From Planctomycetota bacterium (GTDB taxonomy: Bacteria; Planctomycetota; B143-G9), in the NCBI GenBank assembly GCA_034521065.1, contig JAXHMW010000010.1, positions 25,264-89,263 on the forward strand: 64,000 nt of DNA. Reading direction: 5' to 3'. Under the pieces are notes generated by a model. That model saw only the letters and a program-made list of their open reading frames with translations, did not search any database and was not told the DNA's origin. Made by a program: the position numbers and the translations under genes. This document shows positions 1 through 64,000 of this stretch, piece after piece; position 1 is the stretch's first letter; every line of letters starts with the position of its first letter.

Positions 1-704
1 GAAGGCGGAGCCGGACGGTAGCTGTTGAGATACGGGCGAATGCGCTTTCCCACATCCTCCTTGCTTTCGCAGGAGTATATCACCCTGGGCTTTTTGCGCT
101 TCTTCAGCATTTCGAGCGAAGTGCCGAGCGCGGAAGATACGAACTGGTCGTTCTCGCCTTTGAGAATATTCGCGAGCTTTTTTGAATATTCCTTCTTGTA
201 GGTGCGAGAGTCGAGCACCATAGTCAGTCCGACCGCAGCGACCTCTCTCACCATCGAGTTCTCATGAGTGAGATTCTCGACAAATAGTTCGGCACTGTGT
301 TCGTCCTCGTTGAAATACAGCCAGTACAGCGCACGGAAACGCAGATACCATTTGTCACTTACGGCTAAAGAACGGAACACCGGCGCAAGGCAGGGCTCCA
401 TCATTCGAACAAGCACCTCTATGCCCTTCTCGCCCCATTTCGCTTCGAACTCGTCCGCGAACGGTTTGTATTCCTCAAGCGCCCTGGACCGGGCTCGCGA
501 GTGACGGGCACGGGCAACGGGCTCGTAATGACCGGCAAGCTCGACGACATCAGGAATAACCTGCTTCTGCAGAGCCTTGAACTGTTCGGGCTTATTGCAG
601 GTTCCGATGACATCGTAAGGTGCGGATGGGTCCTCGCCTTCAGCAGGGCTTATAACCAGCGCGAACGCTGCGAGAATAAGTAAAAAAGCGGTTCTGCGTA
701 TCAT
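1..704 (-). CDS. Secreted hypothetical protein, possibly HEAT/alpha-solenoid; runs off the window start
   Basis: Hand translation MIRRTAFLLILAAFALVISPAEGEDP...ENLTHENSMVREVAAVGL... is open to base 1; signal peptide; ATG overlaps the endonuclease IV stop (ATGA). Confidence 0.6.
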   Translation of the reverse strand, partial: MIRRTAFLLILAAFALVISPAEGEDPSAPYDVIGTCNKPEQFKALQKQVIPDVVELAGHYEPVARARHSRARSRALEEYKPFADEFEAKWGEKGIEVLVRMMEPCLAPVFRSLAVSDKWYLRFRALYWLYFNEDEHSAELFVENLTHENSMVREVAAVGLTMVLDSRTYKKEYSKKLANILKGENDQFVSSALGTSLEMLKKRKKPRVIYSCESKEDVGKRIRPYLNSYRPAPP

Positions 705-1570
705 CTGTCTACTCCTTGTTGAAGCGAGCGGTAGTAGCGGGCCATGCGCATTGTGTCCTCTTCGATAGAGGGGGACTCGCAGACGAGTACACCTCCAACG
801 CCTCTTTCGTGAAGGAGGCGAAGAAAGCCCTTCCAGTCCATGTCGGACTCCTCAAGCACAAGATGCTTGCGTTCGCCCTTCGGCCCATATTCTATACCGG
901 AGAAATGCATGTGCATGTCGAAAAGGGCTTCCTGTCCGAGATGTTCCGTCAGATAATCCAGGACTTGAGCAAAACTATCAACGTCGTTTCGCCCTCCCCC
1001 GGCTCTCGAGTGGTGGTGAGCGAAATCAATGCACGGCCGCAGAGCGGGCAGGGCCTTCGCGAGCCTCACCAACTCCTCAAGCGAGCCGAACTGAGTCGGC
1101 TTTCCCGTGAGTTCGGGTCGAATTCGCACGTCAATGTCCTCTTGTTCGAGCTTTAGCAGCAACTTCGCGAGTTCGTCTCGCACAGTCGCGAAAACTGACT
1201 CTGGAGCCATCCTTAAATAGAAAGCGGGATGGAAGGTGACGTATCTTGCACCCATGATCTGCGCGAGCCTCGCGGTTGCAATAATGTGCTTGTGAGAACG
1301 CTCGCGCTTTTCCGGCTCGCGTGCGTTGAAGTTCACGTAATAAGGGCCGTGGACGGTAAGTGCGACATCGTTTTCCGAAGCGAGTGCTCCGAGCTCCCGG
1401 GCCACTTCCGGCCTCATACGCGCACCGTGGACGAACTCGATCTCGATTGCATCGAGTTGCAATTCCGGGCGCATACGGGTGACGGCCTTGCGATAGTCTC
1501 CCTTTCGGAAACGAATGGGAAGACCGGCGGTAGCGAATCTCAGTTGTGTTTCGTTTGTGCTTTGAGCGAT
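701..1570 (-). CDS. nfo: Endonuclease IV (AP endonuclease 2, TIM barrel)
   Basis: Motifs HGPYYVN, FHPAFY, RPELTGK, CIDFAH, HMHFSG, CESP; the in-frame upstream extension LRFATAGLP matches the family N-terminus. Confidence 0.85.
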   Translation of the reverse strand: MAQSTNETQLRFATAGLPIRFRKGDYRKAVTRMRPELQLDAIEIEFVHGARMRPEVARELGALASENDVALTVHGPYYVNFNAREPEKRERSHKHIIATARLAQIMGARYVTFHPAFYLRMAPESVFATVRDELAKLLLKLEQEDIDVRIRPELTGKPTQFGSLEELVRLAKALPALRPCIDFAHHHSRAGGGRNDVDSFAQVLDYLTEHLGQEALFDMHMHFSGIEYGPKGERKHLVLEESDMDWKGFLRLLHERGVGGVLVCESPSIEEDTMRMARYYRSLQQGVDR

Positions 1571-1589
1571 GGGAATCTCCGGTAAAGTG

Positions 1590-2090
1590 TTAGTCCGCCC
1601 ATGTCATTCTCAGCTTCTTGCCGGGGCTCGTCAGAATCCAGGAGAACAGCGGCCAGAGCGCGAGGGCAAGCAGGCCGTTGGCAAGCGCGGTGTAGATTAT
1701 GAATGGGAAGAAGGCGGGGAACATTCTGAGTGATGCCGATGTATCGCCGATAAGGAAGCAGAACAACTGAACCGAGAAGACGAATACGAACGTGATAATG
1801 AAGCGCGAAAAGGAGTATTCCGCGCTCAGGTACTTCGAGACGAGTTGAGCGGGAAAGTAAGAGAGCGCGAATGCGAGCGAAAAGGCACCGAAGCGACCCG
1901 CGGAAAACAGGTCCGCCACCAGTCCCAGCAAGGCCGCAAGAGGGAAACGGGAAGCCGGAGATGCCCTGAATACCAGCACAAGGGCGAGTATCCCGTACGG
2001 GTATATGGCGAACTGCATACCGGGCTCGGCGAAAGCGCCCTGCAACAGCACGAAGAGCACAACGAGTGCAGCGGCAACGAACACCATCAA
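1590..2090 (-). CDS. mreD: Rod shape-determining protein MreD
   Basis: 166-aa polytopic membrane protein with GLVADL motif, directly downstream of mreC. Confidence 0.75.
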   Translation of the reverse strand: MMVFVAAALVVLFVLLQGAFAEPGMQFAIYPYGILALVLVFRASPASRFPLAALLGLVADLFSAGRFGAFSLAFALSYFPAQLVSKYLSAEYSFSRFIITFVFVFSVQLFCFLIGDTSASLRMFPAFFPFIIYTALANGLLALALWPLFSWILTSPGKKLRMTWAD

Positions 2091-2922
2091 CGGGCCTCCC
2101 GCGGCACGTGCATTTCGGGCTGCTTCTGAACCCCGGTGGGAATGTACAGTTCTTCGAGTTCGAAGGAATACGGATGGGGAGCGAGCTTGACACGCCAGGA
2201 CCGAGTTGAGGGGTCGGGCTCGGCGAACGAGACATCGCCAATCGCGAATCCGTTCGGCACGAATGGAGACTCGTCGTTCGAGAGAGCAACTGCATCGGTG
2301 GATACCTTCTGTTCGAAGGGCACGAATCGCACCTCGAGTGCGATGCCATTGCCCTCGGCGATTCCCCGTGCGAGCGTTTCGTCCTCGTCGTCCACAAGCA
2401 GGACGGGCATTTTGAAGAACCTGTGCCGGGAGGTCACAGCGAGCGAGACAGCGGGAGCGACCTTGTAGATACGTGCGACGATGACATCTCCGCAGCAGAC
2501 CACCATTCCCGGTTGCACGCCATCTGCGGAGCCAACGTCGAGGGTCAGCACCTCCGCTGCGCCCACGGGGTCGTAGTAAGTGACTTTACAGGGAAGCGGT
2601 TCGAGCCCCGCGAAGGCGGGCACGTCGCCCAGTTTTTTTAGCCTGTTGCGCATAATGGCGTTCGCGGCTTCGAGAGAGCGAACTCGCTTTCTCAGCCTTT
2701 GGAATTCATCCGAAGTCAGATTGGGGTTCTCGGCGAACGAACGGAAGAACCGCGAGAAAAAGTCCGTGACGGATGATACAGCGGCACGGTTTAGGGAGCA
2801 GACGGGTTCAGCGGCGGAAGAGAAGGAGAGTTGGACTGGCTTGAAGAAGTCGTCGAAGAGTACTAAGGAGGCACAGAGCAGAAGCGTGCCACCGATGAGG
2901 GCGATTTTTTCCAGAATTGCAT
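2087..2922 (-). CDS. mreC: Rod shape-determining protein MreC (apparent 1-nt frameshift near the start)
   Basis: TM, coiled coil and LDVGSADGVQPGMVV beta domain; ATG at 2922 reads MQFWKKIALIGG if one A is added to the A6 run. Confidence 0.8.
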
Positions 2923-2928
2923 TTAAAG

Positions 2929-4006
2929 TCAGGTCAGGCCCTTAATGGTGGTAAGGCAGTCCACGAAAAGTTCAATGTTCTCGAGCACCTTGAAAGTGCC
3001 GCGCGCGACACAGGTCAACGGTGCCCTCGGCCCGTTCGCAGGGAATTCCGGTCTCACGGGTGATGATGGAATCCAGCCCGTTAAGCAGACAACCACCACC
3101 TGCCAGGACGATTCCGTTCTTCAGAACATCGCCCGCGAGTTCGGGGCGGGTGTTCTCGAGAGTCTGCTTGATGGCCCTGATTATATCGTCCACGATCGGG
3201 CGTAAGGCCATTCGAATCTCTTCCGAGGTGATTGTGATTCTCGCAGGCAGAGAGGTGGAAAGGTTCATGCCGCTGATCTCCATCTTCTTTTCTTCCTTGA
3301 AACCTTCAGCTGAACCTATCTCCTTCTTGATGCTCTCGGCTGTGGGGTTTCCGATAGCAATCTTGTGATGAGTGCGAATGTGCTGGATAATGGCGTGGTC
3401 CATCTCGTCACCGCCCACGCGGATAGACTTCTGAGATGCCATATCGGCAAGGGAGATGACCGCGACCTCTGTCGTACCGCCGCCGATGTCAACTATCATG
3501 TTGCCGCGAGGCGAGCCCGTGGGAAGGCCCGCACCTATGGCCGCGGCCATGGGCTCTGACATGAGAAAGACTTCACGGGCGCCCGCACGTTCGGCGGCGT
3601 CAATGAACACGCGCTTTTCGACGGGGGTGACACCGGTGGGAACGGCAATCAGGACACGAGGCTTGAAAGAGAAGAACCTGCGACGCGACGCATGCCTTTT
3701 GCCCTTGCGGATGAAGTAGGAGAGCATCGCCTGCGTGATGTCGAAGTCCGCGATGACTCCGTCCTTCATAGGTCTGATCACAGCGATACTGCTCGGAGCC
3801 TTGTCCTCCATGACCTTGGCCTTGTCGCCGACAGCTTCACCGTTGAGCAATATCTCTCTCGTACTCCTCTTGATAGCCACAATGGAAGGCTCGAAAACCA
3901 CGACGCCTTCTCCCCTGAGGGAGACAAGGGTGTTAGCGGTACCGAGGTCGATACCGATGTCGTCGGAGAAGTAGTTGAAGGAATCAGTGAAGATGTTTGC
4001 TGACAT
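2929..4006 (-). CDS. mreB: Actin-like rod shape protein MreB (apparent frameshift near 3025)
   Basis: IGIDLGTANT, IRPMKDGVIADF, DIGGGTTE, LAGGG; the family-like C-terminus PLTCVARGT..VLENI continues in another frame to 2929. Confidence 0.95.
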
Positions 4007-4039
4007 TCACGTCTCCGTCAAGAGCAAGAGGATACGCCT

Positions 4040-4048
4040 ATTATAGCA
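4040..4048 (-). promoter_or_regulatory. Putative extended -10 (TGCTATAAT) for mreBCD
   Basis: Consensus TGnTATAAT about 35 nt upstream of the mreB ATG, just after a terminator. Confidence 0.45.
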
Positions 4049-4054
4049 GCGATT

Positions 4055-4086
4055 AAAAAAAGAGGGCAGGAAACCTGCCCTCTTTT
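4055..4086. terminator. Intrinsic terminator
   Basis: AAAAGAGGGCAGG-AAA-CCTGCCCTCTTTT perfect stem with A and T tails. Confidence 0.8.
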
Positions 4087-4115
4087 GGGAATCGCAAATT
4101 GGGAGGATGGAAAAC

Positions 4116-4280
4116 TCAGATCTTATAGAATTCCGAGAGTTCCTTCCAAGCCATGACGATGGTAACGACCTGGAACACGAGAGCGATGATGAGCATAACT
4201 GTCCAGGGAACGGTGCTCTCCTGCTGAGTCTGAACGTCCTCTTCCTGAGCAAGATCATCCTGATAAGGTTCTGCGGCCAT
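4116..4280 (-). CDS. Small single-pass membrane protein (54 aa)
   Basis: GGAGG RBS; MAAEPYQDDLAQEEDVQTQQESTVPWTVMLIIALVFQVVTIVMAWKELSEFYKI; lies between the upstream gene and a terminator. Confidence 0.7.
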   Translation of the reverse strand: MAAEPYQDDLAQEEDVQTQQESTVPWTVMLIIALVFQVVTIVMAWKELSEFYKI

Positions 4281-4321
4281 AATAACCTCCGTTGAAGGTC
4301 GCGTTTAAAATCCGGGTTAAA

Positions 4322-5179
4322 TCAGTCGGTGAACGCGTTGTCGCCGACTTCGACCTTCGCACCGGGTTCGTTCAATGACTTCTCGATTATTCTCGCAACG
4401 CAGGAGTCGGGATAGACGGACTCAACACGAGCCTTGCAGACATAGGTTGAGCCGCGATGGATGATGAACTCCATTCCGAGTTCGACCTTGTCATCCTTAC
4501 CCACTGAGAGGAATATAACGGCTGCCTCGTTGTTTGCGGCGAGAACCTGCGCCCTGATAGTTTCTTTGGGCTTGGTGACCTCGATGGGCTGCTCTGAAAT
4601 AGTGCGGTACTTACGAAGGGCGAGTGTGAGTTCCTCGTTACTCCTTGTGTACTCTTCAAGCTGCCTGCGAGTGTTGTTGAGAGTCATCATGAGGCTGTTG
4701 TTGCGGTCACGCAGAGCGGTGACGGTGTTGACAAGCCTCTCGTACTCCCTCTTGACCTCAAGGAGTTCCTGAGAGTCACGGCGCATTTTTTCCTGAAGCT
4801 GCTCGATGCGCTCCATCATGCTCGTGACCTTCTCGTTGAGCTGGGTGAGCTGATCTTCCTTCTCGGCCTTCATCTGCTCAGCCTGCTCGACCTTTCTTTG
4901 GGCCTCAGCGAGGGTTGTGTTGAGCTGCTCCACCTGGTCGGCGAGATTGCTGTTCTCGGCCTTTACGGACTGGAGTTCCTGCTCAAGATTCGAGATAGAG
5001 TCGTTCTTAGTGGTGACCTTGTCTTCAAGTTCGCCCACATCGGCCTGATGGGCCTGCTTCTCGGCTTCATATACCTTGCGCCAGTTGGCTTTCTGCGCAA
5101 AGAGTGCTACCTGGAGAAAGGTGGAACCGGCAACGAGCACAAGTATTACCACTACGAGAATCTTAGAAACAGTGCTCAT
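4322..5179 (-). CDS. Membrane-anchored coiled-coil protein with C-terminal beta domain
   Basis: N-terminal TM, long heptad region, C-terminal LSVGKDDKVELGMEFIIHRG; AAGGAGG RBS. Confidence 0.75.
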   Translation of the reverse strand: MSTVSKILVVVILVLVAGSTFLQVALFAQKANWRKVYEAEKQAHQADVGELEDKVTTKNDSISNLEQELQSVKAENSNLADQVEQLNTTLAEAQRKVEQAEQMKAEKEDQLTQLNEKVTSMMERIEQLQEKMRRDSQELLEVKREYERLVNTVTALRDRNNSLMMTLNNTRRQLEEYTRSNEELTLALRKYRTISEQPIEVTKPKETIRAQVLAANNEAAVIFLSVGKDDKVELGMEFIIHRGSTYVCKARVESVYPDSCVARIIEKSLNEPGAKVEVGDNAFTD

Positions 5180-5376
5180 TTTCCCTCCTTAAGAGTAAAT
5201 CCTGCTCGCAAACTCTAAGGGCTGCTAAGCTTCTGTTAAAGCGGAGAGCGATTATAAGGGTGCGCAATCCGCAATGTCAAGAAAAAAAACGGCTTTCGTC
5301 CGGCGGTCAGTGCCGAGACATGCCTTCAGACACGGATGCGATTATAGCGGCCCGAATAGGACGTGCAAGAAAAAAA

Positions 5377-6186
5377 TCACTGTTTTTCGCTCTCCAGAGC
5401 ACACAGTTCCTCGAATGCGTTTCTGGCAGCGTTCTGTTCGGCCTCTTTCTTGCTTTTTCCGTAACCGCACTTGAAAGACATTCCGGCGTACTCGACCACC
5501 ACCGCATACTGCCGCCTGTGGTCGGGACCGGACACTGATACCACGCGGTATCTCGGAAGCTGCTGGTCCACTCCCTGCACATACTGTTGAAGGATGGACT
5601 TGTAGTTGTTCGGCTCGGCATCTTGCCCATGCTCGCCGACATCTTTTTCTTCGTCCGCAATGTAATTACTGATGAAAGCGCGTGCGGGAACAATGCCCCC
5701 GTCAACGTATATGGCGGCTACCACCGCTTCCATCAGTCCCGCCAGCAAGCGGCTCGAGAGCTTCTTTTTGGAAAGCGAACTGTCCACTAAAGCGTAGTCC
5801 TCGAGTTCGAGCTTCCGGGCAACTTCAGCCAGTGCGCTGGTGGAGACTAAGCGGGAACGGAACTGAGTCAGCTCCCCTTCGTCGCTTTCGGGATACCTGT
5901 TATAGAGGATGTCTGCGACAATGAAGCCGAGAATGCCGTCGCCCAGGAACTCGAGACGCTCGTTGGAATTGCCCGGGGTGGCGGCCGCGCTGATGTGTAC
6001 AAGCGCGCGCTGGAGCGACGAACGGTCCTTGAAAGAGTAGGAGATGCTCTTCTCGAGCTGTTCGAGCTGTTCACGGAAATTATCCGGCACAACTGCATCC
6101 GCATCCAGGCCGGTGGGTCTGCACCCTCGGTGTTCCGGGTCTGCCGGAGGCTGGGCGTTCAGTTCTGCGCGCTCCTTATCGCTCAT
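5377..6186 (-). CDS. rnc: Ribonuclease III
   Basis: NERLEFLGDG signature, MEAVVAAIYVDGG, C-terminal dsRBD (GKSKKEAEQNAA). Confidence 0.95.
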   Translation of the reverse strand: MSDKERAELNAQPPADPEHRGCRPTGLDADAVVPDNFREQLEQLEKSISYSFKDRSSLQRALVHISAAATPGNSNERLEFLGDGILGFIVADILYNRYPESDEGELTQFRSRLVSTSALAEVARKLELEDYALVDSSLSKKKLSSRLLAGLMEAVVAAIYVDGGIVPARAFISNYIADEEKDVGEHGQDAEPNNYKSILQQYVQGVDQQLPRYRVVSVSGPDHRRQYAVVVEYAGMSFKCGYGKSKKEAEQNAARNAFEELCALESEKQ

Positions 6187-7396
6187 CTATCTTTCTGAGG
6201 TTCTTAACGACCTGCGATGTCTGAAGGGCGATGACGAGTTCCTCGTTGGTGAGGTAGGCCCAGACATCCACCTTGCTGTCGCCGGTGCTGATCTTAAGGG
6301 TCTTGTTGCCCATGCCGTCCTCGTTCGTCGGCTGGTCAATCTTCACACCAAGGTAACCGAGCTTGTCACAGACCCACTTTCGAATGATCGGGCTGTTGGT
6401 TCCGATACCGCCGGTGAAGACTATGGCATCCAGCCCGCCCATGGCGGCCGAGTAGGCACCTATGTATTTGAGCACACGGTAGGAGAACATCTCCACCGCG
6501 AGCTTCGCGCGTTCGTTGGTTTCCATCGCGTCCTCAAGTATGCGCATGTCGGAAGAAAGACCGCTTACGCCCTTCAGGCCGGAGAACTTGTTCATGAGGT
6601 TCGAGGCCTGCTCGGTCTCGAGGTCGTACATGTCCATAATCTGTACGAACAGGAAGGGGTCTATATCGCCGCAGCGAGTGCCCATTACGAGCCCCTCGAC
6701 CGGCGTATATCCCATGGAAGTATCAACGCTTTTTCCGCCCTTGACGGCAGCGACGGAGCCGCCGTTGCCGAGGTGAGCGGTGACGATCTTCAGCTCGGGG
6801 TCGTTTTCGCGGCCCATGCGCTTTGCCACCTCGTTGGCGACGTAGTAGTGACTTGTACCGTGGAAGCCGTAGCGCCGGAAGCGATGCTTGATGTAAAGCT
6901 CGTAGGGAAGAGCGTAGAGGTAAGCATATTCCGGCATATCGGCGTGGAAGGCGGTGTCGAAGACGACCACCTGCGGAATTGCGGGCAGAACCTTTCTGCA
7001 CGCCTCGATGCCCTGAACGTTGTGCGGATTGTGCAGAGGTGCAAGCGGGATGCAATCCTTGAGCACCTCCATCACCTCCGCGGTCACGAGCGTGGGCTGG
7101 TAGAACTTCTCGCCGCCGTGCACCATTCTGTGCCCGACCGCCTCGATTTCCGAAACGTCTTCTATGACGCCGATCTCTGGGTCGGTAAGGGTCTTCAGCA
7201 CGAGCGCAATCCCCGAAGAGTGGTCGAGTATGTCCTGCTCGATCTTGTGCTTTTCACCGTTGACGGAATGGGTAAGCAGTGAACCCGGAATTCCGATCTT
7301 CTCAAGCGTGCCCTTTGCGAGCGGCTTGTTTTCCGGCGGAGTGAGAAGCTGATATTTGATCGAGGACGAACCTGCGTTTACAACGAGTACCTTCAC
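6176..7396 (-). CDS. ackA: Acetate kinase
   Basis: VNAGSSSIK, GHRMVHGG, LAPLHNP, YGFHGTSH, HLGNG, FTGGIG, TNEE. Confidence 0.97.
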   Translation of the reverse strand: MKVLVVNAGSSSIKYQLLTPPENKPLAKGTLEKIGIPGSLLTHSVNGEKHKIEQDILDHSSGIALVLKTLTDPEIGVIEDVSEIEAVGHRMVHGGEKFYQPTLVTAEVMEVLKDCIPLAPLHNPHNVQGIEACRKVLPAIPQVVVFDTAFHADMPEYAYLYALPYELYIKHRFRRYGFHGTSHYYVANEVAKRMGRENDPELKIVTAHLGNGGSVAAVKGGKSVDTSMGYTPVEGLVMGTRCGDIDPFLFVQIMDMYDLETEQASNLMNKFSGLKGVSGLSSDMRILEDAMETNERAKLAVEMFSYRVLKYIGAYSAAMGGLDAIVFTGGIGTNSPIIRKWVCDKLGYLGVKIDQPTNEDGMGNKTLKISTGDSKVDVWAYLTNEELVIALQTSQVVKNLRKIDER

Positions 7397-7414
7397 TTTT
7401 ATCTCCTTTGGTGG

Positions 7415-8353
7415 CTAACCCCTCTTGTCTGAATCGTCGTAGGAATGGAAACCCCTGCCGCAGTCGAGTCCGAGGCTCATGCGGTCAACGAGGTCTTCGA
7501 GGAGCTTGGGGGGCCTGAGGTCCTCTCTTCCGTGGGCCTCGGCGATTCTCTCGCACCAGTCCCTCACGTTGTCGAGGCCTATGCGGTCGGCCATCTCGAG
7601 CGGGCCGAAGCGCATACCGAAAAGGTCCTTTATCAGTTCGTCGGCCGCGGCCGGTTCGATGTTCTGCTGTTCGATAATCTTGACGGTCTCAATGAAGAGC
7701 GCCGAGAACACACGGGCGGATACGTTGCCCGCGACATCCTCGAGCAGATGCGGGTTCATCCCTACCTTCTCGATGAACGTCCGCAGGAAGTCGTATGCCG
7801 CGCCGGAGGTCTTTTCCACCGTGAAGGTCTCCACCACGTCGGCCTTCCAGACCGGTGGCATGAAGCGGACACCGACAAAACGCTCGGGGCGTTTCGCAAG
7901 CTTCACTGCATCGGCAAGGGTGGTTCCCGAAAGGTTGCAGGCGATTACCACTGAGGGGTCGAACGCCTCGTCGAGAGAACTGACGAACTGTGCGCGCTCA
8001 TCGCCCGAGTAACCTGAGCAGTCGAAGGCGAGTGAGACGTTGTGCGAGGGGTCGAACTCCGTCTTCGCGTGAATGCGCGCGATGAGTGCCTTGGACTCGG
8101 CGTTCGAGATGGTCCAGCGGGAAACCTTGAAGTCAAGCTCCTGCTGGATGTCGGCCATGGCCTCGTCGGCGAGCTGCTCGGTTTCACAGTAGAGGAAGAC
8201 CTTCAGCGAATTGAATGAGGCGAGAGTGGCGAGTTCCCTTGCGAGCCTTGAACAGCCAATTACGGCTATGCTCTCGAGAGCCCTGTTGTGGGGATTCGGG
8301 ACGTTCATCGGTGTACCGGCGGGGGTGCCAGACATAGTTCCCTCCGTTAGCAA
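7415..8353 (-). CDS. 3-hydroxyacyl-CoA dehydrogenase family protein with degenerate motifs
   Basis: Overall family pattern (KRPERFVGVRF, GPLEMADRIGLD, GRGFHSY); GxGxxG and the catalytic His are altered. Confidence 0.75.
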   Translation of the reverse strand: MLTEGTMSGTPAGTPMNVPNPHNRALESIAVIGCSRLARELATLASFNSLKVFLYCETEQLADEAMADIQQELDFKVSRWTISNAESKALIARIHAKTEFDPSHNVSLAFDCSGYSGDERAQFVSSLDEAFDPSVVIACNLSGTTLADAVKLAKRPERFVGVRFMPPVWKADVVETFTVEKTSGAAYDFLRTFIEKVGMNPHLLEDVAGNVSARVFSALFIETVKIIEQQNIEPAAADELIKDLFGMRFGPLEMADRIGLDNVRDWCERIAEAHGREDLRPPKLLEDLVDRMSLGLDCGRGFHSYDDSDKRG

Positions 8354-8557
8354 CTTGTCAGAAACCTCTTGTGTTCATGCGCACGGTCACGGGAGCGGCG
8401 CATTGTATATGAGGAAAAATAATAGCGCGTTTTTTGCGTTCAATGACAGGGTTTTGAGAGGATAGCGTTCAGCGTGCGCGAAAGTTCATGTCGAATAACA
8501 GAAACGGCGGACGGTTGCGAGCCGTCCGCCTCATCGATTGCAAGAACGGCGGGTCGG

Positions 8558-9376
8558 TCAGTCATCGTAGTCGAGAACCGGATTGCCCTCCGCAAGCACG
8601 GGGTGACGGGACTCGAAGGACGGACGGCTGCCTTTGTATATCACGCCTACGGGAATCTCGTCTCCCCATGTCCTTGCGAGCCGAAGTGCAGCTTCTTTGT
8701 CGGTAGGGTCGTGTGATTTGTCTATTGGAGTCACCCGATCCTTGTACCACTTGAACGTATTGACCTTGTTGAACGACACACAGGGCTGGAGTATGTCCAG
8801 CAGCACGAAGCCCTCGTCGCAGTGGAGAGCCTCAACCATAGTATCATGAAGGTTTTCGTGGTTCCCGACGAACCCGCGTCCGACGAAGGCGACATCGTTG
8901 GCGATGGCCAGTTCGAGCGCGTTGACCGGCTTGTTGATGACACCGAAGCTCTGAAGCTTAGTGACATGACCCTCCTCCGTAGTCGGAGATGCCTGCCCTT
9001 TTGTAAGTCCATATATCTGGTTGTCGTGGACGAACGCCGCGACGGACACGTTTCGGCGCATTGTGTGCAGCAGGTGATTTCCGCCTTCGCCGTACATGTC
9101 GCCGTCGCCCGAGGTGATAAGCACCTTCAGGGCAGGATTGGCAAACTTTATGCCGGTCGCAACGGGCAGTGCCCTGCCGTGCAGTCCGTTGAAGACGTTG
9201 GCATAGGTGAAGTGCGGCAGCTTGGCCGCCTGCCCGATGCCGGAGACAAGCACAAGCTTGTGGCGGTCGAGCCCGGCCGAGTCTATCGCGTCGTTGAGGG
9301 TCTTCAGCAGCGGGAAGTTGCCGCAGCCGGGGCACCATGCGTTTTCCGCGAGCTGTGGATAAGTCATCGTGAACAA
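8558..9376 (-). CDS. korB: 2-oxoacid:ferredoxin oxidoreductase beta subunit
   Basis: WCPGCGN, SGIGQA, GDGD TPP motif, IYGLTKGQASPT, ILQPCVSFN. Confidence 0.92.
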   Translation of the reverse strand: MFTMTYPQLAENAWCPGCGNFPLLKTLNDAIDSAGLDRHKLVLVSGIGQAAKLPHFTYANVFNGLHGRALPVATGIKFANPALKVLITSGDGDMYGEGGNHLLHTMRRNVSVAAFVHDNQIYGLTKGQASPTTEEGHVTKLQSFGVINKPVNALELAIANDVAFVGRGFVGNHENLHDTMVEALHCDEGFVLLDILQPCVSFNKVNTFKWYKDRVTPIDKSHDPTDKEAALRLARTWGDEIPVGVIYKGSRPSFESRHPVLAEGNPVLDYDD

Positions 9377-11045
9377 ACCTCCTCGTAGATGCCCTTGGCG
9401 GTGAAAGGCAGTCCGTCATAGCGCAGAATCTTCTGAGACTCAATAAGTGCACCCGCTTCTCTCAGCATGTCGGCGAACTGGCCGGTGGAGTTGCCCTCGA
9501 CGCAGTAGAAGGTCGCCGCGGGACGTGCGTAAGCTCCGAGAACCTTTCGGGCCTTTTCGGTGTTGATGGGAAAGACCTGCGGGAAATGCACCATCGCGGC
9601 CGCTCCCTCGTTGCGCTCGTTGAGCAGGTCAACCGCCTCCCTGCACGGGCCGTAAGAAGAACCCCAGCAGACGAGCACCTTCGCCGCGTTGCGCTCTCCG
9701 TAGAAGGCCGGCTCAATGAAATCATCGAGAAGAAGCCGGTTCTTGCGCATCCTCTTATCCTGCTGGGCCTTTGCTACCTCGAGGTCCTCCGTAAGGTGAC
9801 CGGTCTCGTCGTGCTCGTCGGAGTCGGCGACCACGAAGCCGTTCACCCCGGGAATCGCACGGGGAGAAACTCCGTCTTCGGTGAGCTTGTAACGCTGATA
9901 GTCCTCACCGGTCTCGTCGAGCAGGCAACGGTCAATGTGGCCGAGTGAAGTATCGAAAGGCTCCACGTTCGTGAGAAGGTCTGCAAGATACTGGTCAATC
10001 ATCAGAATAACGGGCACTTGGTACCTGTGAGCGAGCCAAAGCCCGTGGCGGGTGAGTTCGTACGCCTCGGACGCCGTTCCCGGTGCGAAGATTGCGCGTG
10101 GGAACTCGCCATGACCTGCGTAAGCGGCGAACTTGAGGTCCTGCTGCGCCGTGCGTGTGGGAAGACCGGTAGCAGTCCCGGACGCTGAGAAAGAAAAATG
10201 AACGCCGGTGTCTCCGTCATCCCTGCGAGCGAAAGGCCTTCCGACATAAGTGCGAAGCCACCGCCCGAGGTGGTGGTAACCGCGGGAACTCCCGCGTAGG
10301 CCGCACCGCAAACGACGTTTATGGCGGCTATCTCGTCCTCGGCCTGTTCGACGACTATTCCGTATTCGGAAGAGAGGTCGGCAAGACCTTGCAGGACGGC
10401 CGTGGAAGGCGTCATGGGATACGAACAGGCGACCTTGACTCCGCTGACTGCGGCGGAAAGAGAACAAGCTTGGCTCGCGGATGCGATATTGGTCTGCGCG
10501 CCCGCAGGTTTCGGCGAGTTAAGCTTCCCCGCTTCCTCGTGCGCGATCTCAGCGCCCTTTGCGGCACACTTGATGTTCTCCTGCACGACCTCTTCCCCCT
10601 TAGAGGAAAAGCGCTTGTCAAGATACTTCTCAAGCTCTTTTAGGCCGAAACCGAGTATCTCGAACACCACGCCCGCAGCGACCGTATTGGCCATAAGCTT
10701 GCTGCCAACTGTGTCCTTTGCGACCTTGGTGAATTCTATCGCAACGTCCTGTTCACATTCTTCGGCGTTGCAGACAGTGATGCCATCCGGCGAGACATGA
10801 GACACATATGCGTCAAGAGCTCTATCTGTAAGGGCGATAAGCAGGTCGATATCTTTGGATGCGGAATAGAGCGGGTAATCTGCGATGCGTATGTCAAAAC
10901 TGTTGACACCACCGCGGATACGAGACATGTAGCTCTGAGTGGCATAGACATGCAGCCCCATCCCCGCGAAAGCTCCGGTGAGCAGCATTCCGATGGTCTT
11001 TACGCCCTGCCCCGCTTCTCCCGCAACACAGATGTTGAGATCCAT
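9364..11045 (-). CDS. korA: 2-oxoacid:ferredoxin oxidoreductase alpha subunit (gamma-alpha fusion; apparent frameshift near 10180)
   Basis: GEAGQG, SRIRGG, YPMTPST, EQAEDEIAA, TSGGGF in ORF 10002-11045, continued by TGLPTRTAQQDL and DSDEHDE in ORF 9364-10467. Confidence 0.9.
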
Positions 11046-11470
11046 TTTTTCTCCTTGTTTCCTCCATTAAGAGTGGCCGATGGGCTGGCCACAATTCGGT
11101 ATCCTGAGAATAACACCTCACAACAGCCAAGTTCTTTTTTTCACGCCAATAGGTGGAACCGGCCATTTGCAGGGCCTTTGACCTGTTAACAGAATGCCCG
11201 TTTGTGCAGTGTCGGGTGAGCTTGGTTTCTTGCGATGTTTCGGTATTACACAAGGTAACCAGAACAACGACCTTCGCCCCCGCCCTTAAGTTGACTTGTC
11301 TTTACCCCGTTGGGCACCTGCAAAAAGACAATTTTGCTGCAAATATCTGCGGCTTTTCCCTGCTTCGTCATCAAGCCGTTTCTTCCTTAAATATAGCCAA
11401 GGCTATTACTTGCGTCGAAATCCCATATCTCCCTCGCCTGACTTTCTCGGCCATTTTCGCTCGGAACCAT

Positions 11471-12667
11471 TTATTGAGGTACACACTTGCTTTCGATCAG
11501 AAGCCTAAGTAGATCCCAATACAGGGGAAGATAGGCGTAGTCATCAGGGCTATTCTGCTCAAGATTGCTTTCGGGTTGGATCACACCCGGATTGACACGG
11601 TATGCACACTTAAGCAGGTTTCTCGCACGGTCCGTATCCTGTGTCAGCAAGAAGAACGAGTTTGCCTGGAGCATTTTCTGCATTGTCGAGTACAACGGGA
11701 TATGAGCATCGTCTCCGTTTTCAAAGACCTTTTTCTCAAAGTATTGCAGAAGTATCGCCTGAAGGGCATACGGAAACTCAGCGTCAAGTTGCCCTTTCCA
11801 TACGGAGTCATAGTAGCTGGTCAGAGACTTGTCAAGCATCGATATGTACGGAATATCAGGTAGAGTCTGCTTGGACAACTCTTCTAAAGTACGCCAATCA
11901 ACAACTCCTTTCTTCTGATACTCATCTACGATTTCTATCAGCTTCTTCCTCTCGAACACTCCTTGTTGCACTCGTATTGATTCCGGTAACAACACTCTAA
12001 ATCCACTGTCCTCGCTAAAACCAAATGGCGTCCCATCTAAGTTCTCGTATGACGTTGATGCGCATTTCATAAGCAAGTGGATAGGTTTACCAGAAGGAAA
12101 CCCCACCTCATATCTAAAAAAGTTCTGTGAACCTGTGAGCGTCTTCATTTGCTGCTTATCAAACTCAGCCTTGTCCGAATTGACCATCAGCCACAGGCAA
12201 GACAGAAGTATTGAATCAGATCTGTCAATTCCATCACGGAGGACTTCTCTTGCTTCATCAAGATCCTGATTCCGTATCATGGCTGCGCATCGGTAGAACT
12301 TGACAAGGGGCTCTGCGAAGGAAGCGTTTTCAGGCTCTGACGCCGAAAAAAGCTTGGCGAGTGCCTCATCTGAAACGACTTTGTTCTCCAGAAAGCACAC
12401 GTGTACTTCGAGCCAAGAATAATAGAAGTTGTCCTTCTTAATCGAACGCAAGCGCTTGCGACCTCGCCCATATTTTCCCGCCGCGATATCGGCAAACAGC
12501 ATTAGCCTTTCGTTCGTGCGCAGGCCTTCCGGCACACCGGAGAGTGTTAGAATCCTATTTGCAGACAGCGCTGGGGCATAATGCCAAACGAAGATTAGAG
12601 CAAAGCAAACGACAACCAGCACTCCTACAACCAAACTGTAGAGTATTCTCGTCCTGCTATTTTTCAT
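11471..12667 (-). CDS. Orphan membrane-anchored helical (TPR-like) hypothetical protein
   Basis: 398-aa ORF with N-terminal TM, AT-richer than the core genes. Confidence 0.65.
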   Translation of the reverse strand: MKNSRTRILYSLVVGVLVVVCFALIFVWHYAPALSANRILTLSGVPEGLRTNERLMLFADIAAGKYGRGRKRLRSIKKDNFYYSWLEVHVCFLENKVVSDEALAKLFSASEPENASFAEPLVKFYRCAAMIRNQDLDEAREVLRDGIDRSDSILLSCLWLMVNSDKAEFDKQQMKTLTGSQNFFRYEVGFPSGKPIHLLMKCASTSYENLDGTPFGFSEDSGFRVLLPESIRVQQGVFERKKLIEIVDEYQKKGVVDWRTLEELSKQTLPDIPYISMLDKSLTSYYDSVWKGQLDAEFPYALQAILLQYFEKKVFENGDDAHIPLYSTMQKMLQANSFFLLTQDTDRARNLLKCAYRVNPGVIQPESNLEQNSPDDYAYLPLYWDLLRLLIESKCVPQ

Positions 12668-12723
12668 TCTTGTGTTTCTCGGCTTCTCTTGACATGCCTT
12701 TCGTCAATCCTCACGGCATGCTG

Positions 12724-14145
12724 CTATTTTACTTTTATGACTGCTGTTGAGGGAACTGTTTTTGGAAACAGAATCAGCTTTACAAAGCCCTCTGGGATAA
12801 CAATGTGTGAGTTGTATGGCGCATTATCGAAATCTCTGAAGACTTTCATTCTATCACCAAGATAGGTGCTCTCTAATTCCAGTTGGCAATACTCATCTGC
12901 AATAAAACAAGCGAGAGTGCTTTCACTGACAACTTCGCAATTGCTGAAAGAGAGAACGCCGGGGGAGACCTCTGTTTGCGAATCTTCAGTCACAATATCA
13001 AAGAGGAAACCTCCCGCAATCCTGACATCTTCTTTCGATACTCCCTTAAATTCGATGTCGCAGTGACTGAACTTACCAATCCCACGGACGAGTGCAAGGT
13101 ATCCATCTCGGTTGATAACAGAAATCGCTGAGTTCTCAACAGATAGTCCAAGCTTCTCGCTGTTCTCGAAGACGTATGCAGTTTCACTCGTTTCTGCGCC
13201 TGGATGCTCAACAACTGATACATGGCAATCTAAAAAGGCTGCATTGCCGATGAAAGCAACTCTGACGACACTCAAGTTTGAGAAAGTGCAGTTCTGATAG
13301 CGTTTGGCTTCAATAGACCCCGATTGGTCAAATGATGTAAGACTGAGAGCAGTAAAGGAGGAATCCTTGTATACAACAGGCTCGCTTACATTTTCCACTG
13401 CTGCCTGAACGAAATCGGCATATGTGTTCATTCTGTCCCTGGCGAAGGAGCTGTTAGAAATCACTTGCCGAAAGAAGAAGTCAGATTCTGTCATTGCTTC
13501 AATGTGCGAGAAGGACGAGTTCTGAACGTTTAGCTCGAACGCATAGAATATGCAGCCTGTTAACGGCAGGTCATCAAACTCAACTTTGAGCGCAACACCA
13601 CATTCATCTGGAAACACGATGTCCTTCACGCTTGACTCAGAGACTTTCAGTGAGAAGGACGACATAAGAGATGAAACGACGGGGAAGTCACGATCAGAAT
13701 GCTCTACAAATCCTTCCGCAAGCACCCGCTCAATGTCATCTTCAGAGAAGCATGCTTCCATCCTGAAGAAACCTGGAAGCGGGAGGATTTTCAGCTCCTC
13801 AAATGAGAAGTTGCTGAGTTCCAATGGCTCAAGAGAGTAGTGCCTGATACCATAGAAGCCCTTTGAGCCCTTTCCTTTGAACTGAACTTTGCCTTTGCTG
13901 CCTGCAACGTTGAGTTCTCCGTAGCAGAGAATCCCCCCGTTGTCGCAGAAGATAGTTGAACCTTTCTCGATAGTTAGCGTTTGTCCTCTGGGTACATACA
14001 GAAAATGGTCAAGTTCGTAGTCTCCTCCGATTGTTAGATTTTCTGTAGTCCTCAACAGTGGGGGCGACAAAGCGCTAAAGAACAACAACACTGCAGATGA
14101 AACAAGGAGCAGCAACAGTAGCGCTGCAGATGCTATCCGTCTCAT
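12724..14145 (-). CDS. Exported hypothetical protein, probable right-handed beta-helix; paralogue of 17243-18985
   Basis: Likely start MRRIASAALLLL (signal/TM); LTIEKGSTIFCDNGGIL..FKGKGSKGFYGI N-terminus; recurring N/DCxF turns. Confidence 0.65.
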   Translation of the reverse strand: MRRIASAALLLLLLVSSAVLLFFSALSPPLLRTTENLTIGGDYELDHFLYVPRGQTLTIEKGSTIFCDNGGILCYGELNVAGSKGKVQFKGKGSKGFYGIRHYSLEPLELSNFSFEELKILPLPGFFRMEACFSEDDIERVLAEGFVEHSDRDFPVVSSLMSSFSLKVSESSVKDIVFPDECGVALKVEFDDLPLTGCIFYAFELNVQNSSFSHIEAMTESDFFFRQVISNSSFARDRMNTYADFVQAAVENVSEPVVYKDSSFTALSLTSFDQSGSIEAKRYQNCTFSNLSVVRVAFIGNAAFLDCHVSVVEHPGAETSETAYVFENSEKLGLSVENSAISVINRDGYLALVRGIGKFSHCDIEFKGVSKEDVRIAGGFLFDIVTEDSQTEVSPGVLSFSNCEVVSESTLACFIADEYCQLELESTYLGDRMKVFRDFDNAPYNSHIVIPEGFVKLILFPKTVPSTAVIKVK

Positions 14146-14417
14146 TTCTTTGAGTACCTTTCGCTTTTGAACTTGGCACCCTGTTGGATCCGTATCATCT
14201 GGTTCAGGACCTGAGTTTGTGTGCTCCATATCTCCAGTATAGCCACTTGCGCTACCCGTATCAGCGGAACTGTCGGAATCTTCTGCCACTTCAATAGCAG
14301 AGTCCACAATATTGTGTTCGGCACCAGTCCCATTGTGTTGCTCAGCATTTGAGTTACATGCATTAATCTGTATGTTCTCACCATCAGGATGAGTAGTTGC
14401 CTTACCAATTGATAAAA
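14142..14417 (-). pseudogene. Truncated 3' tail of an upstream, toxin-like gene
   Basis: Open frame GKATTHPDGENIQINACNSNA...PEPDDTDPTG begins at an IS5-MITE end; an alternative frame ends ERYSKK* overlapping the next ATG (ATGA). Confidence 0.5.
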
Positions 14418-14487
14418 GGCCACCTCGAAAAATTGGCGCATCAACAACCTGAGTATACAACGAATGGAGTGGCAATCAACCGAAGAG
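14418..14487 (+). mobile_element. IS5-derived MITE, left-end fragment
   Basis: GGCCACCTCGAAAAATT...; near-identical to the reverse complement of 15694-15763 and similar to 51540-51608. Confidence 0.8.
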
Positions 14488-14488
14488 T

Positions 14489-14735
14489 TAACCTGTCCCC
14501 TTCGTCTGGACAGAAACCTTCCTCCGAATTTGGTGGAAGATCCTCTAGCCTGAGTTGACCTGATGTTTCCGCAGTGGAGGCGAAGCGAAACATATAGGTG
14601 TTGTTGGACGTATCCTGATACCGCACAAGGTTCTCCACGCTACAAATATCGAACGCCGCTTTCAAACTTATCTTCCCCCTTCAGGAAGACTCTACCCTTG
14701 AACAGCGCAAAACACGAAAATTCCAGTCGTAGGTA
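14489..14735 (-). mobile_element. IS3-family right end joined to an RHS-like fragment
   Basis: Closely matches 44438-44685; TAACCTGTCCCCTTCGTCTGGACAG terminal repeat. Confidence 0.7.
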
Positions 14736-15329
14736 AACGTCTCGTTTCGTTTCGTTATATGGTCGCCGAAGAATGGTCGGACAGTAGCGTCAACAGATCG
14801 GCTATGCGGGCAACAACTGCAAGGCAAGGGGAAACAAAGTGTTCGCTGCGAATGAGAACAGTGCCAGTGCAACGCCAAAACCGACGATATAGGCGAACTG
14901 CAGCTGCATGCGAAGCTGCTCGTCATCATGAGATGTAACGGGGAACGAGAGCAACTCGCCTTCGCCTCTTGTCTCGTCAGTTGGAGCAACTGCTCTCTGT
15001 GCGGCATTCGTCGAGTATGTGAATCTCGTCGAATCCACCCTTATCATCACGGATTTACTCTGCAATCCCTTTTTCAAAACCGTTTCTTCATGGCCAGGAA
15101 TGGCGCTCTCCTTGGATTGAAGCGAGTTAAGGCCCAACAAGCAACACACTTCTGTTCAGAAGCGGCAAAGGACGCATGATCGTGAGAACGGCGACCTGTG
15201 AATCCCTGCTGAGCTTCCGACCGGTAAAACTCAGGTCGCGAACTTTCCCGTCAGCAACGGAAAAACGCAACTCAGCACTCCTACAACCAAACTGTAGAGT
15301 ATTCTCGTCTTGCTATTTTTCATTCTTGT

Positions 15330-15763
15330 GGCCACCTCGAACAATACCCAATTCTGTCATGAAAAGCGCAGATTTTGATTCCGGGGCGTGATTGCGGGCA
15401 CATGTTGACGGTAAGTTGGCGGATAATGAGGCTGTTTACGTCCGTTTTGCGCTCAGCCTTGCGGATTCGGCGAATGGTCGGACAAAAATCCTCCCAGTCA
15501 ACGACCTCGTTCAGCTTTGCAAGAAAATCACCCTTCTTATCGAGCCTGGCAAGGGTGCGTGCCGCACGGCCAAGTTACAACAAGCGAACGGAGAACAGTC
15601 TGACAATGGCCTCTGACCGTCAAAACGCTTTAACTTGGGTGTCCAGCATGGACACGTTTTCGACGTCGAAAAATCCCTCAAGCATTCTTACCTCTCTTCG
15701 GTTGATTGCCACTCCATTCGTTGTATACTCAGGTTGTTGATGCGCCAATTATTTGAGGTAGCC
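15330..15763 (-). mobile_element. IS5-derived MITE carrying a 99-bp insertion
   Basis: Terminal inverted repeats GGCCACCTCGAA and TTTGAGGTAGCC; interior encodes an IS5 transposase N-terminal stub (LAKLNEVVDWEDF). Confidence 0.85.
15555..15653 (+). repeat. Single unit of the 99-100 bp hairpin repeat family
   Basis: GTGCGTGCCGCAC...TTTAACTTGGGT-GTCCA-GCA-TGGAC; homologous to the units at 48947-49257 and 44910-45086. Confidence 0.75.
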
Positions 15764-15913
15764 TACAGTGACGGTCAAAGAGGTGACAAAGCAAGAATAC
15801 GAGACCGCAAAGCAGCAAGCGGGGGACTTGCTAAGCAACCCTCCCCTTAACGGTTCCTCCCCTGGCTCTAAAGAAACTTGGGCTATTTACAACACGAAAG
15901 TGAGGAGCGAGAA

Positions 15914-16846
15914 ATGAAACTCATGTACATGATCGTGTTTCTCGGTTTGTGTCTTCTTCTTCAAGCGTGTTCGCCATCCTACGATGCATCATATGCTTTC
16001 GTTGTTCACAAACACAATAGTACAGTGTTTGTCTACAGTGAATCCCATGATTCGGTCTCAATTGATATCTGGAGACTGTCATCGACTGAAGCATCTCACA
16101 AGAAGCTTCATACTGTTGTCATCACCAATGAGACTTCTTCTATTCCATGCGCCGGCTACAAAGATAGCATCTACCTGTCACATTCAGGAAGAACAATGTC
16201 TGTCAACGCCGAAGGCGAGATAAGCATTGTTTCAGAAGGAAGCTACGATAGTTTGTGGCCATCCGATTCTGAAGGTATATGTGTTGCCGTGTATGATGAT
16301 ACTGCGTGTTTGCTGTCCCTTAAGAACGGTCAAGAGATTGCCTCATTGGGGGAGTGGAAATGGTCTGGAGCATACCTGCACAAAGATCTGTTGCTACTCT
16401 GGGAAGGCTCAAACCTCGAGATATGGAATCGACGTACAGGGTCTGTTGAGCAAGTAGTTCTGGAAAGCAAAATATACGCCGTTGATATACAGTCTGAGAT
16501 GTTAGCAGTTCTTTGCTCTTTCCATCTCTATACCTATCATTTAGATCGAACGAACTCTCTTCAGGAGACGAGAAGGCTCGAACTGTACCCTTCTTTCATA
16601 GGGCATTGTTTGCATATTGTGAACGCTAACACACTTGTTGGGGGCTATGGGTTGTTTTCTAATCCAGTAGTGTTTGACCTGTCAGATGCAAATGATGGCT
16701 TCTTGGAGTTAGATTTTCGAGAATCTCCTCCGTATGGGACACTCCTGATTCCATTTGACGATTGTTTCATTGGAGCTGTCAACCCATCTCAAAGCAGTGA
16801 GTATGAACTGATTCGTATTCCCTACAAGGAACTTCTGAAGCAGTGA
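15914..16846 (+). CDS. Orphan lipoprotein, beta-rich (propeller-like)
   Basis: Lipobox LQAC; GAGGAG RBS; ATGA overlap with an upstream tail frame. Confidence 0.7.
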   Translation: MKLMYMIVFLGLCLLLQACSPSYDASYAFVVHKHNSTVFVYSESHDSVSIDIWRLSSTEASHKKLHTVVITNETSSIPCAGYKDSIYLSHSGRTMSVNAEGEISIVSEGSYDSLWPSDSEGICVAVYDDTACLLSLKNGQEIASLGEWKWSGAYLHKDLLLLWEGSNLEIWNRRTGSVEQVVLESKIYAVDIQSEMLAVLCSFHLYTYHLDRTNSLQETRRLELYPSFIGHCLHIVNANTLVGGYGLFSNPVVFDLSDANDGFLELDFRESPPYGTLLIPFDDCFIGAVNPSQSSEYELIRIPYKELLKQ

Positions 16847-16940
16847 CGCAGAGAATGGCTCAAATGAACGGTGCCGTCATGAAACTTGCAGTTGACTGCA
16901 AGCGAGCAATAACCTGGCTCGTCAGCATGACAAAATGAAC

Positions 16941-17012
16941 ATGAACGGTACCATAACGAACTATACGTACAACGGGCTCGGACGTATCACGGCGGCGAAC
17001 GGTTCGCCGTAC
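16941..17012 (+). pseudogene. RHS/YD-repeat fragment
   Basis: NGTITNYTYNGLGRITAANGSPY, interrupted by an IS3 left end. Confidence 0.6.
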
Positions 17013-17129
17013 GCTTGTCCCCAAAAACTGGACAGGTGTTTAAGGTGGAAAATCTCCTGCTGCAATGGGGCTCGCGAGCCCTGAACGGAGATGAGAATGA
17101 GAAGAAAAAGGCGCAGGTTTTCGGCTGAC
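17013..17129 (+). mobile_element. IS3-family left end with orfA stub
   Basis: GCTTGTCCCCAAAAACTGGACAG then MRRKRRRFSA; reverse copy at 44762-44885. Confidence 0.75.
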
Positions 17130-17162
17130 TTTAAGGCCCTCCATTGTATATTCAGGTCGTAG

Positions 17163-17185
17163 GTGCGCCAATTTTTGAGGTAGCC
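17163..17185 (-). mobile_element. IS5-MITE terminal fragment
   Basis: GCGCCAATTTTTGAGGTAGCC matches 15742-15763. Confidence 0.65.
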
Positions 17186-17242
17186 TCCAGATCAATCTGA
17201 TAATGGCGCAAATGAACCTGACGTGGAAAGGAAGTACGAAAA

Positions 17243-18985
17243 ATGACAAGGTATTTAACCGTCCGCGAGGCATTAGTTGCCTTAGTAGTTCTCTTTACTG
17301 CCTTCGCAATTACCGACGGACATGCTGAGGAGGTCTATCAAAGAGAGAAGCTTGTGGCAATCGACAAGCTCTCTCTCAGTGATGGAGATGTCCTCGACAA
17401 GCTGTATCTCATTCCCGCTGATGGCCAGCTTGTGATAGAAGAGGGCTCGGAGATCAAGATTGATGGAGGCGGCATAATCTGGCAAAAAACAGGCGAGGTA
17501 CAGTTTGCATCTTCGTGCACTTTTACCGGTGTTGGCAGCCGTGAGTTTTACGGCTTTCACGTGCAGCATTCAACCGTCCTGAGCTTCAATGAATGTGTAT
17601 TCTCTGACATTGATCTTTGTCCTGTACCTGAAGATGTCAGAAAGCTCAACGCGGACGGGGATTTGGGCGAAGATGTCCGAGCCAGTCTACACAACTGCAT
17701 GGTTTCCGCACGATTCGTCAAGATGACGAATTGTAGGATAACACATATCGGTGTCTCAAAGGCAGGCAAAGCTCTGAAAAGAGATGGAGATACGGAGCTT
17801 GTTTTTGCCGGTATGTGTCATTTTGATAAGTGCGCCTTCTTGGCGCTCGACCTTGTTTCCGGCAATGAAGAGCAGATATCTTATCTGGTTGGACTCTCCT
17901 TCATCTTTGATGGACACATAGAAACCGAATTTCTTCAGAAAGTCCGAGTTCGATATTATCTGAAGCGCTTTTCAGATGCAGAGGGTGGGTTAATTGACTC
18001 GAAGGATGAGCTTTGTCGTTTTACTGAATGCCATTTTAAGGAACTCCTACTAACGAGGATCATGTTGAACATTGGCGCTGTAGCGGCTGCAGATTGCACG
18101 TTTGAGAACATTACAATCAGAAGTCCTTTCCTTTTCATAATGGGTGTGTTCATCAACTGTACCTTTAAGTCCTTGTTTCAATGGTCTGATACGCAGGTGA
18201 ATAGCAATGTGATAAGAGCGGTTTTCGGGTGGCACTGCTACTTGTCGAACTGTAGTGTTACCGTGAATGACCCCACTCCTGAGCAAGTCAAAGACGGTCC
18301 GAGACTCTCTCGCCTCGGAATTTTCGTAGGTTGTGGAGAAGCGAGAGGGTGCGAGTTCATCTCTGACTCATCTGTTCCCATGGTCACAGCAAGATGTTGG
18401 CCTTGTAGCGACAAAAATGTCTACATGAGCATGCGAGACACAGTGATCAAGCGTACGAAAGAGTATAAGGGCTATCCCATGATAGAAGTTCACGGGCCGA
18501 ATGTTGAATCATTTGCCATTTCTGATTGTGTTGTCGAGTCAGCCTCAACTGCTTTTTTTCAGTGCACAGACGTTGTGAAGACAAAAGTCCGTGTTGAAAA
18601 AACAGCATGGATTGCACCGGAGTCGGTGCAACTCTCTTTTGGAAAAGCTTATGACAGAGGCATAGATATGTGTCTTTTCAACACAAAAGATGTGATCATC
18701 TCAAAGTGCTCACATCTGTATGCATCAACCTTTTTCGCAGAGAGAGTAGTTGCCAGTGATAACCCTGGCATCTTTGAAAATCTATTCGTCAATGCTAAGC
18801 GGATAACATTCTGGGGGATGGATCTTGAGTATCTGTTGGCTTGTGGGTACGAGCCTCGCGACAAGTACGGTCCGAAATCAGCTTATTTCGATCTTCCCGA
18901 GACTAAACAGATGACCGAAGATGAAATTGCCGAAGCCGAAAGAGAGCTTGCTTCTGCCCTTAGGCGCCTCAAAGAGGCGGAATAG
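17243..18985 (+). CDS. Exported hypothetical protein, probable beta-helix; paralogue of 12724-14145
   Basis: Signal peptide; LVIEEGSEIKIDGGGII..FTGVGSREFYGF; many xCxF repeats. Confidence 0.7.
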   Translation: MTRYLTVREALVALVVLFTAFAITDGHAEEVYQREKLVAIDKLSLSDGDVLDKLYLIPADGQLVIEEGSEIKIDGGGIIWQKTGEVQFASSCTFTGVGSREFYGFHVQHSTVLSFNECVFSDIDLCPVPEDVRKLNADGDLGEDVRASLHNCMVSARFVKMTNCRITHIGVSKAGKALKRDGDTELVFAGMCHFDKCAFLALDLVSGNEEQISYLVGLSFIFDGHIETEFLQKVRVRYYLKRFSDAEGGLIDSKDELCRFTECHFKELLLTRIMLNIGAVAAADCTFENITIRSPFLFIMGVFINCTFKSLFQWSDTQVNSNVIRAVFGWHCYLSNCSVTVNDPTPEQVKDGPRLSRLGIFVGCGEARGCEFISDSSVPMVTARCWPCSDKNVYMSMRDTVIKRTKEYKGYPMIEVHGPNVESFAISDCVVESASTAFFQCTDVVKTKVRVEKTAWIAPESVQLSFGKAYDRGIDMCLFNTKDVIISKCSHLYASTFFAERVVASDNPGIFENLFVNAKRITFWGMDLEYLLACGYEPRDKYGPKSAYFDLPETKQMTEDEIAEAERELASALRRLKEAE

Positions 18986-19064
18986 CAGATCTGCTGTGTG
19001 GGCGGGGTGTAGAAGGATATGTGGATACTGCGCTGTACTTGTACGGCAGGTGGGAAGGGCAATA

Positions 19065-19094
19065 AATGGAACCATTACGAACTACTCCTACAAC
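19065..19094 (+). pseudogene. RHS/YD fragment
   Basis: NGTITNYSYN, homologous to 16944-16973, cut at an IS end. Confidence 0.45.
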
Positions 19095-19218
19095 TGGCAT
19101 GCCCCCCGAAAATCGGTCCGTTTATAATGAGAGTTTCCGAGAAGGCCGAAAGGCCGGGAGGCTCAAAGTGAATCGCAGGAAAAGGCACAATCCGGAGCAG
19201 ATCGTGAAGAAACATCAC
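19095..19218 (+). mobile_element. IS3 family (IS407 group) left-end remnant
   Basis: TGGCATGCCCCCC... closely matches the reverse complement of 48822-48945. Confidence 0.8.
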
Positions 19219-19737
19219 CGAAGCGGAAACACCAACTCAGTAGATTCGGATCTGTTCACCTAAACCGCCTGCAAACCCGCAATATTACAGCATTACAGCA
19301 TTCTTTCCGACACCGCCTGCCGGGAAACCGGAGAAGATTAAGTACACGCAAAACCTTGCCGAAAAAGAACTTGCCGCACATATTCAGATGGCGTTAAAAC
19401 CGTGTTAGCAGACGGGTTGCAGCACGGCTTTTGTTAAATCCATGTTTGGTTTTTCTGTGCCATAACTAATGCGAATCTTCGCATGTCGGACTCTAAAATC
19501 CATCCTTGAAAAGTGTGACTTTCCACTTTTGAGTTGTGCCGGGATGGGTTCCATATCAGACAAGATGTTCGACCGGTTGTTTGCGGCCGTTTCGTCATTG
19601 ATGCGGCCCTGCGAAATGCTTGAGCGTCCGTTTGATTCCGTAACCGGAACAAGCCCCTCGATATTTTTAAGAAAAACCTCGGCAATGAGCCGATAAGACC
19701 GAACTTCCCGAAAAAAAACTTTCAGTTACGAAGGAGT

Positions 19738-20688
19738 TTGACCATGACCAAACGGACGGCCTTACTCAGTACCTTTGCCGCTCTGTTCTTCGCAATCGCC
19801 ATGGCATGTGGCGGAGGCGGCAGTTCGAGCACCGAAGACGACACTCCACAGGACACCGGTACTGTACAAACACAGTCCCCCGGTTCCACCGAAGTTGTCC
19901 TTACAGACATACTCCTTATGAGGGACTACCCCGAAGCACCGGTTGGTGGTACAGTCAACTTCATCGCGTTCGGCCAATACGATGACGGTTCGATTTCGAA
20001 TGTCACAGAACAGTGTATCTGGACTTCATCTGACGATTTCATAGCCGAAGTCCAGGATCCCGGCATCGCGACCGTCCTTCGTGCTGGTGTTGCACTTATC
20101 ACCGCGACAATCGGTAACGTGAGCGCGAGCATGGAGGTGGTCGGCTTCGAACCCCAGCAAGAGAGCACGACGCTCGTCTCCATCACGCTAATTCCCCAGA
20201 ATCCCGTCGTGCAGCACGGTGACAATGTAACCTTCATCGCGCTCGAAAACTACGACGACATGCTCGGAACCAACTACTACAACAGCGAGGTGCATTCACC
20301 GAGACAGGTGCTGGACATTTCCGGAATCGAAAAGGTAGCTGCGGGCAGGTACCATTTCGCCGCTCTGAAGGACGACGGTACCGTCTGGACCTGGGGACGA
20401 GAGAATAACAACAGCCAACTCGGACGCTCCGGAACAACCAACCGGCCTGCCAAAGTAAAAGGTCTTTCAAATATCGTGCATATCGAATGCTCCTACTACG
20501 GAGGACGCGCCGTTGACAGTGACGGCCACGTTTACTCTTGGGGCGAATGGGGCTCGGGCCGACTCGGACCGCCGGACATCAACAATGATGTTTCGGTACC
20601 CACGAAGATTTCCGGCCTGATGGGAATGACGAAAATCAGGCAATATGAATCGTTCGGCATAGCATTCGGATACTACCCGCCCAACTAA
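19738..20688 (+). CDS. Lipoprotein with Ig-like (Big_2) domain and partial RCC1 repeats
   Basis: Lipobox AMAC-GGGG; WTSSDDFIAEV Ig motif; VAAGRYHFAALKDDGTVWTWG and GHVYSWGEWGSGRLG RCC1 repeats. Confidence 0.8.
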   Translation: MTMTKRTALLSTFAALFFAIAMACGGGGSSSTEDDTPQDTGTVQTQSPGSTEVVLTDILLMRDYPEAPVGGTVNFIAFGQYDDGSISNVTEQCIWTSSDDFIAEVQDPGIATVLRAGVALITATIGNVSASMEVVGFEPQQESTTLVSITLIPQNPVVQHGDNVTFIALENYDDMLGTNYYNSEVHSPRQVLDISGIEKVAAGRYHFAALKDDGTVWTWGRENNNSQLGRSGTTNRPAKVKGLSNIVHIECSYYGGRAVDSDGHVYSWGEWGSGRLGPPDINNDVSVPTKISGLMGMTKIRQYESFGIAFGYYPPN

Positions 20689-20713
20689 AGCCCGCCACTC
20701 CCCAGTAACTTGC

Positions 20714-20749
20714 GAACCCCGGTCGCCTGGCCGGGGTTCGTGCATTTTT
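20714..20749 (+). terminator. Probable intrinsic terminator
   Basis: GAACCCCGGTC-GCCT-GGCCGGGGTTC stem, then a T run. Confidence 0.5.
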
Positions 20750-20807
20750 GACCCGTGACCATGCGTTCACCGGGTGTATAATAGCCACAAAGCAACGGAA
20801 GGGAAAT

Positions 20808-22796
20808 ATGAACAAACTCACCGCTCTCATACTCGTTCTTGCGGTCCTGTGCATCGCGTTCTCGGCCCACTCACCTGCCGAAGAGGCCGAAACCGACAAA
20901 ATCCTGAAAAATCCGATTGGCGAAGTGCAGATAAAAGCACTCGAAAAGGCACTCGAAGCGGCGAATCTCACCATCAAGGACCTGTCCTTCGATAAAAAAC
21001 CGATAGATGACCCGCTCAGGCTCGATGTCGTCAACCGTATGCTCGACGAGCCTCTTTTTTGTGCCGAGTTGACGCACGAAACAGGCATTGCTCTGGAGGG
21101 CGCGGCCGAGAACCCTCAGAACGCCATCGGCTACATGGCCTCGCTTATCGACCTCGCAGTGAAGGAGACGGAATTTCACGGTCCGGCCAACCCCCGCAGC
21201 GCGCTGATGAAGGAGCTTTCGCGCGAAGAAGCCGCGGAGATGACCGAGGGACTTTCGAAGCTGCAAGGCCTCCCTCGTTCCGTACCCGACCAGATCTACT
21301 TGATTCTGTGGGCAATGCAGTACACCGATTCTATGGTGCGCAAGGCTCTCGAACCCCTTTCAGATGAGCAGAAGAAGCTCGTCCTGACGCATCTTCCGTC
21401 ATTTGCCTGTTCGGACGTTGTAGCATTCGCCGAGGGGATGGATGAAGAAGTAGACGCCATGGACGTGATGATGGCCGCCAACTCCGCCGACCTCGATATG
21501 CTCGCCACTGCCGCGGTGTTCTTAGCGCAAGTGGTCTCCGACGTGACCGAGGAGCTTGCCTCGCTCGACGACGACACCCTTGCTCTTCTTGAAAAACAGC
21601 ATATGTCCATCCGAACCAATACTCCGCTCGGGCCGGTCGTGTTCGGCTCACTCGGTGCCGACCTGCACGAGAAGGATGCCGCGCTGCTAATTGACCTTGG
21701 TGGAGACGACGTTTACAAGAACTCCTGCGCCGCCGCGATCGCTCCCTGGGGCGACAGGGCGGGAAGCTACGTCAGTTGCCTGATAGACGTAAAAGGCGAC
21801 GACCGCTACATGCCACCCGCTCACGGGGTCGGCTGCGGAACCGGCATCATGGGTATAGGCATGTTGTTCGACGCAGAGGGCGACGATTACTACAGTGCGG
21901 GACACCTGTCCATTGGCGCAGGGCTGCTCGGTGTCGGCCTCGTTGTTGACCGCGGAGGTAGCGACTATTACCGCTCCGATACCTTCACGCAGGGCGCGGG
22001 CATGTTCGGTATCGGCCTGCTCGCTGAAGCCGACGGAGGAGACATATACCGCGGCGCGAAGTTCGCGCAGGGGTTCGGCTATCCCAGGGGTTGCGGAGCT
22101 ATCGCAGACGATAAGGGAGTTGACAATTATTTCGCCGGTGGAAAGTACCTGCACGTGCCGCTGTTGCCGACAAACTACCAGTCACTCTCTCAGGGATTCG
22201 GATTCGGAATTCGCGGCCTGAGGCTTTCCGGAGGGGTAGGAATCATCGCCGACGCGTCTGGAAACGATACTTATACTGCCGAAGTTTACGGCCAGGGCTC
22301 GTCTTACTGGTATGCTGCGGGACTGCTTATTGATGGTGGCGGCAACGACTACTACTGCACTACTCAGTACAGCGTTGGCGCGGGCATTCACCTCTCGGCC
22401 GGCGCGCTGCTCGACCGTGGCGGAAACGACCATTACTATTGCAAGAACGGCGTTGGAATAGGAGGCTCGCACGACTACTCTGTCGGAGTTCTCATAGACT
22501 GCTCCGGCGACGACTACTATCAGGGAGCCGGAGCGGCACAGGGCACGGGCCACACCAACGGTGTGGGACTGCTGTTCGACCTCGGTGCGGGCAACGACGC
22601 TTACAGCGGCATCAAGACATCGCTTCTGCAGGGCGGCGGCTCTGAGCGTCGCGACACGGCCTCAATAGGTGTTCTCATAGACTTCGGCGGTCCCCGCGAT
22701 ACATATTCCACCGGCGTTGAGAACGGCGAGCTGCGTGTGAAGGGCGTTTACGGCGTCTGCTACGACATGCCCGACCCACCTGAGGAGGAAGAGTAA
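20808..22796 (+). CDS. Secreted protein with tandem (L/I)DxxG(N/D)DxY Gly-rich repeats
   Basis: Signal peptide; more than 10 repeats such as LIDLGGDDVY, LFDAEGDDYY, LLDRGGNDHY. Confidence 0.8.
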   Translation: MNKLTALILVLAVLCIAFSAHSPAEEAETDKILKNPIGEVQIKALEKALEAANLTIKDLSFDKKPIDDPLRLDVVNRMLDEPLFCAELTHETGIALEGAAENPQNAIGYMASLIDLAVKETEFHGPANPRSALMKELSREEAAEMTEGLSKLQGLPRSVPDQIYLILWAMQYTDSMVRKALEPLSDEQKKLVLTHLPSFACSDVVAFAEGMDEEVDAMDVMMAANSADLDMLATAAVFLAQVVSDVTEELASLDDDTLALLEKQHMSIRTNTPLGPVVFGSLGADLHEKDAALLIDLGGDDVYKNSCAAAIAPWGDRAGSYVSCLIDVKGDDRYMPPAHGVGCGTGIMGIGMLFDAEGDDYYSAGHLSIGAGLLGVGLVVDRGGSDYYRSDTFTQGAGMFGIGLLAEADGGDIYRGAKFAQGFGYPRGCGAIADDKGVDNYFAGGKYLHVPLLPTNYQSLSQGFGFGIRGLRLSGGVGIIADASGNDTYTAEVYGQGSSYWYAAGLLIDGGGNDYYCTTQYSVGAGIHLSAGALLDRGGNDHYYCKNGVGIGGSHDYSVGVLIDCSGDDYYQGAGAAQGTGHTNGVGLLFDLGAGNDAYSGIKTSLLQGGGSERRDTASIGVLIDFGGPRDTYSTGVENGELRVKGVYGVCYDMPDPPEEEE

Positions 22797-23101
22797 GCGG
22801 GCAGGACAAGCACCACGGAGTAGCGGTTTTTCGTAAGTCAACGCGGCATTTCTGAAGGTTCATTGTCTAAAGATGTGAGCCTGTGAATGTCTTACTTCAG
22901 CGCTTAGCACATCACTGATAATTTGACTTGACTCACAGGCGGTTCGTCGGCACTTGCCGAACAAATAGCGCATGAAAGCTTACTCTTTCTCAGAGCCGCT
23001 GAATGACACACAACCCCTCACCACCCTTTCTTGCGCGGCATTTTGTGCAACTGTGTCGCAGTTCGCGCTACTGTTTTGTGTAGTGCCGGCTTGGAGGTAT
23101 T

Positions 23102-24363
23102 ATGCGCTACCAATTTTCCACAATGCTGCTAATTGCTTTGATCGCATTCATTCCCGCGTTCGGAAAGGCCGGAAAGACAAAGCCCCGTCCTACCGCGAGA
23201 TTAAGGACAAAATCGCCGAGTACGTTGCTGCAGATGATGCGAAGAGAGCAGAACTCATGACGTTTTTCGAGAAACTGCCTCCACTCGAGAGCCGTTACGT
23301 TAGCCGGTATATGAAGGTCATGCGATCCGAGCTGGCCGAGAGGGTCGAGGCCGAATGCGAACCCCTTAACGAAAAGCACTTCAAAAAGTTTGCACGCAAC
23401 GGAGTGTTCTTCCTCGAAAACGACGGCATGAAAATGAAGTACTTCTTCCGCTCAGGCAAGGGCGGCAGGGACGGTTCTCCACTGTACCTGTGCTTCCACC
23501 AGGGCGGGGGCAGCAAGGATATGAATGACTCCTGCTGGTCTGGCATGCAAGGATACTATTCAGTAAAAGGTTCGCTCATCGTCCCCAGAGTGCCTACCGA
23601 TGCTGTGGGCGGCTGGAACAAGCCCCATATACCCGGGCTTGTTCAGAGGGCGCTTTACGAATCGTTCGTCCTTCGCGACATTGACACCAACCGCGTTTAC
23701 ATCCTGGGCTACTCGCTCGGTGGCTACGGCACTGCCTGGATGGGGCCTCTCATGGCCGACAGATGGGCGGCCTTCGGCTCGTCCGCTGCCGGAATCGAGC
23801 CGAGCGGTGCTCCGCTTGTCAATCTCCGCAACACTCCCGTCATTATACAGGCCGGAACCGAGGACAATACCCCGCCCCGCTACGAGACCGCCAAGCGCTA
23901 CGTCGCCAGGCTGAATGAACTGCACGAGGCGGATGAGGAAGGGTACATTTACAAGTTCAGGGAGCATCAGGGGGCAGGGCACATATTCTCCGACTCGGAC
24001 AGCCCCAAGTGGGTGGGAAAACACGTCCGCGAGCCCTATCCGGAAAAGGTAGTCTGGAAGCCCGTTTCATCCGGTTCATGGTCACCGGGAAGTTTTTACT
24101 GGCTCGCCGGTGACGGTCTGACCGGCAAGGTAGTTGTAACACGCGACGGCAACACGATCGAGATCGAAGAGGGTTCGCCTTCCGGGCTCACTCTCTTGCT
24201 CAACGAGGAGTTCATAGACTTCGACGAACCGGTAGTGGTGAAGAGGGGCGACGAGGAGCTTTTCAACGGCAAGGTGACCCGCAGCCTCGCGGTCATGATC
24301 GAAACCTACGTGGCCCGTGCCGACAAAGCCCTTACCTTCACTGCAAAGATAACCCTCGACTGA
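23102..24363 (+). CDS. Secreted alpha/beta hydrolase (apparent frameshift near 23170)
   Basis: FHQGGG, DTNRVYILGYSLGG nucleophile elbow, GTED, GAGH; GGAGG then ATG at 23102 gives signal peptide MRYQFSTMLLIALIAF. Confidence 0.8.
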
Positions 24364-24564
24364 AACGGCGGGAGGGCGGCATGTGTAACGGAAACAACTG
24401 GTGATGGACTTCATAGAGGCAATCAACAACGGGGGCGGAGAGTGAATTACTGCGCCTTTTGAGCGACCTCAAGCTGATTCTCTGTATAATTGACTTGGAC
24501 TGGAACAAATTATTCCATGCGCCCTTAATTCGCAGCATAGCTGGCAATGAGAGAGGGAATCACA

Positions 24565-25500
24565 ATGAGAAAACTGATACTGATGTTCCTTCTCCTGTCA
24601 ATTTCCGCAACTCTTGCTTGCGCTGAAGATGAGCAGGAACAAACCGAAACAAGGGAAGTAGCATACGAGCTTGCGAGCGACGTACATGAATTGCTGACTG
24701 CACAGAGCGAGAGTTACAAAGAACTCCGGTCGCCGAAGACAGGGAAATGGGAAAGCAGGCTTTCAGAGCTCAAAACCGCTTCAGATATGCTGCCACTTGC
24801 ATACAAGGCAATCGCATCTGAATGGCAACTACAGATAGAGCACCCAAAGAAGTGGAAAACAGCGTTGGATGACTTCACATCTTCCCTGCGCACATGGGGA
24901 AGTGTGGAAGATGTTCGACTCGAGCGGCTCAGGAGATATAGTGTATGGTTCTCACATGCCATGCATCTTCACAGCAAAGCAGATCCTGAGTACGAGGATA
25001 AGCTTAAACGTTACGGCAAGTATCTAACTCCTCCAACAGGTCCTCCTCACTTTCAAGAAGCATCCGCAAAGCTCGGAGTTTATCTTGATGCCACGGAAGA
25101 AGTTAAGACTCTTCTTACGAGTATATTGGTTGACGCTCGTGTTGTTGAGAAGCTGCCAGATGAGTTTCTGACAAGGTTCCCTGACCACAAGTACGTCAGT
25201 ACGTTTGTCTCTGTAATGACAATTAACCCCCTGCAAGAACAGTACGAACACAACGAAGATAATGATGCCGGTCTCTTTACTTGGCACGATCTTCAGGATC
25301 TTATTATTGAGTGTTTTTTCAGACATAAGGTAATAGACAATCCATATGCAATAGCTCAGTTTCCGATATCTGCTGCAAAAGAGCTATCTCCATATTTCTT
25401 GCTGAAAAGAAGCTCGCAGTACTTCGCAACACAGGTCAAAAGTCATGAATACATGGAAAACGGCAGAAGAAGAAGCACGAAGATTGTTGGGAAATGGTAA
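24565..25500 (+). CDS. Orphan exported helical hypothetical protein
   Basis: Signal peptide MRKLILMFLLLSISATLAC (possible lipobox); AT-richer. Confidence 0.65.
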   Translation: MRKLILMFLLLSISATLACAEDEQEQTETREVAYELASDVHELLTAQSESYKELRSPKTGKWESRLSELKTASDMLPLAYKAIASEWQLQIEHPKKWKTALDDFTSSLRTWGSVEDVRLERLRRYSVWFSHAMHLHSKADPEYEDKLKRYGKYLTPPTGPPHFQEASAKLGVYLDATEEVKTLLTSILVDARVVEKLPDEFLTRFPDHKYVSTFVSVMTINPLQEQYEHNEDNDAGLFTWHDLQDLIIECFFRHKVIDNPYAIAQFPISAAKELSPYFLLKRSSQYFATQVKSHEYMENGRRRSTKIVGKW

Positions 25501-25775
25501 CGATAGAGCACTTTGAACGGATGATTGAGAACCTCGAAGAATGGTGCGCTGAAAACCCCGAACTTGCTGAGATCCTTGAGAAGTTCAAAGCCCTTGAGAA
25601 CAAGCCCTGGCCAACGCCTGAAGAGTTGTTTCCGGATTTTGCTACTGAGCCTAATGCGCCTCCGGCTGCTGCTGAAGATGAAGAGCAAGACGGAACAAAT
25701 TGGTGGTTTTACGGCGCAGGGGCTCTTGTGGTTGTGCTTCTGGGCGCGTTTGTCCAGCTGAGGAGAAAGTCATGA
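25494..25775 (+). CDS. Small protein with C-terminal TM anchor and basic tail (may be the frameshifted end of 24565-25500)
   Basis: Pro/Ala/Glu linker then NWWFYGAGALVVVLLGAFVQLRRKS; no signal peptide of its own. Confidence 0.5.
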   Translation: MVTIEHFERMIENLEEWCAENPELAEILEKFKALENKPWPTPEELFPDFATEPNAPPAAAEDEEQDGTNWWFYGAGALVVVLLGAFVQLRRKS

Positions 25776-25791
25776 GGCTCGCGACTTCACA

Positions 25792-26068
25792 CACTACAAC
25801 CATACTCGTAGGCACAGCAGCCTCGGACGCAGAACACCCGCAACTGTTTACGTAGTAATTCCAAGTTTTATAGAGCGAGTATTACTTGTAGAAGCGAATG
25901 AAAAACTTAGAATAAGGACAGGTGCCGGGGGTTCCGGCGCCACCGTTTCCGCAGTTCCGGCTTCGCTACGCTTCGCCTCCACTGCGGAAACATCAGGTCA
26001 ACTCAGGAGTAGAGGATCTTCCACCAAATTCGGAGGAAGGTTTCTGTCCAGACCAAGGGGACAGGTTA
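25792..26068 (+). mobile_element. IS3-family 3' remnant with right inverted repeat
   Basis: HYNHTRRHSSLGRRTP integrase C-terminal motif; ends TGTCCAGACCAAGGGGACAGGTTA; reverse copy at 40084-40355. Confidence 0.8.
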
Positions 26069-26084
26069 AAATGCGGGGAAACAC

Positions 26085-28112
26085 ATGAGTAGATTCGGAT
26101 GTTCTTTGTGTGCGAAGACTGTATTGCTCTTTCTGAGTATTTCAGCGCTGTCCTTTCTTCTTTCCTTCGCTGAAGAAACCAAGGTTTCTTCCATCTCCCT
26201 TGATGTTTGGTCATACTCCGAAGAACCTGCAGCGACACGCGTCGCAATGAATCCTGGGTTTCTCTCAGACAACTATGTCCTCTCATCAAACTTAGTGGTC
26301 TACGATAATGGAAGGCATTTTCTGCGCGCCAAAGTTGACTCTCCAATCTGGGGTGTTGTAGTTAGCGGTTCAATACAACTCACTACTGCTGAACGCATTG
26401 GTTCATCTCTCAAAGACATCAATGCAACTGGCATTGTGATAAACACTCCAATGCTCAACTCGCCGCAAGGTGAGAAACTGTTTGATGCCTTGCTGATTTC
26501 TCCCACAATCACTCACATCCATATTGCGTTTTCATACAGAAACGCACCTTCGTGGATTTTTGAGAAGCTGTCATCTCGGCAAACTCTCAAGACCCTCTAT
26601 GTTGACATGTGCACATCCGTTGATGCTGTTGCGTTTGAGTCTTTTGCGGTTGCGAAAGCTGATTCTCTGAAGTCCTTATTCATCATGTCACGGTTGATTC
26701 CAATGACAAGCGTTGAGAAGATGACCAGCCTGGAAAAGTTGAGGGTCTTGGGATTCAGAGACCAGGGAATTGACCTAACCAGAGTTCACCGCCTCAAGAA
26801 CCTGAGGCACCTGTCTGTTATCACAGGCGTGCTTGATGAAGATGGTTCCATGTTCCTTACAGACATGCCGCAACTTGAGTACCTGAGTATTGTAGGGAAC
26901 ATGTTCGGAGAAGTCTGCCCCAAGGTCATGAGCGAATTGGAGAACCTGAAGAACCTGAAGCATCTTGGTTTGCCCATCACGGAAAATCCAATGATTGAGC
27001 AGGTGTCAAAATGCACTGGCCTTACTTCACTCAAAATAGTGCTGAACGGTGACTTCACTCCATCCTTCGCTCCAATGGGAACGCTACGCGAGCTGCGGAA
27101 ACTCACTGTCGCTCTTGACACGCGAAGGACTCCTTTTCCAGATCTACCGCATGGACTTGCCTCTCTGAAATCTATCGCCGTAATCGGAGACCTAACTGCC
27201 TTGTCTTTTTCCCAAAAGACGCTTGATGTACTTTCGAAGATTGATGCCATGAAACTCGTACCACACATGGAACTAAACAACCAGGTATCTCTCCAGTTAG
27301 GTACATTAACGGGGCTCAAAACCCTTTCCGTACCTATAGGACGACTTACTGACTCTTTTGTACAGAACCTGCGTACGCTACAGTCTCTCACAACCCTTGC
27401 GATTAACTGCCCGTTCCTATCGGACAAGTCTGCGGAGGTCGTATCTGGACTTTCCACGTTGGAGAGACTCTATTTGAACAACTGCACAAATTGGACAGAT
27501 TCACAATTCAAGCTCTTTGGCCGCCTGAAAGGACTGAAGGTTCTTGAGATATACCTTTCTCCCTATCTCACTCAAAAGGGACTTGAGTTTGCTTCAGACA
27601 TTCCTTCACTTAAACACCTCGGGCTCGCATCGACGAAAGTCACATTGGCTCAACTAAAAATGCTTCATGGCAACAGCAGCGCAGACTATTGGAATTCACA
27701 GGGCTCACTTGATGCTGCCACAATAAGTTTCTACGCTAAATCGGCTGTTAAGCAGTTCTCTCAGGGCATTCTTGCATCCGCAGCCGTAGAGAACGGTCTT
27801 CTTCCAAGCAGCAAGTCTCCACCTGCCCTTCCAAGACAGCTCTATGGCTTCCAATCCCTGTGGTTTACAAACTCAGCTGCCCACGAAGGACGTTTCTCTG
27901 ACAAGTGCGTGGTGCTGTTTCTCCCACTGTTTTACCAAAATGGTATGTCTGCATTTTATCTTGACGAGAATAATGTTCTTTGGGAGGCGACTCTTTCTAT
28001 TGACGATTTTGCTCGTTTGAAGAAGCTGGCAGGTGCGGATATTGACTTCAGTGTTGCATTAGATGAACCAAGGATAAGCGAACCACTGTTTGTTGAACAA
28101 CCAGAACAATAA
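26085..28112 (+). CDS. Exported leucine-rich repeat protein
   Basis: Repeated LxxLxxLxL (LEKLRVLGF, LKNLRHLSV, LSTLERLYL); signal peptide. Confidence 0.85.
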   Translation: MSRFGCSLCAKTVLLFLSISALSFLLSFAEETKVSSISLDVWSYSEEPAATRVAMNPGFLSDNYVLSSNLVVYDNGRHFLRAKVDSPIWGVVVSGSIQLTTAERIGSSLKDINATGIVINTPMLNSPQGEKLFDALLISPTITHIHIAFSYRNAPSWIFEKLSSRQTLKTLYVDMCTSVDAVAFESFAVAKADSLKSLFIMSRLIPMTSVEKMTSLEKLRVLGFRDQGIDLTRVHRLKNLRHLSVITGVLDEDGSMFLTDMPQLEYLSIVGNMFGEVCPKVMSELENLKNLKHLGLPITENPMIEQVSKCTGLTSLKIVLNGDFTPSFAPMGTLRELRKLTVALDTRRTPFPDLPHGLASLKSIAVIGDLTALSFSQKTLDVLSKIDAMKLVPHMELNNQVSLQLGTLTGLKTLSVPIGRLTDSFVQNLRTLQSLTTLAINCPFLSDKSAEVVSGLSTLERLYLNNCTNWTDSQFKLFGRLKGLKVLEIYLSPYLTQKGLEFASDIPSLKHLGLASTKVTLAQLKMLHGNSSADYWNSQGSLDAATISFYAKSAVKQFSQGILASAAVENGLLPSSKSPPALPRQLYGFQSLWFTNSAAHEGRFSDKCVVLFLPLFYQNGMSAFYLDENNVLWEATLSIDDFARLKKLAGADIDFSVALDEPRISEPLFVEQPEQ

Positions 28113-28156
28113 GAAGCTGATTTGCTTTCGGTTCTTCTCAAAAGCCAGACTATCGG

Positions 28157-28250
28157 TGACCTGCCCCCATTCTTTGGTCCACCTGTTATGAGAGTTTCAG
28201 CGCTGGTTGTCCGTTCACACACGCCTTTTGGGGGCGAGAGGATTACACGT
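28157..28250 (-). mobile_element. IS3 family (IS407 group) right-end remnant
   Basis: TGACCTGCCCC...ATGAGAGTTTCA matches 47653-47752. Confidence 0.75.
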
Positions 28251-28251
28251 A

Positions 28252-28409
28252 CGATTCCGCGGGTAGGCTCGTATTTCAGGATCTGTTCTCGTCCGGTGGA
28301 ACGCAATTGGGTACGAAGAGCTACGGTTACGACAACGCGGACCAGCTTGTTGGCGACGCAGCAACGGGCTCGTTTGGCAACTTCAATTCCACCTACAGCC
28401 ATGACTTAT
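28252..28409 (+). pseudogene. RHS/YD-repeat fragment
   Basis: DSAGRLVFQDLFSSGGTQLGTKSYGYDNADQLVGD..FNSTYSHD between two IS ends. Confidence 0.65.
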
Positions 28410-28742
28410 GGCCCCCTCGAATAATTGGCGCATCCACAACCTGAGCATACAATTGGTAGAGTATAAGTCAATCGAAGAGAGGTAAAAATGCTTGAGGGCT
28501 TTTCGACGTCGAAAACGTTCTGGCCAAGCTCGACAAGAAGGCTGATTTTCTTGCGAAGCTGAACGAGGTCGTTGACTGGGAGGATTTCCGGCCCATTCTT
28601 GGCCGGATCCGCAAGGCGAACCGCAAAACGGACGCAAACGTCCGCATTATCCGAAAAAAAACCGCAAATGAGCCGCAATCACCCCCCCCCCAGGTGAAAT
28701 CTGCGCTTTGCGTGACGGGAATGCGGATTGTCCGCGGTGGCC
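28410..28742 (+). mobile_element. IS5-derived MITE, full length
   Basis: GGCCCCCTCGAA ... CCGCGGTGGCC termini; transposase N-terminal stub. Confidence 0.85.
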
Positions 28743-29257
28743 TGTTGAAAGACGACTACTCTAACAAGGCAACATCGACGAAACGTTCCTAAGAGACCAC
28801 GGGTTTATGTAGAGGGGTACTATCTAAGAAGTGTTTTTCTCTTTCCTATCTGTTTCTCAATACTCTTAAACTCACTGTCTGTCATCTCACGAATACATTC
28901 ATCGGGTAATGAGCCTTCAAGTATTTTTAATTCGTCTCATGGCGGATTATTCGAAAAGGATACCTTGGTACGACGATCGAAGGTAGGTCTCTTACATGGC
29001 TGCCGTTTCTAACCTTGAATATTACGACTTCTCCTTTTGAACCAACAGAAGTGAACCTTGTGTTGAAAATTCCTCCCCCTAACATCAGCGCCAGACCATC
29101 AAAATACTTTGGCATCTTCTACCTCCTACATATAAAGAACTCAGGTCACCTCGAACAATGGCAAAACTCACAACTGATTATACAACGGGAAGGAAGTAAG
29201 TCAAACGAAGTGAGGGGCAGGATGATTGATAAAAGGGGAAGAGATGCAGGAAGATGC

Positions 29258-29480
29258 GCTTGCGAGGCTCGATAAGAATGGCGATTTTCTCGCAAAGCTG
29301 AACGAGGTCGTTGACTGGGAGGATTTCCGGCCCATTCTTGGCCGGAACCGCAAGGCGAACCGCAAAACGGACGCAAACGTCCGCATTATCCGCCAACTTA
29401 CCCTCAAATGAGCTGAAATAGCGCCCCGGAGGTGAAATCTGCGCTTTGCGTGACGGGATTGCGGATTGTCCGCGGTGGCC
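29258..29480 (+). mobile_element. IS5-derived MITE, 5'-truncated
   Basis: Closely matches 28519-28742. Confidence 0.8.
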
Positions 29481-29785
29481 AGTTGTGGTACCAGTCAAAG
29501 TGATTTTGCTCTGTCCTGCCGCATCTGATTCTTGCTTGCGGCCCGGTTTCCCCACAGCACCTTCTTTATTTCAAGGTTGTTCTGGTTGCCTTGCCTCATA
29601 CAGAGACTATAATGCGCAGCACACAAGAATTAAACTTCCTTTGATAATGCGGCGGCCTTTTGGGACGAAGCGAATGCCATTAGCAAGTTTGTCGCAAATC
29701 CGCCGTAACAAAAGGGATGTTTTCTCGTTAACTCCCGAAAGACCGTTTTTTCACAACGCGCAGAGAACGTATTCAGGAGAAGGAG

Positions 29786-31024
29786 ATGAGAATGAGTATC
29801 AGGCACCTTGTGCTGGCAAGTGCGATGTTTCTGGTCTGTGTCATGGGCTTATCCCGAAGTGCATTTGCAGCGGGCGAAGATGTCATGGTCGGGGCCGAGA
29901 TCATCTACAAGAGCTGGTTTATCGACAATCAGGACTACGACGACGACGTTTCGGACGGAGTTGCCAAGAGCAACCTCGAAGCAACCGTGAAGGTCAAGAA
30001 CTGGTACACAGACAACGTGTACACCCGCGTTGACATTGTCGCCGAAACCGACGACTCCGACAAGGAGAGCGTTGAGCTGAAGCGAGCCTACATCGAGATG
30101 CAGGAGTTCCTTACGGAAGGCCTGACATTCACAGTGGGCAAGTTCGACGCCAAGTGGGAGATTCGCAAGACCTACGCGGTCGAAAGTCTCGAAGGCGCTT
30201 TCGACTTCGATATGTCGTTCCTGCCTGAACAGCAAACCGCTCGGTATGAAGTGGCACTACAACTTCGGAACCGTTAAGTTCGAGTTCAAGTACTTCAAGA
30301 TCGACGAAGCATCTGTTGCGGGCAACAACTCCAACGACATTGATGAATACCTCATTAACATCTACCGTGGTAACTCGACCAGGGCGAGTTTGGTATGTAC
30401 GTCATGTTCTGGATGGACAAGAACAACACCCCGCACGTGACCTACTACAACTTCGGTTTTTACGTTGACTGGATGTTCATGGAAGAGTCGCTGGAGATAT
30501 GGGCCGACCTCTGCGTCCAGGACGGCGACCACGACGACCCCGCAATTGCGATGGGTGCTATCCGCTTCTGGGGCGGCTTCGAGTACACTTTCGAGCACGA
30601 TTCCACACCCAAGCTCGGGTTGGACATCCTGTTCATCCAGGGCCAGGAGGACGACACGCTCGCTTTCAACGTACTTAAGGAAGACTATGACCGCACGTTC
30701 GTCGCCGAAGCTTACGGTGACATTCTGCCCCGCGCGAACGAGGGATACATCAGCGTTCAGCTTCAGGGCGGAATGAGCTCGCTGTACGACGGCAAGCTCG
30801 AGCTTGGCGGCACCGTCACATGGTTCCAGGCCGACGGCGACCTTTCCGGGAACCGTGGAGACGGACTCGGCTACGAGGTTGACCTGTTCGGAATCTACCA
30901 CTACTCCGAGGACGTTACCTTTGCCGCGGCAATGGGCTATTTCCTTCCCGACGAGGACCTTGCAGGTTTCGACGACCCCGATGCGGTAACGCTCTTCGTT
31001 TTCCAGGTCTGGCTCGACTTCTGA
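29786..31024 (+). CDS. Outer-membrane beta-barrel, alginate-export-like (two apparent frameshifts near 30230 and 30380)
   Basis: Three overlapping ORFs join into a signal peptide plus amphipathic strands (VELKRAYIEM, GYEVDLFGIY) ending WLDF. Confidence 0.75.
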
Positions 31025-31049
31025 ACCGAACTCACTTTGACCGCTACAG

Positions 31050-31081
31050 AAAGGCCCCCGCTCTTAGGGGGCCTTTTCTTT
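31050..31081 (+). terminator. Intrinsic terminator
   Basis: AAAGGCCCCC-GCTCTTA-GGGGGCCTTTTCTTT. Confidence 0.85.
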
Positions 31082-31160
31082 GCTCCGCGGGCGCCGAAGG
31101 AACAAACTGACGTATAATCCTGACAGATACTTGCGCAACCGTTCATCCGAGGCGGCAAAA

Positions 31161-34100
31161 ATGTTCAGAAAACCTGCGAACCTGCTTTTTCACTCCATTG
31201 TTTTGCTCGCCTGCATCGCTATAGTCATCTCCTTCATTCGCGATACGCTCACGCGCCCGGACTCAGAGGGCACTTCCACCCGGCCGACCCGAACAGCCAC
31301 AGAAAGTCCCTCAAAACCGAAACGGACAGACGGCCCGCTAAAACTCGCCGCGGTCGCGCGCCAACCCATGAAATACGGCGTACTGGATAGTTCGGGCAAT
31401 ACTGTCATCAAGCCGAAATGGGACCGGCTCGAGAACCTCGGCAACGGCTACTTCTACGGAGGACTCGACGACTCCTTCCACGTGTTCGATTCCGACGGCC
31501 GGGACCTGCTCGTGATGAAGACCGACACTCTCTATCGCCTCGGGGACAACAGCGCCGTCACGGTCAGGATAGGTTCGCACTATTCTCTTTTCGATATAGA
31601 TACCGGACGCTTCACAGAGACCCTTCCGCCCGCCCAGGATTTCAGCTTCCCGCCCGCAATGCTGCACGGCGCACAGGTCGCGGCCTTCGATGCCAAGGAC
31701 GACCCTCTCCCCCACCTGTTCTTCGACGGCTACGCGCTTGCACGAAACATCGAAGGCTACTTCTTCATTGACGAATCGGGCAAACGCGCTTTCGGACCTT
31801 TCGCGGACGCCCAGCCTTTCAGCGAAGGGCTTGCGGCGGTACAGTCGCAATCCGACGGACAATGGCACTACATTGACACCGCGGGCAAGGCCGCAACCGG
31901 GAAATTCAACGGTCTCGTGTGGCCCTTCCACAACGGCAACGCCTTCGTCCAGCGTTCGGGTGAAAACAACCTGGTCATAGACAAAACCGGCAAGACCGTT
32001 CTCGAACTGCCCAAATCCGACAATGGCAACGGCAGCAAGTGGGCTTGGGCTATTTCGCCGGAAAAGGTGGTCTTGTACTTTGAAGATGACAAGCAGCAGA
32101 ACTTCGAACTGATCGATATCGCATCACAGGAGCGCGAGGACTTCGCCATCGGCGAGCACAGCTTCCCGCTCTGGCCCCGCAAGACGCGAGAGGTACTCGC
32201 AAGAGGCGAATTTTATCCGCCCGTGGTTGCAGGCACTATGCTGGCCGCCGCCGAACAGGCCAAGCCCGTCCTCTGCGACAGCTTCGTCGGTGTCAGGAAC
32301 TGGAACGACGAATTCGCCTTCGTTGACCTCACTCCCGAGCCGGAAAAAGACGAAGAGGGCAATGTAGTCAGGAAGTTCCCTCCGCTCTGGCAATTCGTCG
32401 CCCCCGACGGAAGTACGTTCGAACTGCCGGAGGGCTACGAGCCCTACGGAACCACGAACGTCAAAGGTGCCGTGCTCGCTCACAAGGACATGCGCTTCAC
32501 CCTCTTCGACACGCAGGGAGAGCGACTTGTTGACAGCCACTGGCGTTTCGTGAGTTACTTCGAGAACGGAGAAGCCATTGTGCTTGAAGGCTTGGCCTAC
32601 CGCATCGCCTCGCTCGATGGTGGGACGGACACAAAGGCGGTTTACCGCGAGCTGAGGAGAATGAAGGACGGCTACCGGGTCTTCATGCCTTACGAGACCT
32701 GCGAGGTGGTCAACGTTCTCACTGGCGAAGTGCTTGACGAATACATCGGGCTCGTGAGCCGTTTCTTCGGCGACCGTTATGCTAAGCTCACCGACGGACA
32801 TTTCGAGCTTGAAGGCGTTTTCGACAAGGATATCTCTTCGCCTCTCCTGTACGACATCGGGCAGATAACCCGAGATAAGTTCATTATTCGGTCTTTCTCC
32901 GGCGAGGGCCTGATGAACCGCAACGGGAAAGTAATCATCGAGCCCGTCTTCGACTCGATAAGCAGTACAGGAGCTGGCCTCTTCTCTTGTACGAAAGGAA
33001 AGGAACAAATCACGCTGAACAGCGAAGGAATGTCGGCGGAGCAGTGGGTCAAGAATGCGCTGGAGAAAAATCCCACCGGCAAGAAGCTGTACTATTCGGG
33101 TGGCGGGCCGGAATCCGTGGATTTCGTATCAACAGACATTGCGAGCTTCCGGCGGGATGGCTACTTCGGCGCTGTGCTGATGGACGGAACCGTCCTTCCG
33201 GCGAGGTACGCCGAAGTTGATAGCGTAGCCGGTACCGACCACTCCGTGGTTGTGGCGCGAAAATGGGTCAGAGACACCGCCATTGTCAGTTCTGTCAGGC
33301 CCGGAGGCGAAGTGCTATTCACTCAAGAGCAAGAAAAACTTGCTCGAATGACCGCCTGCCGGAAGGAAAACGGCTATATCGGCATTACCCGAAACGGCAC
33401 TCTTACAGTATTCACGAAAGACGGAAAGTTCGTTATCGAGGGGAATTTCGGCTCCTTCTTCCACAATCTCGGCCCCGGCCTTATCGCGTTGAACAATGAC
33501 ACGAGGCTCGTCGTCATCGAGGACGGAGAGATAATCGCGGACAGGAAGAACCTGAACAGCGTAAGATATGCTTGGCGCGGAGTTTTTTCGCACATTGTGG
33601 ACGGAAAATGGCAACTTGTTGACAAGTCCGGCAGGGATGTCACCGGCCCCGGCGGCGAGCCTCTCAGTTTCGACCTCGCACCGACGCAGGTCGCCCCTGA
33701 CCGCTACCTCGTCGGCGACAAGCTCGTTGATGGTTCGGGCAAGGTTTACGAGGTCTTCGAAGGAGATGTCGAGTCCGAAATCGGGGGTGTGTTGCTCATC
33801 AAGAGGCCCGACCGCCCGTGGCGGCTGTACGCCGTTGACGGCAGCCTCGATATGACCTTTGAGAAGAAGCCGTCGTTTTACGGCAAGGTATTCGGTGCTG
33901 CCCGTGGAGGCAGGGGCTACGTCAATGTACTCGGCGATGAAACCTACCCTGCGCAGAGAGTCTCCGTGCGGGCGGCGATTCGTAAGCGTCCCGCGCCAGG
34001 GCAACCCGAGCCGCGACGGAACTTCCTGTGGGCCTCCGACACGGATGGCAGGATCCTGCGCGTTTCATACTACCTTCGCGAAGACGACAAGAATCCGCAC

Positions 34101-34184
34101 CTGACGGGCATTATGACACAGAAAGGCGAATGGCTCATCCCGCCCTGCTTCGGCATAAGCGAAATCCGGGTTTTGGGTGATTGA
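31161..34184 (+). CDS. WG-repeat-containing membrane-anchored protein
   Basis: KYGVLDSSGNTVIKPKWD, PFSEGLAAV..WHYIDTAGK, GLMNRNGKVIIEPVFD; N-terminal TM. Confidence 0.8.
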   Translation: MFRKPANLLFHSIVLLACIAIVISFIRDTLTRPDSEGTSTRPTRTATESPSKPKRTDGPLKLAAVARQPMKYGVLDSSGNTVIKPKWDRLENLGNGYFYGGLDDSFHVFDSDGRDLLVMKTDTLYRLGDNSAVTVRIGSHYSLFDIDTGRFTETLPPAQDFSFPPAMLHGAQVAAFDAKDDPLPHLFFDGYALARNIEGYFFIDESGKRAFGPFADAQPFSEGLAAVQSQSDGQWHYIDTAGKAATGKFNGLVWPFHNGNAFVQRSGENNLVIDKTGKTVLELPKSDNGNGSKWAWAISPEKVVLYFEDDKQQNFELIDIASQEREDFAIGEHSFPLWPRKTREVLARGEFYPPVVAGTMLAAAEQAKPVLCDSFVGVRNWNDEFAFVDLTPEPEKDEEGNVVRKFPPLWQFVAPDGSTFELPEGYEPYGTTNVKGAVLAHKDMRFTLFDTQGERLVDSHWRFVSYFENGEAIVLEGLAYRIASLDGGTDTKAVYRELRRMKDGYRVFMPYETCEVVNVLTGEVLDEYIGLVSRFFGDRYAKLTDGHFELEGVFDKDISSPLLYDIGQITRDKFIIRSFSGEGLMNRNGKVIIEPVFDSISSTGAGLFSCTKGKEQITLNSEGMSAEQWVKNALEKNPTGKKLYYSGGGPESVDFVSTDIASFRRDGYFGAVLMDGTVLPARYAEVDSVAGTDHSVVVARKWVRDTAIVSSVRPGGEVLFTQEQEKLARMTACRKENGYIGITRNGTLTVFTKDGKFVIEGNFGSFFHNLGPGLIALNNDTRLVVIEDGEIIADRKNLNSVRYAWRGVFSHIVDGKWQLVDKSGRDVTGPGGEPLSFDLAPTQVAPDRYLVGDKLVDGSGKVYEVFEGDVESEIGGVLLIKRPDRPWRLYAVDGSLDMTFEKKPSFYGKVFGAARGGRGYVNVLGDETYPAQRVSVRAAIRKRPAPGQPEPRRNFLWASDTDGRILRVSYYLREDDKNPHLTGIMTQKGEWLIPPCFGISEIRVLGD

Positions 34185-34316
34185 GACGAAAACGCCGTCC
34201 GGTTTTCGGGAAGGAGTCCGGGTCGGTACACACCGCGCAGAAATTAATATCCTTCGCACGCCAGCCAACCGTGTTGATGACATGAGGAACTGAATAGTCC
34301 GTTCACTTGAATGAAC

Positions 34317-34348
34317 AAAGCCCCGTCCGTTGTGGACGGGGCTTTTTC
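34317..34348. terminator. Bidirectional terminator between convergent genes
   Basis: AAAGCCCCGTCC-GTTGT-GGACGGGGCTTTTT. Confidence 0.8.
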
Positions 34349-34378
34349 GTTTACGAAGTATCTTGCGATGGCGATGAA

Positions 34379-37300
34379 TCAACGCAGCAGGTCGCGCAGC
34401 AATGCCCTCAGGGGTTCGGAGGTGCGAATCGAACCCGAAGGAGCAGGCGATACGCTGTAGTACAGAGCCACGAGTGCCGAAGATGTGCGCGAAGTCGCGA
34501 GTGTTCCGTCACGCATAGCGGTAAGGGCGCCCACGTAATCGGAAGTCAGGGAACCGAACGCGGCGGTTGCCACGAAACAGCCACCACCGCCCGACGAGGG
34601 CGGACTGCCGACCACGGCATTTACCTTGTAGCTTACCGGTTCGGTCCAGGAGGACCCGTCCGACATGTACAGCATAAAGGTGTATTCGCCTGAAGAGGGC
34701 AGATAGAACGAGCCTGTTTTGCCCGTTGAATCGTGCGCTTTGGCACAAGCAGGACCGTCGAGTTGCACCCAGAGGTAATGCGAAGCACCGTCCGGGCCGT
34801 TGAGATGCACCTCGTGACCCGCATAACCTTCGGCCGGTTGTTCCGGTTCTTCCAGCGCCAATGCCTCGTCCGGCCCATAGACTGGCACGTACACAATCCG
34901 CTGCAAAACGAACTCTCCATCGAAGAGTGTCACACGGAAACAGTAAACACCAGCACGCAACGCACGAACTTGGGCAGTGTCGTTATACGGCGTGAAGCAC
35001 ACTGTCGGGCCACCGACCTGCTCAATGTGGTAGTGCTCTCCGGACTGGGGCGGTTCGAGATACTCGCCGAACACGGAAAACCGTTCGGGATGTTCTGAAG
35101 CCTTGGTCGCGGGGAGGGTGAAACCGGCGGAGACAGCAGGGGGCTCGTAGGTTCCGTCGGTGAGGTGCAGCGTGATGACGTCCTCGACCGAACGGTCCGT
35201 GCCGTCGAAGACGGTGAGGCCGATCTTGTAAGTTCCGGCTCCGTATGGACGGAAGGTCGGCGTGGGCGATGAGTCGTTTTCGATTTCGCCCTGTTCGAGC
35301 AGCACCCGCCAGGAATAGAGAGGGGTCGCCGTCCGGGTCGAACGAACCCGTTCCGTCGAGCGTGATTGCGTGAGCGCACACACGTATCTGATTCTCACCT
35401 GCATCTGCAAGCGGAGGATTGTTGTCGGAATCCGCATGCACCACGATATTAACGGAATCGCCGGAGTAGTAGCAGTGGGCGTCCATTACCTCCACTTCTA
35501 AGGTATATAGTCCTGGTTCGGTCGGCGTGAACGAGGCACGCTGGCCGTCCTCGGACGTATCAATCTGCACGGACGGGCCGTTTGTCTGCTTCCAGTTGAC
35601 GGAGTAAGGGGGCGTTCCCGTGCCGTTGAGCATGGTGTCGAGAGTGACGGAGTTGCCTGCGACAGCCTGCCTGTCGGGGCCGAGTTGTGCGGTCGGCGGA
35701 GTGAAGCTCTCGCTGAACACGATAATCTCGACAAAAGCGGTATCGGACAGCCCGAAGGGGTCGGTCACAGTAACGGTGGCAGTGAAGTATCCCACGCGCG
35801 GGAAGGTGGCCACGGGAGAGGGAGATGTCGGGTAGTCGAGGGTTACGTCGTGCGGCACGTTCCAGGAGAAGGTGCAGGGGTCGGCGTTGGGGTCGAAGCT
35901 CATGGAGGCATCGAGGATAACGCCTTCCTCGTCGGCGATGTCCATGTGGATGGAACCGATGACCCTCGCTACCGGCGCGACGTTTCGCACGGTGATGAAC
36001 TTCGGACGCGATACGGAGTCGCCGAAACAGTCGGATACGGTCACGCGCATCTCGTACTCGCCCGGGCGCAGCAGTTCGGCGTGGGCGATGTAGGAAGTGG
36101 GATTCGTTATCGTGACCGGAACAGGCCCGCGAACGAACTCCCACGAGTAGTTCATGGTCTCGGGCTCCTGGTCGGGGTCAACGGGGTCGCAGGTGAGTTC
36201 GAACACCGAAGGCGGCTGGCCTTCGAGCACCTCGAGTACCGGCAGTTCGGGCGAGGTGTTGTTATCGAGCACGGGCGTGTTGCCGCCGCTGTCGGTCAGG
36301 GAGTTCCCGTCGTAGCGGAACAGCAGGGGCGTGTCGGGACGCTGGTTGTCGCCTTGCACGTACAGTATGAGACTGTTGCCGCTGACCTCTACCGAGGTGC
36401 AGTGCGCCACCACGTCAACCGTTCCGGTGGAATCGTATATCTCCCAGCCGTCGAGCGTGGCGGCGGAGGGCGGCAGCGTCTCCGAGAAGGTGAACACGAT
36501 GCGGTCGGTGAAGCCGTTACCGCTGTCGTCGTAAGGCAGGGCGGAGAGCAGGACCATTGTTGCGCCGTCCGTAAGTGCCCGGTCGCTGAACGGCTGCCAG
36601 TAGTGGCCGACCGTGTCGAACACACGCGAGCTTTGCGGTGCAGTGTAGCTGAGTTCCATGACACCAGTGCCGGTCAGCGGAGGGTCGAAGTACAGGTTCA
36701 TGTCGTAGTTGCCGACAAACTCCACCGAATACGGCGAGCTTCCTTCCACCGTTATGGACGAGGGGTCGAACGGCGAGTCCGGCAGTACTATTTCGTCGAA
36801 GATTACGTGAACCCGCTCGACGTTTCCATCTCCGTTTTCATCGAGGGTCACGGCCTCGAATATGTCCGGGGGCAGAACGTCGATTACCTCGATCGAAAAG
36901 CTCTCAGTAACAGTCACATGGCCGTCGTTGACCGAGAACCTGATATCGGAGTGCATCCCCTCCTGCAACTTCGACGGAGTCCAGACGAATCGCCCGGTCG
37001 AAGTGTCGAACGACGCTCCATTCGGCGCGTTTTTCCACGGAAAGACTTATGGTGTCGTCGGCGTCGGGGTCGTCGAACGAGAGCACGAAGTCTATGAGTT
37101 CTTCCTCTGTAACGGTCATGTCGGAAAGGGGGTCTATAACCGGCTCGCGGTTAAGGTTGGCGATTGTGACTGTTATCGTGACGGAGTCCGTGTCCTCTCC
37201 GGTAGGTTCGTAGTGGGTGGAGGAATCGTCCTGCACGGTGATGGTTATATCGTACGTGCCTGCATCGTAGAAGCCCGTGTCCCAGTTGAAGGTCATAGAG

Positions 37301-39948
37301 TTGGTGTCGAAGGTGGCTCCATCGGGCAGTCCGGGCGACTGTTACATCATGGGTGTTGTCCGTATCGGGGTCGGTGTAGGGAGTGGAGAACGATACCGTA
37401 TCGGTCTCCGTCGCTTCGAAGAGGGTGGAAGAGTACGACAGCTCCGGCGGGCGGTTGACATCTCCGACGGATATCGCAAAGGTCTCGGTAGCGGTTCCGT
37501 TTTCGTAGTCGGGGCACTGTGAAGCGAAGTCGTCGGTCGTCGCTAAGGAGTAGGAGTACTGCCCGTCGTGGAGGAAGTTCGGATTGAAGGTAATGGTGCT
37601 GTTTACGGGGTTCCACGAGGCGAAAGGCGGAAGGTTTTCTACCTCCACTGTAACGGTCTGGCCGGAGTCGGGGTCGGTGATGGCGACATCGACCGTGAGC
37701 GACTCGCCCTCGCGCATGAAGGCGTCACCGTCGCTGCACGATACCTCCGGAACAGTGTTGACGTAAAGGGTACCGAGATAGGGCTCGTAGTTCTGCATGA
37801 CGACCGAGAGGTCCGCCTTTCCGGGTGTGGAGAAGGAAGCCGCGATGGTGGCAGAGCCGTCCGCGCCGGTTACCGCGGTTCCGTAGAAATCGTCTCCCTT
37901 GCTGATGACCACGGTCGCGCCCTCTACTCCCGCGTTAACAGTGACGTTGACCGAACCGGTATTCACACGTTCGGGATGGGTCACCGTGAAGGTGGAGGGG
38001 TTGTCGGTAAACATACGCATGCCCGGATCGCCCAACAGGTTGATGCCGTTCATGAGGTAGTGTGTAAGGTCGTGCGAGTTCGCCCGGTAGGCGTTGGACG
38101 TCTTGTGGTTGATGTGCGCCTCTCCGAGGTATTCGTCTCCGTCCTTGAAAACGCTTGTGAAGAAGTCCTTTGCGAAGCCCTCTGAAGAACCCTTGATCAC
38201 GCTTGCGTTAACGTATCCGATACCCTCGCGCGAACATCCGGTGTAAGAGACCGAGCCGCCGTTAGGCGCCCATAAAAACGCCTCCGAAAGCGAGGTGAAG
38301 GTGTAGTCGAAGCCATTGGTGAGGCAGGCCATGGTGTAGATTATGCCGGGCTTGGTTGTGTTGGACTGATACGCATCGTTAACATAGAATGCCCCGCCTG
38401 TCTCCATCGACCAGCTGTTATAATTGCCGTGTGTGAGCATCATCGTGAAATTGAAGCCGGGAGAGTTGAACTTGGAGGTTAGGTTGTCGTCAGTGAGCGG
38501 ATAGTCGCCCGCAGTAGAGGAATCCCAGTTTGTGAATGTGTCGTAGAACTTGTACTGGGGGTCGGTATCGGCATGCTCCCAGTTGTCCTCTATCACGGAG
38601 TAAATATCGTCGCCTTTTGTTTCCGCATCGGAGACAGGGTAGGTGTAGTCGGAGTAGCCGTTGTAGGTGTTCCAAAGCTCAACACCGGTAAAAAGCTGAT
38701 TGCGGCAGAATCCGCTCGAAGGCGGATTTTTCTCGTAGTTGATCACCTTGTCCACGAAGTTCTGGGTGTAGGTGACCGAATTGCTCGAAATTCGCCCGAC
38801 ATAGACTTCTGCGTAGTAGTCCGGGCTGTCCTCGGACTCACCATAGGTGCTGTCGCCGTCGCTGTTCCAGTCGCCGTCCAGGCAAGCGTAGTAGTAGTCC
38901 GCAGGCAGGTCGTAGTAGTCCACGAGGCTGCCCACCACTCCGCGGCTGTCGCGGTCGGGAACAACGGCCTGGTCGCCGCCCAGCAGTACGAACGAGATGC
39001 CCTTGTTCGTGTAGAAATCAATAATACAATTTCTGATCTTCTCCTGATTATCGGAACCGGAGTAGTTGGCGTAGATGGAACTGGTAAGCACGGAATAGGC
39101 TCTAAGCCCGGTTCTCGTGCGCCACTGCTCCAAATCGTCCAGCGCGGGTTTGTGAGTGCTGTCGGTGATTATGAGGTAGTCCAACTCGTCCGGCGCGTCG
39201 GAGACATCACCGCTTCCGAGCGTGCCCATCGCGGGGTCGTCGTCGCCCGCAGAACCTTCGAGAGCCGTGGTGCCGGGAGCGGTCAAAGTCGGGCAAAAGG
39301 CATCGACCTGCTCGGAGTTGTCCACGAACCTCTTGAGCGAGTTTGCATAGGTGTCGAAGTTCCGTGCCGGAGCACGCAGCTTATCGCCGGTTTCCACAAC
39401 GTCAACGGAGACAGTCATCGAAGTGCATACCCGGTACATTTCGAGCGCGGGATTGTACTGCACCGGATACAGCGGGACGTTCACTACGCGCATTCCGCGC
39501 AGAATACCTGTGCTGTAAGGTTCATGGGTGACAGGCGGAAACCATTCATCACGCGAGTAGAACTCGTCGTTTGCCGGAGTGAACTCGCCGGGCTCGCCGA
39601 TTATCAGGGGCTCCTGTGCAGGATACATTTTGCCCGGAAGGTCGAAGCTCACAGATGAACTGTTTACGTCTATGCTTACCTTGTGGGCGTTTGACGGCAC
39701 CACCAGCCTTGCGGTGCGAATGGGGAGCATGGGCAAACCGGGCTCGGACATGTAGCTGTAGCCCTTGTCAAAAGGGATATCGAAGAAGACGTAACCATCT
39801 CTATAAGAGAGTTCAAGCCTCGTTAGTGGGGAATGAGAATTTAACGGAGATTGTGTCATCGGCGCGTGCGGTCGTGAAAAGCAACGCGACAAAAAAAACG
39901 GTAAGCAGACCGGAGAGGATTAGTACGACGCATAGCGACTCCTTTGAC
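34379..39948 (-). CDS. Large secreted C25 (gingipain-type) cysteine peptidase with Ig/PKD domains and CFI-box-CTERM (several apparent frameshifts)
   Basis: Propeptide EPGLPMLP; FVLLGGD, ADYYYACLDGDW, YVGRI, MLTHG and TMACLT catalytic motifs; repeated PKD/cadherin-like units; ends GGGGCFVATAAFGS; ORFs 37151-39892, 36904-37296, 35022-36968 and 34379-35437 overlap; start is approximate. Confidence 0.8.
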
Positions 39949-40083
39949 AAAGCAAGTTTACGGGCACGGTAGTAATTGTAGCCCGTGCTCGTCAAGACGT
40001 CCATTGTTGTGAAATCCGGGGAAATTCTACTGAAAAATGGTGGCGAAAAATGTAATTCAACGTCCCGCGGTTCGTGAAGCCAC

Positions 40084-40355
40084 TAATCTGTCCCCTTCGT
40101 CTGGAGAGTAACCTCTCCTCTGAATTTGGTGGAAGATCCTCTACTCCTGAGTTGACCTGATATTTCCGCAGTTCCGGCTTCGCTACGCTTAGGCTCCACT
40201 ACGGAAACGGTGGTACCGGAACCCCGGCACCTGTCCTTATTCTAAGCTCTTCATTCGCTCCTACAAGCAATACTCGCTCTACAAAGCTGGGAATTGCTCC
40301 GTAAGCAGTTGCAGGTGTTCTCCGTCCGAGGCTGCTGTGCCTACGAGTATGGTTG
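40084..40355 (-). mobile_element. IS3-family 3' remnant
   Basis: Reverse copy of 25798-26068. Confidence 0.8.
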
Positions 40356-40397
40356 GGGCAGATACTAACTTCTTACAACGGCATTCTACGATTGTCT

Positions 40398-43300
40398 TTA
40401 CCCCGAATATCGTGTTTGTGATTGCTTGCTGTCAGCATTTTCGGGCTCAAACGCATCTGTTGACTTCTCGTTATCGTCCCTTAGGGCATTATGAATCAAT
40501 CGTTCCAACCTTCTCTGCTCTTCTGCGTTTGCTGGATCATCTTCATCACACAACCAGCCATTGTTGTACCATCTGTGATATGGGGTGTTTATTATCTTCC
40601 ATCCAGCACGTTTGAGTATATACATTCGATCAAGATGCTGTTGAGAGTACTCCATGTCATTGTCAAAATGTCTTGCACCGTCTACTTCAATGGCAACAAA
40701 CTTCTTGTTGTTTTTATTGAAAACTACAAAATCGAGCCTCTTCTGGCCGCACGTTTCGACTTGGTTATAGACCACAAACTGAGGATTATCCGCAATGATC
40801 TTCTCTTTGATGAAGCGGTAGACTTTTCTCTCAAAGTCGGATTCCATGAGTTCCTGCCGAAACTCCCAGGTCACCGGGTTTAATGCCGAGGCCGGCATGG
40901 AATACTCTCCACCGCAAATTGACTGCTCATCAAGCGATGGAGTGAAGTGGGACAGATACTGTCTAACGCGTGTAAAATCTGGCGGTATGTTTGAGTACAC
41001 AAAAAATACGAAACTCTTCGCCCTGCTGAACGCAACATTCATGCGATCAGGCTTATTAAAGTGTCCAAACCCTTTGGAGTCATTGTCTAGGCATGCGGTG
41101 ATAATGATCACTTCCTTTTCATGTCCCTGGAGTTCTTCCGGTGTGCCGCATACAAGTTCAAGCGAGTCATACCCATTTTTGCCTTCCAGGGAATGCAATT
41201 TCTCTTTAATGTAATTCGCATGGTCTCTGATGATTGAGATAATTCCAACCGTGCACTGTGTTGCGGCCACATGCTCAGGGATAGTTGTAACCTGTTGATT
41301 GGCACGGTATTTCTGTTTATCTTTTAAGATCCCTTGCACAATGCTGACAACTTTACTTGCTTCCTGATAGTTTATCTTCTTGCCTGTGTCTGTTGCACGT
41401 CGCCCACGAACTCTAACGGGCTTGAAAACAGCTCTCTCTACTTTTTCTGGTGTTTCGGTCATGATTGCGAGTGTTTTGTCGTAGAACGAAATATTCGTAA
41501 ACGCCGCCAGTGCAGGTAATGAACGATAGTGCTCGTTCAGCACAACCTCCTGAATCTCTGCGTTTTGTGACTCACTCATCATGAAGTCAAGAATCGAAGC
41601 TTGCGAAACGGCAAGCTTCCTCTTTACTCCATCGCTGTATGAGATAGCAGCATCAGATTTCGAGGAGATGTGCTTTTCCCACATCAACTGGTCATACTTC
41701 TTCGTGAACTTGAAGCCAATCCCAGTTGAGCTTAGCCCAAGTTGCTTGTGATCACCTACAACAACGATGTTTTTACCTCTGTATAATGCTGGAAAAACCT
41801 CAGGAATGTTGACTTGGGATGCTTCATCCACTATCACAATGTCAAACAAGCATTCTTGCATGGGCAGGAGGCGCGATAGGTGGCGTACTTCGCCTGTCCA
41901 GAGCGGAAGAAGTTCCAACAGGATACTGAAATCGAGTTTGCGTTGCTTGGATTCGACCAAATCCGCACGAACGTTATGTAGCATCCCTTTTAGTCGCACC
42001 ATTTGGTCTTTCATCTGATACGGGTCTGAGCTAAACGCATTCAGAAAAGCGTATTTAGGCAGCAGCTCAAAGAACTTCTCGCAAGCCTTATGTCTCTCTT
42101 GGATAAGCTCATCAAGCTTGTGGGTTATCTGAGAATACGGAGTTCTCTCGAGTTTCCGGCTGCATTCATCGGCGGTGTAACTTGTCTCGTATATTTCTGC
42201 GAAGGAGTCGAATGTTGCCGCGAAAACAGGGGGATTACAGCAGTTGTGAAGACCGACAGACATCTCTTTTGCAAGCGTCGAGAGCTTGGTTGCATATGCC
42301 AAGTCAAGCAAAGATGACTCGTCAGAGTCTGCAGTGTTTTCTGCGAAGTTGCGGGAAAAGCGAGAAAGCCTATCTGGTTTGAGCCGATGCTCTATATGGA
42401 ACTCCCGGCTTATCTCAATCTCTTCCTCGTCGAGAAATCTCTTCTTGAGATCAGAGAACTTCTCTTGAGCATCTCTGTGATGTTTGGCCTCGTCCAAAAA
42501 CTTTTTCTTTTTGTCTGTGTATTTGTCTATCTCAGCGTTCAACTCACCAATACTCTTCTTGATCTCTGAGATTTGTCTTTCGAGCGTATTAGGTTCCCAA
42601 CTACGCAGTGATGACTCCGCGAACTTAATCAGACGGTCAACAATGACCTTTAGTTTCCGTCTTGATTTACCATATGAGTAATGGAGGATTGCGGGGCCGG
42701 AGTCTGTCAGTTCCGTCACTTTTGACATGCTCTCACATATGACGTCAAGAGCAGGTTTCTTTTGCGAAACAACAAGTACTGTTTTCTTCATGATTAGGGC
42801 ACAAAGCAGAATGTTGAAGATCGTGAATGACTTGCCTGTGCCAGGGGGACCTTGAATGTAGGAGAAGTCCATTGAGAAAGCGTTCTTGACTGCCTCAACC
42901 TGTGAATCTGAGAGAGAGTATGGGATAAAGTCCTGAATAGCCTCCTCTACATCTCGTTCTATCTTTTGGTCCCTTTCTGGGTAGATAATCTTTTCGGGGT
43001 CTCGAAGGCTGGAAAGAAGCTTGTTGAGAGCAAGATGTTGGGAGGCTGACCCTGATAAACTACGTTTAAGCTGATTCAAGGATGTATATGTGGATAGTGA
43101 GTCAGGGACTTTTGCCACGAAAAGGGTGTGTAGGTATACATAGAAACAAGGTTCAGCTGTCTCTGGATTTGTTTCTAAGAGAGTTGCTGGGATTTCGTCG
43201 GTGCTCTTGAATTGGCTCAACAAGGAGATATTGTCCCCGAATTCCTCAAATTCACCGTTAAGCGTCCTCCATATATCTTCAGATATTTTATCGAATTCCT

Positions 43301-43808
43301 TTCCACAGCGTTCGCTAAGTTCAGGAAGGAGATCAACCGCTTTCTGGATTGCTCGTTGAGCGTCATCACGGTCAATGTCAATGTCGTCGAATTCTTCGTT
43401 ATATCTTCCCAAGAGCTCAGACAAAAAATCGAAGTTTAGTTGTAGAGTGTCAGGCCTAATCTCTACGTTCATCTCTTCTTCAGAATCATCAATATCACAT
43501 ACAGCATATGCGAGAGGAGCAGCAAATTGTCTCTCTCGCATCTCTGTATCTGCATATCCAAACAGAGTGCCAATGCCAACGAAGAGCTGATCATCTGGTG
43601 ATCGTCTTGTTATGTCGCAGACTGCTCTTAGCCACTTGAACTCGTCAACTGCTTCATCGCGCCTGATTCTTGACAACTGCTCAGGTAGCGGAAGGACATT
43701 AGCAGCGTTTTTCCTTTTTCGCTTCCGATATAGAACATTTGAGAAAGCGGTTCCGACCGACACCTTGCGGCTTATATCTCGCAAGTATCTGATATACGAC
43801 TTTATCAT
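40398..43808 (-). CDS. SF1 (DNA2/NAM7-like) helicase fused to a C-terminal Vsr/DUF559-like endonuclease
   Basis: QGPPGTGKS, DEASQ, GDHKQL, LNEHYRS, QGHEKE, RMNVAFSRAK; C-terminal ESDFE..RLDF..AIEVDG..H..LKRAGW. Confidence 0.88.
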   Translation of the reverse strand: MIKSYIRYLRDISRKVSVGTAFSNVLYRKRKRKNAANVLPLPEQLSRIRRDEAVDEFKWLRAVCDITRRSPDDQLFVGIGTLFGYADTEMRERQFAAPLAYAVCDIDDSEEEMNVEIRPDTLQLNFDFLSELLGRYNEEFDDIDIDRDDAQRAIQKAVDLLPELSERCGKEFDKISEDIWRTLNGEFEEFGDNISLLSQFKSTDEIPATLLETNPETAEPCFYVYLHTLFVAKVPDSLSTYTSLNQLKRSLSGSASQHLALNKLLSSLRDPEKIIYPERDQKIERDVEEAIQDFIPYSLSDSQVEAVKNAFSMDFSYIQGPPGTGKSFTIFNILLCALIMKKTVLVVSQKKPALDVICESMSKVTELTDSGPAILHYSYGKSRRKLKVIVDRLIKFAESSLRSWEPNTLERQISEIKKSIGELNAEIDKYTDKKKKFLDEAKHHRDAQEKFSDLKKRFLDEEEIEISREFHIEHRLKPDRLSRFSRNFAENTADSDESSLLDLAYATKLSTLAKEMSVGLHNCCNPPVFAATFDSFAEIYETSYTADECSRKLERTPYSQITHKLDELIQERHKACEKFFELLPKYAFLNAFSSDPYQMKDQMVRLKGMLHNVRADLVESKQRKLDFSILLELLPLWTGEVRHLSRLLPMQECLFDIVIVDEASQVNIPEVFPALYRGKNIVVVGDHKQLGLSSTGIGFKFTKKYDQLMWEKHISSKSDAAISYSDGVKRKLAVSQASILDFMMSESQNAEIQEVVLNEHYRSLPALAAFTNISFYDKTLAIMTETPEKVERAVFKPVRVRGRRATDTGKKINYQEASKVVSIVQGILKDKQKYRANQQVTTIPEHVAATQCTVGIISIIRDHANYIKEKLHSLEGKNGYDSLELVCGTPEELQGHEKEVIIITACLDNDSKGFGHFNKPDRMNVAFSRAKSFVFFVYSNIPPDFTRVRQYLSHFTPSLDEQSICGGEYSMPASALNPVTWEFRQELMESDFERKVYRFIKEKIIADNPQFVVYNQVETCGQKRLDFVVFNKNNKKFVAIEVDGARHFDNDMEYSQQHLDRMYILKRAGWKIINTPYHRWYNNGWLCDEDDPANAEEQRRLERLIHNALRDDNEKSTDAFEPENADSKQSQTRYSG

Positions 43809-44245
43809 CGAAGAGCCTCATCAATAGGTTTGCGGAACTCTTTAATAATCTTCGATTGAGCACTCTTGGTCTCATCTATACTTGCTTGAGCTTTACTTAG
43901 TATCTTCTCTTCTGAATTGTTTATACACGCCTTCAATTCGCTTTCTGCTGTTCTCAGACTTCTGTCCACGCTGGTCTGAACATTGAGCATAGCTTCGCCA
44001 GTCCGCTCTGAGAAGTCTGAAAACAGGTCGTCATTCTCTTGAATTACTTGTTTTCTCGTTTTCTCGGTTTCTTCGGCTATCGAGGTGTTGAGTTTCTTGA
44101 AGCGCGTGTCAATGTCTTTCTTTAGTACCTTAATACTCCATGCTCGTGCTTGCTTGTTAGTGACAAGAACAATCACAATTAGAATCAGGTTGACTAAGCC
44201 AAGCGCAGAAGCAACAATTCCCATAATCATTGCTGGGTCTTTCAT
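43805..44245 (-). CDS. Membrane-anchored coiled-coil protein, translationally coupled to the helicase
   Basis: GGAGG RBS, N-terminal TM, ATGA overlap. Confidence 0.7.
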   Translation of the reverse strand: MKDPAMIMGIVASALGLVNLILIVIVLVTNKQARAWSIKVLKKDIDTRFKKLNTSIAEETEKTRKQVIQENDDLFSDFSERTGEAMLNVQTSVDRSLRTAESELKACINNSEEKILSKAQASIDETKSAQSKIIKEFRKPIDEALR

Positions 44246-44437
44246 TTGCCCTCCAAAGGTCAGTGAGACAGAGGATGTTAGCGGTCACCTATCTCGTTCT
44301 CAACCAAGAGCAACCGATTTCTCCCTAATTCTCAGCGTCTGAACGGGTAACACAGGCTACTTCGGATGATTTGCGCGAGCGCAAGGCAATTCTACATTGT
44401 ATTCCCATATAGTCAACCGATGTCGGCCAGGAAAGGT

Positions 44438-44885
44438 TAACCCGTCCCCTTCGTCTGGACAGAAACCTTCCTCCGAATTTGGTTGAAGATCCGAATCTCC
44501 TGAGTTGACATGATGTTTCCGCAGTGGAGGCGAAGCGAAACATATAGGTGTTGTTGGACGTATCCTGATACCGCACAAGGTTCTCCACGCTACAAATGCC
44601 GAACGCCGTTTTCAAACTTCTCTTCCCCCTTCAGGAATACTCTACACTCGAAAAGCATAAAACACAAACATTCCAGTCGTACTGGAATGCCTCGTTTGTG
44701 CCCTAGCTCAGCAAGTTGCCGTTGTTGTCGTAGGTATAAGGGCGAAGGTCTCTACTCTTCACAGTCACGCCGAAAAACTGCGTCTCTTTCTTCTCATTCT
44801 CATCTCCGTTCAGGGCTCGCGAGCCCCATTGTAGCAGGAGATTCCTCCACCTTAAGCACCTGTCCAGTTTTTGGGGACAAGCTCA
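44438..44885 (-). mobile_element. Non-autonomous IS3 derivative with both ends and an RHS-like interior
   Basis: IRL TGAGCTTGTCCCCAAAAACTGGACAG and IRR TAACCCGTCCCCTTCGTCTGGACAG; interior PYTYDNNGNLLS*GTNEAFQYDW. Confidence 0.75.
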
Positions 44886-44909
44886 GTTGTCGAAAGCTCG
44901 ACCGGTGCC

Positions 44910-45086
44910 GTCCATGCAGGACACCCAAGTTAAGGCATTTTGACGGTGCTTGGTAACTGATATCACACGGTTCCACCGTTCGCCTGCTTTAGCATGCCTG
45001 TGCGGCTCGCACGTCGATGCTCGGCACCCAACTTAAATCGTGCTGATGGTGGCTGGCGGCCGCTATCGCAGGTATTCTTCCGTTCG
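44910..45086 (-). repeat. About 1.7 units of the 99-100 bp hairpin repeat family
   Basis: Reverse complement shares AATACCTGCGATAGCGGCCGCCAGCCACCATCAGCACGATTTAAGTTGGGTGCC with 49194-49247. Confidence 0.8.
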
Positions 45087-45288
45087 ACGACGACCATCTC
45101 CAGCAAATTTACCGCAATGAAGTGCTACGTCTTGGTCTGGGAACCCATGTACGGGCAGACCCACGTGCCTGCTTTCTTCTGGTCCATTGGTGGTTCCACT
45201 GAGGAACGCGGAGGGCAAATCACTCCCGGCTCGTGCTCGGTTCCGGCTTCGTCTGTGGCCGTTGAAAAGGGCTGCGGCGGTCGCCGAG

Positions 45289-46548
45289 TTACACGCCGGA
45301 ATGGGGCAGGATCATATCCGAATAGGTTTCTATGAAAAACCTGTCCGTCATACCGGCCACGAAATCTACCGCAAGTTGTGCGGTTGAGTGTTTTTCTGCT
45401 TCGGCCACATCCTGCGTGACAAACTTGCGAAGAACTCTTCTCCAGTGGTTAATGTTGAAACGAGTGAGTTCGTAATCCGCACCGCCTTCATCGCCCTGTC
45501 TTATCCGTGCGATCTGGCGGGAGATGTTTGCGAGCATCTGCACCATTCCCTGCATTATCTGGGCAGTGGAGTTTCTCGCAGTGCCCTCGTGCTCGTAGAT
45601 GTGCTTGTAGTTGAATTTCATAAGCGAGTTCATAGCCTCGGCGGTTCTGTCGTCAAGGCGCAACACCGGGTCGGATATCCCTGATGAAGAGTTCTCGATG
45701 ACCGATGTGATAAGTGCCCTCATCACGGTTCGGTTCGTCGTTCCAAGTACATCCCGAACGGACTTGTCCAGCATATCGGGTGAAACCACGCCGATGTAAC
45801 ACCCGTCCTCGAAATCTCGCCCAAGATAGGCGATGCGGTCGGAAAGCGCCACAACACAACCTTCGATGGTGACCGGGTTCTCCCCGCTCTTTTGGGAAAA
45901 GTGCCGAGGGTTGGCTCGCGGGCGATATTCGCTCGTATCGCGTTCTCCGTCGTGGTGGACTATTCCATCGCGGACGGCGAAGGTAAGGTTCAGACCGGGG
46001 CGAACGATCCCTTCAACATCCCGTCGTTCGAGCAGGTCAACTATGCGCAGGCTGTGTTGCGCGTGTTTGAAGGTGTAACTCCCTTCACGAGCCCCTTCGA
46101 GTTTCGAGAATTCTTTTCTTATATCGTCGTCCTCGTCACTGTTCGCGAGGTGGTTCACCGCCTGTGCAATGGCCTTTTCGCCGAGGTGACCGAACGGGGC
46201 GTGTCCGAGGTCGTGGCCCATGGCTATGCAGGTAGTAAGGTCAGTGTTCAGGTTCAGAGCCTCTGCGATCGTGCGTGCTGTAGAGGCCACAAGAAGCGAG
46301 TGCTCCATACGTGTGCAGACGTGGTCGTCGGATGGTGCGACGAACACCTGTGTCTTGTTGCGCAATCGCCGAAACGCGAGGCTGTGAAGAATTCGCGTGT
46401 AGTCTCGCTTGAATGCCGTTCGAACGTCACATGGTTCCTCTTCGAACTGCCTTGAGGCGAAGAGTTCATCGGTCGAAAGCGTAGCCGCAGAGCCAGCGAA
46501 CTGGCTGCGTTCGAGCTCTTCGAGTTTCTGTCTTACGGATTTACTCAT
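45289..46548 (-). CDS. dgt: dGTP triphosphohydrolase (HD superfamily)
   Basis: RDYTRILHSLAFRRLRNKTQVF, TRMEHS, GHDLGHAPFGH, GLNLTFAVRDGI, SDRIAY. Confidence 0.9.
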   Translation of the reverse strand: MSKSVRQKLEELERSQFAGSAATLSTDELFASRQFEEEPCDVRTAFKRDYTRILHSLAFRRLRNKTQVFVAPSDDHVCTRMEHSLLVASTARTIAEALNLNTDLTTCIAMGHDLGHAPFGHLGEKAIAQAVNHLANSDEDDDIRKEFSKLEGAREGSYTFKHAQHSLRIVDLLERRDVEGIVRPGLNLTFAVRDGIVHHDGERDTSEYRPRANPRHFSQKSGENPVTIEGCVVALSDRIAYLGRDFEDGCYIGVVSPDMLDKSVRDVLGTTNRTVMRALITSVIENSSSGISDPVLRLDDRTAEAMNSLMKFNYKHIYEHEGTARNSTAQIMQGMVQMLANISRQIARIRQGDEGGADYELTRFNINHWRRVLRKFVTQDVAEAEKHSTAQLAVDFVAGMTDRFFIETYSDMILPHSGV

Positions 46549-47151
46549 AGTTTCCACCAAAATGCTTCTCGGCGAGGTCGGCCATCTGCACGGCGAACTC
46601 GGATACATCCGGGCAGGATTCGAGCTTGCGCCACGCCTCACGGCCGAACGACACGTAGTGGTCACTCGATGGCGGGGTTCTTTCGCCCTTCGCAACTGCC
46701 GTGCGAACGCAGTCTGCAAGTGTCCTGGCAGGGAATGGCAGTATTGGAAGTCGAAAAGACCTGCGACAAGCGGGTTGTCGCAGCCGAACATCAGAGACCG
46801 AGGGTCGGCCTTGTATGCGACGACCGGTTTGCGATGCGACCACGCGATTGCGGCCTCTGAAACCGCGCCCTCGTCCGGTACGCGGCCGTTTAGGTTCATC
46901 ACCAGGGCGTCGCAGCCCTCCACTACCTGAAAAACGTCCATGCAGAATATCAACAGCGAAAGATGCCGGGAAGCCTCTTCCGCCGACATTCCGTTCTCTG
47001 ACAGTTGTTCCTTACAAAGGCGCATCTCTATTCCGTCGCGATGCGGAAGAAAGGTCTCATAGCCGTCGGCCTCAAGTGCCTTTGCGATGGCCGCCATCTC
47101 CGCTCGTTCGGCTTTGTTGAACAACGGGCCGGCACAATAAATCCTTGTCAT
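46541..47151 (-). CDS. Nucleoside 2-deoxyribosyltransferase family protein (apparent frameshift near 46730)
   Basis: IYCAGPLFN, FLPH, DEGAVSEAAIA, KPVVAY, NPLV; a plausible C-terminus in ORF 46541-46843 ends ATGAGTAA over the dgt start. Confidence 0.8.
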
Positions 47152-47165
47152 CTTCGTGCTACCTC

Positions 47166-47652
47166 TTAGTTGATTCCATTCGCAGGTTCAAGTTTCCAGA
47201 CCAGGCGCATTCCCATGCCGCTCAGAAACTGCAGGGTCTCGGTCTGCGGTACCCGCCAGCCTTCTTCGCCAAGTTCGTTGATGCGCTCGTACCAGCAGTC
47301 GAGATAGAGGTCGCGCCTCTCGGTTGCTGTCAGAAACCTGTCTCCAACTTTATCGGCGTAGATCTTGCGCGTTGCGCCATCAACAAGGTTACCGTTGCCT
47401 ATCTTGTAGTCAACTGTAAACGCTGGCTTACCGTCCGATACGTACCGCATGAATCCCAGTCCGCCCTTTCGCTCCTTGTCTTTTTCGTACAAATGCTTGG
47501 CGAAGTAAATCCAGCCCTCGCGTCCGAGTTCGTCGAAAAATCGCCTCAACCGTAGTCGCGAAGGTAGTCGGATCCGTCCAAGCCTGCAACTCCTGCAGCG
47601 GAGTGTAGAAGGTCTCGTAAATGTTACGGAACTGATATTCTACCTGAAGGTC
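47166..47652 (-). pseudogene. 3' part of a hypothetical gene truncated by the IS
   Basis: ORF 47166-47549 has coding-like composition and no clear RBS or start; abuts the IS right end. Confidence 0.5.
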
Positions 47653-47686
47653 TGACCTGCCCCCGTTCTTCTGGTTTCAGCCTGTT

Positions 47687-48594
47687 TCATGAGAGTTTCA
47701 CCGCTGGTTCTCCGCACACACACGCCTTTTGGAGGGCGAGAGGATTCGCACGTGCGAATCCGCGAGTCCGACAAAAGGCGGCGCGCTCGGAAGGGGTTTG
47801 GTTGTCGAGCGAGCTGTGACGACGCTTCTTATTGTAGTACTCCTTCCACTTGCCGGCAAGCTTCTTCAACTCGCCGAGGCTGTTGAAAATCTCCATGTTC
47901 AGAAACTCGTCCCTCAAACGGCTGTTGAAAGATTCCACGAACCCGTTCTCCCAGGGGCTTCCGGGCTCGATGAAAAGCGTGCCGACCTCGATTGACGACA
48001 GCCAGTTTCGAACTTTCAAAGCAGTAAACTCCGAACCGTTATCGGAGCGAATGAACTTCGGCGAGCCCCGCTCCAGCATCAGCTTCCCAAGGACATCCAA
48101 GACATCTTCTCCTGTGAAACGGAAGCCCGCTTCCAGCGCGAGACACTCGCGGCTGAACTCATCGACAACCGCAAGGATCTTCACCATGCGCCCGTCCGAA
48201 AGGCGGTCGAAAACAAAATCATAGCTCCACACATCGTTAAGACCATCGGACTCTTCTTCGAACAACTTCCGCTTGAATCGCCTAAAACACCCTTCTTACG
48301 CCGTTTGCGGGGCACCCTGAGTCCTTCGCGCTTCCAGAGCCTGTGGACTCTCTTCACGTTGACGTCCCATCCTTCGCCCTGAAGCTCAGCGGCGATCCTG
48401 CGGTATCCATACCTCGGAAACGACGCGACAAGCTCGTGAATCCGCTTCACAAGAACCTCGTCGGAGTTCCGCTCGACAGGTTCGTACCTCTGGGTGGAGC
48501 GATGCTGCCCGGCCACACAGCAGGCTCGGCGCTCCGAAACCTCGTGCTTGTCCACCACCATGTCCACCGCGTTTCGCCGCCTGGCCGGGCTCAG
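47687..48594 (-). CDS. IS3 transposase OrfB, DDE (extra frameshift near 48260)
   Basis: YGYRRI, WSYDF, SDNGSEF, PGSPWENGFVESFN, YNKKRRHSSL. Confidence 0.9.
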
Positions 48595-48872
48595 AAGTTT
48601 CCCTCCGCGATGTCCTTGAGGATCTCTTTGTCGAGCATGAGGTCCGCGACCATCTTCTTCAGGCGTGTGTTTTCGATTTCGAGCTCCTTGAGCCTCTTCG
48701 CTTCCTCGGCTTTCATCCCGCCGTACTGGTTGCGCCAGCGATGGAACGTTGCCTCGCTTATCTCAAGAGCCTGGCATACCTGCCCGATGCTCTGTCCTGC
48801 GTTGAGCCTTCTTTCCGCGTCGTGAAGTTTCTTCACGATTTGCTCCGGATTGTGCCTTTTCCTGCGCTTCAT
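48591..48872 (-). CDS. IS3 transposase OrfA
   Basis: HTH TFHRWRNQYGGM plus leucine zipper RLKELEIENTRLKK. Confidence 0.92.
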   Translation of the reverse strand: MKRRKRHNPEQIVKKLHDAERRLNAGQSIGQVCQALEISEATFHRWRNQYGGMKAEEAKRLKELEIENTRLKKMVADLMLDKEILKDIAEGNF

Positions 48873-48946
48873 TTAGAGCCTCCCGACCTTTCGGCCTTCT
48901 CGGAAACTCTCATTGTAACTGGATCGATTTTTGGGGGGCATGCCAA

Positions 48947-49257
48947 GGTGTCGAGCATCGACTGCCACACAGCCATTCTAAACAAGCGAACGGGGGATAC
49001 CTGCGATAGCATTGCATCCAGCATCAGTAAGATTGTATTTGGCTGTCCAGCACGGGTGCGAGCCACACAGTCAAGATTAATCATGCATACGGGGGATACC
49101 TGGGATAGTGTTGTCTTCCACCATCAGTAAGATTTAACTTGGCTGCCCGGCACGGGTGCGAGCCGCACAGGCATGTTAAGCAGGCGAACGGGTAATACCT
49201 GCGATAGCGGCCGCCAGCCACCATCAGCACGATTTAAGTTGGGTGCCCGGCACGGGC
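48947..49257 (+). repeat. Tandem array of about 3 units with 100-bp period, each carrying a GCA-loop hairpin
   Basis: Equivalent positions at 49041, 49141 and 49241; hairpins GTCGA-GCA-TCGAC and GCCCG-GCA-CGGGC. Confidence 0.85.
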
Positions 49258-49283
49258 TTTGCCTCGCTCGTTTTCGCATGAAA

Positions 49284-49302
49284 CCAATTATTCGAGGTGG
49301 CC
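49284..49302. mobile_element. IS5-MITE terminal fragment
   Basis: CCAATTATTCGAGGTGGCC. Confidence 0.6.
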
Positions 49303-49308
49303 CAATGT

Positions 49309-50190
49309 TTACTTGAGTTGATACTTAACGACCTTGTCATCAAATGCACAGCAAGCGGTATCGGCAGAAGTCATGTACAGGAATCGAGGAGACTGGTGGA
49401 GTTTGATCAAGCCTGAACGTTGCGAATCCAGAGTTGAGTAGGCGAGATAACATCCCTTCTCTTTATCAAGGTACATCACAGAGCAAAACATGTTACCCAT
49501 TACAGCCGTGGCTTTTTTCGAAGCAACAATGCGCTCTCTTGGTTGCTCTATTGTAGCGATCTGTGTCCTTTTAACTTCATCGCTGTCAACATGAGATGAG
49601 ACAAACTCGAGCTCTCCGTTAGCAACAGTAAATCCGAGTATTCTACTACCATTATTGTAGGTCGGAAGCGGATGCTTAACGGGCTTCCCGGTACTGCCGA
49701 CATATGCAGCATCAACTCTTCTTTTCTCAAGATTAAATCCACGAATCTGGATCAGTCCAGGATAGGAGTTCATTCCATTTGGTTCCTCATCAACTGCAAA
49801 TTGATATGAATGCTTGGAATCATTGGCAGCTACAATTGTGTGCAAAACAGCTTTCCCGGTGCGAACTGGCTCTGTCCAGGCTGAAGTAACCTGACCATCA
49901 ACAGCCGATAAACCAGAATCGCTTCTACAGGACCATCCATCATTGTCGAGAAAGGCTTCATGTTTCCACTTCAGAGACAATCCACGTTCGTGTTCATATG
50001 TGTAGTAGGAAAGAACGTTATCTGAAGTGAGGACGGCAATGTTACCATTCGTGCTGTCATACGCAAATCTTTGAATGAACTTCGAGTCCATCAGCCTGAG
50101 GATTACTCGTGCCTTGTTTCTGGACAAATCAAGCACATTAAGCTCTGTTGAGGAGTCATTGGTGAAGTACATATTCGTGCCATGACACAT
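49309..50190 (-). CDS. Beta-propeller-like hypothetical protein (possibly the frameshifted C-terminal half of 50156-51460)
   Basis: Beta-rich, no signal peptide, overlaps the upstream ORF by 35 nt. Confidence 0.55.
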   Translation of the reverse strand: MCHGTNMYFTNDSSTELNVLDLSRNKARVILRLMDSKFIQRFAYDSTNGNIAVLTSDNVLSYYTYEHERGLSLKWKHEAFLDNDGWSCRSDSGLSAVDGQVTSAWTEPVRTGKAVLHTIVAANDSKHSYQFAVDEEPNGMNSYPGLIQIRGFNLEKRRVDAAYVGSTGKPVKHPLPTYNNGSRILGFTVANGELEFVSSHVDSDEVKRTQIATIEQPRERIVASKKATAVMGNMFCSVMYLDKEKGCYLAYSTLDSQRSGLIKLHQSPRFLYMTSADTACCAFDDKVVKYQLK

Positions 50191-51460
50191 AAGGTCTGGC
50201 GAGGGATATCTGAAAGCTCTCTGTCGCCGTTGCCTGAGAGGGCATCAAAGGTCGACGCAAGTCATACTCGCTAATGTTGTTGTACAAGGCATATCTATCA
50301 GACCGATATTTAACCACGTATTGAGAGTGCCCTTTCTTCCAGATCCTGAAGTATGGTAATGGGTACCTTTTTACAGTACCCGTTGAGAAGTTGATCTCAA
50401 TGCCCAGAGAATCATGCACTGAGAACAAGGTGGGATACTCCTCATCAGCTGCTGCCATGTGGAGTATATAGGATCCGACAGAGAACACTACGGCGGGATA
50501 CAACGGGACGGATATCGCTTTTGCTTTTTCGAAATCACCTTTTGGGACGATAACAACAACGTTCTCATGATCTTCCAACATTGTCGGTGGTAAATACACA
50601 AGTATGATATCCGCTGCTGCGGTTTTGATTATGGGGTGGCAGTTCTCGCTATTTGTGATTTCGAAATCGTCGATATTACTTGCGGCTCGAACGATTGTTT
50701 CAATACCGTGGTACCTTGATATGATATCGAAAGGGTTATCACGTGTAAACAACACTCGGCAGTCTGGAGTAATAGTGTCATTAGATGGCAGGATCCCTGT
50801 TAGTTGTTGGCTTCGGACTGACTTGGAAGTGCATGAGAGATCAGGGAGATTAAGGTAGGTTTCTATTGAGACTCCCCAGTTGGCAAAAGTTCCGCGCTGG
50901 AGATCGAAGAACGACGCTTCCTGTAACAAGAGTAATTCTCTCCCATTGCTGCTCAGGACTACCTGACAATCAAAATGATAGTGGTATTTGTCAATGTCAG
51001 AACTGTTAGGATAAGGACCATCACCTTCTTCATAAGATGGGAAATCGCTAAACTCAACGTCGCATACTCTCTCACCAGACAAAGAGATCCCAAGAACCCT
51101 GATAGATTCAGCGTAACGCAAACCACTATCTTTCATCTTCGGAGCGTAGCAGTAAACAGTGCTGTCCCGAAACCCAAGGAACTCCAAGCCAGATACATCA
51201 TGCTGAAAAGATGATTTCTCCCACTCATCTTCTTTGTTACGATGCCTGATGTTTACAGTGTCTCTTTCAAGATTGAGCCCTACTCCATCCGAAACAGAAG
51301 TCCAATTCCATTCGTTTCCGGGTTCTTCCACGCTGTACAACTCTGTGTAGACGAAATCTTCCCAGATCGAAGGCTTGTTTTCTTCAGACACAGACTCCTC
51401 TGCAGAGAATGCGAGAAACGCCAAACAAAGAAACACTGTGAAGACAAGTGTAAATCTCAT
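50156..51460 (-). CDS. Exported beta-rich hypothetical protein (candidate immunity)
   Basis: AAGGAGG RBS; signal peptide MRFTLVFTVFLCLAFLAFSA. Confidence 0.65.
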   Translation of the reverse strand: MRFTLVFTVFLCLAFLAFSAEESVSEENKPSIWEDFVYTELYSVEEPGNEWNWTSVSDGVGLNLERDTVNIRHRNKEDEWEKSSFQHDVSGLEFLGFRDSTVYCYAPKMKDSGLRYAESIRVLGISLSGERVCDVEFSDFPSYEEGDGPYPNSSDIDKYHYHFDCQVVLSSNGRELLLLQEASFFDLQRGTFANWGVSIETYLNLPDLSCTSKSVRSQQLTGILPSNDTITPDCRVLFTRDNPFDIISRYHGIETIVRAASNIDDFEITNSENCHPIIKTAAADIILVYLPPTMLEDHENVVVIVPKGDFEKAKAISVPLYPAVVFSVGSYILHMAAADEEYPTLFSVHDSLGIEINFSTGTVKRYPLPYFRIWKKGHSQYVVKYRSDRYALYNNISEYDLRRPLMPSQATATESFQISLARPYVSWHEYVLHQ

Positions 51461-51539
51461 TAAGTCCCCTCCTTATTGAGGTGGCCAATTTCGGGCGGCA
51501 ACACCTGCTGCCGCTTGAACCTTTACAGCTTTCTCATAA

Positions 51540-51871
51540 GGCCACCTCGAAAAATCACCGCATCCACAACCCAAGTATACAACGGATGGAGTAGCAATCA
51601 ACCAAAGAGAAGCAAGAATGCTTGAGGGATTTTTCGGCATCGACAACGTACTTGCGAGGCTCGAAAAGAAGGGCTATTTCCTTGCGAAACTGAACGGGGT
51701 CGTTGACTGGGAGGACTTTCGCCCGATCCTTCACCGCATTCGCAAGGCTGAGCGCAAAACGGACGCAAATAGCCGCATAATCCGCCAACTTACCGTCAAA
51801 TGAGCCGCAATCACGCCCCGGAGTCGAAATCTGTGCTTTTAAGACAGAACCGGGAATTGTTCGAGTTAGCC
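51540..51871 (+). mobile_element. IS5-derived MITE, full length (332 bp)
   Basis: GGCCACCTCGAA...TTCGAGTTAGCC; encodes MLEGFFGIDNVLARLEKKGYFLAKLNGVVDWEDFRPIL, an IS5 transposase N-terminus. Confidence 0.88.
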
Positions 51872-51893
51872 AAGTATCCAGTTTTTGGCAAGC

Positions 51894-54092
51894 TCATTTC
51901 GAAAACAGCGCATTTGCGAAGGCCATTAATTCCGTATCTTCGCCATTTGCTTTTAACTGCTCAAGAAATACAAGAAAAGACGATTGCACAATGGACCCTC
52001 TTATGGACAATCCTCTGGCCAGCATAATCCCGCTAAGCTCTTGGACCGCAACTGATGGGGTTAGCCGAGTCAGTTCAAGTTCATCCCCTTTATTCCTTAC
52101 CACAACACCGCGTGTTAGCCAACCGCCGTGTTTTACTACGATTATGTCCGGTTCAACAAACTCAAGGCTGTATAACAACGGCAGTTTGTGATTGGCTACT
52201 GTCTTCAAAGTTTTCAGGTTTACGACGGAGACCTCGGAGGGATTAGTGGAATAGCTTATAGCTGCTTTGTTCTCCCCCAAAATGCCTGCTATATGTCCGT
52301 GTACTTGCAGCAACCGAACAGATTCGGCTGTTTTGGGGGCAAAAAGATGCAGTGCTTCCGAATCGGTTTCGCGTGTAACCACATAGATCGCATCAGCCGT
52401 GCTGAAAAGTACATCACCTCGCAGACCGGCTTTTCTCATGGAACTGAGAACGGAAGCGTTGCAAGCAACCCACTGAGAACATATCTCATCTCGTCGAACT
52501 GCATTTTTCCCGTACTGCACATCCCCCCACTCTGTTACTACGTCAAAACCCCCATCCCTTGCTACCTTCAGCTTTGCACTAAGGCTTGCGTGGATTGTGT
52601 AGTCATTGACTTCCTTTTCGGCGAGCAATACGAGCGACCTGTTGAACCAGTCCCATTTTAGACCCGTGAGGGTGAATTGCTGTGATATGATCGGAGCCGC
52701 TTCGAGCATCACAGAGTTTCCCGTATTACGAATATCAACGGCTATTAACTGACCGAACGTCAGAACATAACAGATTCCAGTCTGCACATCGAGGTCGCTA
52801 AGGACTTCCATTTTCCAGTGTTGGGCGATACGCTTACTTCGTTCAACCCGTTCGGAGCGTATAAATCTCCCTGCATACGCGTCCTCTCCGCTTGTAGGGT
52901 GAATAGGTCGAACCAGTGCCGAATCCTCCACGAATGCGAGACTGGAAGAGTTAACATGTATCACACGACCGAGGAAGGAGTTGTTAGTGACCCGCGGTAC
53001 CGTGGTCACATCCTCGATGATTGAAAGGGACTTCTCTCTCCACAGAAGCAATGCCCCATCTTTATCGAAGTGCACGTGTATATAGCGAGGGTCGCGAGGA
53101 TGCCGCGAAAAAGGCAATGTGCCAGCATCTCGTGGTGTGATCGTCATATCTGGTTCAGGTAACTCTCCAAGGGGCTTATTGTTCGACCCCGGCAGAGAGA
53201 CTTTTAGTAGCATCTCAGCGTCCTCAGTACGTAAAACGCGCACTTCGTACGTTCGTCCCTCTTGGGGCTGCTCTTCGGTCAGGCATATATGTGCAGCAAG
53301 GGAAGCGTCATTGTTAAACGCAACAGAGTAGACTCCAGGCATTTGAAAGGAACGGGGATTCTTCTTTGATAGGTCGAACACCTGAGTAGAGGGAGGCGTA
53401 TTGTCCGAAGTAGTCTTGAAACATGCAAAGACAGGCTGTGCGCTTGAGGCAAGGTAGTAGCGTTGAGAACCTACCGATATTGTTTTCAATTCTTCATTAT
53501 TACGACTGTATCTAAGAAGCACATACGCATTCTTCCCAGAAGTCTCCAAAGCAGTCAGACAGACGTAGCAGGAGGTGTCATCAGCCCAGAGCACCTGCGC
53601 ATGCGCTATCGCAGATTTTCTTCCTTCAATAGTGACAGTCGACGGTAACAAACAGAACTGTTGCAGCGTACGCTCTTCATCAAGGTCAAAGCGCCACACT
53701 TTGCCGGCCTTGGCAACATACCCGGTACTTGATTCCTTCAAGATAAAGGGCTCAGCCTCAGTATCGCCAGGCGACAAGGCAAGGTTACCAATGTAGTCAC
53801 CAGCAAAGTCGAACACCGACTCTCCAACAAGAACGCAGAACTCCGAGACAGCCACCTTTCGCGAAAGGCCGTCAAACTGTCTTGCAAGCAAAGGAGTCCG
53901 CGACAGTAGCAGTTCAGAGTGGATAGCATCCTTGGTGAGTTCAGAGGTTATCTTCTGCAAACTGGAGCATACTGGCCATAGGTCAGCCCTGTTTACTTCC
54001 GCGGGAAGAAAACAAGTGCAGAAGCAGATAAGCAGTAGTAGCAACACTGCAACTGGTTGCACTCTCTGCTTGCAGCTTGTCAGAAGTCCCAT
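51894..54092 (-). CDS. Exported beta-propeller-like protein (candidate immunity, module A)
   Basis: Signal/TM; beta-strand repeats; start overlaps the upstream stop. Confidence 0.65.
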   Translation of the reverse strand: MGLLTSCKQRVQPVAVLLLLLICFCTCFLPAEVNRADLWPVCSSLQKITSELTKDAIHSELLLSRTPLLARQFDGLSRKVAVSEFCVLVGESVFDFAGDYIGNLALSPGDTEAEPFILKESSTGYVAKAGKVWRFDLDEERTLQQFCLLPSTVTIEGRKSAIAHAQVLWADDTSCYVCLTALETSGKNAYVLLRYSRNNEELKTISVGSQRYYLASSAQPVFACFKTTSDNTPPSTQVFDLSKKNPRSFQMPGVYSVAFNNDASLAAHICLTEEQPQEGRTYEVRVLRTEDAEMLLKVSLPGSNNKPLGELPEPDMTITPRDAGTLPFSRHPRDPRYIHVHFDKDGALLLWREKSLSIIEDVTTVPRVTNNSFLGRVIHVNSSSLAFVEDSALVRPIHPTSGEDAYAGRFIRSERVERSKRIAQHWKMEVLSDLDVQTGICYVLTFGQLIAVDIRNTGNSVMLEAAPIISQQFTLTGLKWDWFNRSLVLLAEKEVNDYTIHASLSAKLKVARDGGFDVVTEWGDVQYGKNAVRRDEICSQWVACNASVLSSMRKAGLRGDVLFSTADAIYVVTRETDSEALHLFAPKTAESVRLLQVHGHIAGILGENKAAISYSTNPSEVSVVNLKTLKTVANHKLPLLYSLEFVEPDIIVVKHGGWLTRGVVVRNKGDELELTRLTPSVAVQELSGIMLARGLSIRGSIVQSSFLVFLEQLKANGEDTELMAFANALFSK

Positions 54093-55465
54093 GCTGTCTC
54101 GTCTCCTTCTAACACTGATGAAGTTGCTTCACCTCTTGTAAGTACAGGAACTCGTGTTGTTGCTTTTCTCTTTGCTTTATTGTCTTCTTCATCTTCATCT
54201 TCTTTTTGTGGCTCTTTGTAAGGCTTAAGTGCTTCGCGCATTCTCTCTTTGTCTGAAGTTGTCGCTTCAGGTACTTTTTGTAACTGGCGTTCACTCTTGC
54301 CTTTTACTTTGGGTATCGGTTCATTTACACGCTTATAGTCATCTATAACGTCATACCATAGTTGAAATGAGTCAACATACCGCAGGCTATCTTCTTTGTC
54401 TGCACCTGGATAACTTTGATAGTAACAGACGTACCACTTATAAACATAAGAGGCATTGACGATCTCATCAATGTGCGCATTCTTATTAGAGAACTTATTG
54501 ATGTTTTTACGCATCCTAGCTCCAATAGAGGCATCACCAAAGCCAATTTCTGTTTCATCATCTTCTCTACGGATGCCAATATCTAAATCGAAGTACTTAT
54601 CACCACTGAGGGGCAAATGCACTAAGTCCGGTCTCAGTAGGCCATTCTCATCAGTAGCACTCTCAGCTCGGTCAGAATCTCTATCGGATGATTCGAAAAC
54701 TCGCGGTTTATCATAAGGTTCCTTCATGCCAATTTCAATTGTCTTCAATGCTCCGTCAACAATGCAATCAAGAACAATTTCTATCTCAAGAAGAGTCACT
54801 GTGTAATACACCGTGTGCGTATTTCCTCGATATCTTAGAAAGTGCATTGATCTGTCTCGAAGTACAAAGCTATTAGGTTGCTCTCTGGGCCTGTTATAAT
54901 CCTTGTCCGAAAATAGGACTGCTTTCCCGGGATTAAAAGGAATCTCAGAAAGTGCATCTCCGTTTTTCTTCGCGGTTGGTATCCCGACAAACCCTTCCTC
55001 AATTGACCGTGTTGGCGAACTTCCGCTGCCAGGTATTCCCATAATGTCGTCTTCAGGGAAGCTCCCGGGTATATCAGCGCTTGGGATCATAGGCCCTTGG
55101 TCCGGGCCCGGAGGCTCGATCGGGTCAATCGGTCTGTCGAGAATGTCTTCTTTGCTCGGCTCTCCGTCCATGCTGTCTGAGGCCGGTTCCGGCTCCACGG
55201 TGGGTATGAAGCGGCGTTCCTCGGCGTGATGACGACCCGGCCGGGGAAGCACATCATCCATAGGCTTGACGGGAGGCTCGTGGCCGGGTTCGAATTCCGG
55301 CGGGGTGTAAGGCAGCGTCGGGTCATACGCCGAGCCCGGCAGTCTGCCCACTTTGCCCCTTCTGGTTGTGCTGAAAGCAGCTATTGGATCTACCTGATGC
55401 GCCGAGCCGTCCGGCCCGTATTCAAGATAGTCGTTGAAGTGGTTGTTCCTGTCCCCGTTCGCCAT
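54080..55465 (-). CDS. Polymorphic protein A: conserved Pro/acidic N-terminus plus unique C-terminus
   Basis: AAGGAG RBS; first ~160 aa closely match 58952-60663, then unrelated. Confidence 0.8.
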   Translation of the reverse strand: MANGDRNNHFNDYLEYGPDGSAHQVDPIAAFSTTRRGKVGRLPGSAYDPTLPYTPPEFEPGHEPPVKPMDDVLPRPGRHHAEERRFIPTVEPEPASDSMDGEPSKEDILDRPIDPIEPPGPDQGPMIPSADIPGSFPEDDIMGIPGSGSSPTRSIEEGFVGIPTAKKNGDALSEIPFNPGKAVLFSDKDYNRPREQPNSFVLRDRSMHFLRYRGNTHTVYYTVTLLEIEIVLDCIVDGALKTIEIGMKEPYDKPRVFESSDRDSDRAESATDENGLLRPDLVHLPLSGDKYFDLDIGIRREDDETEIGFGDASIGARMRKNINKFSNKNAHIDEIVNASYVYKWYVCYYQSYPGADKEDSLRYVDSFQLWYDVIDDYKRVNEPIPKVKGKSERQLQKVPEATTSDKERMREALKPYKEPQKEDEDEEDNKAKRKATTRVPVLTRGEATSSVLEGDETAWDF

Positions 55466-55633
55466 GGTTACTCCTTGAATATTCTATCCCTGCGGGGTGC
55501 TTTTTGCGAGTGAAAACTGCCGCACATGGCTGTGTTTCACGGTATCGCGACCTCAAAACGGCGGAGATACTCGAGAATCGTCTTCCTCGACTGTGTTCGG
55601 AATTCCCGGCGCCCCCTGAACACCGGGAGGAGA
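54978..55633. repeat. Direct repeat copy A (upstream region plus conserved N-terminal coding block)
   Basis: Aligns with 60096-60831. Confidence 0.9.
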
Positions 55634-55846
55634 AAGGCGTGTATCGGGTTCGGGCGGGAACAGCCCTCTGTTCACTCGACCACCTCTTGGTGCTACGATG
55701 CCTTGATCTGCCTCGGCCAACCGCCGCCCGCCTTCACTGTCCTGTGTAGGGGCAACCCCTCGCCGATAAAAGACAGTGCTTCGGTTCGCCGCTGAATTGC
55801 GGTCGCCGGAGTGACATATCTAACACGGAAAGTTGCACGGTCTTAT

Positions 55847-55927
55847 GTAGGGGCAACCCCTGTGGTTGCCCAAGCCCATGGAGCATCCCTAAAACAAGAA
55901 AAGGGCAGGCACAGGACCTGCCCCTAC
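55847..55927. repeat. GTAG-type REP doublet (REPIN); partial solo copy at 55746-55760
   Basis: GTAGGGGCAACCCCTGTGGTTGCCC ... GGGCAGGCACAGGACCTGCCCCTAC. Confidence 0.7.
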
Positions 55928-56066
55928 AAAGACTCGCGTACAAACGGGTAAAAACTGACGGAGCGGTGCAAAGGTCCATCTTCACGGTTTGGGTTCTGTG
56001 GTTACCTTGCCTTTTGCTCCCAGTCCTCTGCTTTCTACTCTCAACTCTCTCGCCGCAGGCTCGGCT

Positions 56067-56219
56067 CTATTTCAACTCAACTTCTTTGATGCCGTCGGGA
56101 TAGCCGATATTAACCTTGTCAGGCGATGTCATGAAGATGAAGAGGGGCTCTATGTCAAGGCGGATCATGCCCGCACGCTTGCCGTCAAAGGTGGAGTATA
56201 GCGGAACCTGCTTTCGCAT
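56067..56219 (-). pseudogene. C-terminal remnant of a paralogue of 49309-50190
   Basis: YSTFDGKRAGMIRLDIEPLFIFMTSPDKVNIGYPDGIKEVELK* versus YSTLDSQRSGLIKLHQSPRFLYMTSADTACCAFDDKVVKYQLK*. Confidence 0.6.
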
Positions 56220-56221
56220 CT

Positions 56222-57517
56222 TCACTTGTTGCTGACCAGAACTTCCATTATCTCGAACGGAGCAAAGAGAAACAGACGGTTCCCTTTGCTCGCTTCAACG
56301 AATCCGGAATCTGCATACAGCAGGCCGGGAAACTCCTTGAAATCCTTGTACTTCGATACCGTCTTCCAGTCCAGAGCAAGCACCCATTCAACGGCAGGAT
56401 TTGTCCTGTTGATACCAACAAGATGCGTCCTTTGAAGGTAACGTCCATACACGGGAAACTTGCTTTGCTTGCCGTTACCCGCAGCATAGATGACAACGTC
56501 CTCCATCACTGCGAGTCTCTGCACTAAGACAAGACCGAGACTAAACGAGCCAGTCAGCTTGCCAGAAAATACATCAACCGTGCAATACTCTCCTGAGGTT
56601 CTCTTACGAAAACACTGTTCTGCTGTTTTGGTGTCGAGCAAGGCCAAACGGTGCGCATGCATGAGAAGCTCATCACGACACTCAGAGAGTTTTTCAGCCA
56701 CGGAGAGGTCTGCAAGATGACCTGTGCTGAGGTCAAGAACAAACAGGTCTTCTCCTGCTGTTATCAGTGCTGCATTGTCGTTTTGCTCATGGAAGAAACT
56801 AAAGCTGTTCTTGTCCGCCCTGAACCTCTCTGTTTCCCAAAGCACATCCCCTGAGTCAATATCAACCGCAATGTACTGGTATTCTCGGTTAGATCCTGTG
56901 TGCTCTGTACTCTTGCCTTGAGGTTCTGAGGCATACGAACACAGGAGCTTACGACCAATTGCCCTCACGATCTTGAAGGCGGAATACCTTTGAGGGTCAA
57001 TTGAGATGGTGAACGTATTCCTAAGTTCTTCGTCAATTGCAAGAGTGTACTCTCGAACTTCGCAAGAACCTTCGCGTACAGAAAAGACAAAGCTCAGGTA
57101 CGAGTTGTCAGTGAACATAGTGGGCGTGTTGAGTTGCCGAACCTTCTGCGGAGACCCTTCGGGTACTGCACAAGCCATGAGGTGCTTGTGCACTCGTTGC
57201 TTGTCAAAGTAGAACAACACATCGTCTGCAAGCCGAAATGACTCAAAGCGACCGCGAGGATGGATCTGTAGCACAGGAGTCGCATCTAAGGTGCTGCATA
57301 CGTGGATCGTGCTTTCCCACTCAACTACTATGTATTTCCCGTCTGACGTGATGGGAACATGGTCATCTGTCTTCAGGGATACAAACCGTGTGTTGGGATG
57401 AGTGAAACCAGATCGATTTGTGCGGATAACACTTGCTGCGGTCAATCCATATGAAGTCAATGCGCTTAACAGCATCGCCACACAGACCAGAAAGCAGAGC
57501 ACGTGTTTTGCTTTCAC
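56222..57517 (-). CDS. Exported PQQ-like beta-propeller protein (candidate immunity, module B)
   Basis: GTG start with signal peptide; AVDIDSGDVLW and VLDLSTG propeller motifs. Confidence 0.7.
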   Translation of the reverse strand: MKAKHVLCFLVCVAMLLSALTSYGLTAASVIRTNRSGFTHPNTRFVSLKTDDHVPITSDGKYIVVEWESTIHVCSTLDATPVLQIHPRGRFESFRLADDVLFYFDKQRVHKHLMACAVPEGSPQKVRQLNTPTMFTDNSYLSFVFSVREGSCEVREYTLAIDEELRNTFTISIDPQRYSAFKIVRAIGRKLLCSYASEPQGKSTEHTGSNREYQYIAVDIDSGDVLWETERFRADKNSFSFFHEQNDNAALITAGEDLFVLDLSTGHLADLSVAEKLSECRDELLMHAHRLALLDTKTAEQCFRKRTSGEYCTVDVFSGKLTGSFSLGLVLVQRLAVMEDVVIYAAGNGKQSKFPVYGRYLQRTHLVGINRTNPAVEWVLALDWKTVSKYKDFKEFPGLLYADSGFVEASKGNRLFLFAPFEIMEVLVSNK

Positions 57518-57527
57518 AGATTCGCCC

Positions 57528-58952
57528 TCAATCTTCCTGCGGCAACTCAACTAACCTGTAAGAGAAACCGCTCGTAACAAAGAGCACTTGCCCGTTTATG
57601 CAGAAATGAACGCGCTGAGGCTTCAGCGCCCATTCAAGGTCGAGCTTCCAGAGAACACGCCAAGTGTCCCTTGATATGCTGACAACATGAGTGATTGCTT
57701 CTGATGTACCTGCAAGACAAATCGTTTCTGTTTCCCGTACTGCAATGCGTTTGTGGAAGCAGAACTCTGTATTCAGGCTTGCTACTACCTTCCGATTCTG
57801 TGCTTTCACAACAGACACCTCGTAGCCTGAAAGCTCCCCATTCATGATGCTGCTGTGAGTTCTTTCTGTACTGTACAGAAAATGTCCATCGGCAAGCACC
57901 AATGGGATCCCACTTTCGCCTGTACCGGAAGCGATCCTGCCTGCATCAATGAGATCACCAGTTGACAGGTTACAAAGAACGAGTTCTGAGAATCTGGAGA
58001 CTATCCCTGTTGTATCGCTTCCCGACAGAACCGCACGTGGAGGCGTGACTCCGGGATGCTCCTCAAATTCGTCCGAAACCCATACGAGCTTGCTCTGTGA
58101 TAGGTCGTAGCACTCAACAAAGGACAGTAGTGACTGGCGTTCAAGGTTATTGCGTGAGTAGTTGTGCGTCTCCCGTGACCGATGCAGCAGCAAGCGGTCT
58201 TTGTACATGCAGCTAATTGCAGTCTTTGTGGAGGGAGGAACGGAAGTAAGTTCGATCCTGCCTGTCAGCAGTTTCTTCGCAGGGAACTCGAAAACCGATC
58301 CAGTTACGTTTGGCAGTCTCTTCAGTTGGGAATATGGGTTCTTAAAATCCGTCCAACTCAGAACGTTCTTTTGACCGTCACTGTGAACAGTTAGGACTCT
58401 TATCTTACCATCGAAGAATTGAATATGGTAAACGCCGCTGTCGATCAGCATCTCAATGACCTTCACGTATGCCCATGCTTCAGGCAGTACACAGTACACT
58501 TCCAAAGTGCCGCCCTCATGATGAGCGTAGAAAAGCGCGTTTGAGGCGGAATACACCTGCGATCCTTTAGGCATGCTGGAGATCAAATTCCCTCTTGAGG
58601 TGCCAAATGCACCCAGCGCAGGCGTCCGGGCCTTCTCGTATCGCAGCCTGAAATAGGGTAGCCTTGCCAGAACATATTCACCGCTTTCTGTGACTGCAAA
58701 CCTCGGCACATGAGGCTCGTATGACCCCGCCCTTATTCGCTCGAATGAAGACCACCCCCGCCAGTTGAGCGAGCCTCTATGGACAATACGAGCGGAGCGA
58801 CCTTTAACGCCGGGTTCCACGGTGTGCCGAGAGGCGTCTCGGCAACCCGCTACGAGCAAAGCCAAACACAGGCAAGCGATTGCAACCGATGCCGACGTAT
58901 TGCAAAACAAAGAACGGTTGAGAAGATGCGAACTGCCAGAATATGATGCCAT
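57528..58952 (-). CDS. Lipoprotein, PQQ-like beta-propeller (candidate immunity, module B)
   Basis: Lipobox VAGC; CYDLSQSKLVW and CNLSTGD; TGATG coupling to the upstream gene. Confidence 0.7.
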   Translation of the reverse strand: MASYSGSSHLLNRSLFCNTSASVAIACLCLALLVAGCRDASRHTVEPGVKGRSARIVHRGSLNWRGWSSFERIRAGSYEPHVPRFAVTESGEYVLARLPYFRLRYEKARTPALGAFGTSRGNLISSMPKGSQVYSASNALFYAHHEGGTLEVYCVLPEAWAYVKVIEMLIDSGVYHIQFFDGKIRVLTVHSDGQKNVLSWTDFKNPYSQLKRLPNVTGSVFEFPAKKLLTGRIELTSVPPSTKTAISCMYKDRLLLHRSRETHNYSRNNLERQSLLSFVECYDLSQSKLVWVSDEFEEHPGVTPPRAVLSGSDTTGIVSRFSELVLCNLSTGDLIDAGRIASGTGESGIPLVLADGHFLYSTERTHSSIMNGELSGYEVSVVKAQNRKVVASLNTEFCFHKRIAVRETETICLAGTSEAITHVVSISRDTWRVLWKLDLEWALKPQRVHFCINGQVLFVTSGFSYRLVELPQED

Positions 58953-60663
58953 CAGCGTTTCCGGTTTCTTTGTACAGGAACAACAGGGCTAAACAGAGCA
59001 TCTCGATACTTTCTGTTGTAGTAGTCCACCCACCCGTCGTGGGCCCATGCATCTTGAAACCCTCTCCAATCACCTTCGTAACTCTCAATTGTAGGACGAC
59101 CCTCCAACTTCTTATACACTCTCATACCGTGCTTTCTGTCTCTTGGTTGCTTCTCTCTTTCACTCCTTGGTCGTCCGTCGTTTCTGTCATCGCTCACGGC
59201 ACCGCATGTGGTCGCTCCAGTTTCCTTAGTCACCCGATAGCAAACAGAACCAAGCCCCGCTGCAGCTGAACAACAGGTAAAAGAAACGGTTGAGCGTTCG
59301 CTTACTAACTCTGAGAAAAAGCCTGCGACTGCAGCACCGGAAACCTTCCAGCCATTGTTACCTACACAATAGTACTTCGAATAGTCCCACTCAGGGTTGC
59401 CATCTGCTGCGAATTTCAAAAAAGGTTGTCCACCGTGGGAAGCCCATCGTGACATGCAATAGTGCCCGCTGGTTGCTGAGGCAAACGCAGTCGCCGTCAT
59501 CTTAGCTCTTTGCAGAACATCCATCGCCTTCTGTTCGGTGTTTCCTTTTGAATTCTCGGCACCATCTTCAACCGGTGGTAGCGTCGTGATTGATGCCACA
59601 TGTTCGACGGGTGGGTGGTCAAACAGTGTTCCACCAGACACGTCGCCTTCACCAAAATCGGCACGTTGGATAAATTCATCAGGCATAGAATTGTCAACGC
59701 TCAACAAACCACGGTTCAGTGTATACATTATCTTGTCCATGTTTGAAATCGGCGGTTCAAAACTACAACCTTCAATTGTGTCAGGCTTCTTTGTGTCCCA
59801 AAAGAAGCCTATTACAAGAACCAGAGCCTTCGTGTTCTTTGAGCCACACATAGGACAAACGTAATCGTCAGCTTGCCTTTCAGCAGCCCATGCAGAGACG
59901 TCTTCCCAGTGTAGGTCAAAATCACCAGAAGTTACTACACCGAGGTGAAAGCATGGCCACTGATCTGATTCTGCGCTCTCGGTCGTTTCTTTCGTGACGC
60001 CATAACTATCATTGTGCCGAGAGGCAACAGTATCCTCAAGAATATGCCCACCCCCCTCAAACGGCGGCTGAAGTTTGGGGGCCTTGGGGTCATCCGGTAT
60101 GCCAACAAATCCATCCTCAATTGACCGTGTTGGCGAACTTCCGCTGTTAGGTATTCCCATAATGTCGTCTTCATGGAAGCTCCCGGGTATATCAGCGCTT
60201 GGGATCATAGGCCCTTTGTCCGGGCCCGGAGGTTCGATCGGGTCTATCGGTCTGTCAAGAATGTCTTGTTCGCTCGGTTCTTCGTCCATGCTGTCTGAGG
60301 CCGGCTTCGGCTCCACGGTCGGTATGAAGCGGCGTTCTTCGGCGTGATGGCGCCCCGGCCGGGGAAGCACATCATCCATAGGCTCGACGGGAGGCTCGTG
60401 GCCGGGTTCAAACTCGGGTGGGGTGTAAGGCAGTGTCGGGTCGTACCCCGAGCCCGGCATTTTTTTACCGTTCGCTGCTGAGCGTCCACTGAACAAAAAC
60501 AGCGGAAACTGCTCGCCTGTTTCTGAACTAAGCTCCGAGACCGGCAGCCTGTCCCCTTTGCCCCTTCTGGTTGTGCCGAAAGCAGATATTGGATCTACCT
60601 GATGCGCCGAGCCGTCCGGCCCGTACTCAAGATAGTCGTTGAGGTTGTCTTCCCGTTCGCCAT
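58952..60663 (-). CDS. Polymorphic protein B: conserved Pro/acidic N-terminus plus unique C-terminus (CxxC; SHG...C motif)
   Basis: AAGGAG then ATG at 60663, as in copy A (needs one extra G in a G run); shared block ends GFVGIP. Confidence 0.8.
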
Positions 60664-60831
60664 AGCTACTCCTTAATATTCGACTCACTGCGGGATCTGC
60701 TTTGCGAATGAAAACTGGTGTTCAGTCCGTACTGAACAGGCAATCGCCTCTCAAAACGCCGGAGATACTCGAGAATCGTCTTCCTCGACTGTGTTCGGAA
60801 TTCCCCGGTGCCCCCTGAACACCGGGAGGAG
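60096..60831. repeat. Direct repeat copy B
   Basis: Aligns with 54978-55633 apart from an 87-nt in-frame indel. Confidence 0.9.
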
Positions 60832-60922
60832 ATATGCCGGAATCGGTGGCATTGTGAAGGTTCGAACAAGCGGACTTGTCAGTGCTCTTCTTGCGCCAAC
60901 AAGAGGGTCTGCCTTTGGGACT

Positions 60923-63265
60923 TCAACTCATTTGGCAGCTTTGGATATGGCGAAATTGTGGATTCACTTCTAGTGCCACTCTATCATGATGTTTTCTTCT
61001 TCTAACATTGATGCTGTAAAGACCTGTATTTAGGCGAAGAACCCCTTGTTCCATTTCACAACTGTAATGGATGGCTAAAGATACACTCTTCTTAGATTTC
61101 GCTTCCGCAACTCTAATCTCATTCGTATCAAGGTTTACTGCAACGAAGTAGTGAATGGTAGCGTAATGGCTTTCCCTCGGCACAATAATGGTCTTGAGAG
61201 TGTTAAAGTCTTGCCAAAACCGCAATCGCCCGAATTCTGAATTGATAGCGTTAAATGCGTATCCTATTCCAAAGCCATACCCAGAACCTCTAATGTACGG
61301 ACCGGGTAGAGTTGTAGTGTCGCATGCAAGGAAAAAGACTGTTCGCCCATCCTCTTCTTTATGGTCTCCGTTTTGCATTTCAGGCAAAGACGAACTAACT
61401 GAGTACAAACGCTTGACAATCCGGAAAGTCCTTGCATATAGTCGACCCATTACCATTCCTTTGACAAACGAGAATTGGCTTTTCGTAAGAGCCTCATCGC
61501 TTTTTTTCTCGACAATCAACCGCCAGCCGTCTTCTGCTTTGTTCTCAAGAAAGCCAAGGGAAAGCGTTGCCCCTTTGTGAACTGCAATTGTTGTATCCTT
61601 GCACTCAACTGGATCTTCGTTTGAACCAAAACCGAGCAATTTGCCATCTTTGTAGCACTGAATGACAGAGCACAATTGCCTTACTGCTTGGCACTTATAG
61701 CTTCTCCTCTCATGGTCTGTGATGCTGAAAACAGAGACTTCTCCACTACTGGTTTCAGTACAATGCTCGTATCCAAGGCCGACAACGACCTGGCCTGCAG
61801 ATGCCAATACGTAGCACGGAGAGCTTACTTCCCTTCCGAGCGATCCGATTTCTGTCAAAGCAAAACTGGCATCTTTGAGCACTGCCTTAATAACACTGCC
61901 GCTGGACGTGACTATCGCCACATAAGAATTGTCTTCAGAAACAGTTACAGCAACAGAGCTGCCGTATTGCTCAGGGAGTACAAGATCACAGAATCGGGAC
62001 ATCTTGAGCTTATCACCAAAACGTTGGTAACCCGCATAAACGTAGCACCCAAATGAGGCAGGCCCTGAAGGCAACAATGTGAAGTCCGGGGTAGTACAAG
62101 TCAAACGTTGTTCCGGAATAAACAAGTGCCTTTGTAGTGTGTTTTTCACATTGCCAGCACTGTCCAGAGATACAAGATGCCCCCAGGATGTTCGAGCAAC
62201 TGCTCCATCCCTGTATTCGTGAACTTCCTCAATTCCCGTGTAAGAGGAGACCACCTCACCGCTGGAGTAATCAAACAAATGAGAACAGCCTGCAAATGAG
62301 CCCATTAGCTTGCCGTTGCCAAGACGCACCCCGTCAATCAGTGAATACAGAAGCTCAGAAGAATCAATTCTGACACATCCAACGAATTCACCGCTCTCAG
62401 TGTCAAATCCTGCTGAGAAGAACTGCTCAGGTTTCGTTCTGTTTCCCTGAGCAAAAACGAAACTCACGAGCCCTCTGTCCTCAACTGCATTTACGAGGGA
62501 ATATTGTGCGTTTTCATCATAGAACTTCCCAAGCACAACGGATAGGTCAGCCGAGGTTTCTTTTTGTCCAAATCTTACGTCAACGCGTTCACCATTAAGA
62601 ACTGCGTGAGAGAGGGATTCCTTGTTGTCAAAGTACACTCTTGTGCCAGTTGCACCTTCGATTATCCTGTGATTTGCGAGTCTAAGCTCTGAGACCTGAA
62701 TGTCATAGAGGTGAACTTCCTCACCAGAACGCACGAACAGAATCCGCTTATCTCCTCCTTTGATCATCCGAATCTCAGCGTCATTTGTGTCCACATACTG
62801 AATGAAGTCCTTGAACTTCACTTCAAGTTTCTCATTACGACGATATTGCATACTATGAAGATAGAGATAGATGCCCCGTTCTTCATCCCACCCCCCCCAA
62901 TCGTAGCCCAAAAACGACTTCTTACCAATCTGCCCAAGGAAGTTGTGCGATGTTGGTACGGGGAAACCTAAAGTCCAGCTCGTTACTGTTCTGGTTGAGA
63001 TGTTGTAAAATCTGCCTTTCCTTGATGATTGTGGCACAGAGTCACCAACAGAAAAGAGCAAATCCCCAAAAATATCATCAATAAGGCCGAAACACAGAGA
63101 GCCTGTTGGAGTTAAGTGCTTTGGAGTTTTCTCTTCAGTATGCAGATGTGGATACTGGTCGCAGACTGCATAGAGAAGAACAATAAACAGCAGACTTGCA
63201 GCTACAGACCTGCCAAAGAAACTCCGAGAAGATGTTCTGCCGGCAAAAAAAGAAGAAGTTATCAT
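60923..63265 (-). CDS. Exported beta-propeller-like protein (candidate immunity, module C)
   Basis: AAGGAG RBS 10 nt after the upstream stop; N-terminal TM; LFDYSSGEVV and LVSLDSAGNV motifs. Confidence 0.7.
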   Translation of the reverse strand: MITSSFFAGRTSSRSFFGRSVAASLLFIVLLYAVCDQYPHLHTEEKTPKHLTPTGSLCFGLIDDIFGDLLFSVGDSVPQSSRKGRFYNISTRTVTSWTLGFPVPTSHNFLGQIGKKSFLGYDWGGWDEERGIYLYLHSMQYRRNEKLEVKFKDFIQYVDTNDAEIRMIKGGDKRILFVRSGEEVHLYDIQVSELRLANHRIIEGATGTRVYFDNKESLSHAVLNGERVDVRFGQKETSADLSVVLGKFYDENAQYSLVNAVEDRGLVSFVFAQGNRTKPEQFFSAGFDTESGEFVGCVRIDSSELLYSLIDGVRLGNGKLMGSFAGCSHLFDYSSGEVVSSYTGIEEVHEYRDGAVARTSWGHLVSLDSAGNVKNTLQRHLFIPEQRLTCTTPDFTLLPSGPASFGCYVYAGYQRFGDKLKMSRFCDLVLPEQYGSSVAVTVSEDNSYVAIVTSSGSVIKAVLKDASFALTEIGSLGREVSSPCYVLASAGQVVVGLGYEHCTETSSGEVSVFSITDHERRSYKCQAVRQLCSVIQCYKDGKLLGFGSNEDPVECKDTTIAVHKGATLSLGFLENKAEDGWRLIVEKKSDEALTKSQFSFVKGMVMGRLYARTFRIVKRLYSVSSSLPEMQNGDHKEEDGRTVFFLACDTTTLPGPYIRGSGYGFGIGYAFNAINSEFGRLRFWQDFNTLKTIIVPRESHYATIHYFVAVNLDTNEIRVAEAKSKKSVSLAIHYSCEMEQGVLRLNTGLYSINVRRRKHHDRVALEVNPQFRHIQSCQMS

Positions 63266-63274
63266 CTTGACTCC

Positions 63275-64000
63275 TTAGTTTCCGCTCTGTCGACGTCGAG
63301 CAATGTTAATACGAGATGCTCCCTGAACATTCGCAATCTGCTCCTTCCATTCTGGTCTTGGTTCAGAGTAAATCCGATAGTTCGCAGCAGCATTACCTTG
63401 AGGTTCTTCACAGTGTTCCATGACATATTCCTGACCCGGTGACTTTGGACCAACTCGTGAAGGGCCTTCCCCAGTGTCATGCAGGTTGAAGCTGAAGCCC
63501 GGCTGAAGCATATCTCCAATCTGAAGAGGTGGCATTCTGAATTTTTCATCTAACTCGATTGCGCCATTCTTGATTGAGACTGTATTGTCCACCGGCTCTA
63601 TATTCTCCCACGTTGTTGACCATGCATCGTACATTATCGTGATAGATACTGTCACCGTGTGCTCATCCAGATACTTTGTAATTGCATCCGCGTACTTCTG
63701 CTGTGCGGACAAGCCATTACCATCAGGATCGTCTTGAAAGGAACTAGGGTATATTCTTGTAGCTTTGTAAAAGCACCCAGAGACTGACTGGACCATCGCT
63801 TTTCGTGCGTTTTTATCTGGGAACTTCGCCGCGATATCTCGTAATTCGGGTTCGTCAGGACCAATACAGCCCATACCAGATGAACCAATAGCACCTATCC
63901 TTTCTTGTTTGTCTTGTTTTCCATATTCAAATGTACACTTTGAATCACCATCCACTAATACCTCGCCAAATACCTCCTTGTATTTGACGCACAGATCCCA
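63275..64000 (-). CDS. C-terminal part of a hypothetical protein, probably polymorphic protein C; runs off the window end
   Basis: Frame open to 64000; same position relative to a propeller gene as proteins A and B. Confidence 0.6.
   Translation of the reverse strand, partial: WDLCVKYKEVFGEVLVDGDSKCTFEYGKQDKQERIGAIGSSGMGCIGPDEPELRDIAAKFPDKNARKAMVQSVSGCFYKATRIYPSSFQDDPDGNGLSAQQKYADAITKYLDEHTVTVSITIMYDAWSTTWENIEPVDNTVSIKNGAIELDEKFRMPPLQIGDMLQPGFSFNLHDTGEGPSRVGPKSPGQEYVMEHCEEPQGNAAANYRIYSEPRPEWKEQIANVQGASRINIARRRQSGN

Follow-up and report, generated by a model that had tools for sequence, protein, structure and literature searches.

In genuine polymorphic toxin systems, the toxin cassettes are found repeatedly in different taxa. 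In CDI and Rhs systems, orphan cassettes form tandem series of alternative tail-plus-partner units that have a homology tract in common with the expressed copy, and start-less copies could be activated by recombination. Tail fibres likewise combine a constant N-terminus with a variable C-terminus and are followed by accessory genes. Polymorphic toxins, as presented in the available part of Zhang et al. (2012; PMC3482391), join a constant N-terminal to a variable C-terminal part and are linked to a downstream gene. For the colicins, the available part of PMC12927319 names TolB, a beta-propeller, as the periplasmic target of the disordered head; this shows that a head of this kind can act via a propeller. 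In Planctomycetota, hardly anything has been described of antagonism or of self/non-self systems.

The window analysed here is a 64,000-nt stretch from the genome of an uncultured salt-pan bacterium assigned to this phylum. It carries three neighbouring operon modules in tandem on the minus strand, the third running past the window end. Every module has its own conserved leader with an SD-ATG, a constant head of ~160 aa, a module-specific tail (about 300–445 aa) and one to three partner genes. With a probability of about 0.4, we read the locus as a lineage-private tandem array of three operon modules of the polymorphic effector/partner (toxin-immunity or bacteriocin-like) type.

Organisation of the array

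The features of the array are as follows:

55466–55650, minus strand: T1 leader, conserved and untranslated, with AAGGAG 6–7 nt before the ATG
54977–55465, minus strand: T1 head, 163 aa, constant Pro/Asp/Glu-rich N-terminal region in frame with the conserved SD-ATG at 55465
54080–54976, minus strand: T1 tail, 298 aa, module-specific C-terminal region, orphan
51894–54092, minus strand: gene C, 732-aa predicted exported protein, start overlapping the T1 stop by 13 nt
50156–51460, minus strand: gene B, 434 aa, classical N-terminal signal-like segment, 433 nt after C
49309–50190, minus strand: gene A, 293 aa, without export segment, overlapping the end of B by 35 nt
55901–55925, minus strand: terminator-like hairpin between module 2 and the T1 leader, from a consensus scan only
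60664–60846, minus strand: T2 leader, conserved
60095–60663, minus strand: T2 head, longer by an insertion of 29 aa; its conserved SD-ATG (60663) does not share the frame of the body
58952–60094, minus strand: T2 tail, 380 aa, module-specific C-terminal region, orphan
57528–58952, minus strand: gene E, 474-aa predicted lipoprotein (lipobox VAGC, Cys37), start overlapping the T2 stop by 1 nt
56222–57550, minus strand: gene D, 442-aa predicted exported, beta-rich protein, probably propeller-like
56070–56198, minus strand: what is left of an A-like gene (its 3′ end), immediately following D, found by tblastn
63275–64000, minus strand: 3′ part of the T3 tail, orphan, in a gene that runs 965 nt beyond the window end to an out-of-frame SD-ATG
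60923–63265, minus strand: gene F, 780 aa, N-terminal hydrophobic segment, starting 9 nt after the T3 stop

The array does have a polymorphic-toxin-like architecture. The coupling of the T genes to the genes downstream, proposed in the preliminary description, is borne out by overlaps of 13 nt (T1/C) and 1 nt (T2/E) and a gap of 9 nt (T3/F). The suspected third module also proved correct: the frame left open at position 64,000 continues as T3 and has the T1/T2-type head, NDYLEYGPDGSAHQVDPI...YDPTLPYTPPEFEPG, which brings the copies to three, not two.

Heads, tails and partner proteins

T1 and T2 have a common N-terminus over 160 residues, as first noticed, with 75% protein identity and 92% DNA identity over 364 nt (54978–55341 against 60096–60459). 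BLASTP of T1 (54080–55465) against T2 (58952–60688) aligned residues 4–163 with 10–198 (141/189 identical, E 4e-92), the sole gap being the 29-residue insertion in T2; outside the head, no segment had an E-value below 3. The switch after GFVGIP is as abrupt as initially reported, the DNA match ending exactly there. In T3, whose head starts with NDYLEYG, strong sharing with T1 and T2 was confined to the first ~60 residues (BLASTP, alignment). The heads carry two strictly conserved blocks.

The head is a real coding domain under purifying selection. Across 120 codons, T1 and T2 showed 17 synonymous versus 10 non-synonymous codon differences (dN 0.041, dS 0.254, dN/dS = 0.16). The 19-codon YDPTLPYTPPEFEPG block had dS of 0.24–0.59 and dN of 0.02–0.10, and the first 32 codons were near-identical at DNA level across all three copies (dS 0.04–0.09).

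With 17.8% P and 18.4% D+E, the T1 head falls on the disordered side of the charge-hydropathy boundary, and by this composition the Pro/Asp/Glu-rich head is probably disordered. No signal peptide had been seen in it, and indeed T1–T3 contain neither an N-terminal hydrophobic segment nor any other export signal or membrane segment. No Pfam or NCBIfam family matched the head at E ≤ 0.1, in agreement with its placement outside known families. Among 5.8 billion clusters and 1.84 billion representatives, it was found only in T1, T2 and T3. The idea of a new delivery domain cannot be generalised, since the head family is restricted to one genome. The literature found on polymorphic toxins (Planctomycetes; beta-propeller or lipoprotein immunity), in which such motifs are poorly searchable as text, describes no such head.

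The tails, claimed to be unrelated, share no detectable relationship: BLASTP found no similarity between them and single-sequence hhalign gave probabilities of 0.1%. They are also AT-richer than the heads, again as described earlier. GC drops from 59.9% (GC3 63.8%) to 41.4% (GC3 34.4%) in T1 and from 57.8% to 49.6% in T2. The heads are genome-like at 57–60% GC and 60–64% GC3 (genome mean 56.1% and 65.7% over 794 long ORFs). The tails and partner genes have 41–51% GC and 34–53% GC3, and only 4.3% of long ORFs fall below 49% GC. This contrast between a native-GC head and a low-GC tail with its partners fits cassette replacement.

The T1 tail had no match in Pfam, NCBIfam, PADLOC, PHROG or PDB and none in 300 other Planctomycetota genomes, and no close relative in metagenome or viral contigs. 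For the T2 tail, there was no homologue among 5702 scored candidates and no significant PDB sequence match. The T2 and T3 tails retrieved only themselves from the 5.8 billion clusters within the length bands searched. A single-sequence AF2 model of the T2 tail reached a pLDDT of 31.8, too poor for fold reading or structure search, so that the tail may still have a toxin fold. Neighbours of its Atlas model (pLDDT 0.42) include short RHS/PAAR-annotated clusters, all sub-threshold and a weak lead only.

Export signals were found in most partner proteins. A hydrophobic segment at the N-terminus (Kyte-Doolittle mean over 12 residues, 2.76–3.46) is present in B, C, D, E and F but missing from A and T1–T3, and E has its lipobox VAGC at residues 34–37. 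The exported beta-propellers announced in the preliminary description hold as to export signals in five of six partners; the propeller fold is weakly supported and not shown. D is probably beta-rich and propeller-like, judging from a low-confidence AF2 model (pLDDT 38.5) with strands over residues 190–413. All its top Foldseek matches were beta-propellers (E 2e-4 to 3e-3), but with a TM of ~0.2 on a poor model, and its matches to PQQ_2 (13.3 bits against a cut-off of 27.6) and PA2928_fam (E 3.9e-4) were below cut-off. The nearest named Atlas clusters of C were PD40/WD40/PQQ_2 at 0.86–0.87, which is a lead only, and C gave one marginal match (E 2e-4) in the 300 other genomes. B and F matched no Pfam or NCBIfam family.

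No tail matched a toxin family in Pfam, NCBIfam and PADLOC-type family searches or a PDB sequence, none of the partners (293–780 aa) matched an Imm family or, by sequence, a solved structure, and no tail or partner matched a defence family. The toxin/immunity proposal is partly supported: the architecture is as described, but tails and partners had no toxin, immunity or secretion match in the family searches. Both are orphans without close relatives in the clusters, the 300 other phylum genomes and the metagenome and viral contigs searched.

D and E are distantly related (BLASTP E 3e-6; hhalign 65.8%), and the last 43 residues of A are matched by the remnant after D (tblastn, 39.5% over 43 aa, E 2e-5). 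Together, these similarities point to an old module duplication with fast divergence everywhere except in the head. They would also suit a non-antagonistic, lineage-specific set of paralogous envelope operons, in which periplasmic or outer-membrane beta-propellers have the T proteins as scaffolds, regulators or secreted structural partners, and old diverged tandem duplicates had their leader and head kept alike by gene conversion and selection. The whole-module homology traces (D with E, and the A-like remnant ending module 2) favour this explanation, and the very low dS in the first 32 codons and the leader is consistent with gene conversion. Also in its favour are the lack of any toxin/immunity signature in the family searches, the large partners resembling structural envelope proteins, and the many repeat proteins of surface or secreted type in the window (C25 peptidase, PKD, WG repeat, LRR, RCC1). 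However, gradual divergence would produce neither the loss of all similarity a few bases beyond a stretch of 92% DNA identity nor a GC drop of about 10–18 points at the same position. The T proteins, although coupled to exported ones, themselves lack any export signal or membrane segment; there is no housekeeping context, and the array is conserved in 0 of 3 genomes of the bacterial family. We consider such envelope operons somewhat less likely than effector/partner modules.

Start codons and genomic context

The conserved leader occurs in five copies in this genome and in none of 40 relatives. The T2 leader is 83% identical to that of T1 and 92.6% identical to a copy on contig C20. Rfam gave no matches for the T1 leader or for the whole array plus flanks. 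The hairpin at 55901–55925 has 10 pairs, 6 of them GC, and a T-rich tail, and the same inverted repeat was found in an inverted-repeat scan. Inverted repeats of an invertible promoter were absent at the T2 leader, and upstream of T1 only the terminator-like hairpin was found. A sigma-70 scan returned 10 matches versus 14.1 in shuffled sequences, fewer than expected by chance, and no promoter is claimed.

T1 is intact, with an SD and an in-frame ATG. The span originally given for T2, 58952–60663, needs correction: it measures 1712 nt, not a multiple of three, and the SD-ATG at 60663 is out of frame. The defect is a GGG, 12 nt into T2, where the in-frame paralogues have GGGG; the start chosen by the ORF finder, a GTG at 60688, sits inside the leader. 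The T3 SD-ATG, 965 nt past the window end, is out of frame through 2 extra bases, located in codons 8–10. With T2 and T3 thus lacking an in-frame conserved start in the present assembly, at most one module may be expressed. Both defects are indels of 1–2 bases; the depth of the assembly is low, and they may be errors.

Taken at face value, the out-of-frame starts would suit a decaying, horizontally acquired island that is no longer functional, with T2 and T3 as pseudogenes and the array being lost like its sister locus on contig C20. That locus is decayed: the leader is the same, but its small ORFs are broken and its copy of the 121-aa upstream ORF is split. The shrinkage of an A-like gene to a 43-aa remnant, the low GC, the IS3 fragment next door and the dispersed repeats on both sides point the same way. 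Decay is nevertheless improbable, as all nine ORFs (A–F, T1 and the T2 and T3 bodies; 293–780 aa) are open in 41–51% GC DNA, the head dN/dS of 0.16 includes T2, T1 is fully intact with SD and ATG, and the small start defects may be errors.

A further point against decay comes from metagenomic data. Two salt-pan metagenome contigs join modules inside the shared 5′ tracts, and in one of them, from run X1, an in-frame 5′ end of T1 type continues in register into the T3 body. Run X3 contributed no contig. These contigs cross exact repeats of 46–49 nt at ~3–6x depth and could be assembler paths. The two DNA runs that contain the stretch derive from one sample of one study, maybe the source sample of the genome, and are not independent. 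No RNA sequencing runs containing the stretch were listed.

The neighbourhood of the array is a variable region with an IS3 integrase fragment, an NDT-HD fusion and a helicase-REase gene. No tRNA was found near the array. Among named genome records, the best match to the MreB of this genome is 55% identical and gives no information on the phylum. A 43-bp exact direct repeat flanking the array (49260–49302 and 1771–1813 nt past the window end) was considered as att sites or an island boundary and rejected because it is dispersed, with 37 matches on 15 contigs.

The constant N-terminus and variable C-terminus also recall the pattern of tail fibres. The T genes could accordingly be a phage or tailocin receptor-binding protein set, with the constant N-terminus docking to the particle, variable C-terminal binding domains, and downstream lipoproteins as exclusion or assembly factors. 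Against this, 0 of 10 proteins matched any PHROG family, viral contigs contained no relatives of T1, T2 or T3, and the window has no phage genes. Searches of the genome (77.6% complete) returned no VipB/TssC, PAAR, Phage_sheath_1 or GPW_gp25; the Phage_T4_gp19 search was uninformative, its positive control giving no match anywhere. A Pro/acidic disordered head is also unlike fibre N-termini, and this origin is very unlikely.

Proposed function and comparison with known systems

As an effector/partner array, the locus might work as follows. The head would be an address, for export from the producer and/or entry into a neighbour, like the unstructured translocation domain of a colicin, while the tail would be a variable payload acting in the cell envelope. 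Exported partners would neutralise or handle this payload in the periplasm. Homogenisation, swapping or switching of modules would use the near-identical 5′ DNA, from the leader to about codon 40, as a tract of homology.

Several observations support the effector/partner reading. The constant head is followed by unrelated tails with an abrupt DNA break, purifying selection acts on the head, and head and tail contrast in GC. T stops overlap or nearly abut the next gene start, and export segments in five of six partners, together with one lipobox, contrast with none in the T proteins. The faint partner homology between modules, the near-identical first 32 codons, the metagenome contigs joining modules in shared tracts and the variable-region neighbourhood agree with it as well. 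The disorder-type composition of the head is comparable to that of the colicin E9 translocation domain as given in the available part of PMC12927319.

Other observations argue against effector/partner pairs. Tails and partners lack any toxin, immunity, defence or PDB sequence match and recur nowhere in the databases searched, and partners of 293–780 aa, up to three per module, are unlike typical immunity proteins. The 77.6%-complete genome yielded no T6SS sheath, PAAR, phage sheath or gp25. In the assembly, T2 and T3 have their conserved starts out of frame; neither structure model succeeded (pLDDT 31.8 and 38.5); and the module-joining contigs could be assembler paths.

The fullest form of the effector/partner reading, which we regard as unlikely in its entirety, would make the array a previously unknown Planctomycetota interbacterial competition locus. 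Its disordered head would be a new address domain, its unrelated payloads would act on the envelope, periplasmic beta-propellers would be the antidotes, and modules would be switched by recombination via the leader and first 40 codons. Such switching would explain the single in-frame start and the contig in which the T1 5′ end runs in register into the T3 body.

If these are effector/partner pairs, the array would bring to light an address domain not known before and three new payload folds, and would make beta-propellers a new class of protective partner. It would also illustrate, in compact form, how a conserved 5′ tract can drive cassette switching. Should it be non-antagonistic, the array is still a clear illustration of how selection together with gene conversion can keep the first 160 codons of a gene family fixed as the rest is exchanged. 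As the family occurs in one uncultured genome, tests must be heterologous.

Compared with the polymorphic toxin systems in the available part of PMC3482391, the array differs in four respects. Its head corresponds to no trafficking domain in the list given there (signal peptide, TPS, PAAR/VgrG, WXG/LXG, MafB-N and others), its tails match no Tox/Ntox family, its downstream genes match no Imm family and are 5–10 times larger, and its cassettes are shared with no other organism in the databases searched. It resembles these systems, as the same part of PMC3482391 presents them, in the constant N-terminal and variable C-terminal parts, the sharp recombination-type boundary, the tightly linked module-specific downstream gene, the tandem arrangement and the compositional contrast between constant and variable parts.

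With CDI/Rhs orphan cassettes, the array has in common tandem alternative tail-plus-partner cassettes sharing a homology tract. In contrast to them, each copy keeps the full leader and head and not a short homology stub, the intact copy is last, not first, in the direction of transcription, and the array genes contain no RHS/YD repeats or VENN-type motif (an RHS-repeat ORF of the genome lies on another contig).

For D, E and perhaps A, B, C and F, BamB/PQQ-like beta-propeller lipoproteins offer a comparison: the proteins are predicted to be exported or lipid-anchored and beta-rich, with weak PQQ_2/PA2928_fam matches and propeller Foldseek neighbours for D and PD40/WD40/PQQ_2 Atlas clusters for C. 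Unlike that group, all scores were below curated cut-offs, the models were of low confidence, and the 300 other phylum genomes held no relatives.

Set against the E-group colicins as described in the available part of PMC12927319, the array is a chromosomal, single-genome orphan family in which no receptor-binding coiled coil, known cytotoxic fold or small lysis-protein gene was detected. Its partners are large and exported, whereas colicin immunity proteins are cytoplasmic, of ~85 aa, or small membrane proteins. What the two have in common, on the same partial source (PMC12927319), is a protein without signal peptide, a head common to members whose C-terminal ends (cytotoxic in the colicins) differ, and a partner gene directly downstream; the probably disordered head with its short conserved blocks may also correspond to the disordered, epitope-bearing N-terminal region of the colicins.

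Gene order of the array

The genome comprises 2.69 Mb in 21 contigs and is 77.6% complete; the window spans 25264-89263 of contig C10, which extends 3443 nt beyond the window end. All array genes lie on the minus strand. Each of the three modules begins with a gene for one of three N-terminally alike proteins (T1 to T3), followed by partner genes (A to F).

Genes of the array, in order of transcription
From 965 nt past the window end down to 63275, minus: T3, first gene of module 3
63265-60923, minus: F, 780 aa, module 3, after T3
60663/60688-58952, minus: T2, first gene of module 2
58952-57528, minus: E, 474 aa, module 2, after T2
57550-56222, minus: D, 442 aa, module 2, after E
56198-56070, minus: remnant of an A-like gene, module 2, after D
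55465-54080, minus: T1, 461 aa, first gene of module 1
54092-51894, minus: C, 732 aa, module 1, after T1
51460-50156, minus: B, 434 aa, module 1, after C
50190-49309, minus: A, 293 aa, last gene of module 1

The reported coupling of the T genes to downstream genes was confirmed: T1 and C overlap by 13 nt, T2 and E overlap by 1 nt, and T3 and F lie 9 nt apart. The suspected third module is also real, the gene running past 64000 showing the same N-terminus, strongly to about residue 60. Directly 3' of D, a 43-residue remnant retains 39.5% identity to the C-terminus of A, which implies that modules 1 and 2 formerly had like ends; judged from these sequences, the modules are old duplicates. A terminator-like hairpin (55925-55901) lies between module 2 and the T1 leader.

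Constant heads and module-specific tails

Each T protein consists of a constant Pro/acidic N-terminal region (the head; ~160 residues, ending in GFVGIP in T1 and T2) and a module-specific C-terminal region (the tail). BLASTP aligned T1 residues 4-163 with the T2 head (141/189 identical, E 4e-92), which carries a 29-residue insertion relative to T1, and aligned nothing outside the heads. At the DNA level, the two match at 92% over 364 nt, and the match stops exactly after GFVGIP. T3 is alignable with the other heads faintly beyond about residue 60; the pattern common to all three is NDYLEYGPDGSAHQVDPI.AF.T.RRGK..RLP.S.YDPTLPYTPPEFEPG. No tail-to-tail relatedness was detected by BLASTP, and single-sequence hhalign put all three tail pairs at 0.1% probability. 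Both the common N-terminus and its abrupt switch to unrelated tails, as given in the preliminary description, were thus reproduced.

Over 120 gap-free codons, the T1 and T2 heads differ at 17 codons synonymously and at 10 non-synonymously (dN 0.041, dS 0.254, ratio 0.16). In a 19-codon block around YDPTLPYTPPEFEPG, dS among the three copies was 0.24-0.59 and dN 0.02-0.10. These values show the head to be a real domain under selection. The first head block (32 codons from NDYLEYG) showed a dS of only 0.04-0.09, a DNA-level sameness that would be expected from gene conversion. A converted 5' end is also part of the main rival to an effector/partner locus, namely a paralogous, non-antagonistic envelope-operon family, which we regard as possible but doubtful.

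The heads contain 16-18% Pro and 18-20% Asp+Glu, are net acidic and fall on the disordered side of the charge-hydropathy boundary. A membrane helix search of the T proteins returned nothing convincing, with one borderline 19-residue window in T3. GC-content was 57-60% in the heads (GC3 60-64%), compared with 56.1% (GC3 65.7%) in the genome (794 long ORFs), and 41-51% (GC3 34-53%) in the tails and all six partner genes, in agreement with the AT-richer C-termini noted earlier; 4.3% of the genome's long ORFs fall below 49% GC. Base composition changes at the same point at which sequence similarity ends, which speaks for tail-plus-partner cassettes having been replaced behind a resident head.

Searches for head relatives in 5.8 billion protein clusters and, exhaustively with HMMER, in 1.84 billion representatives recovered T1, T2 and T3 only. 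The head was found neither in the 40 relatives searched nor by a head-alignment search of metagenome and genome contigs. Within the length bands searched, the T2 and T3 tails matched only themselves. A search of 300 other genomes of the phylum with the T1 tail gave zero matches, and metagenome and viral contigs yielded no close relative of it. Among 300 other genomes of the phylum, C had one marginal match and a D/E profile none. None of the ten proteins scored above cut-off against Pfam, NCBIfam, PADLOC or PHROGs, consistent with the earlier remark that no RHS, LXG, PAAR, MafB or CdiA motif was recognised in the N-terminus, and PDB sequence searches with T1, T2, T3 and D gave nothing significant. 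The array is outside all known families, since no testable membership feature beyond bare architecture was clearly recognised.

Start codons, shared leader and population contigs

Five loci in the genome share a leader of ~70 nt together with the SD and the opening four codons (MANG): the three T genes and two loci of contig C20. A search of 40 relatives found no copy of it, and Rfam gave no match. As assembled, only T1 is intact. In the assembly, the ATG (60663) of the conserved T2 motif AAGGAG-N6/7-ATG does not share the reading frame of the T2 body, because a G-run reads GGG, compared with GGGG in in-frame paralogues; the span 58952-60663 (1712 nt), previously taken as coding, is therefore not a single reading frame. 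Two extra bases likewise put the SD-ATG of T3 out of frame, and no alternative in-frame start codon was found near either SD.

The sister locus on C20 (stretch L006, G000:C20:294000-304000) carries two leader/SD/ATG copies, at about 2830-3280 and 6490-7700. The ORFs behind these copies are small and acidic and belong to another family ('MANGEDK.HDR.NRTPKLEPEH...'); in one copy the frame is shifted at the G-run that is also affected in T2. Over 847 nt, C20 matches the sequence upstream of T3 at 92.7% identity, and the matching stretch takes in a 121-aa ORF, of which C20 has a split version. From its sequence, the sister locus looks decayed. That the array itself is a decaying foreign island is improbable, and less likely than the envelope-operon family. 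The intact 121-aa orphan ORF lies directly upstream of the T3 leader, past the window end (L005 4375-4740, minus strand); it has no family match and, by eye, a putative thioredoxin-like strand-helix pattern with a single Cys.

Only two public runs contain the array, X1 and X2, both from one salt-pan metagenome sample; this is possibly the source sample, so their contigs (depth about 3-6x) are not independent evidence. A 771-nt X1 contig connects the T3 body, via a 49-nt identical stretch, with the 5' end and leader of T1; by our arithmetic it is in register and would supply T3 with an in-frame start. In an X2 contig the leaders of T2 and T1 are fused across 46 shared nt. Compared with the T3 leader (L009 16215-17059, past the window end), an 896-nt X1 contig has 9 substitutions and 5 gaps, and it no longer follows the assembly beyond roughly codon 4 of T3; its depth is 9.0 versus about 5.5. 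The three contigs could be recombinants, strain variants or assembler paths through exact repeats. The T3 5' end may reflect strain differences or a mis-join in the assembly.

Partner proteins, neighbourhood and proposed function

Of the exported beta-propeller partners proposed earlier, the export part held for B, C, D, E and F, which have hydrophobic N-terminal segments (E also a lipobox), and failed for A, which, like the T proteins, has neither. The propeller fold is tentatively suggested by sub-threshold matches of D to PQQ_2 (13.3 bits, cut-off 27.6) and PA2928_fam (E 3.9e-4). The poor AF2 model of D (pLDDT 38.5) is all-beta over residues 190-413, and its top Foldseek matches were all propellers (tetrathionate hydrolase, BtuG2, YncE, BamB, WD40, kelch; E ~1e-4 to 1e-3, TM ~0.2). 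The closest named Atlas clusters to C were PD40/WD40/PQQ_2 (0.86-0.87). D and E are the only detectably related partner pair (BLASTP E 3e-6; hhalign 65.8%). Blade-like 'h-x-h-D-h-x-t-G' strings were read by eye in all six partners.

On its left side the array is flanked by dispersed repeats and by the genes listed below, which together look like a variable, conflict-type (defence or mobile) neighbourhood.

Genes left of the array
40398-43808: AAA_11/AAA_12 helicase with MTES_1575/DUF2726-type nuclease end, 1136 aa, low-GC
45289-47151: nucleoside 2-deoxyribosyltransferase-HD-HD_assoc fusion, 620 aa
47687-48265: IS3-type integrase-core fragment

A 43-bp exact direct repeat flanks the array (49260-49302 and 1771-1813 nt past the window end); it was rejected as an att site, since BLAST returned 37 hits across 15 contigs, which marks it as a dispersed intergenic repeat. 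Just downstream of A (48964-49256) are three tandem ~98-100-bp units, 75-79% alike, with related single and tandem copies on at least 10 contigs. Further left, 17243-39892 codes for a series of repeat proteins of surface or secreted type: RCC1/Big_2, LRR, a 1034-aa WG-repeat protein, PKD proteins and a C25 (gingipain-type) peptidase with propeptide and Ig-like domain.

Searches of the 77.6%-complete genome for T6SS sheath, PAAR, phage sheath and gp25 families found none; in the gp19 search the control was silent too. A phage-fibre-like set is a very remote reading, also less likely than the envelope-operon family. Unconnected to the array, an open frame of 1611 aa (G000:C1:112142-114988) contains 18 or more RHS-repeat matches and would be a conventional polymorphic-toxin candidate; short RHS fragments occur on C2, C15 and C21.

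The most likely working model, at a probability of roughly 0.4, is by analogy a colicin-like polymorphic effector/partner locus. The head would act as address, the tail as payload acting on the envelope, the exported partners as antidotes and the shared 5' DNA as recombination tract. The array anatomy matches the definition of such loci given by Zhang et al. 2012 (PMC3482391). The closest analogue is a colicin-type bacteriocin, without a signal peptide and with a disordered, epitope-bearing head (PMC12927319).
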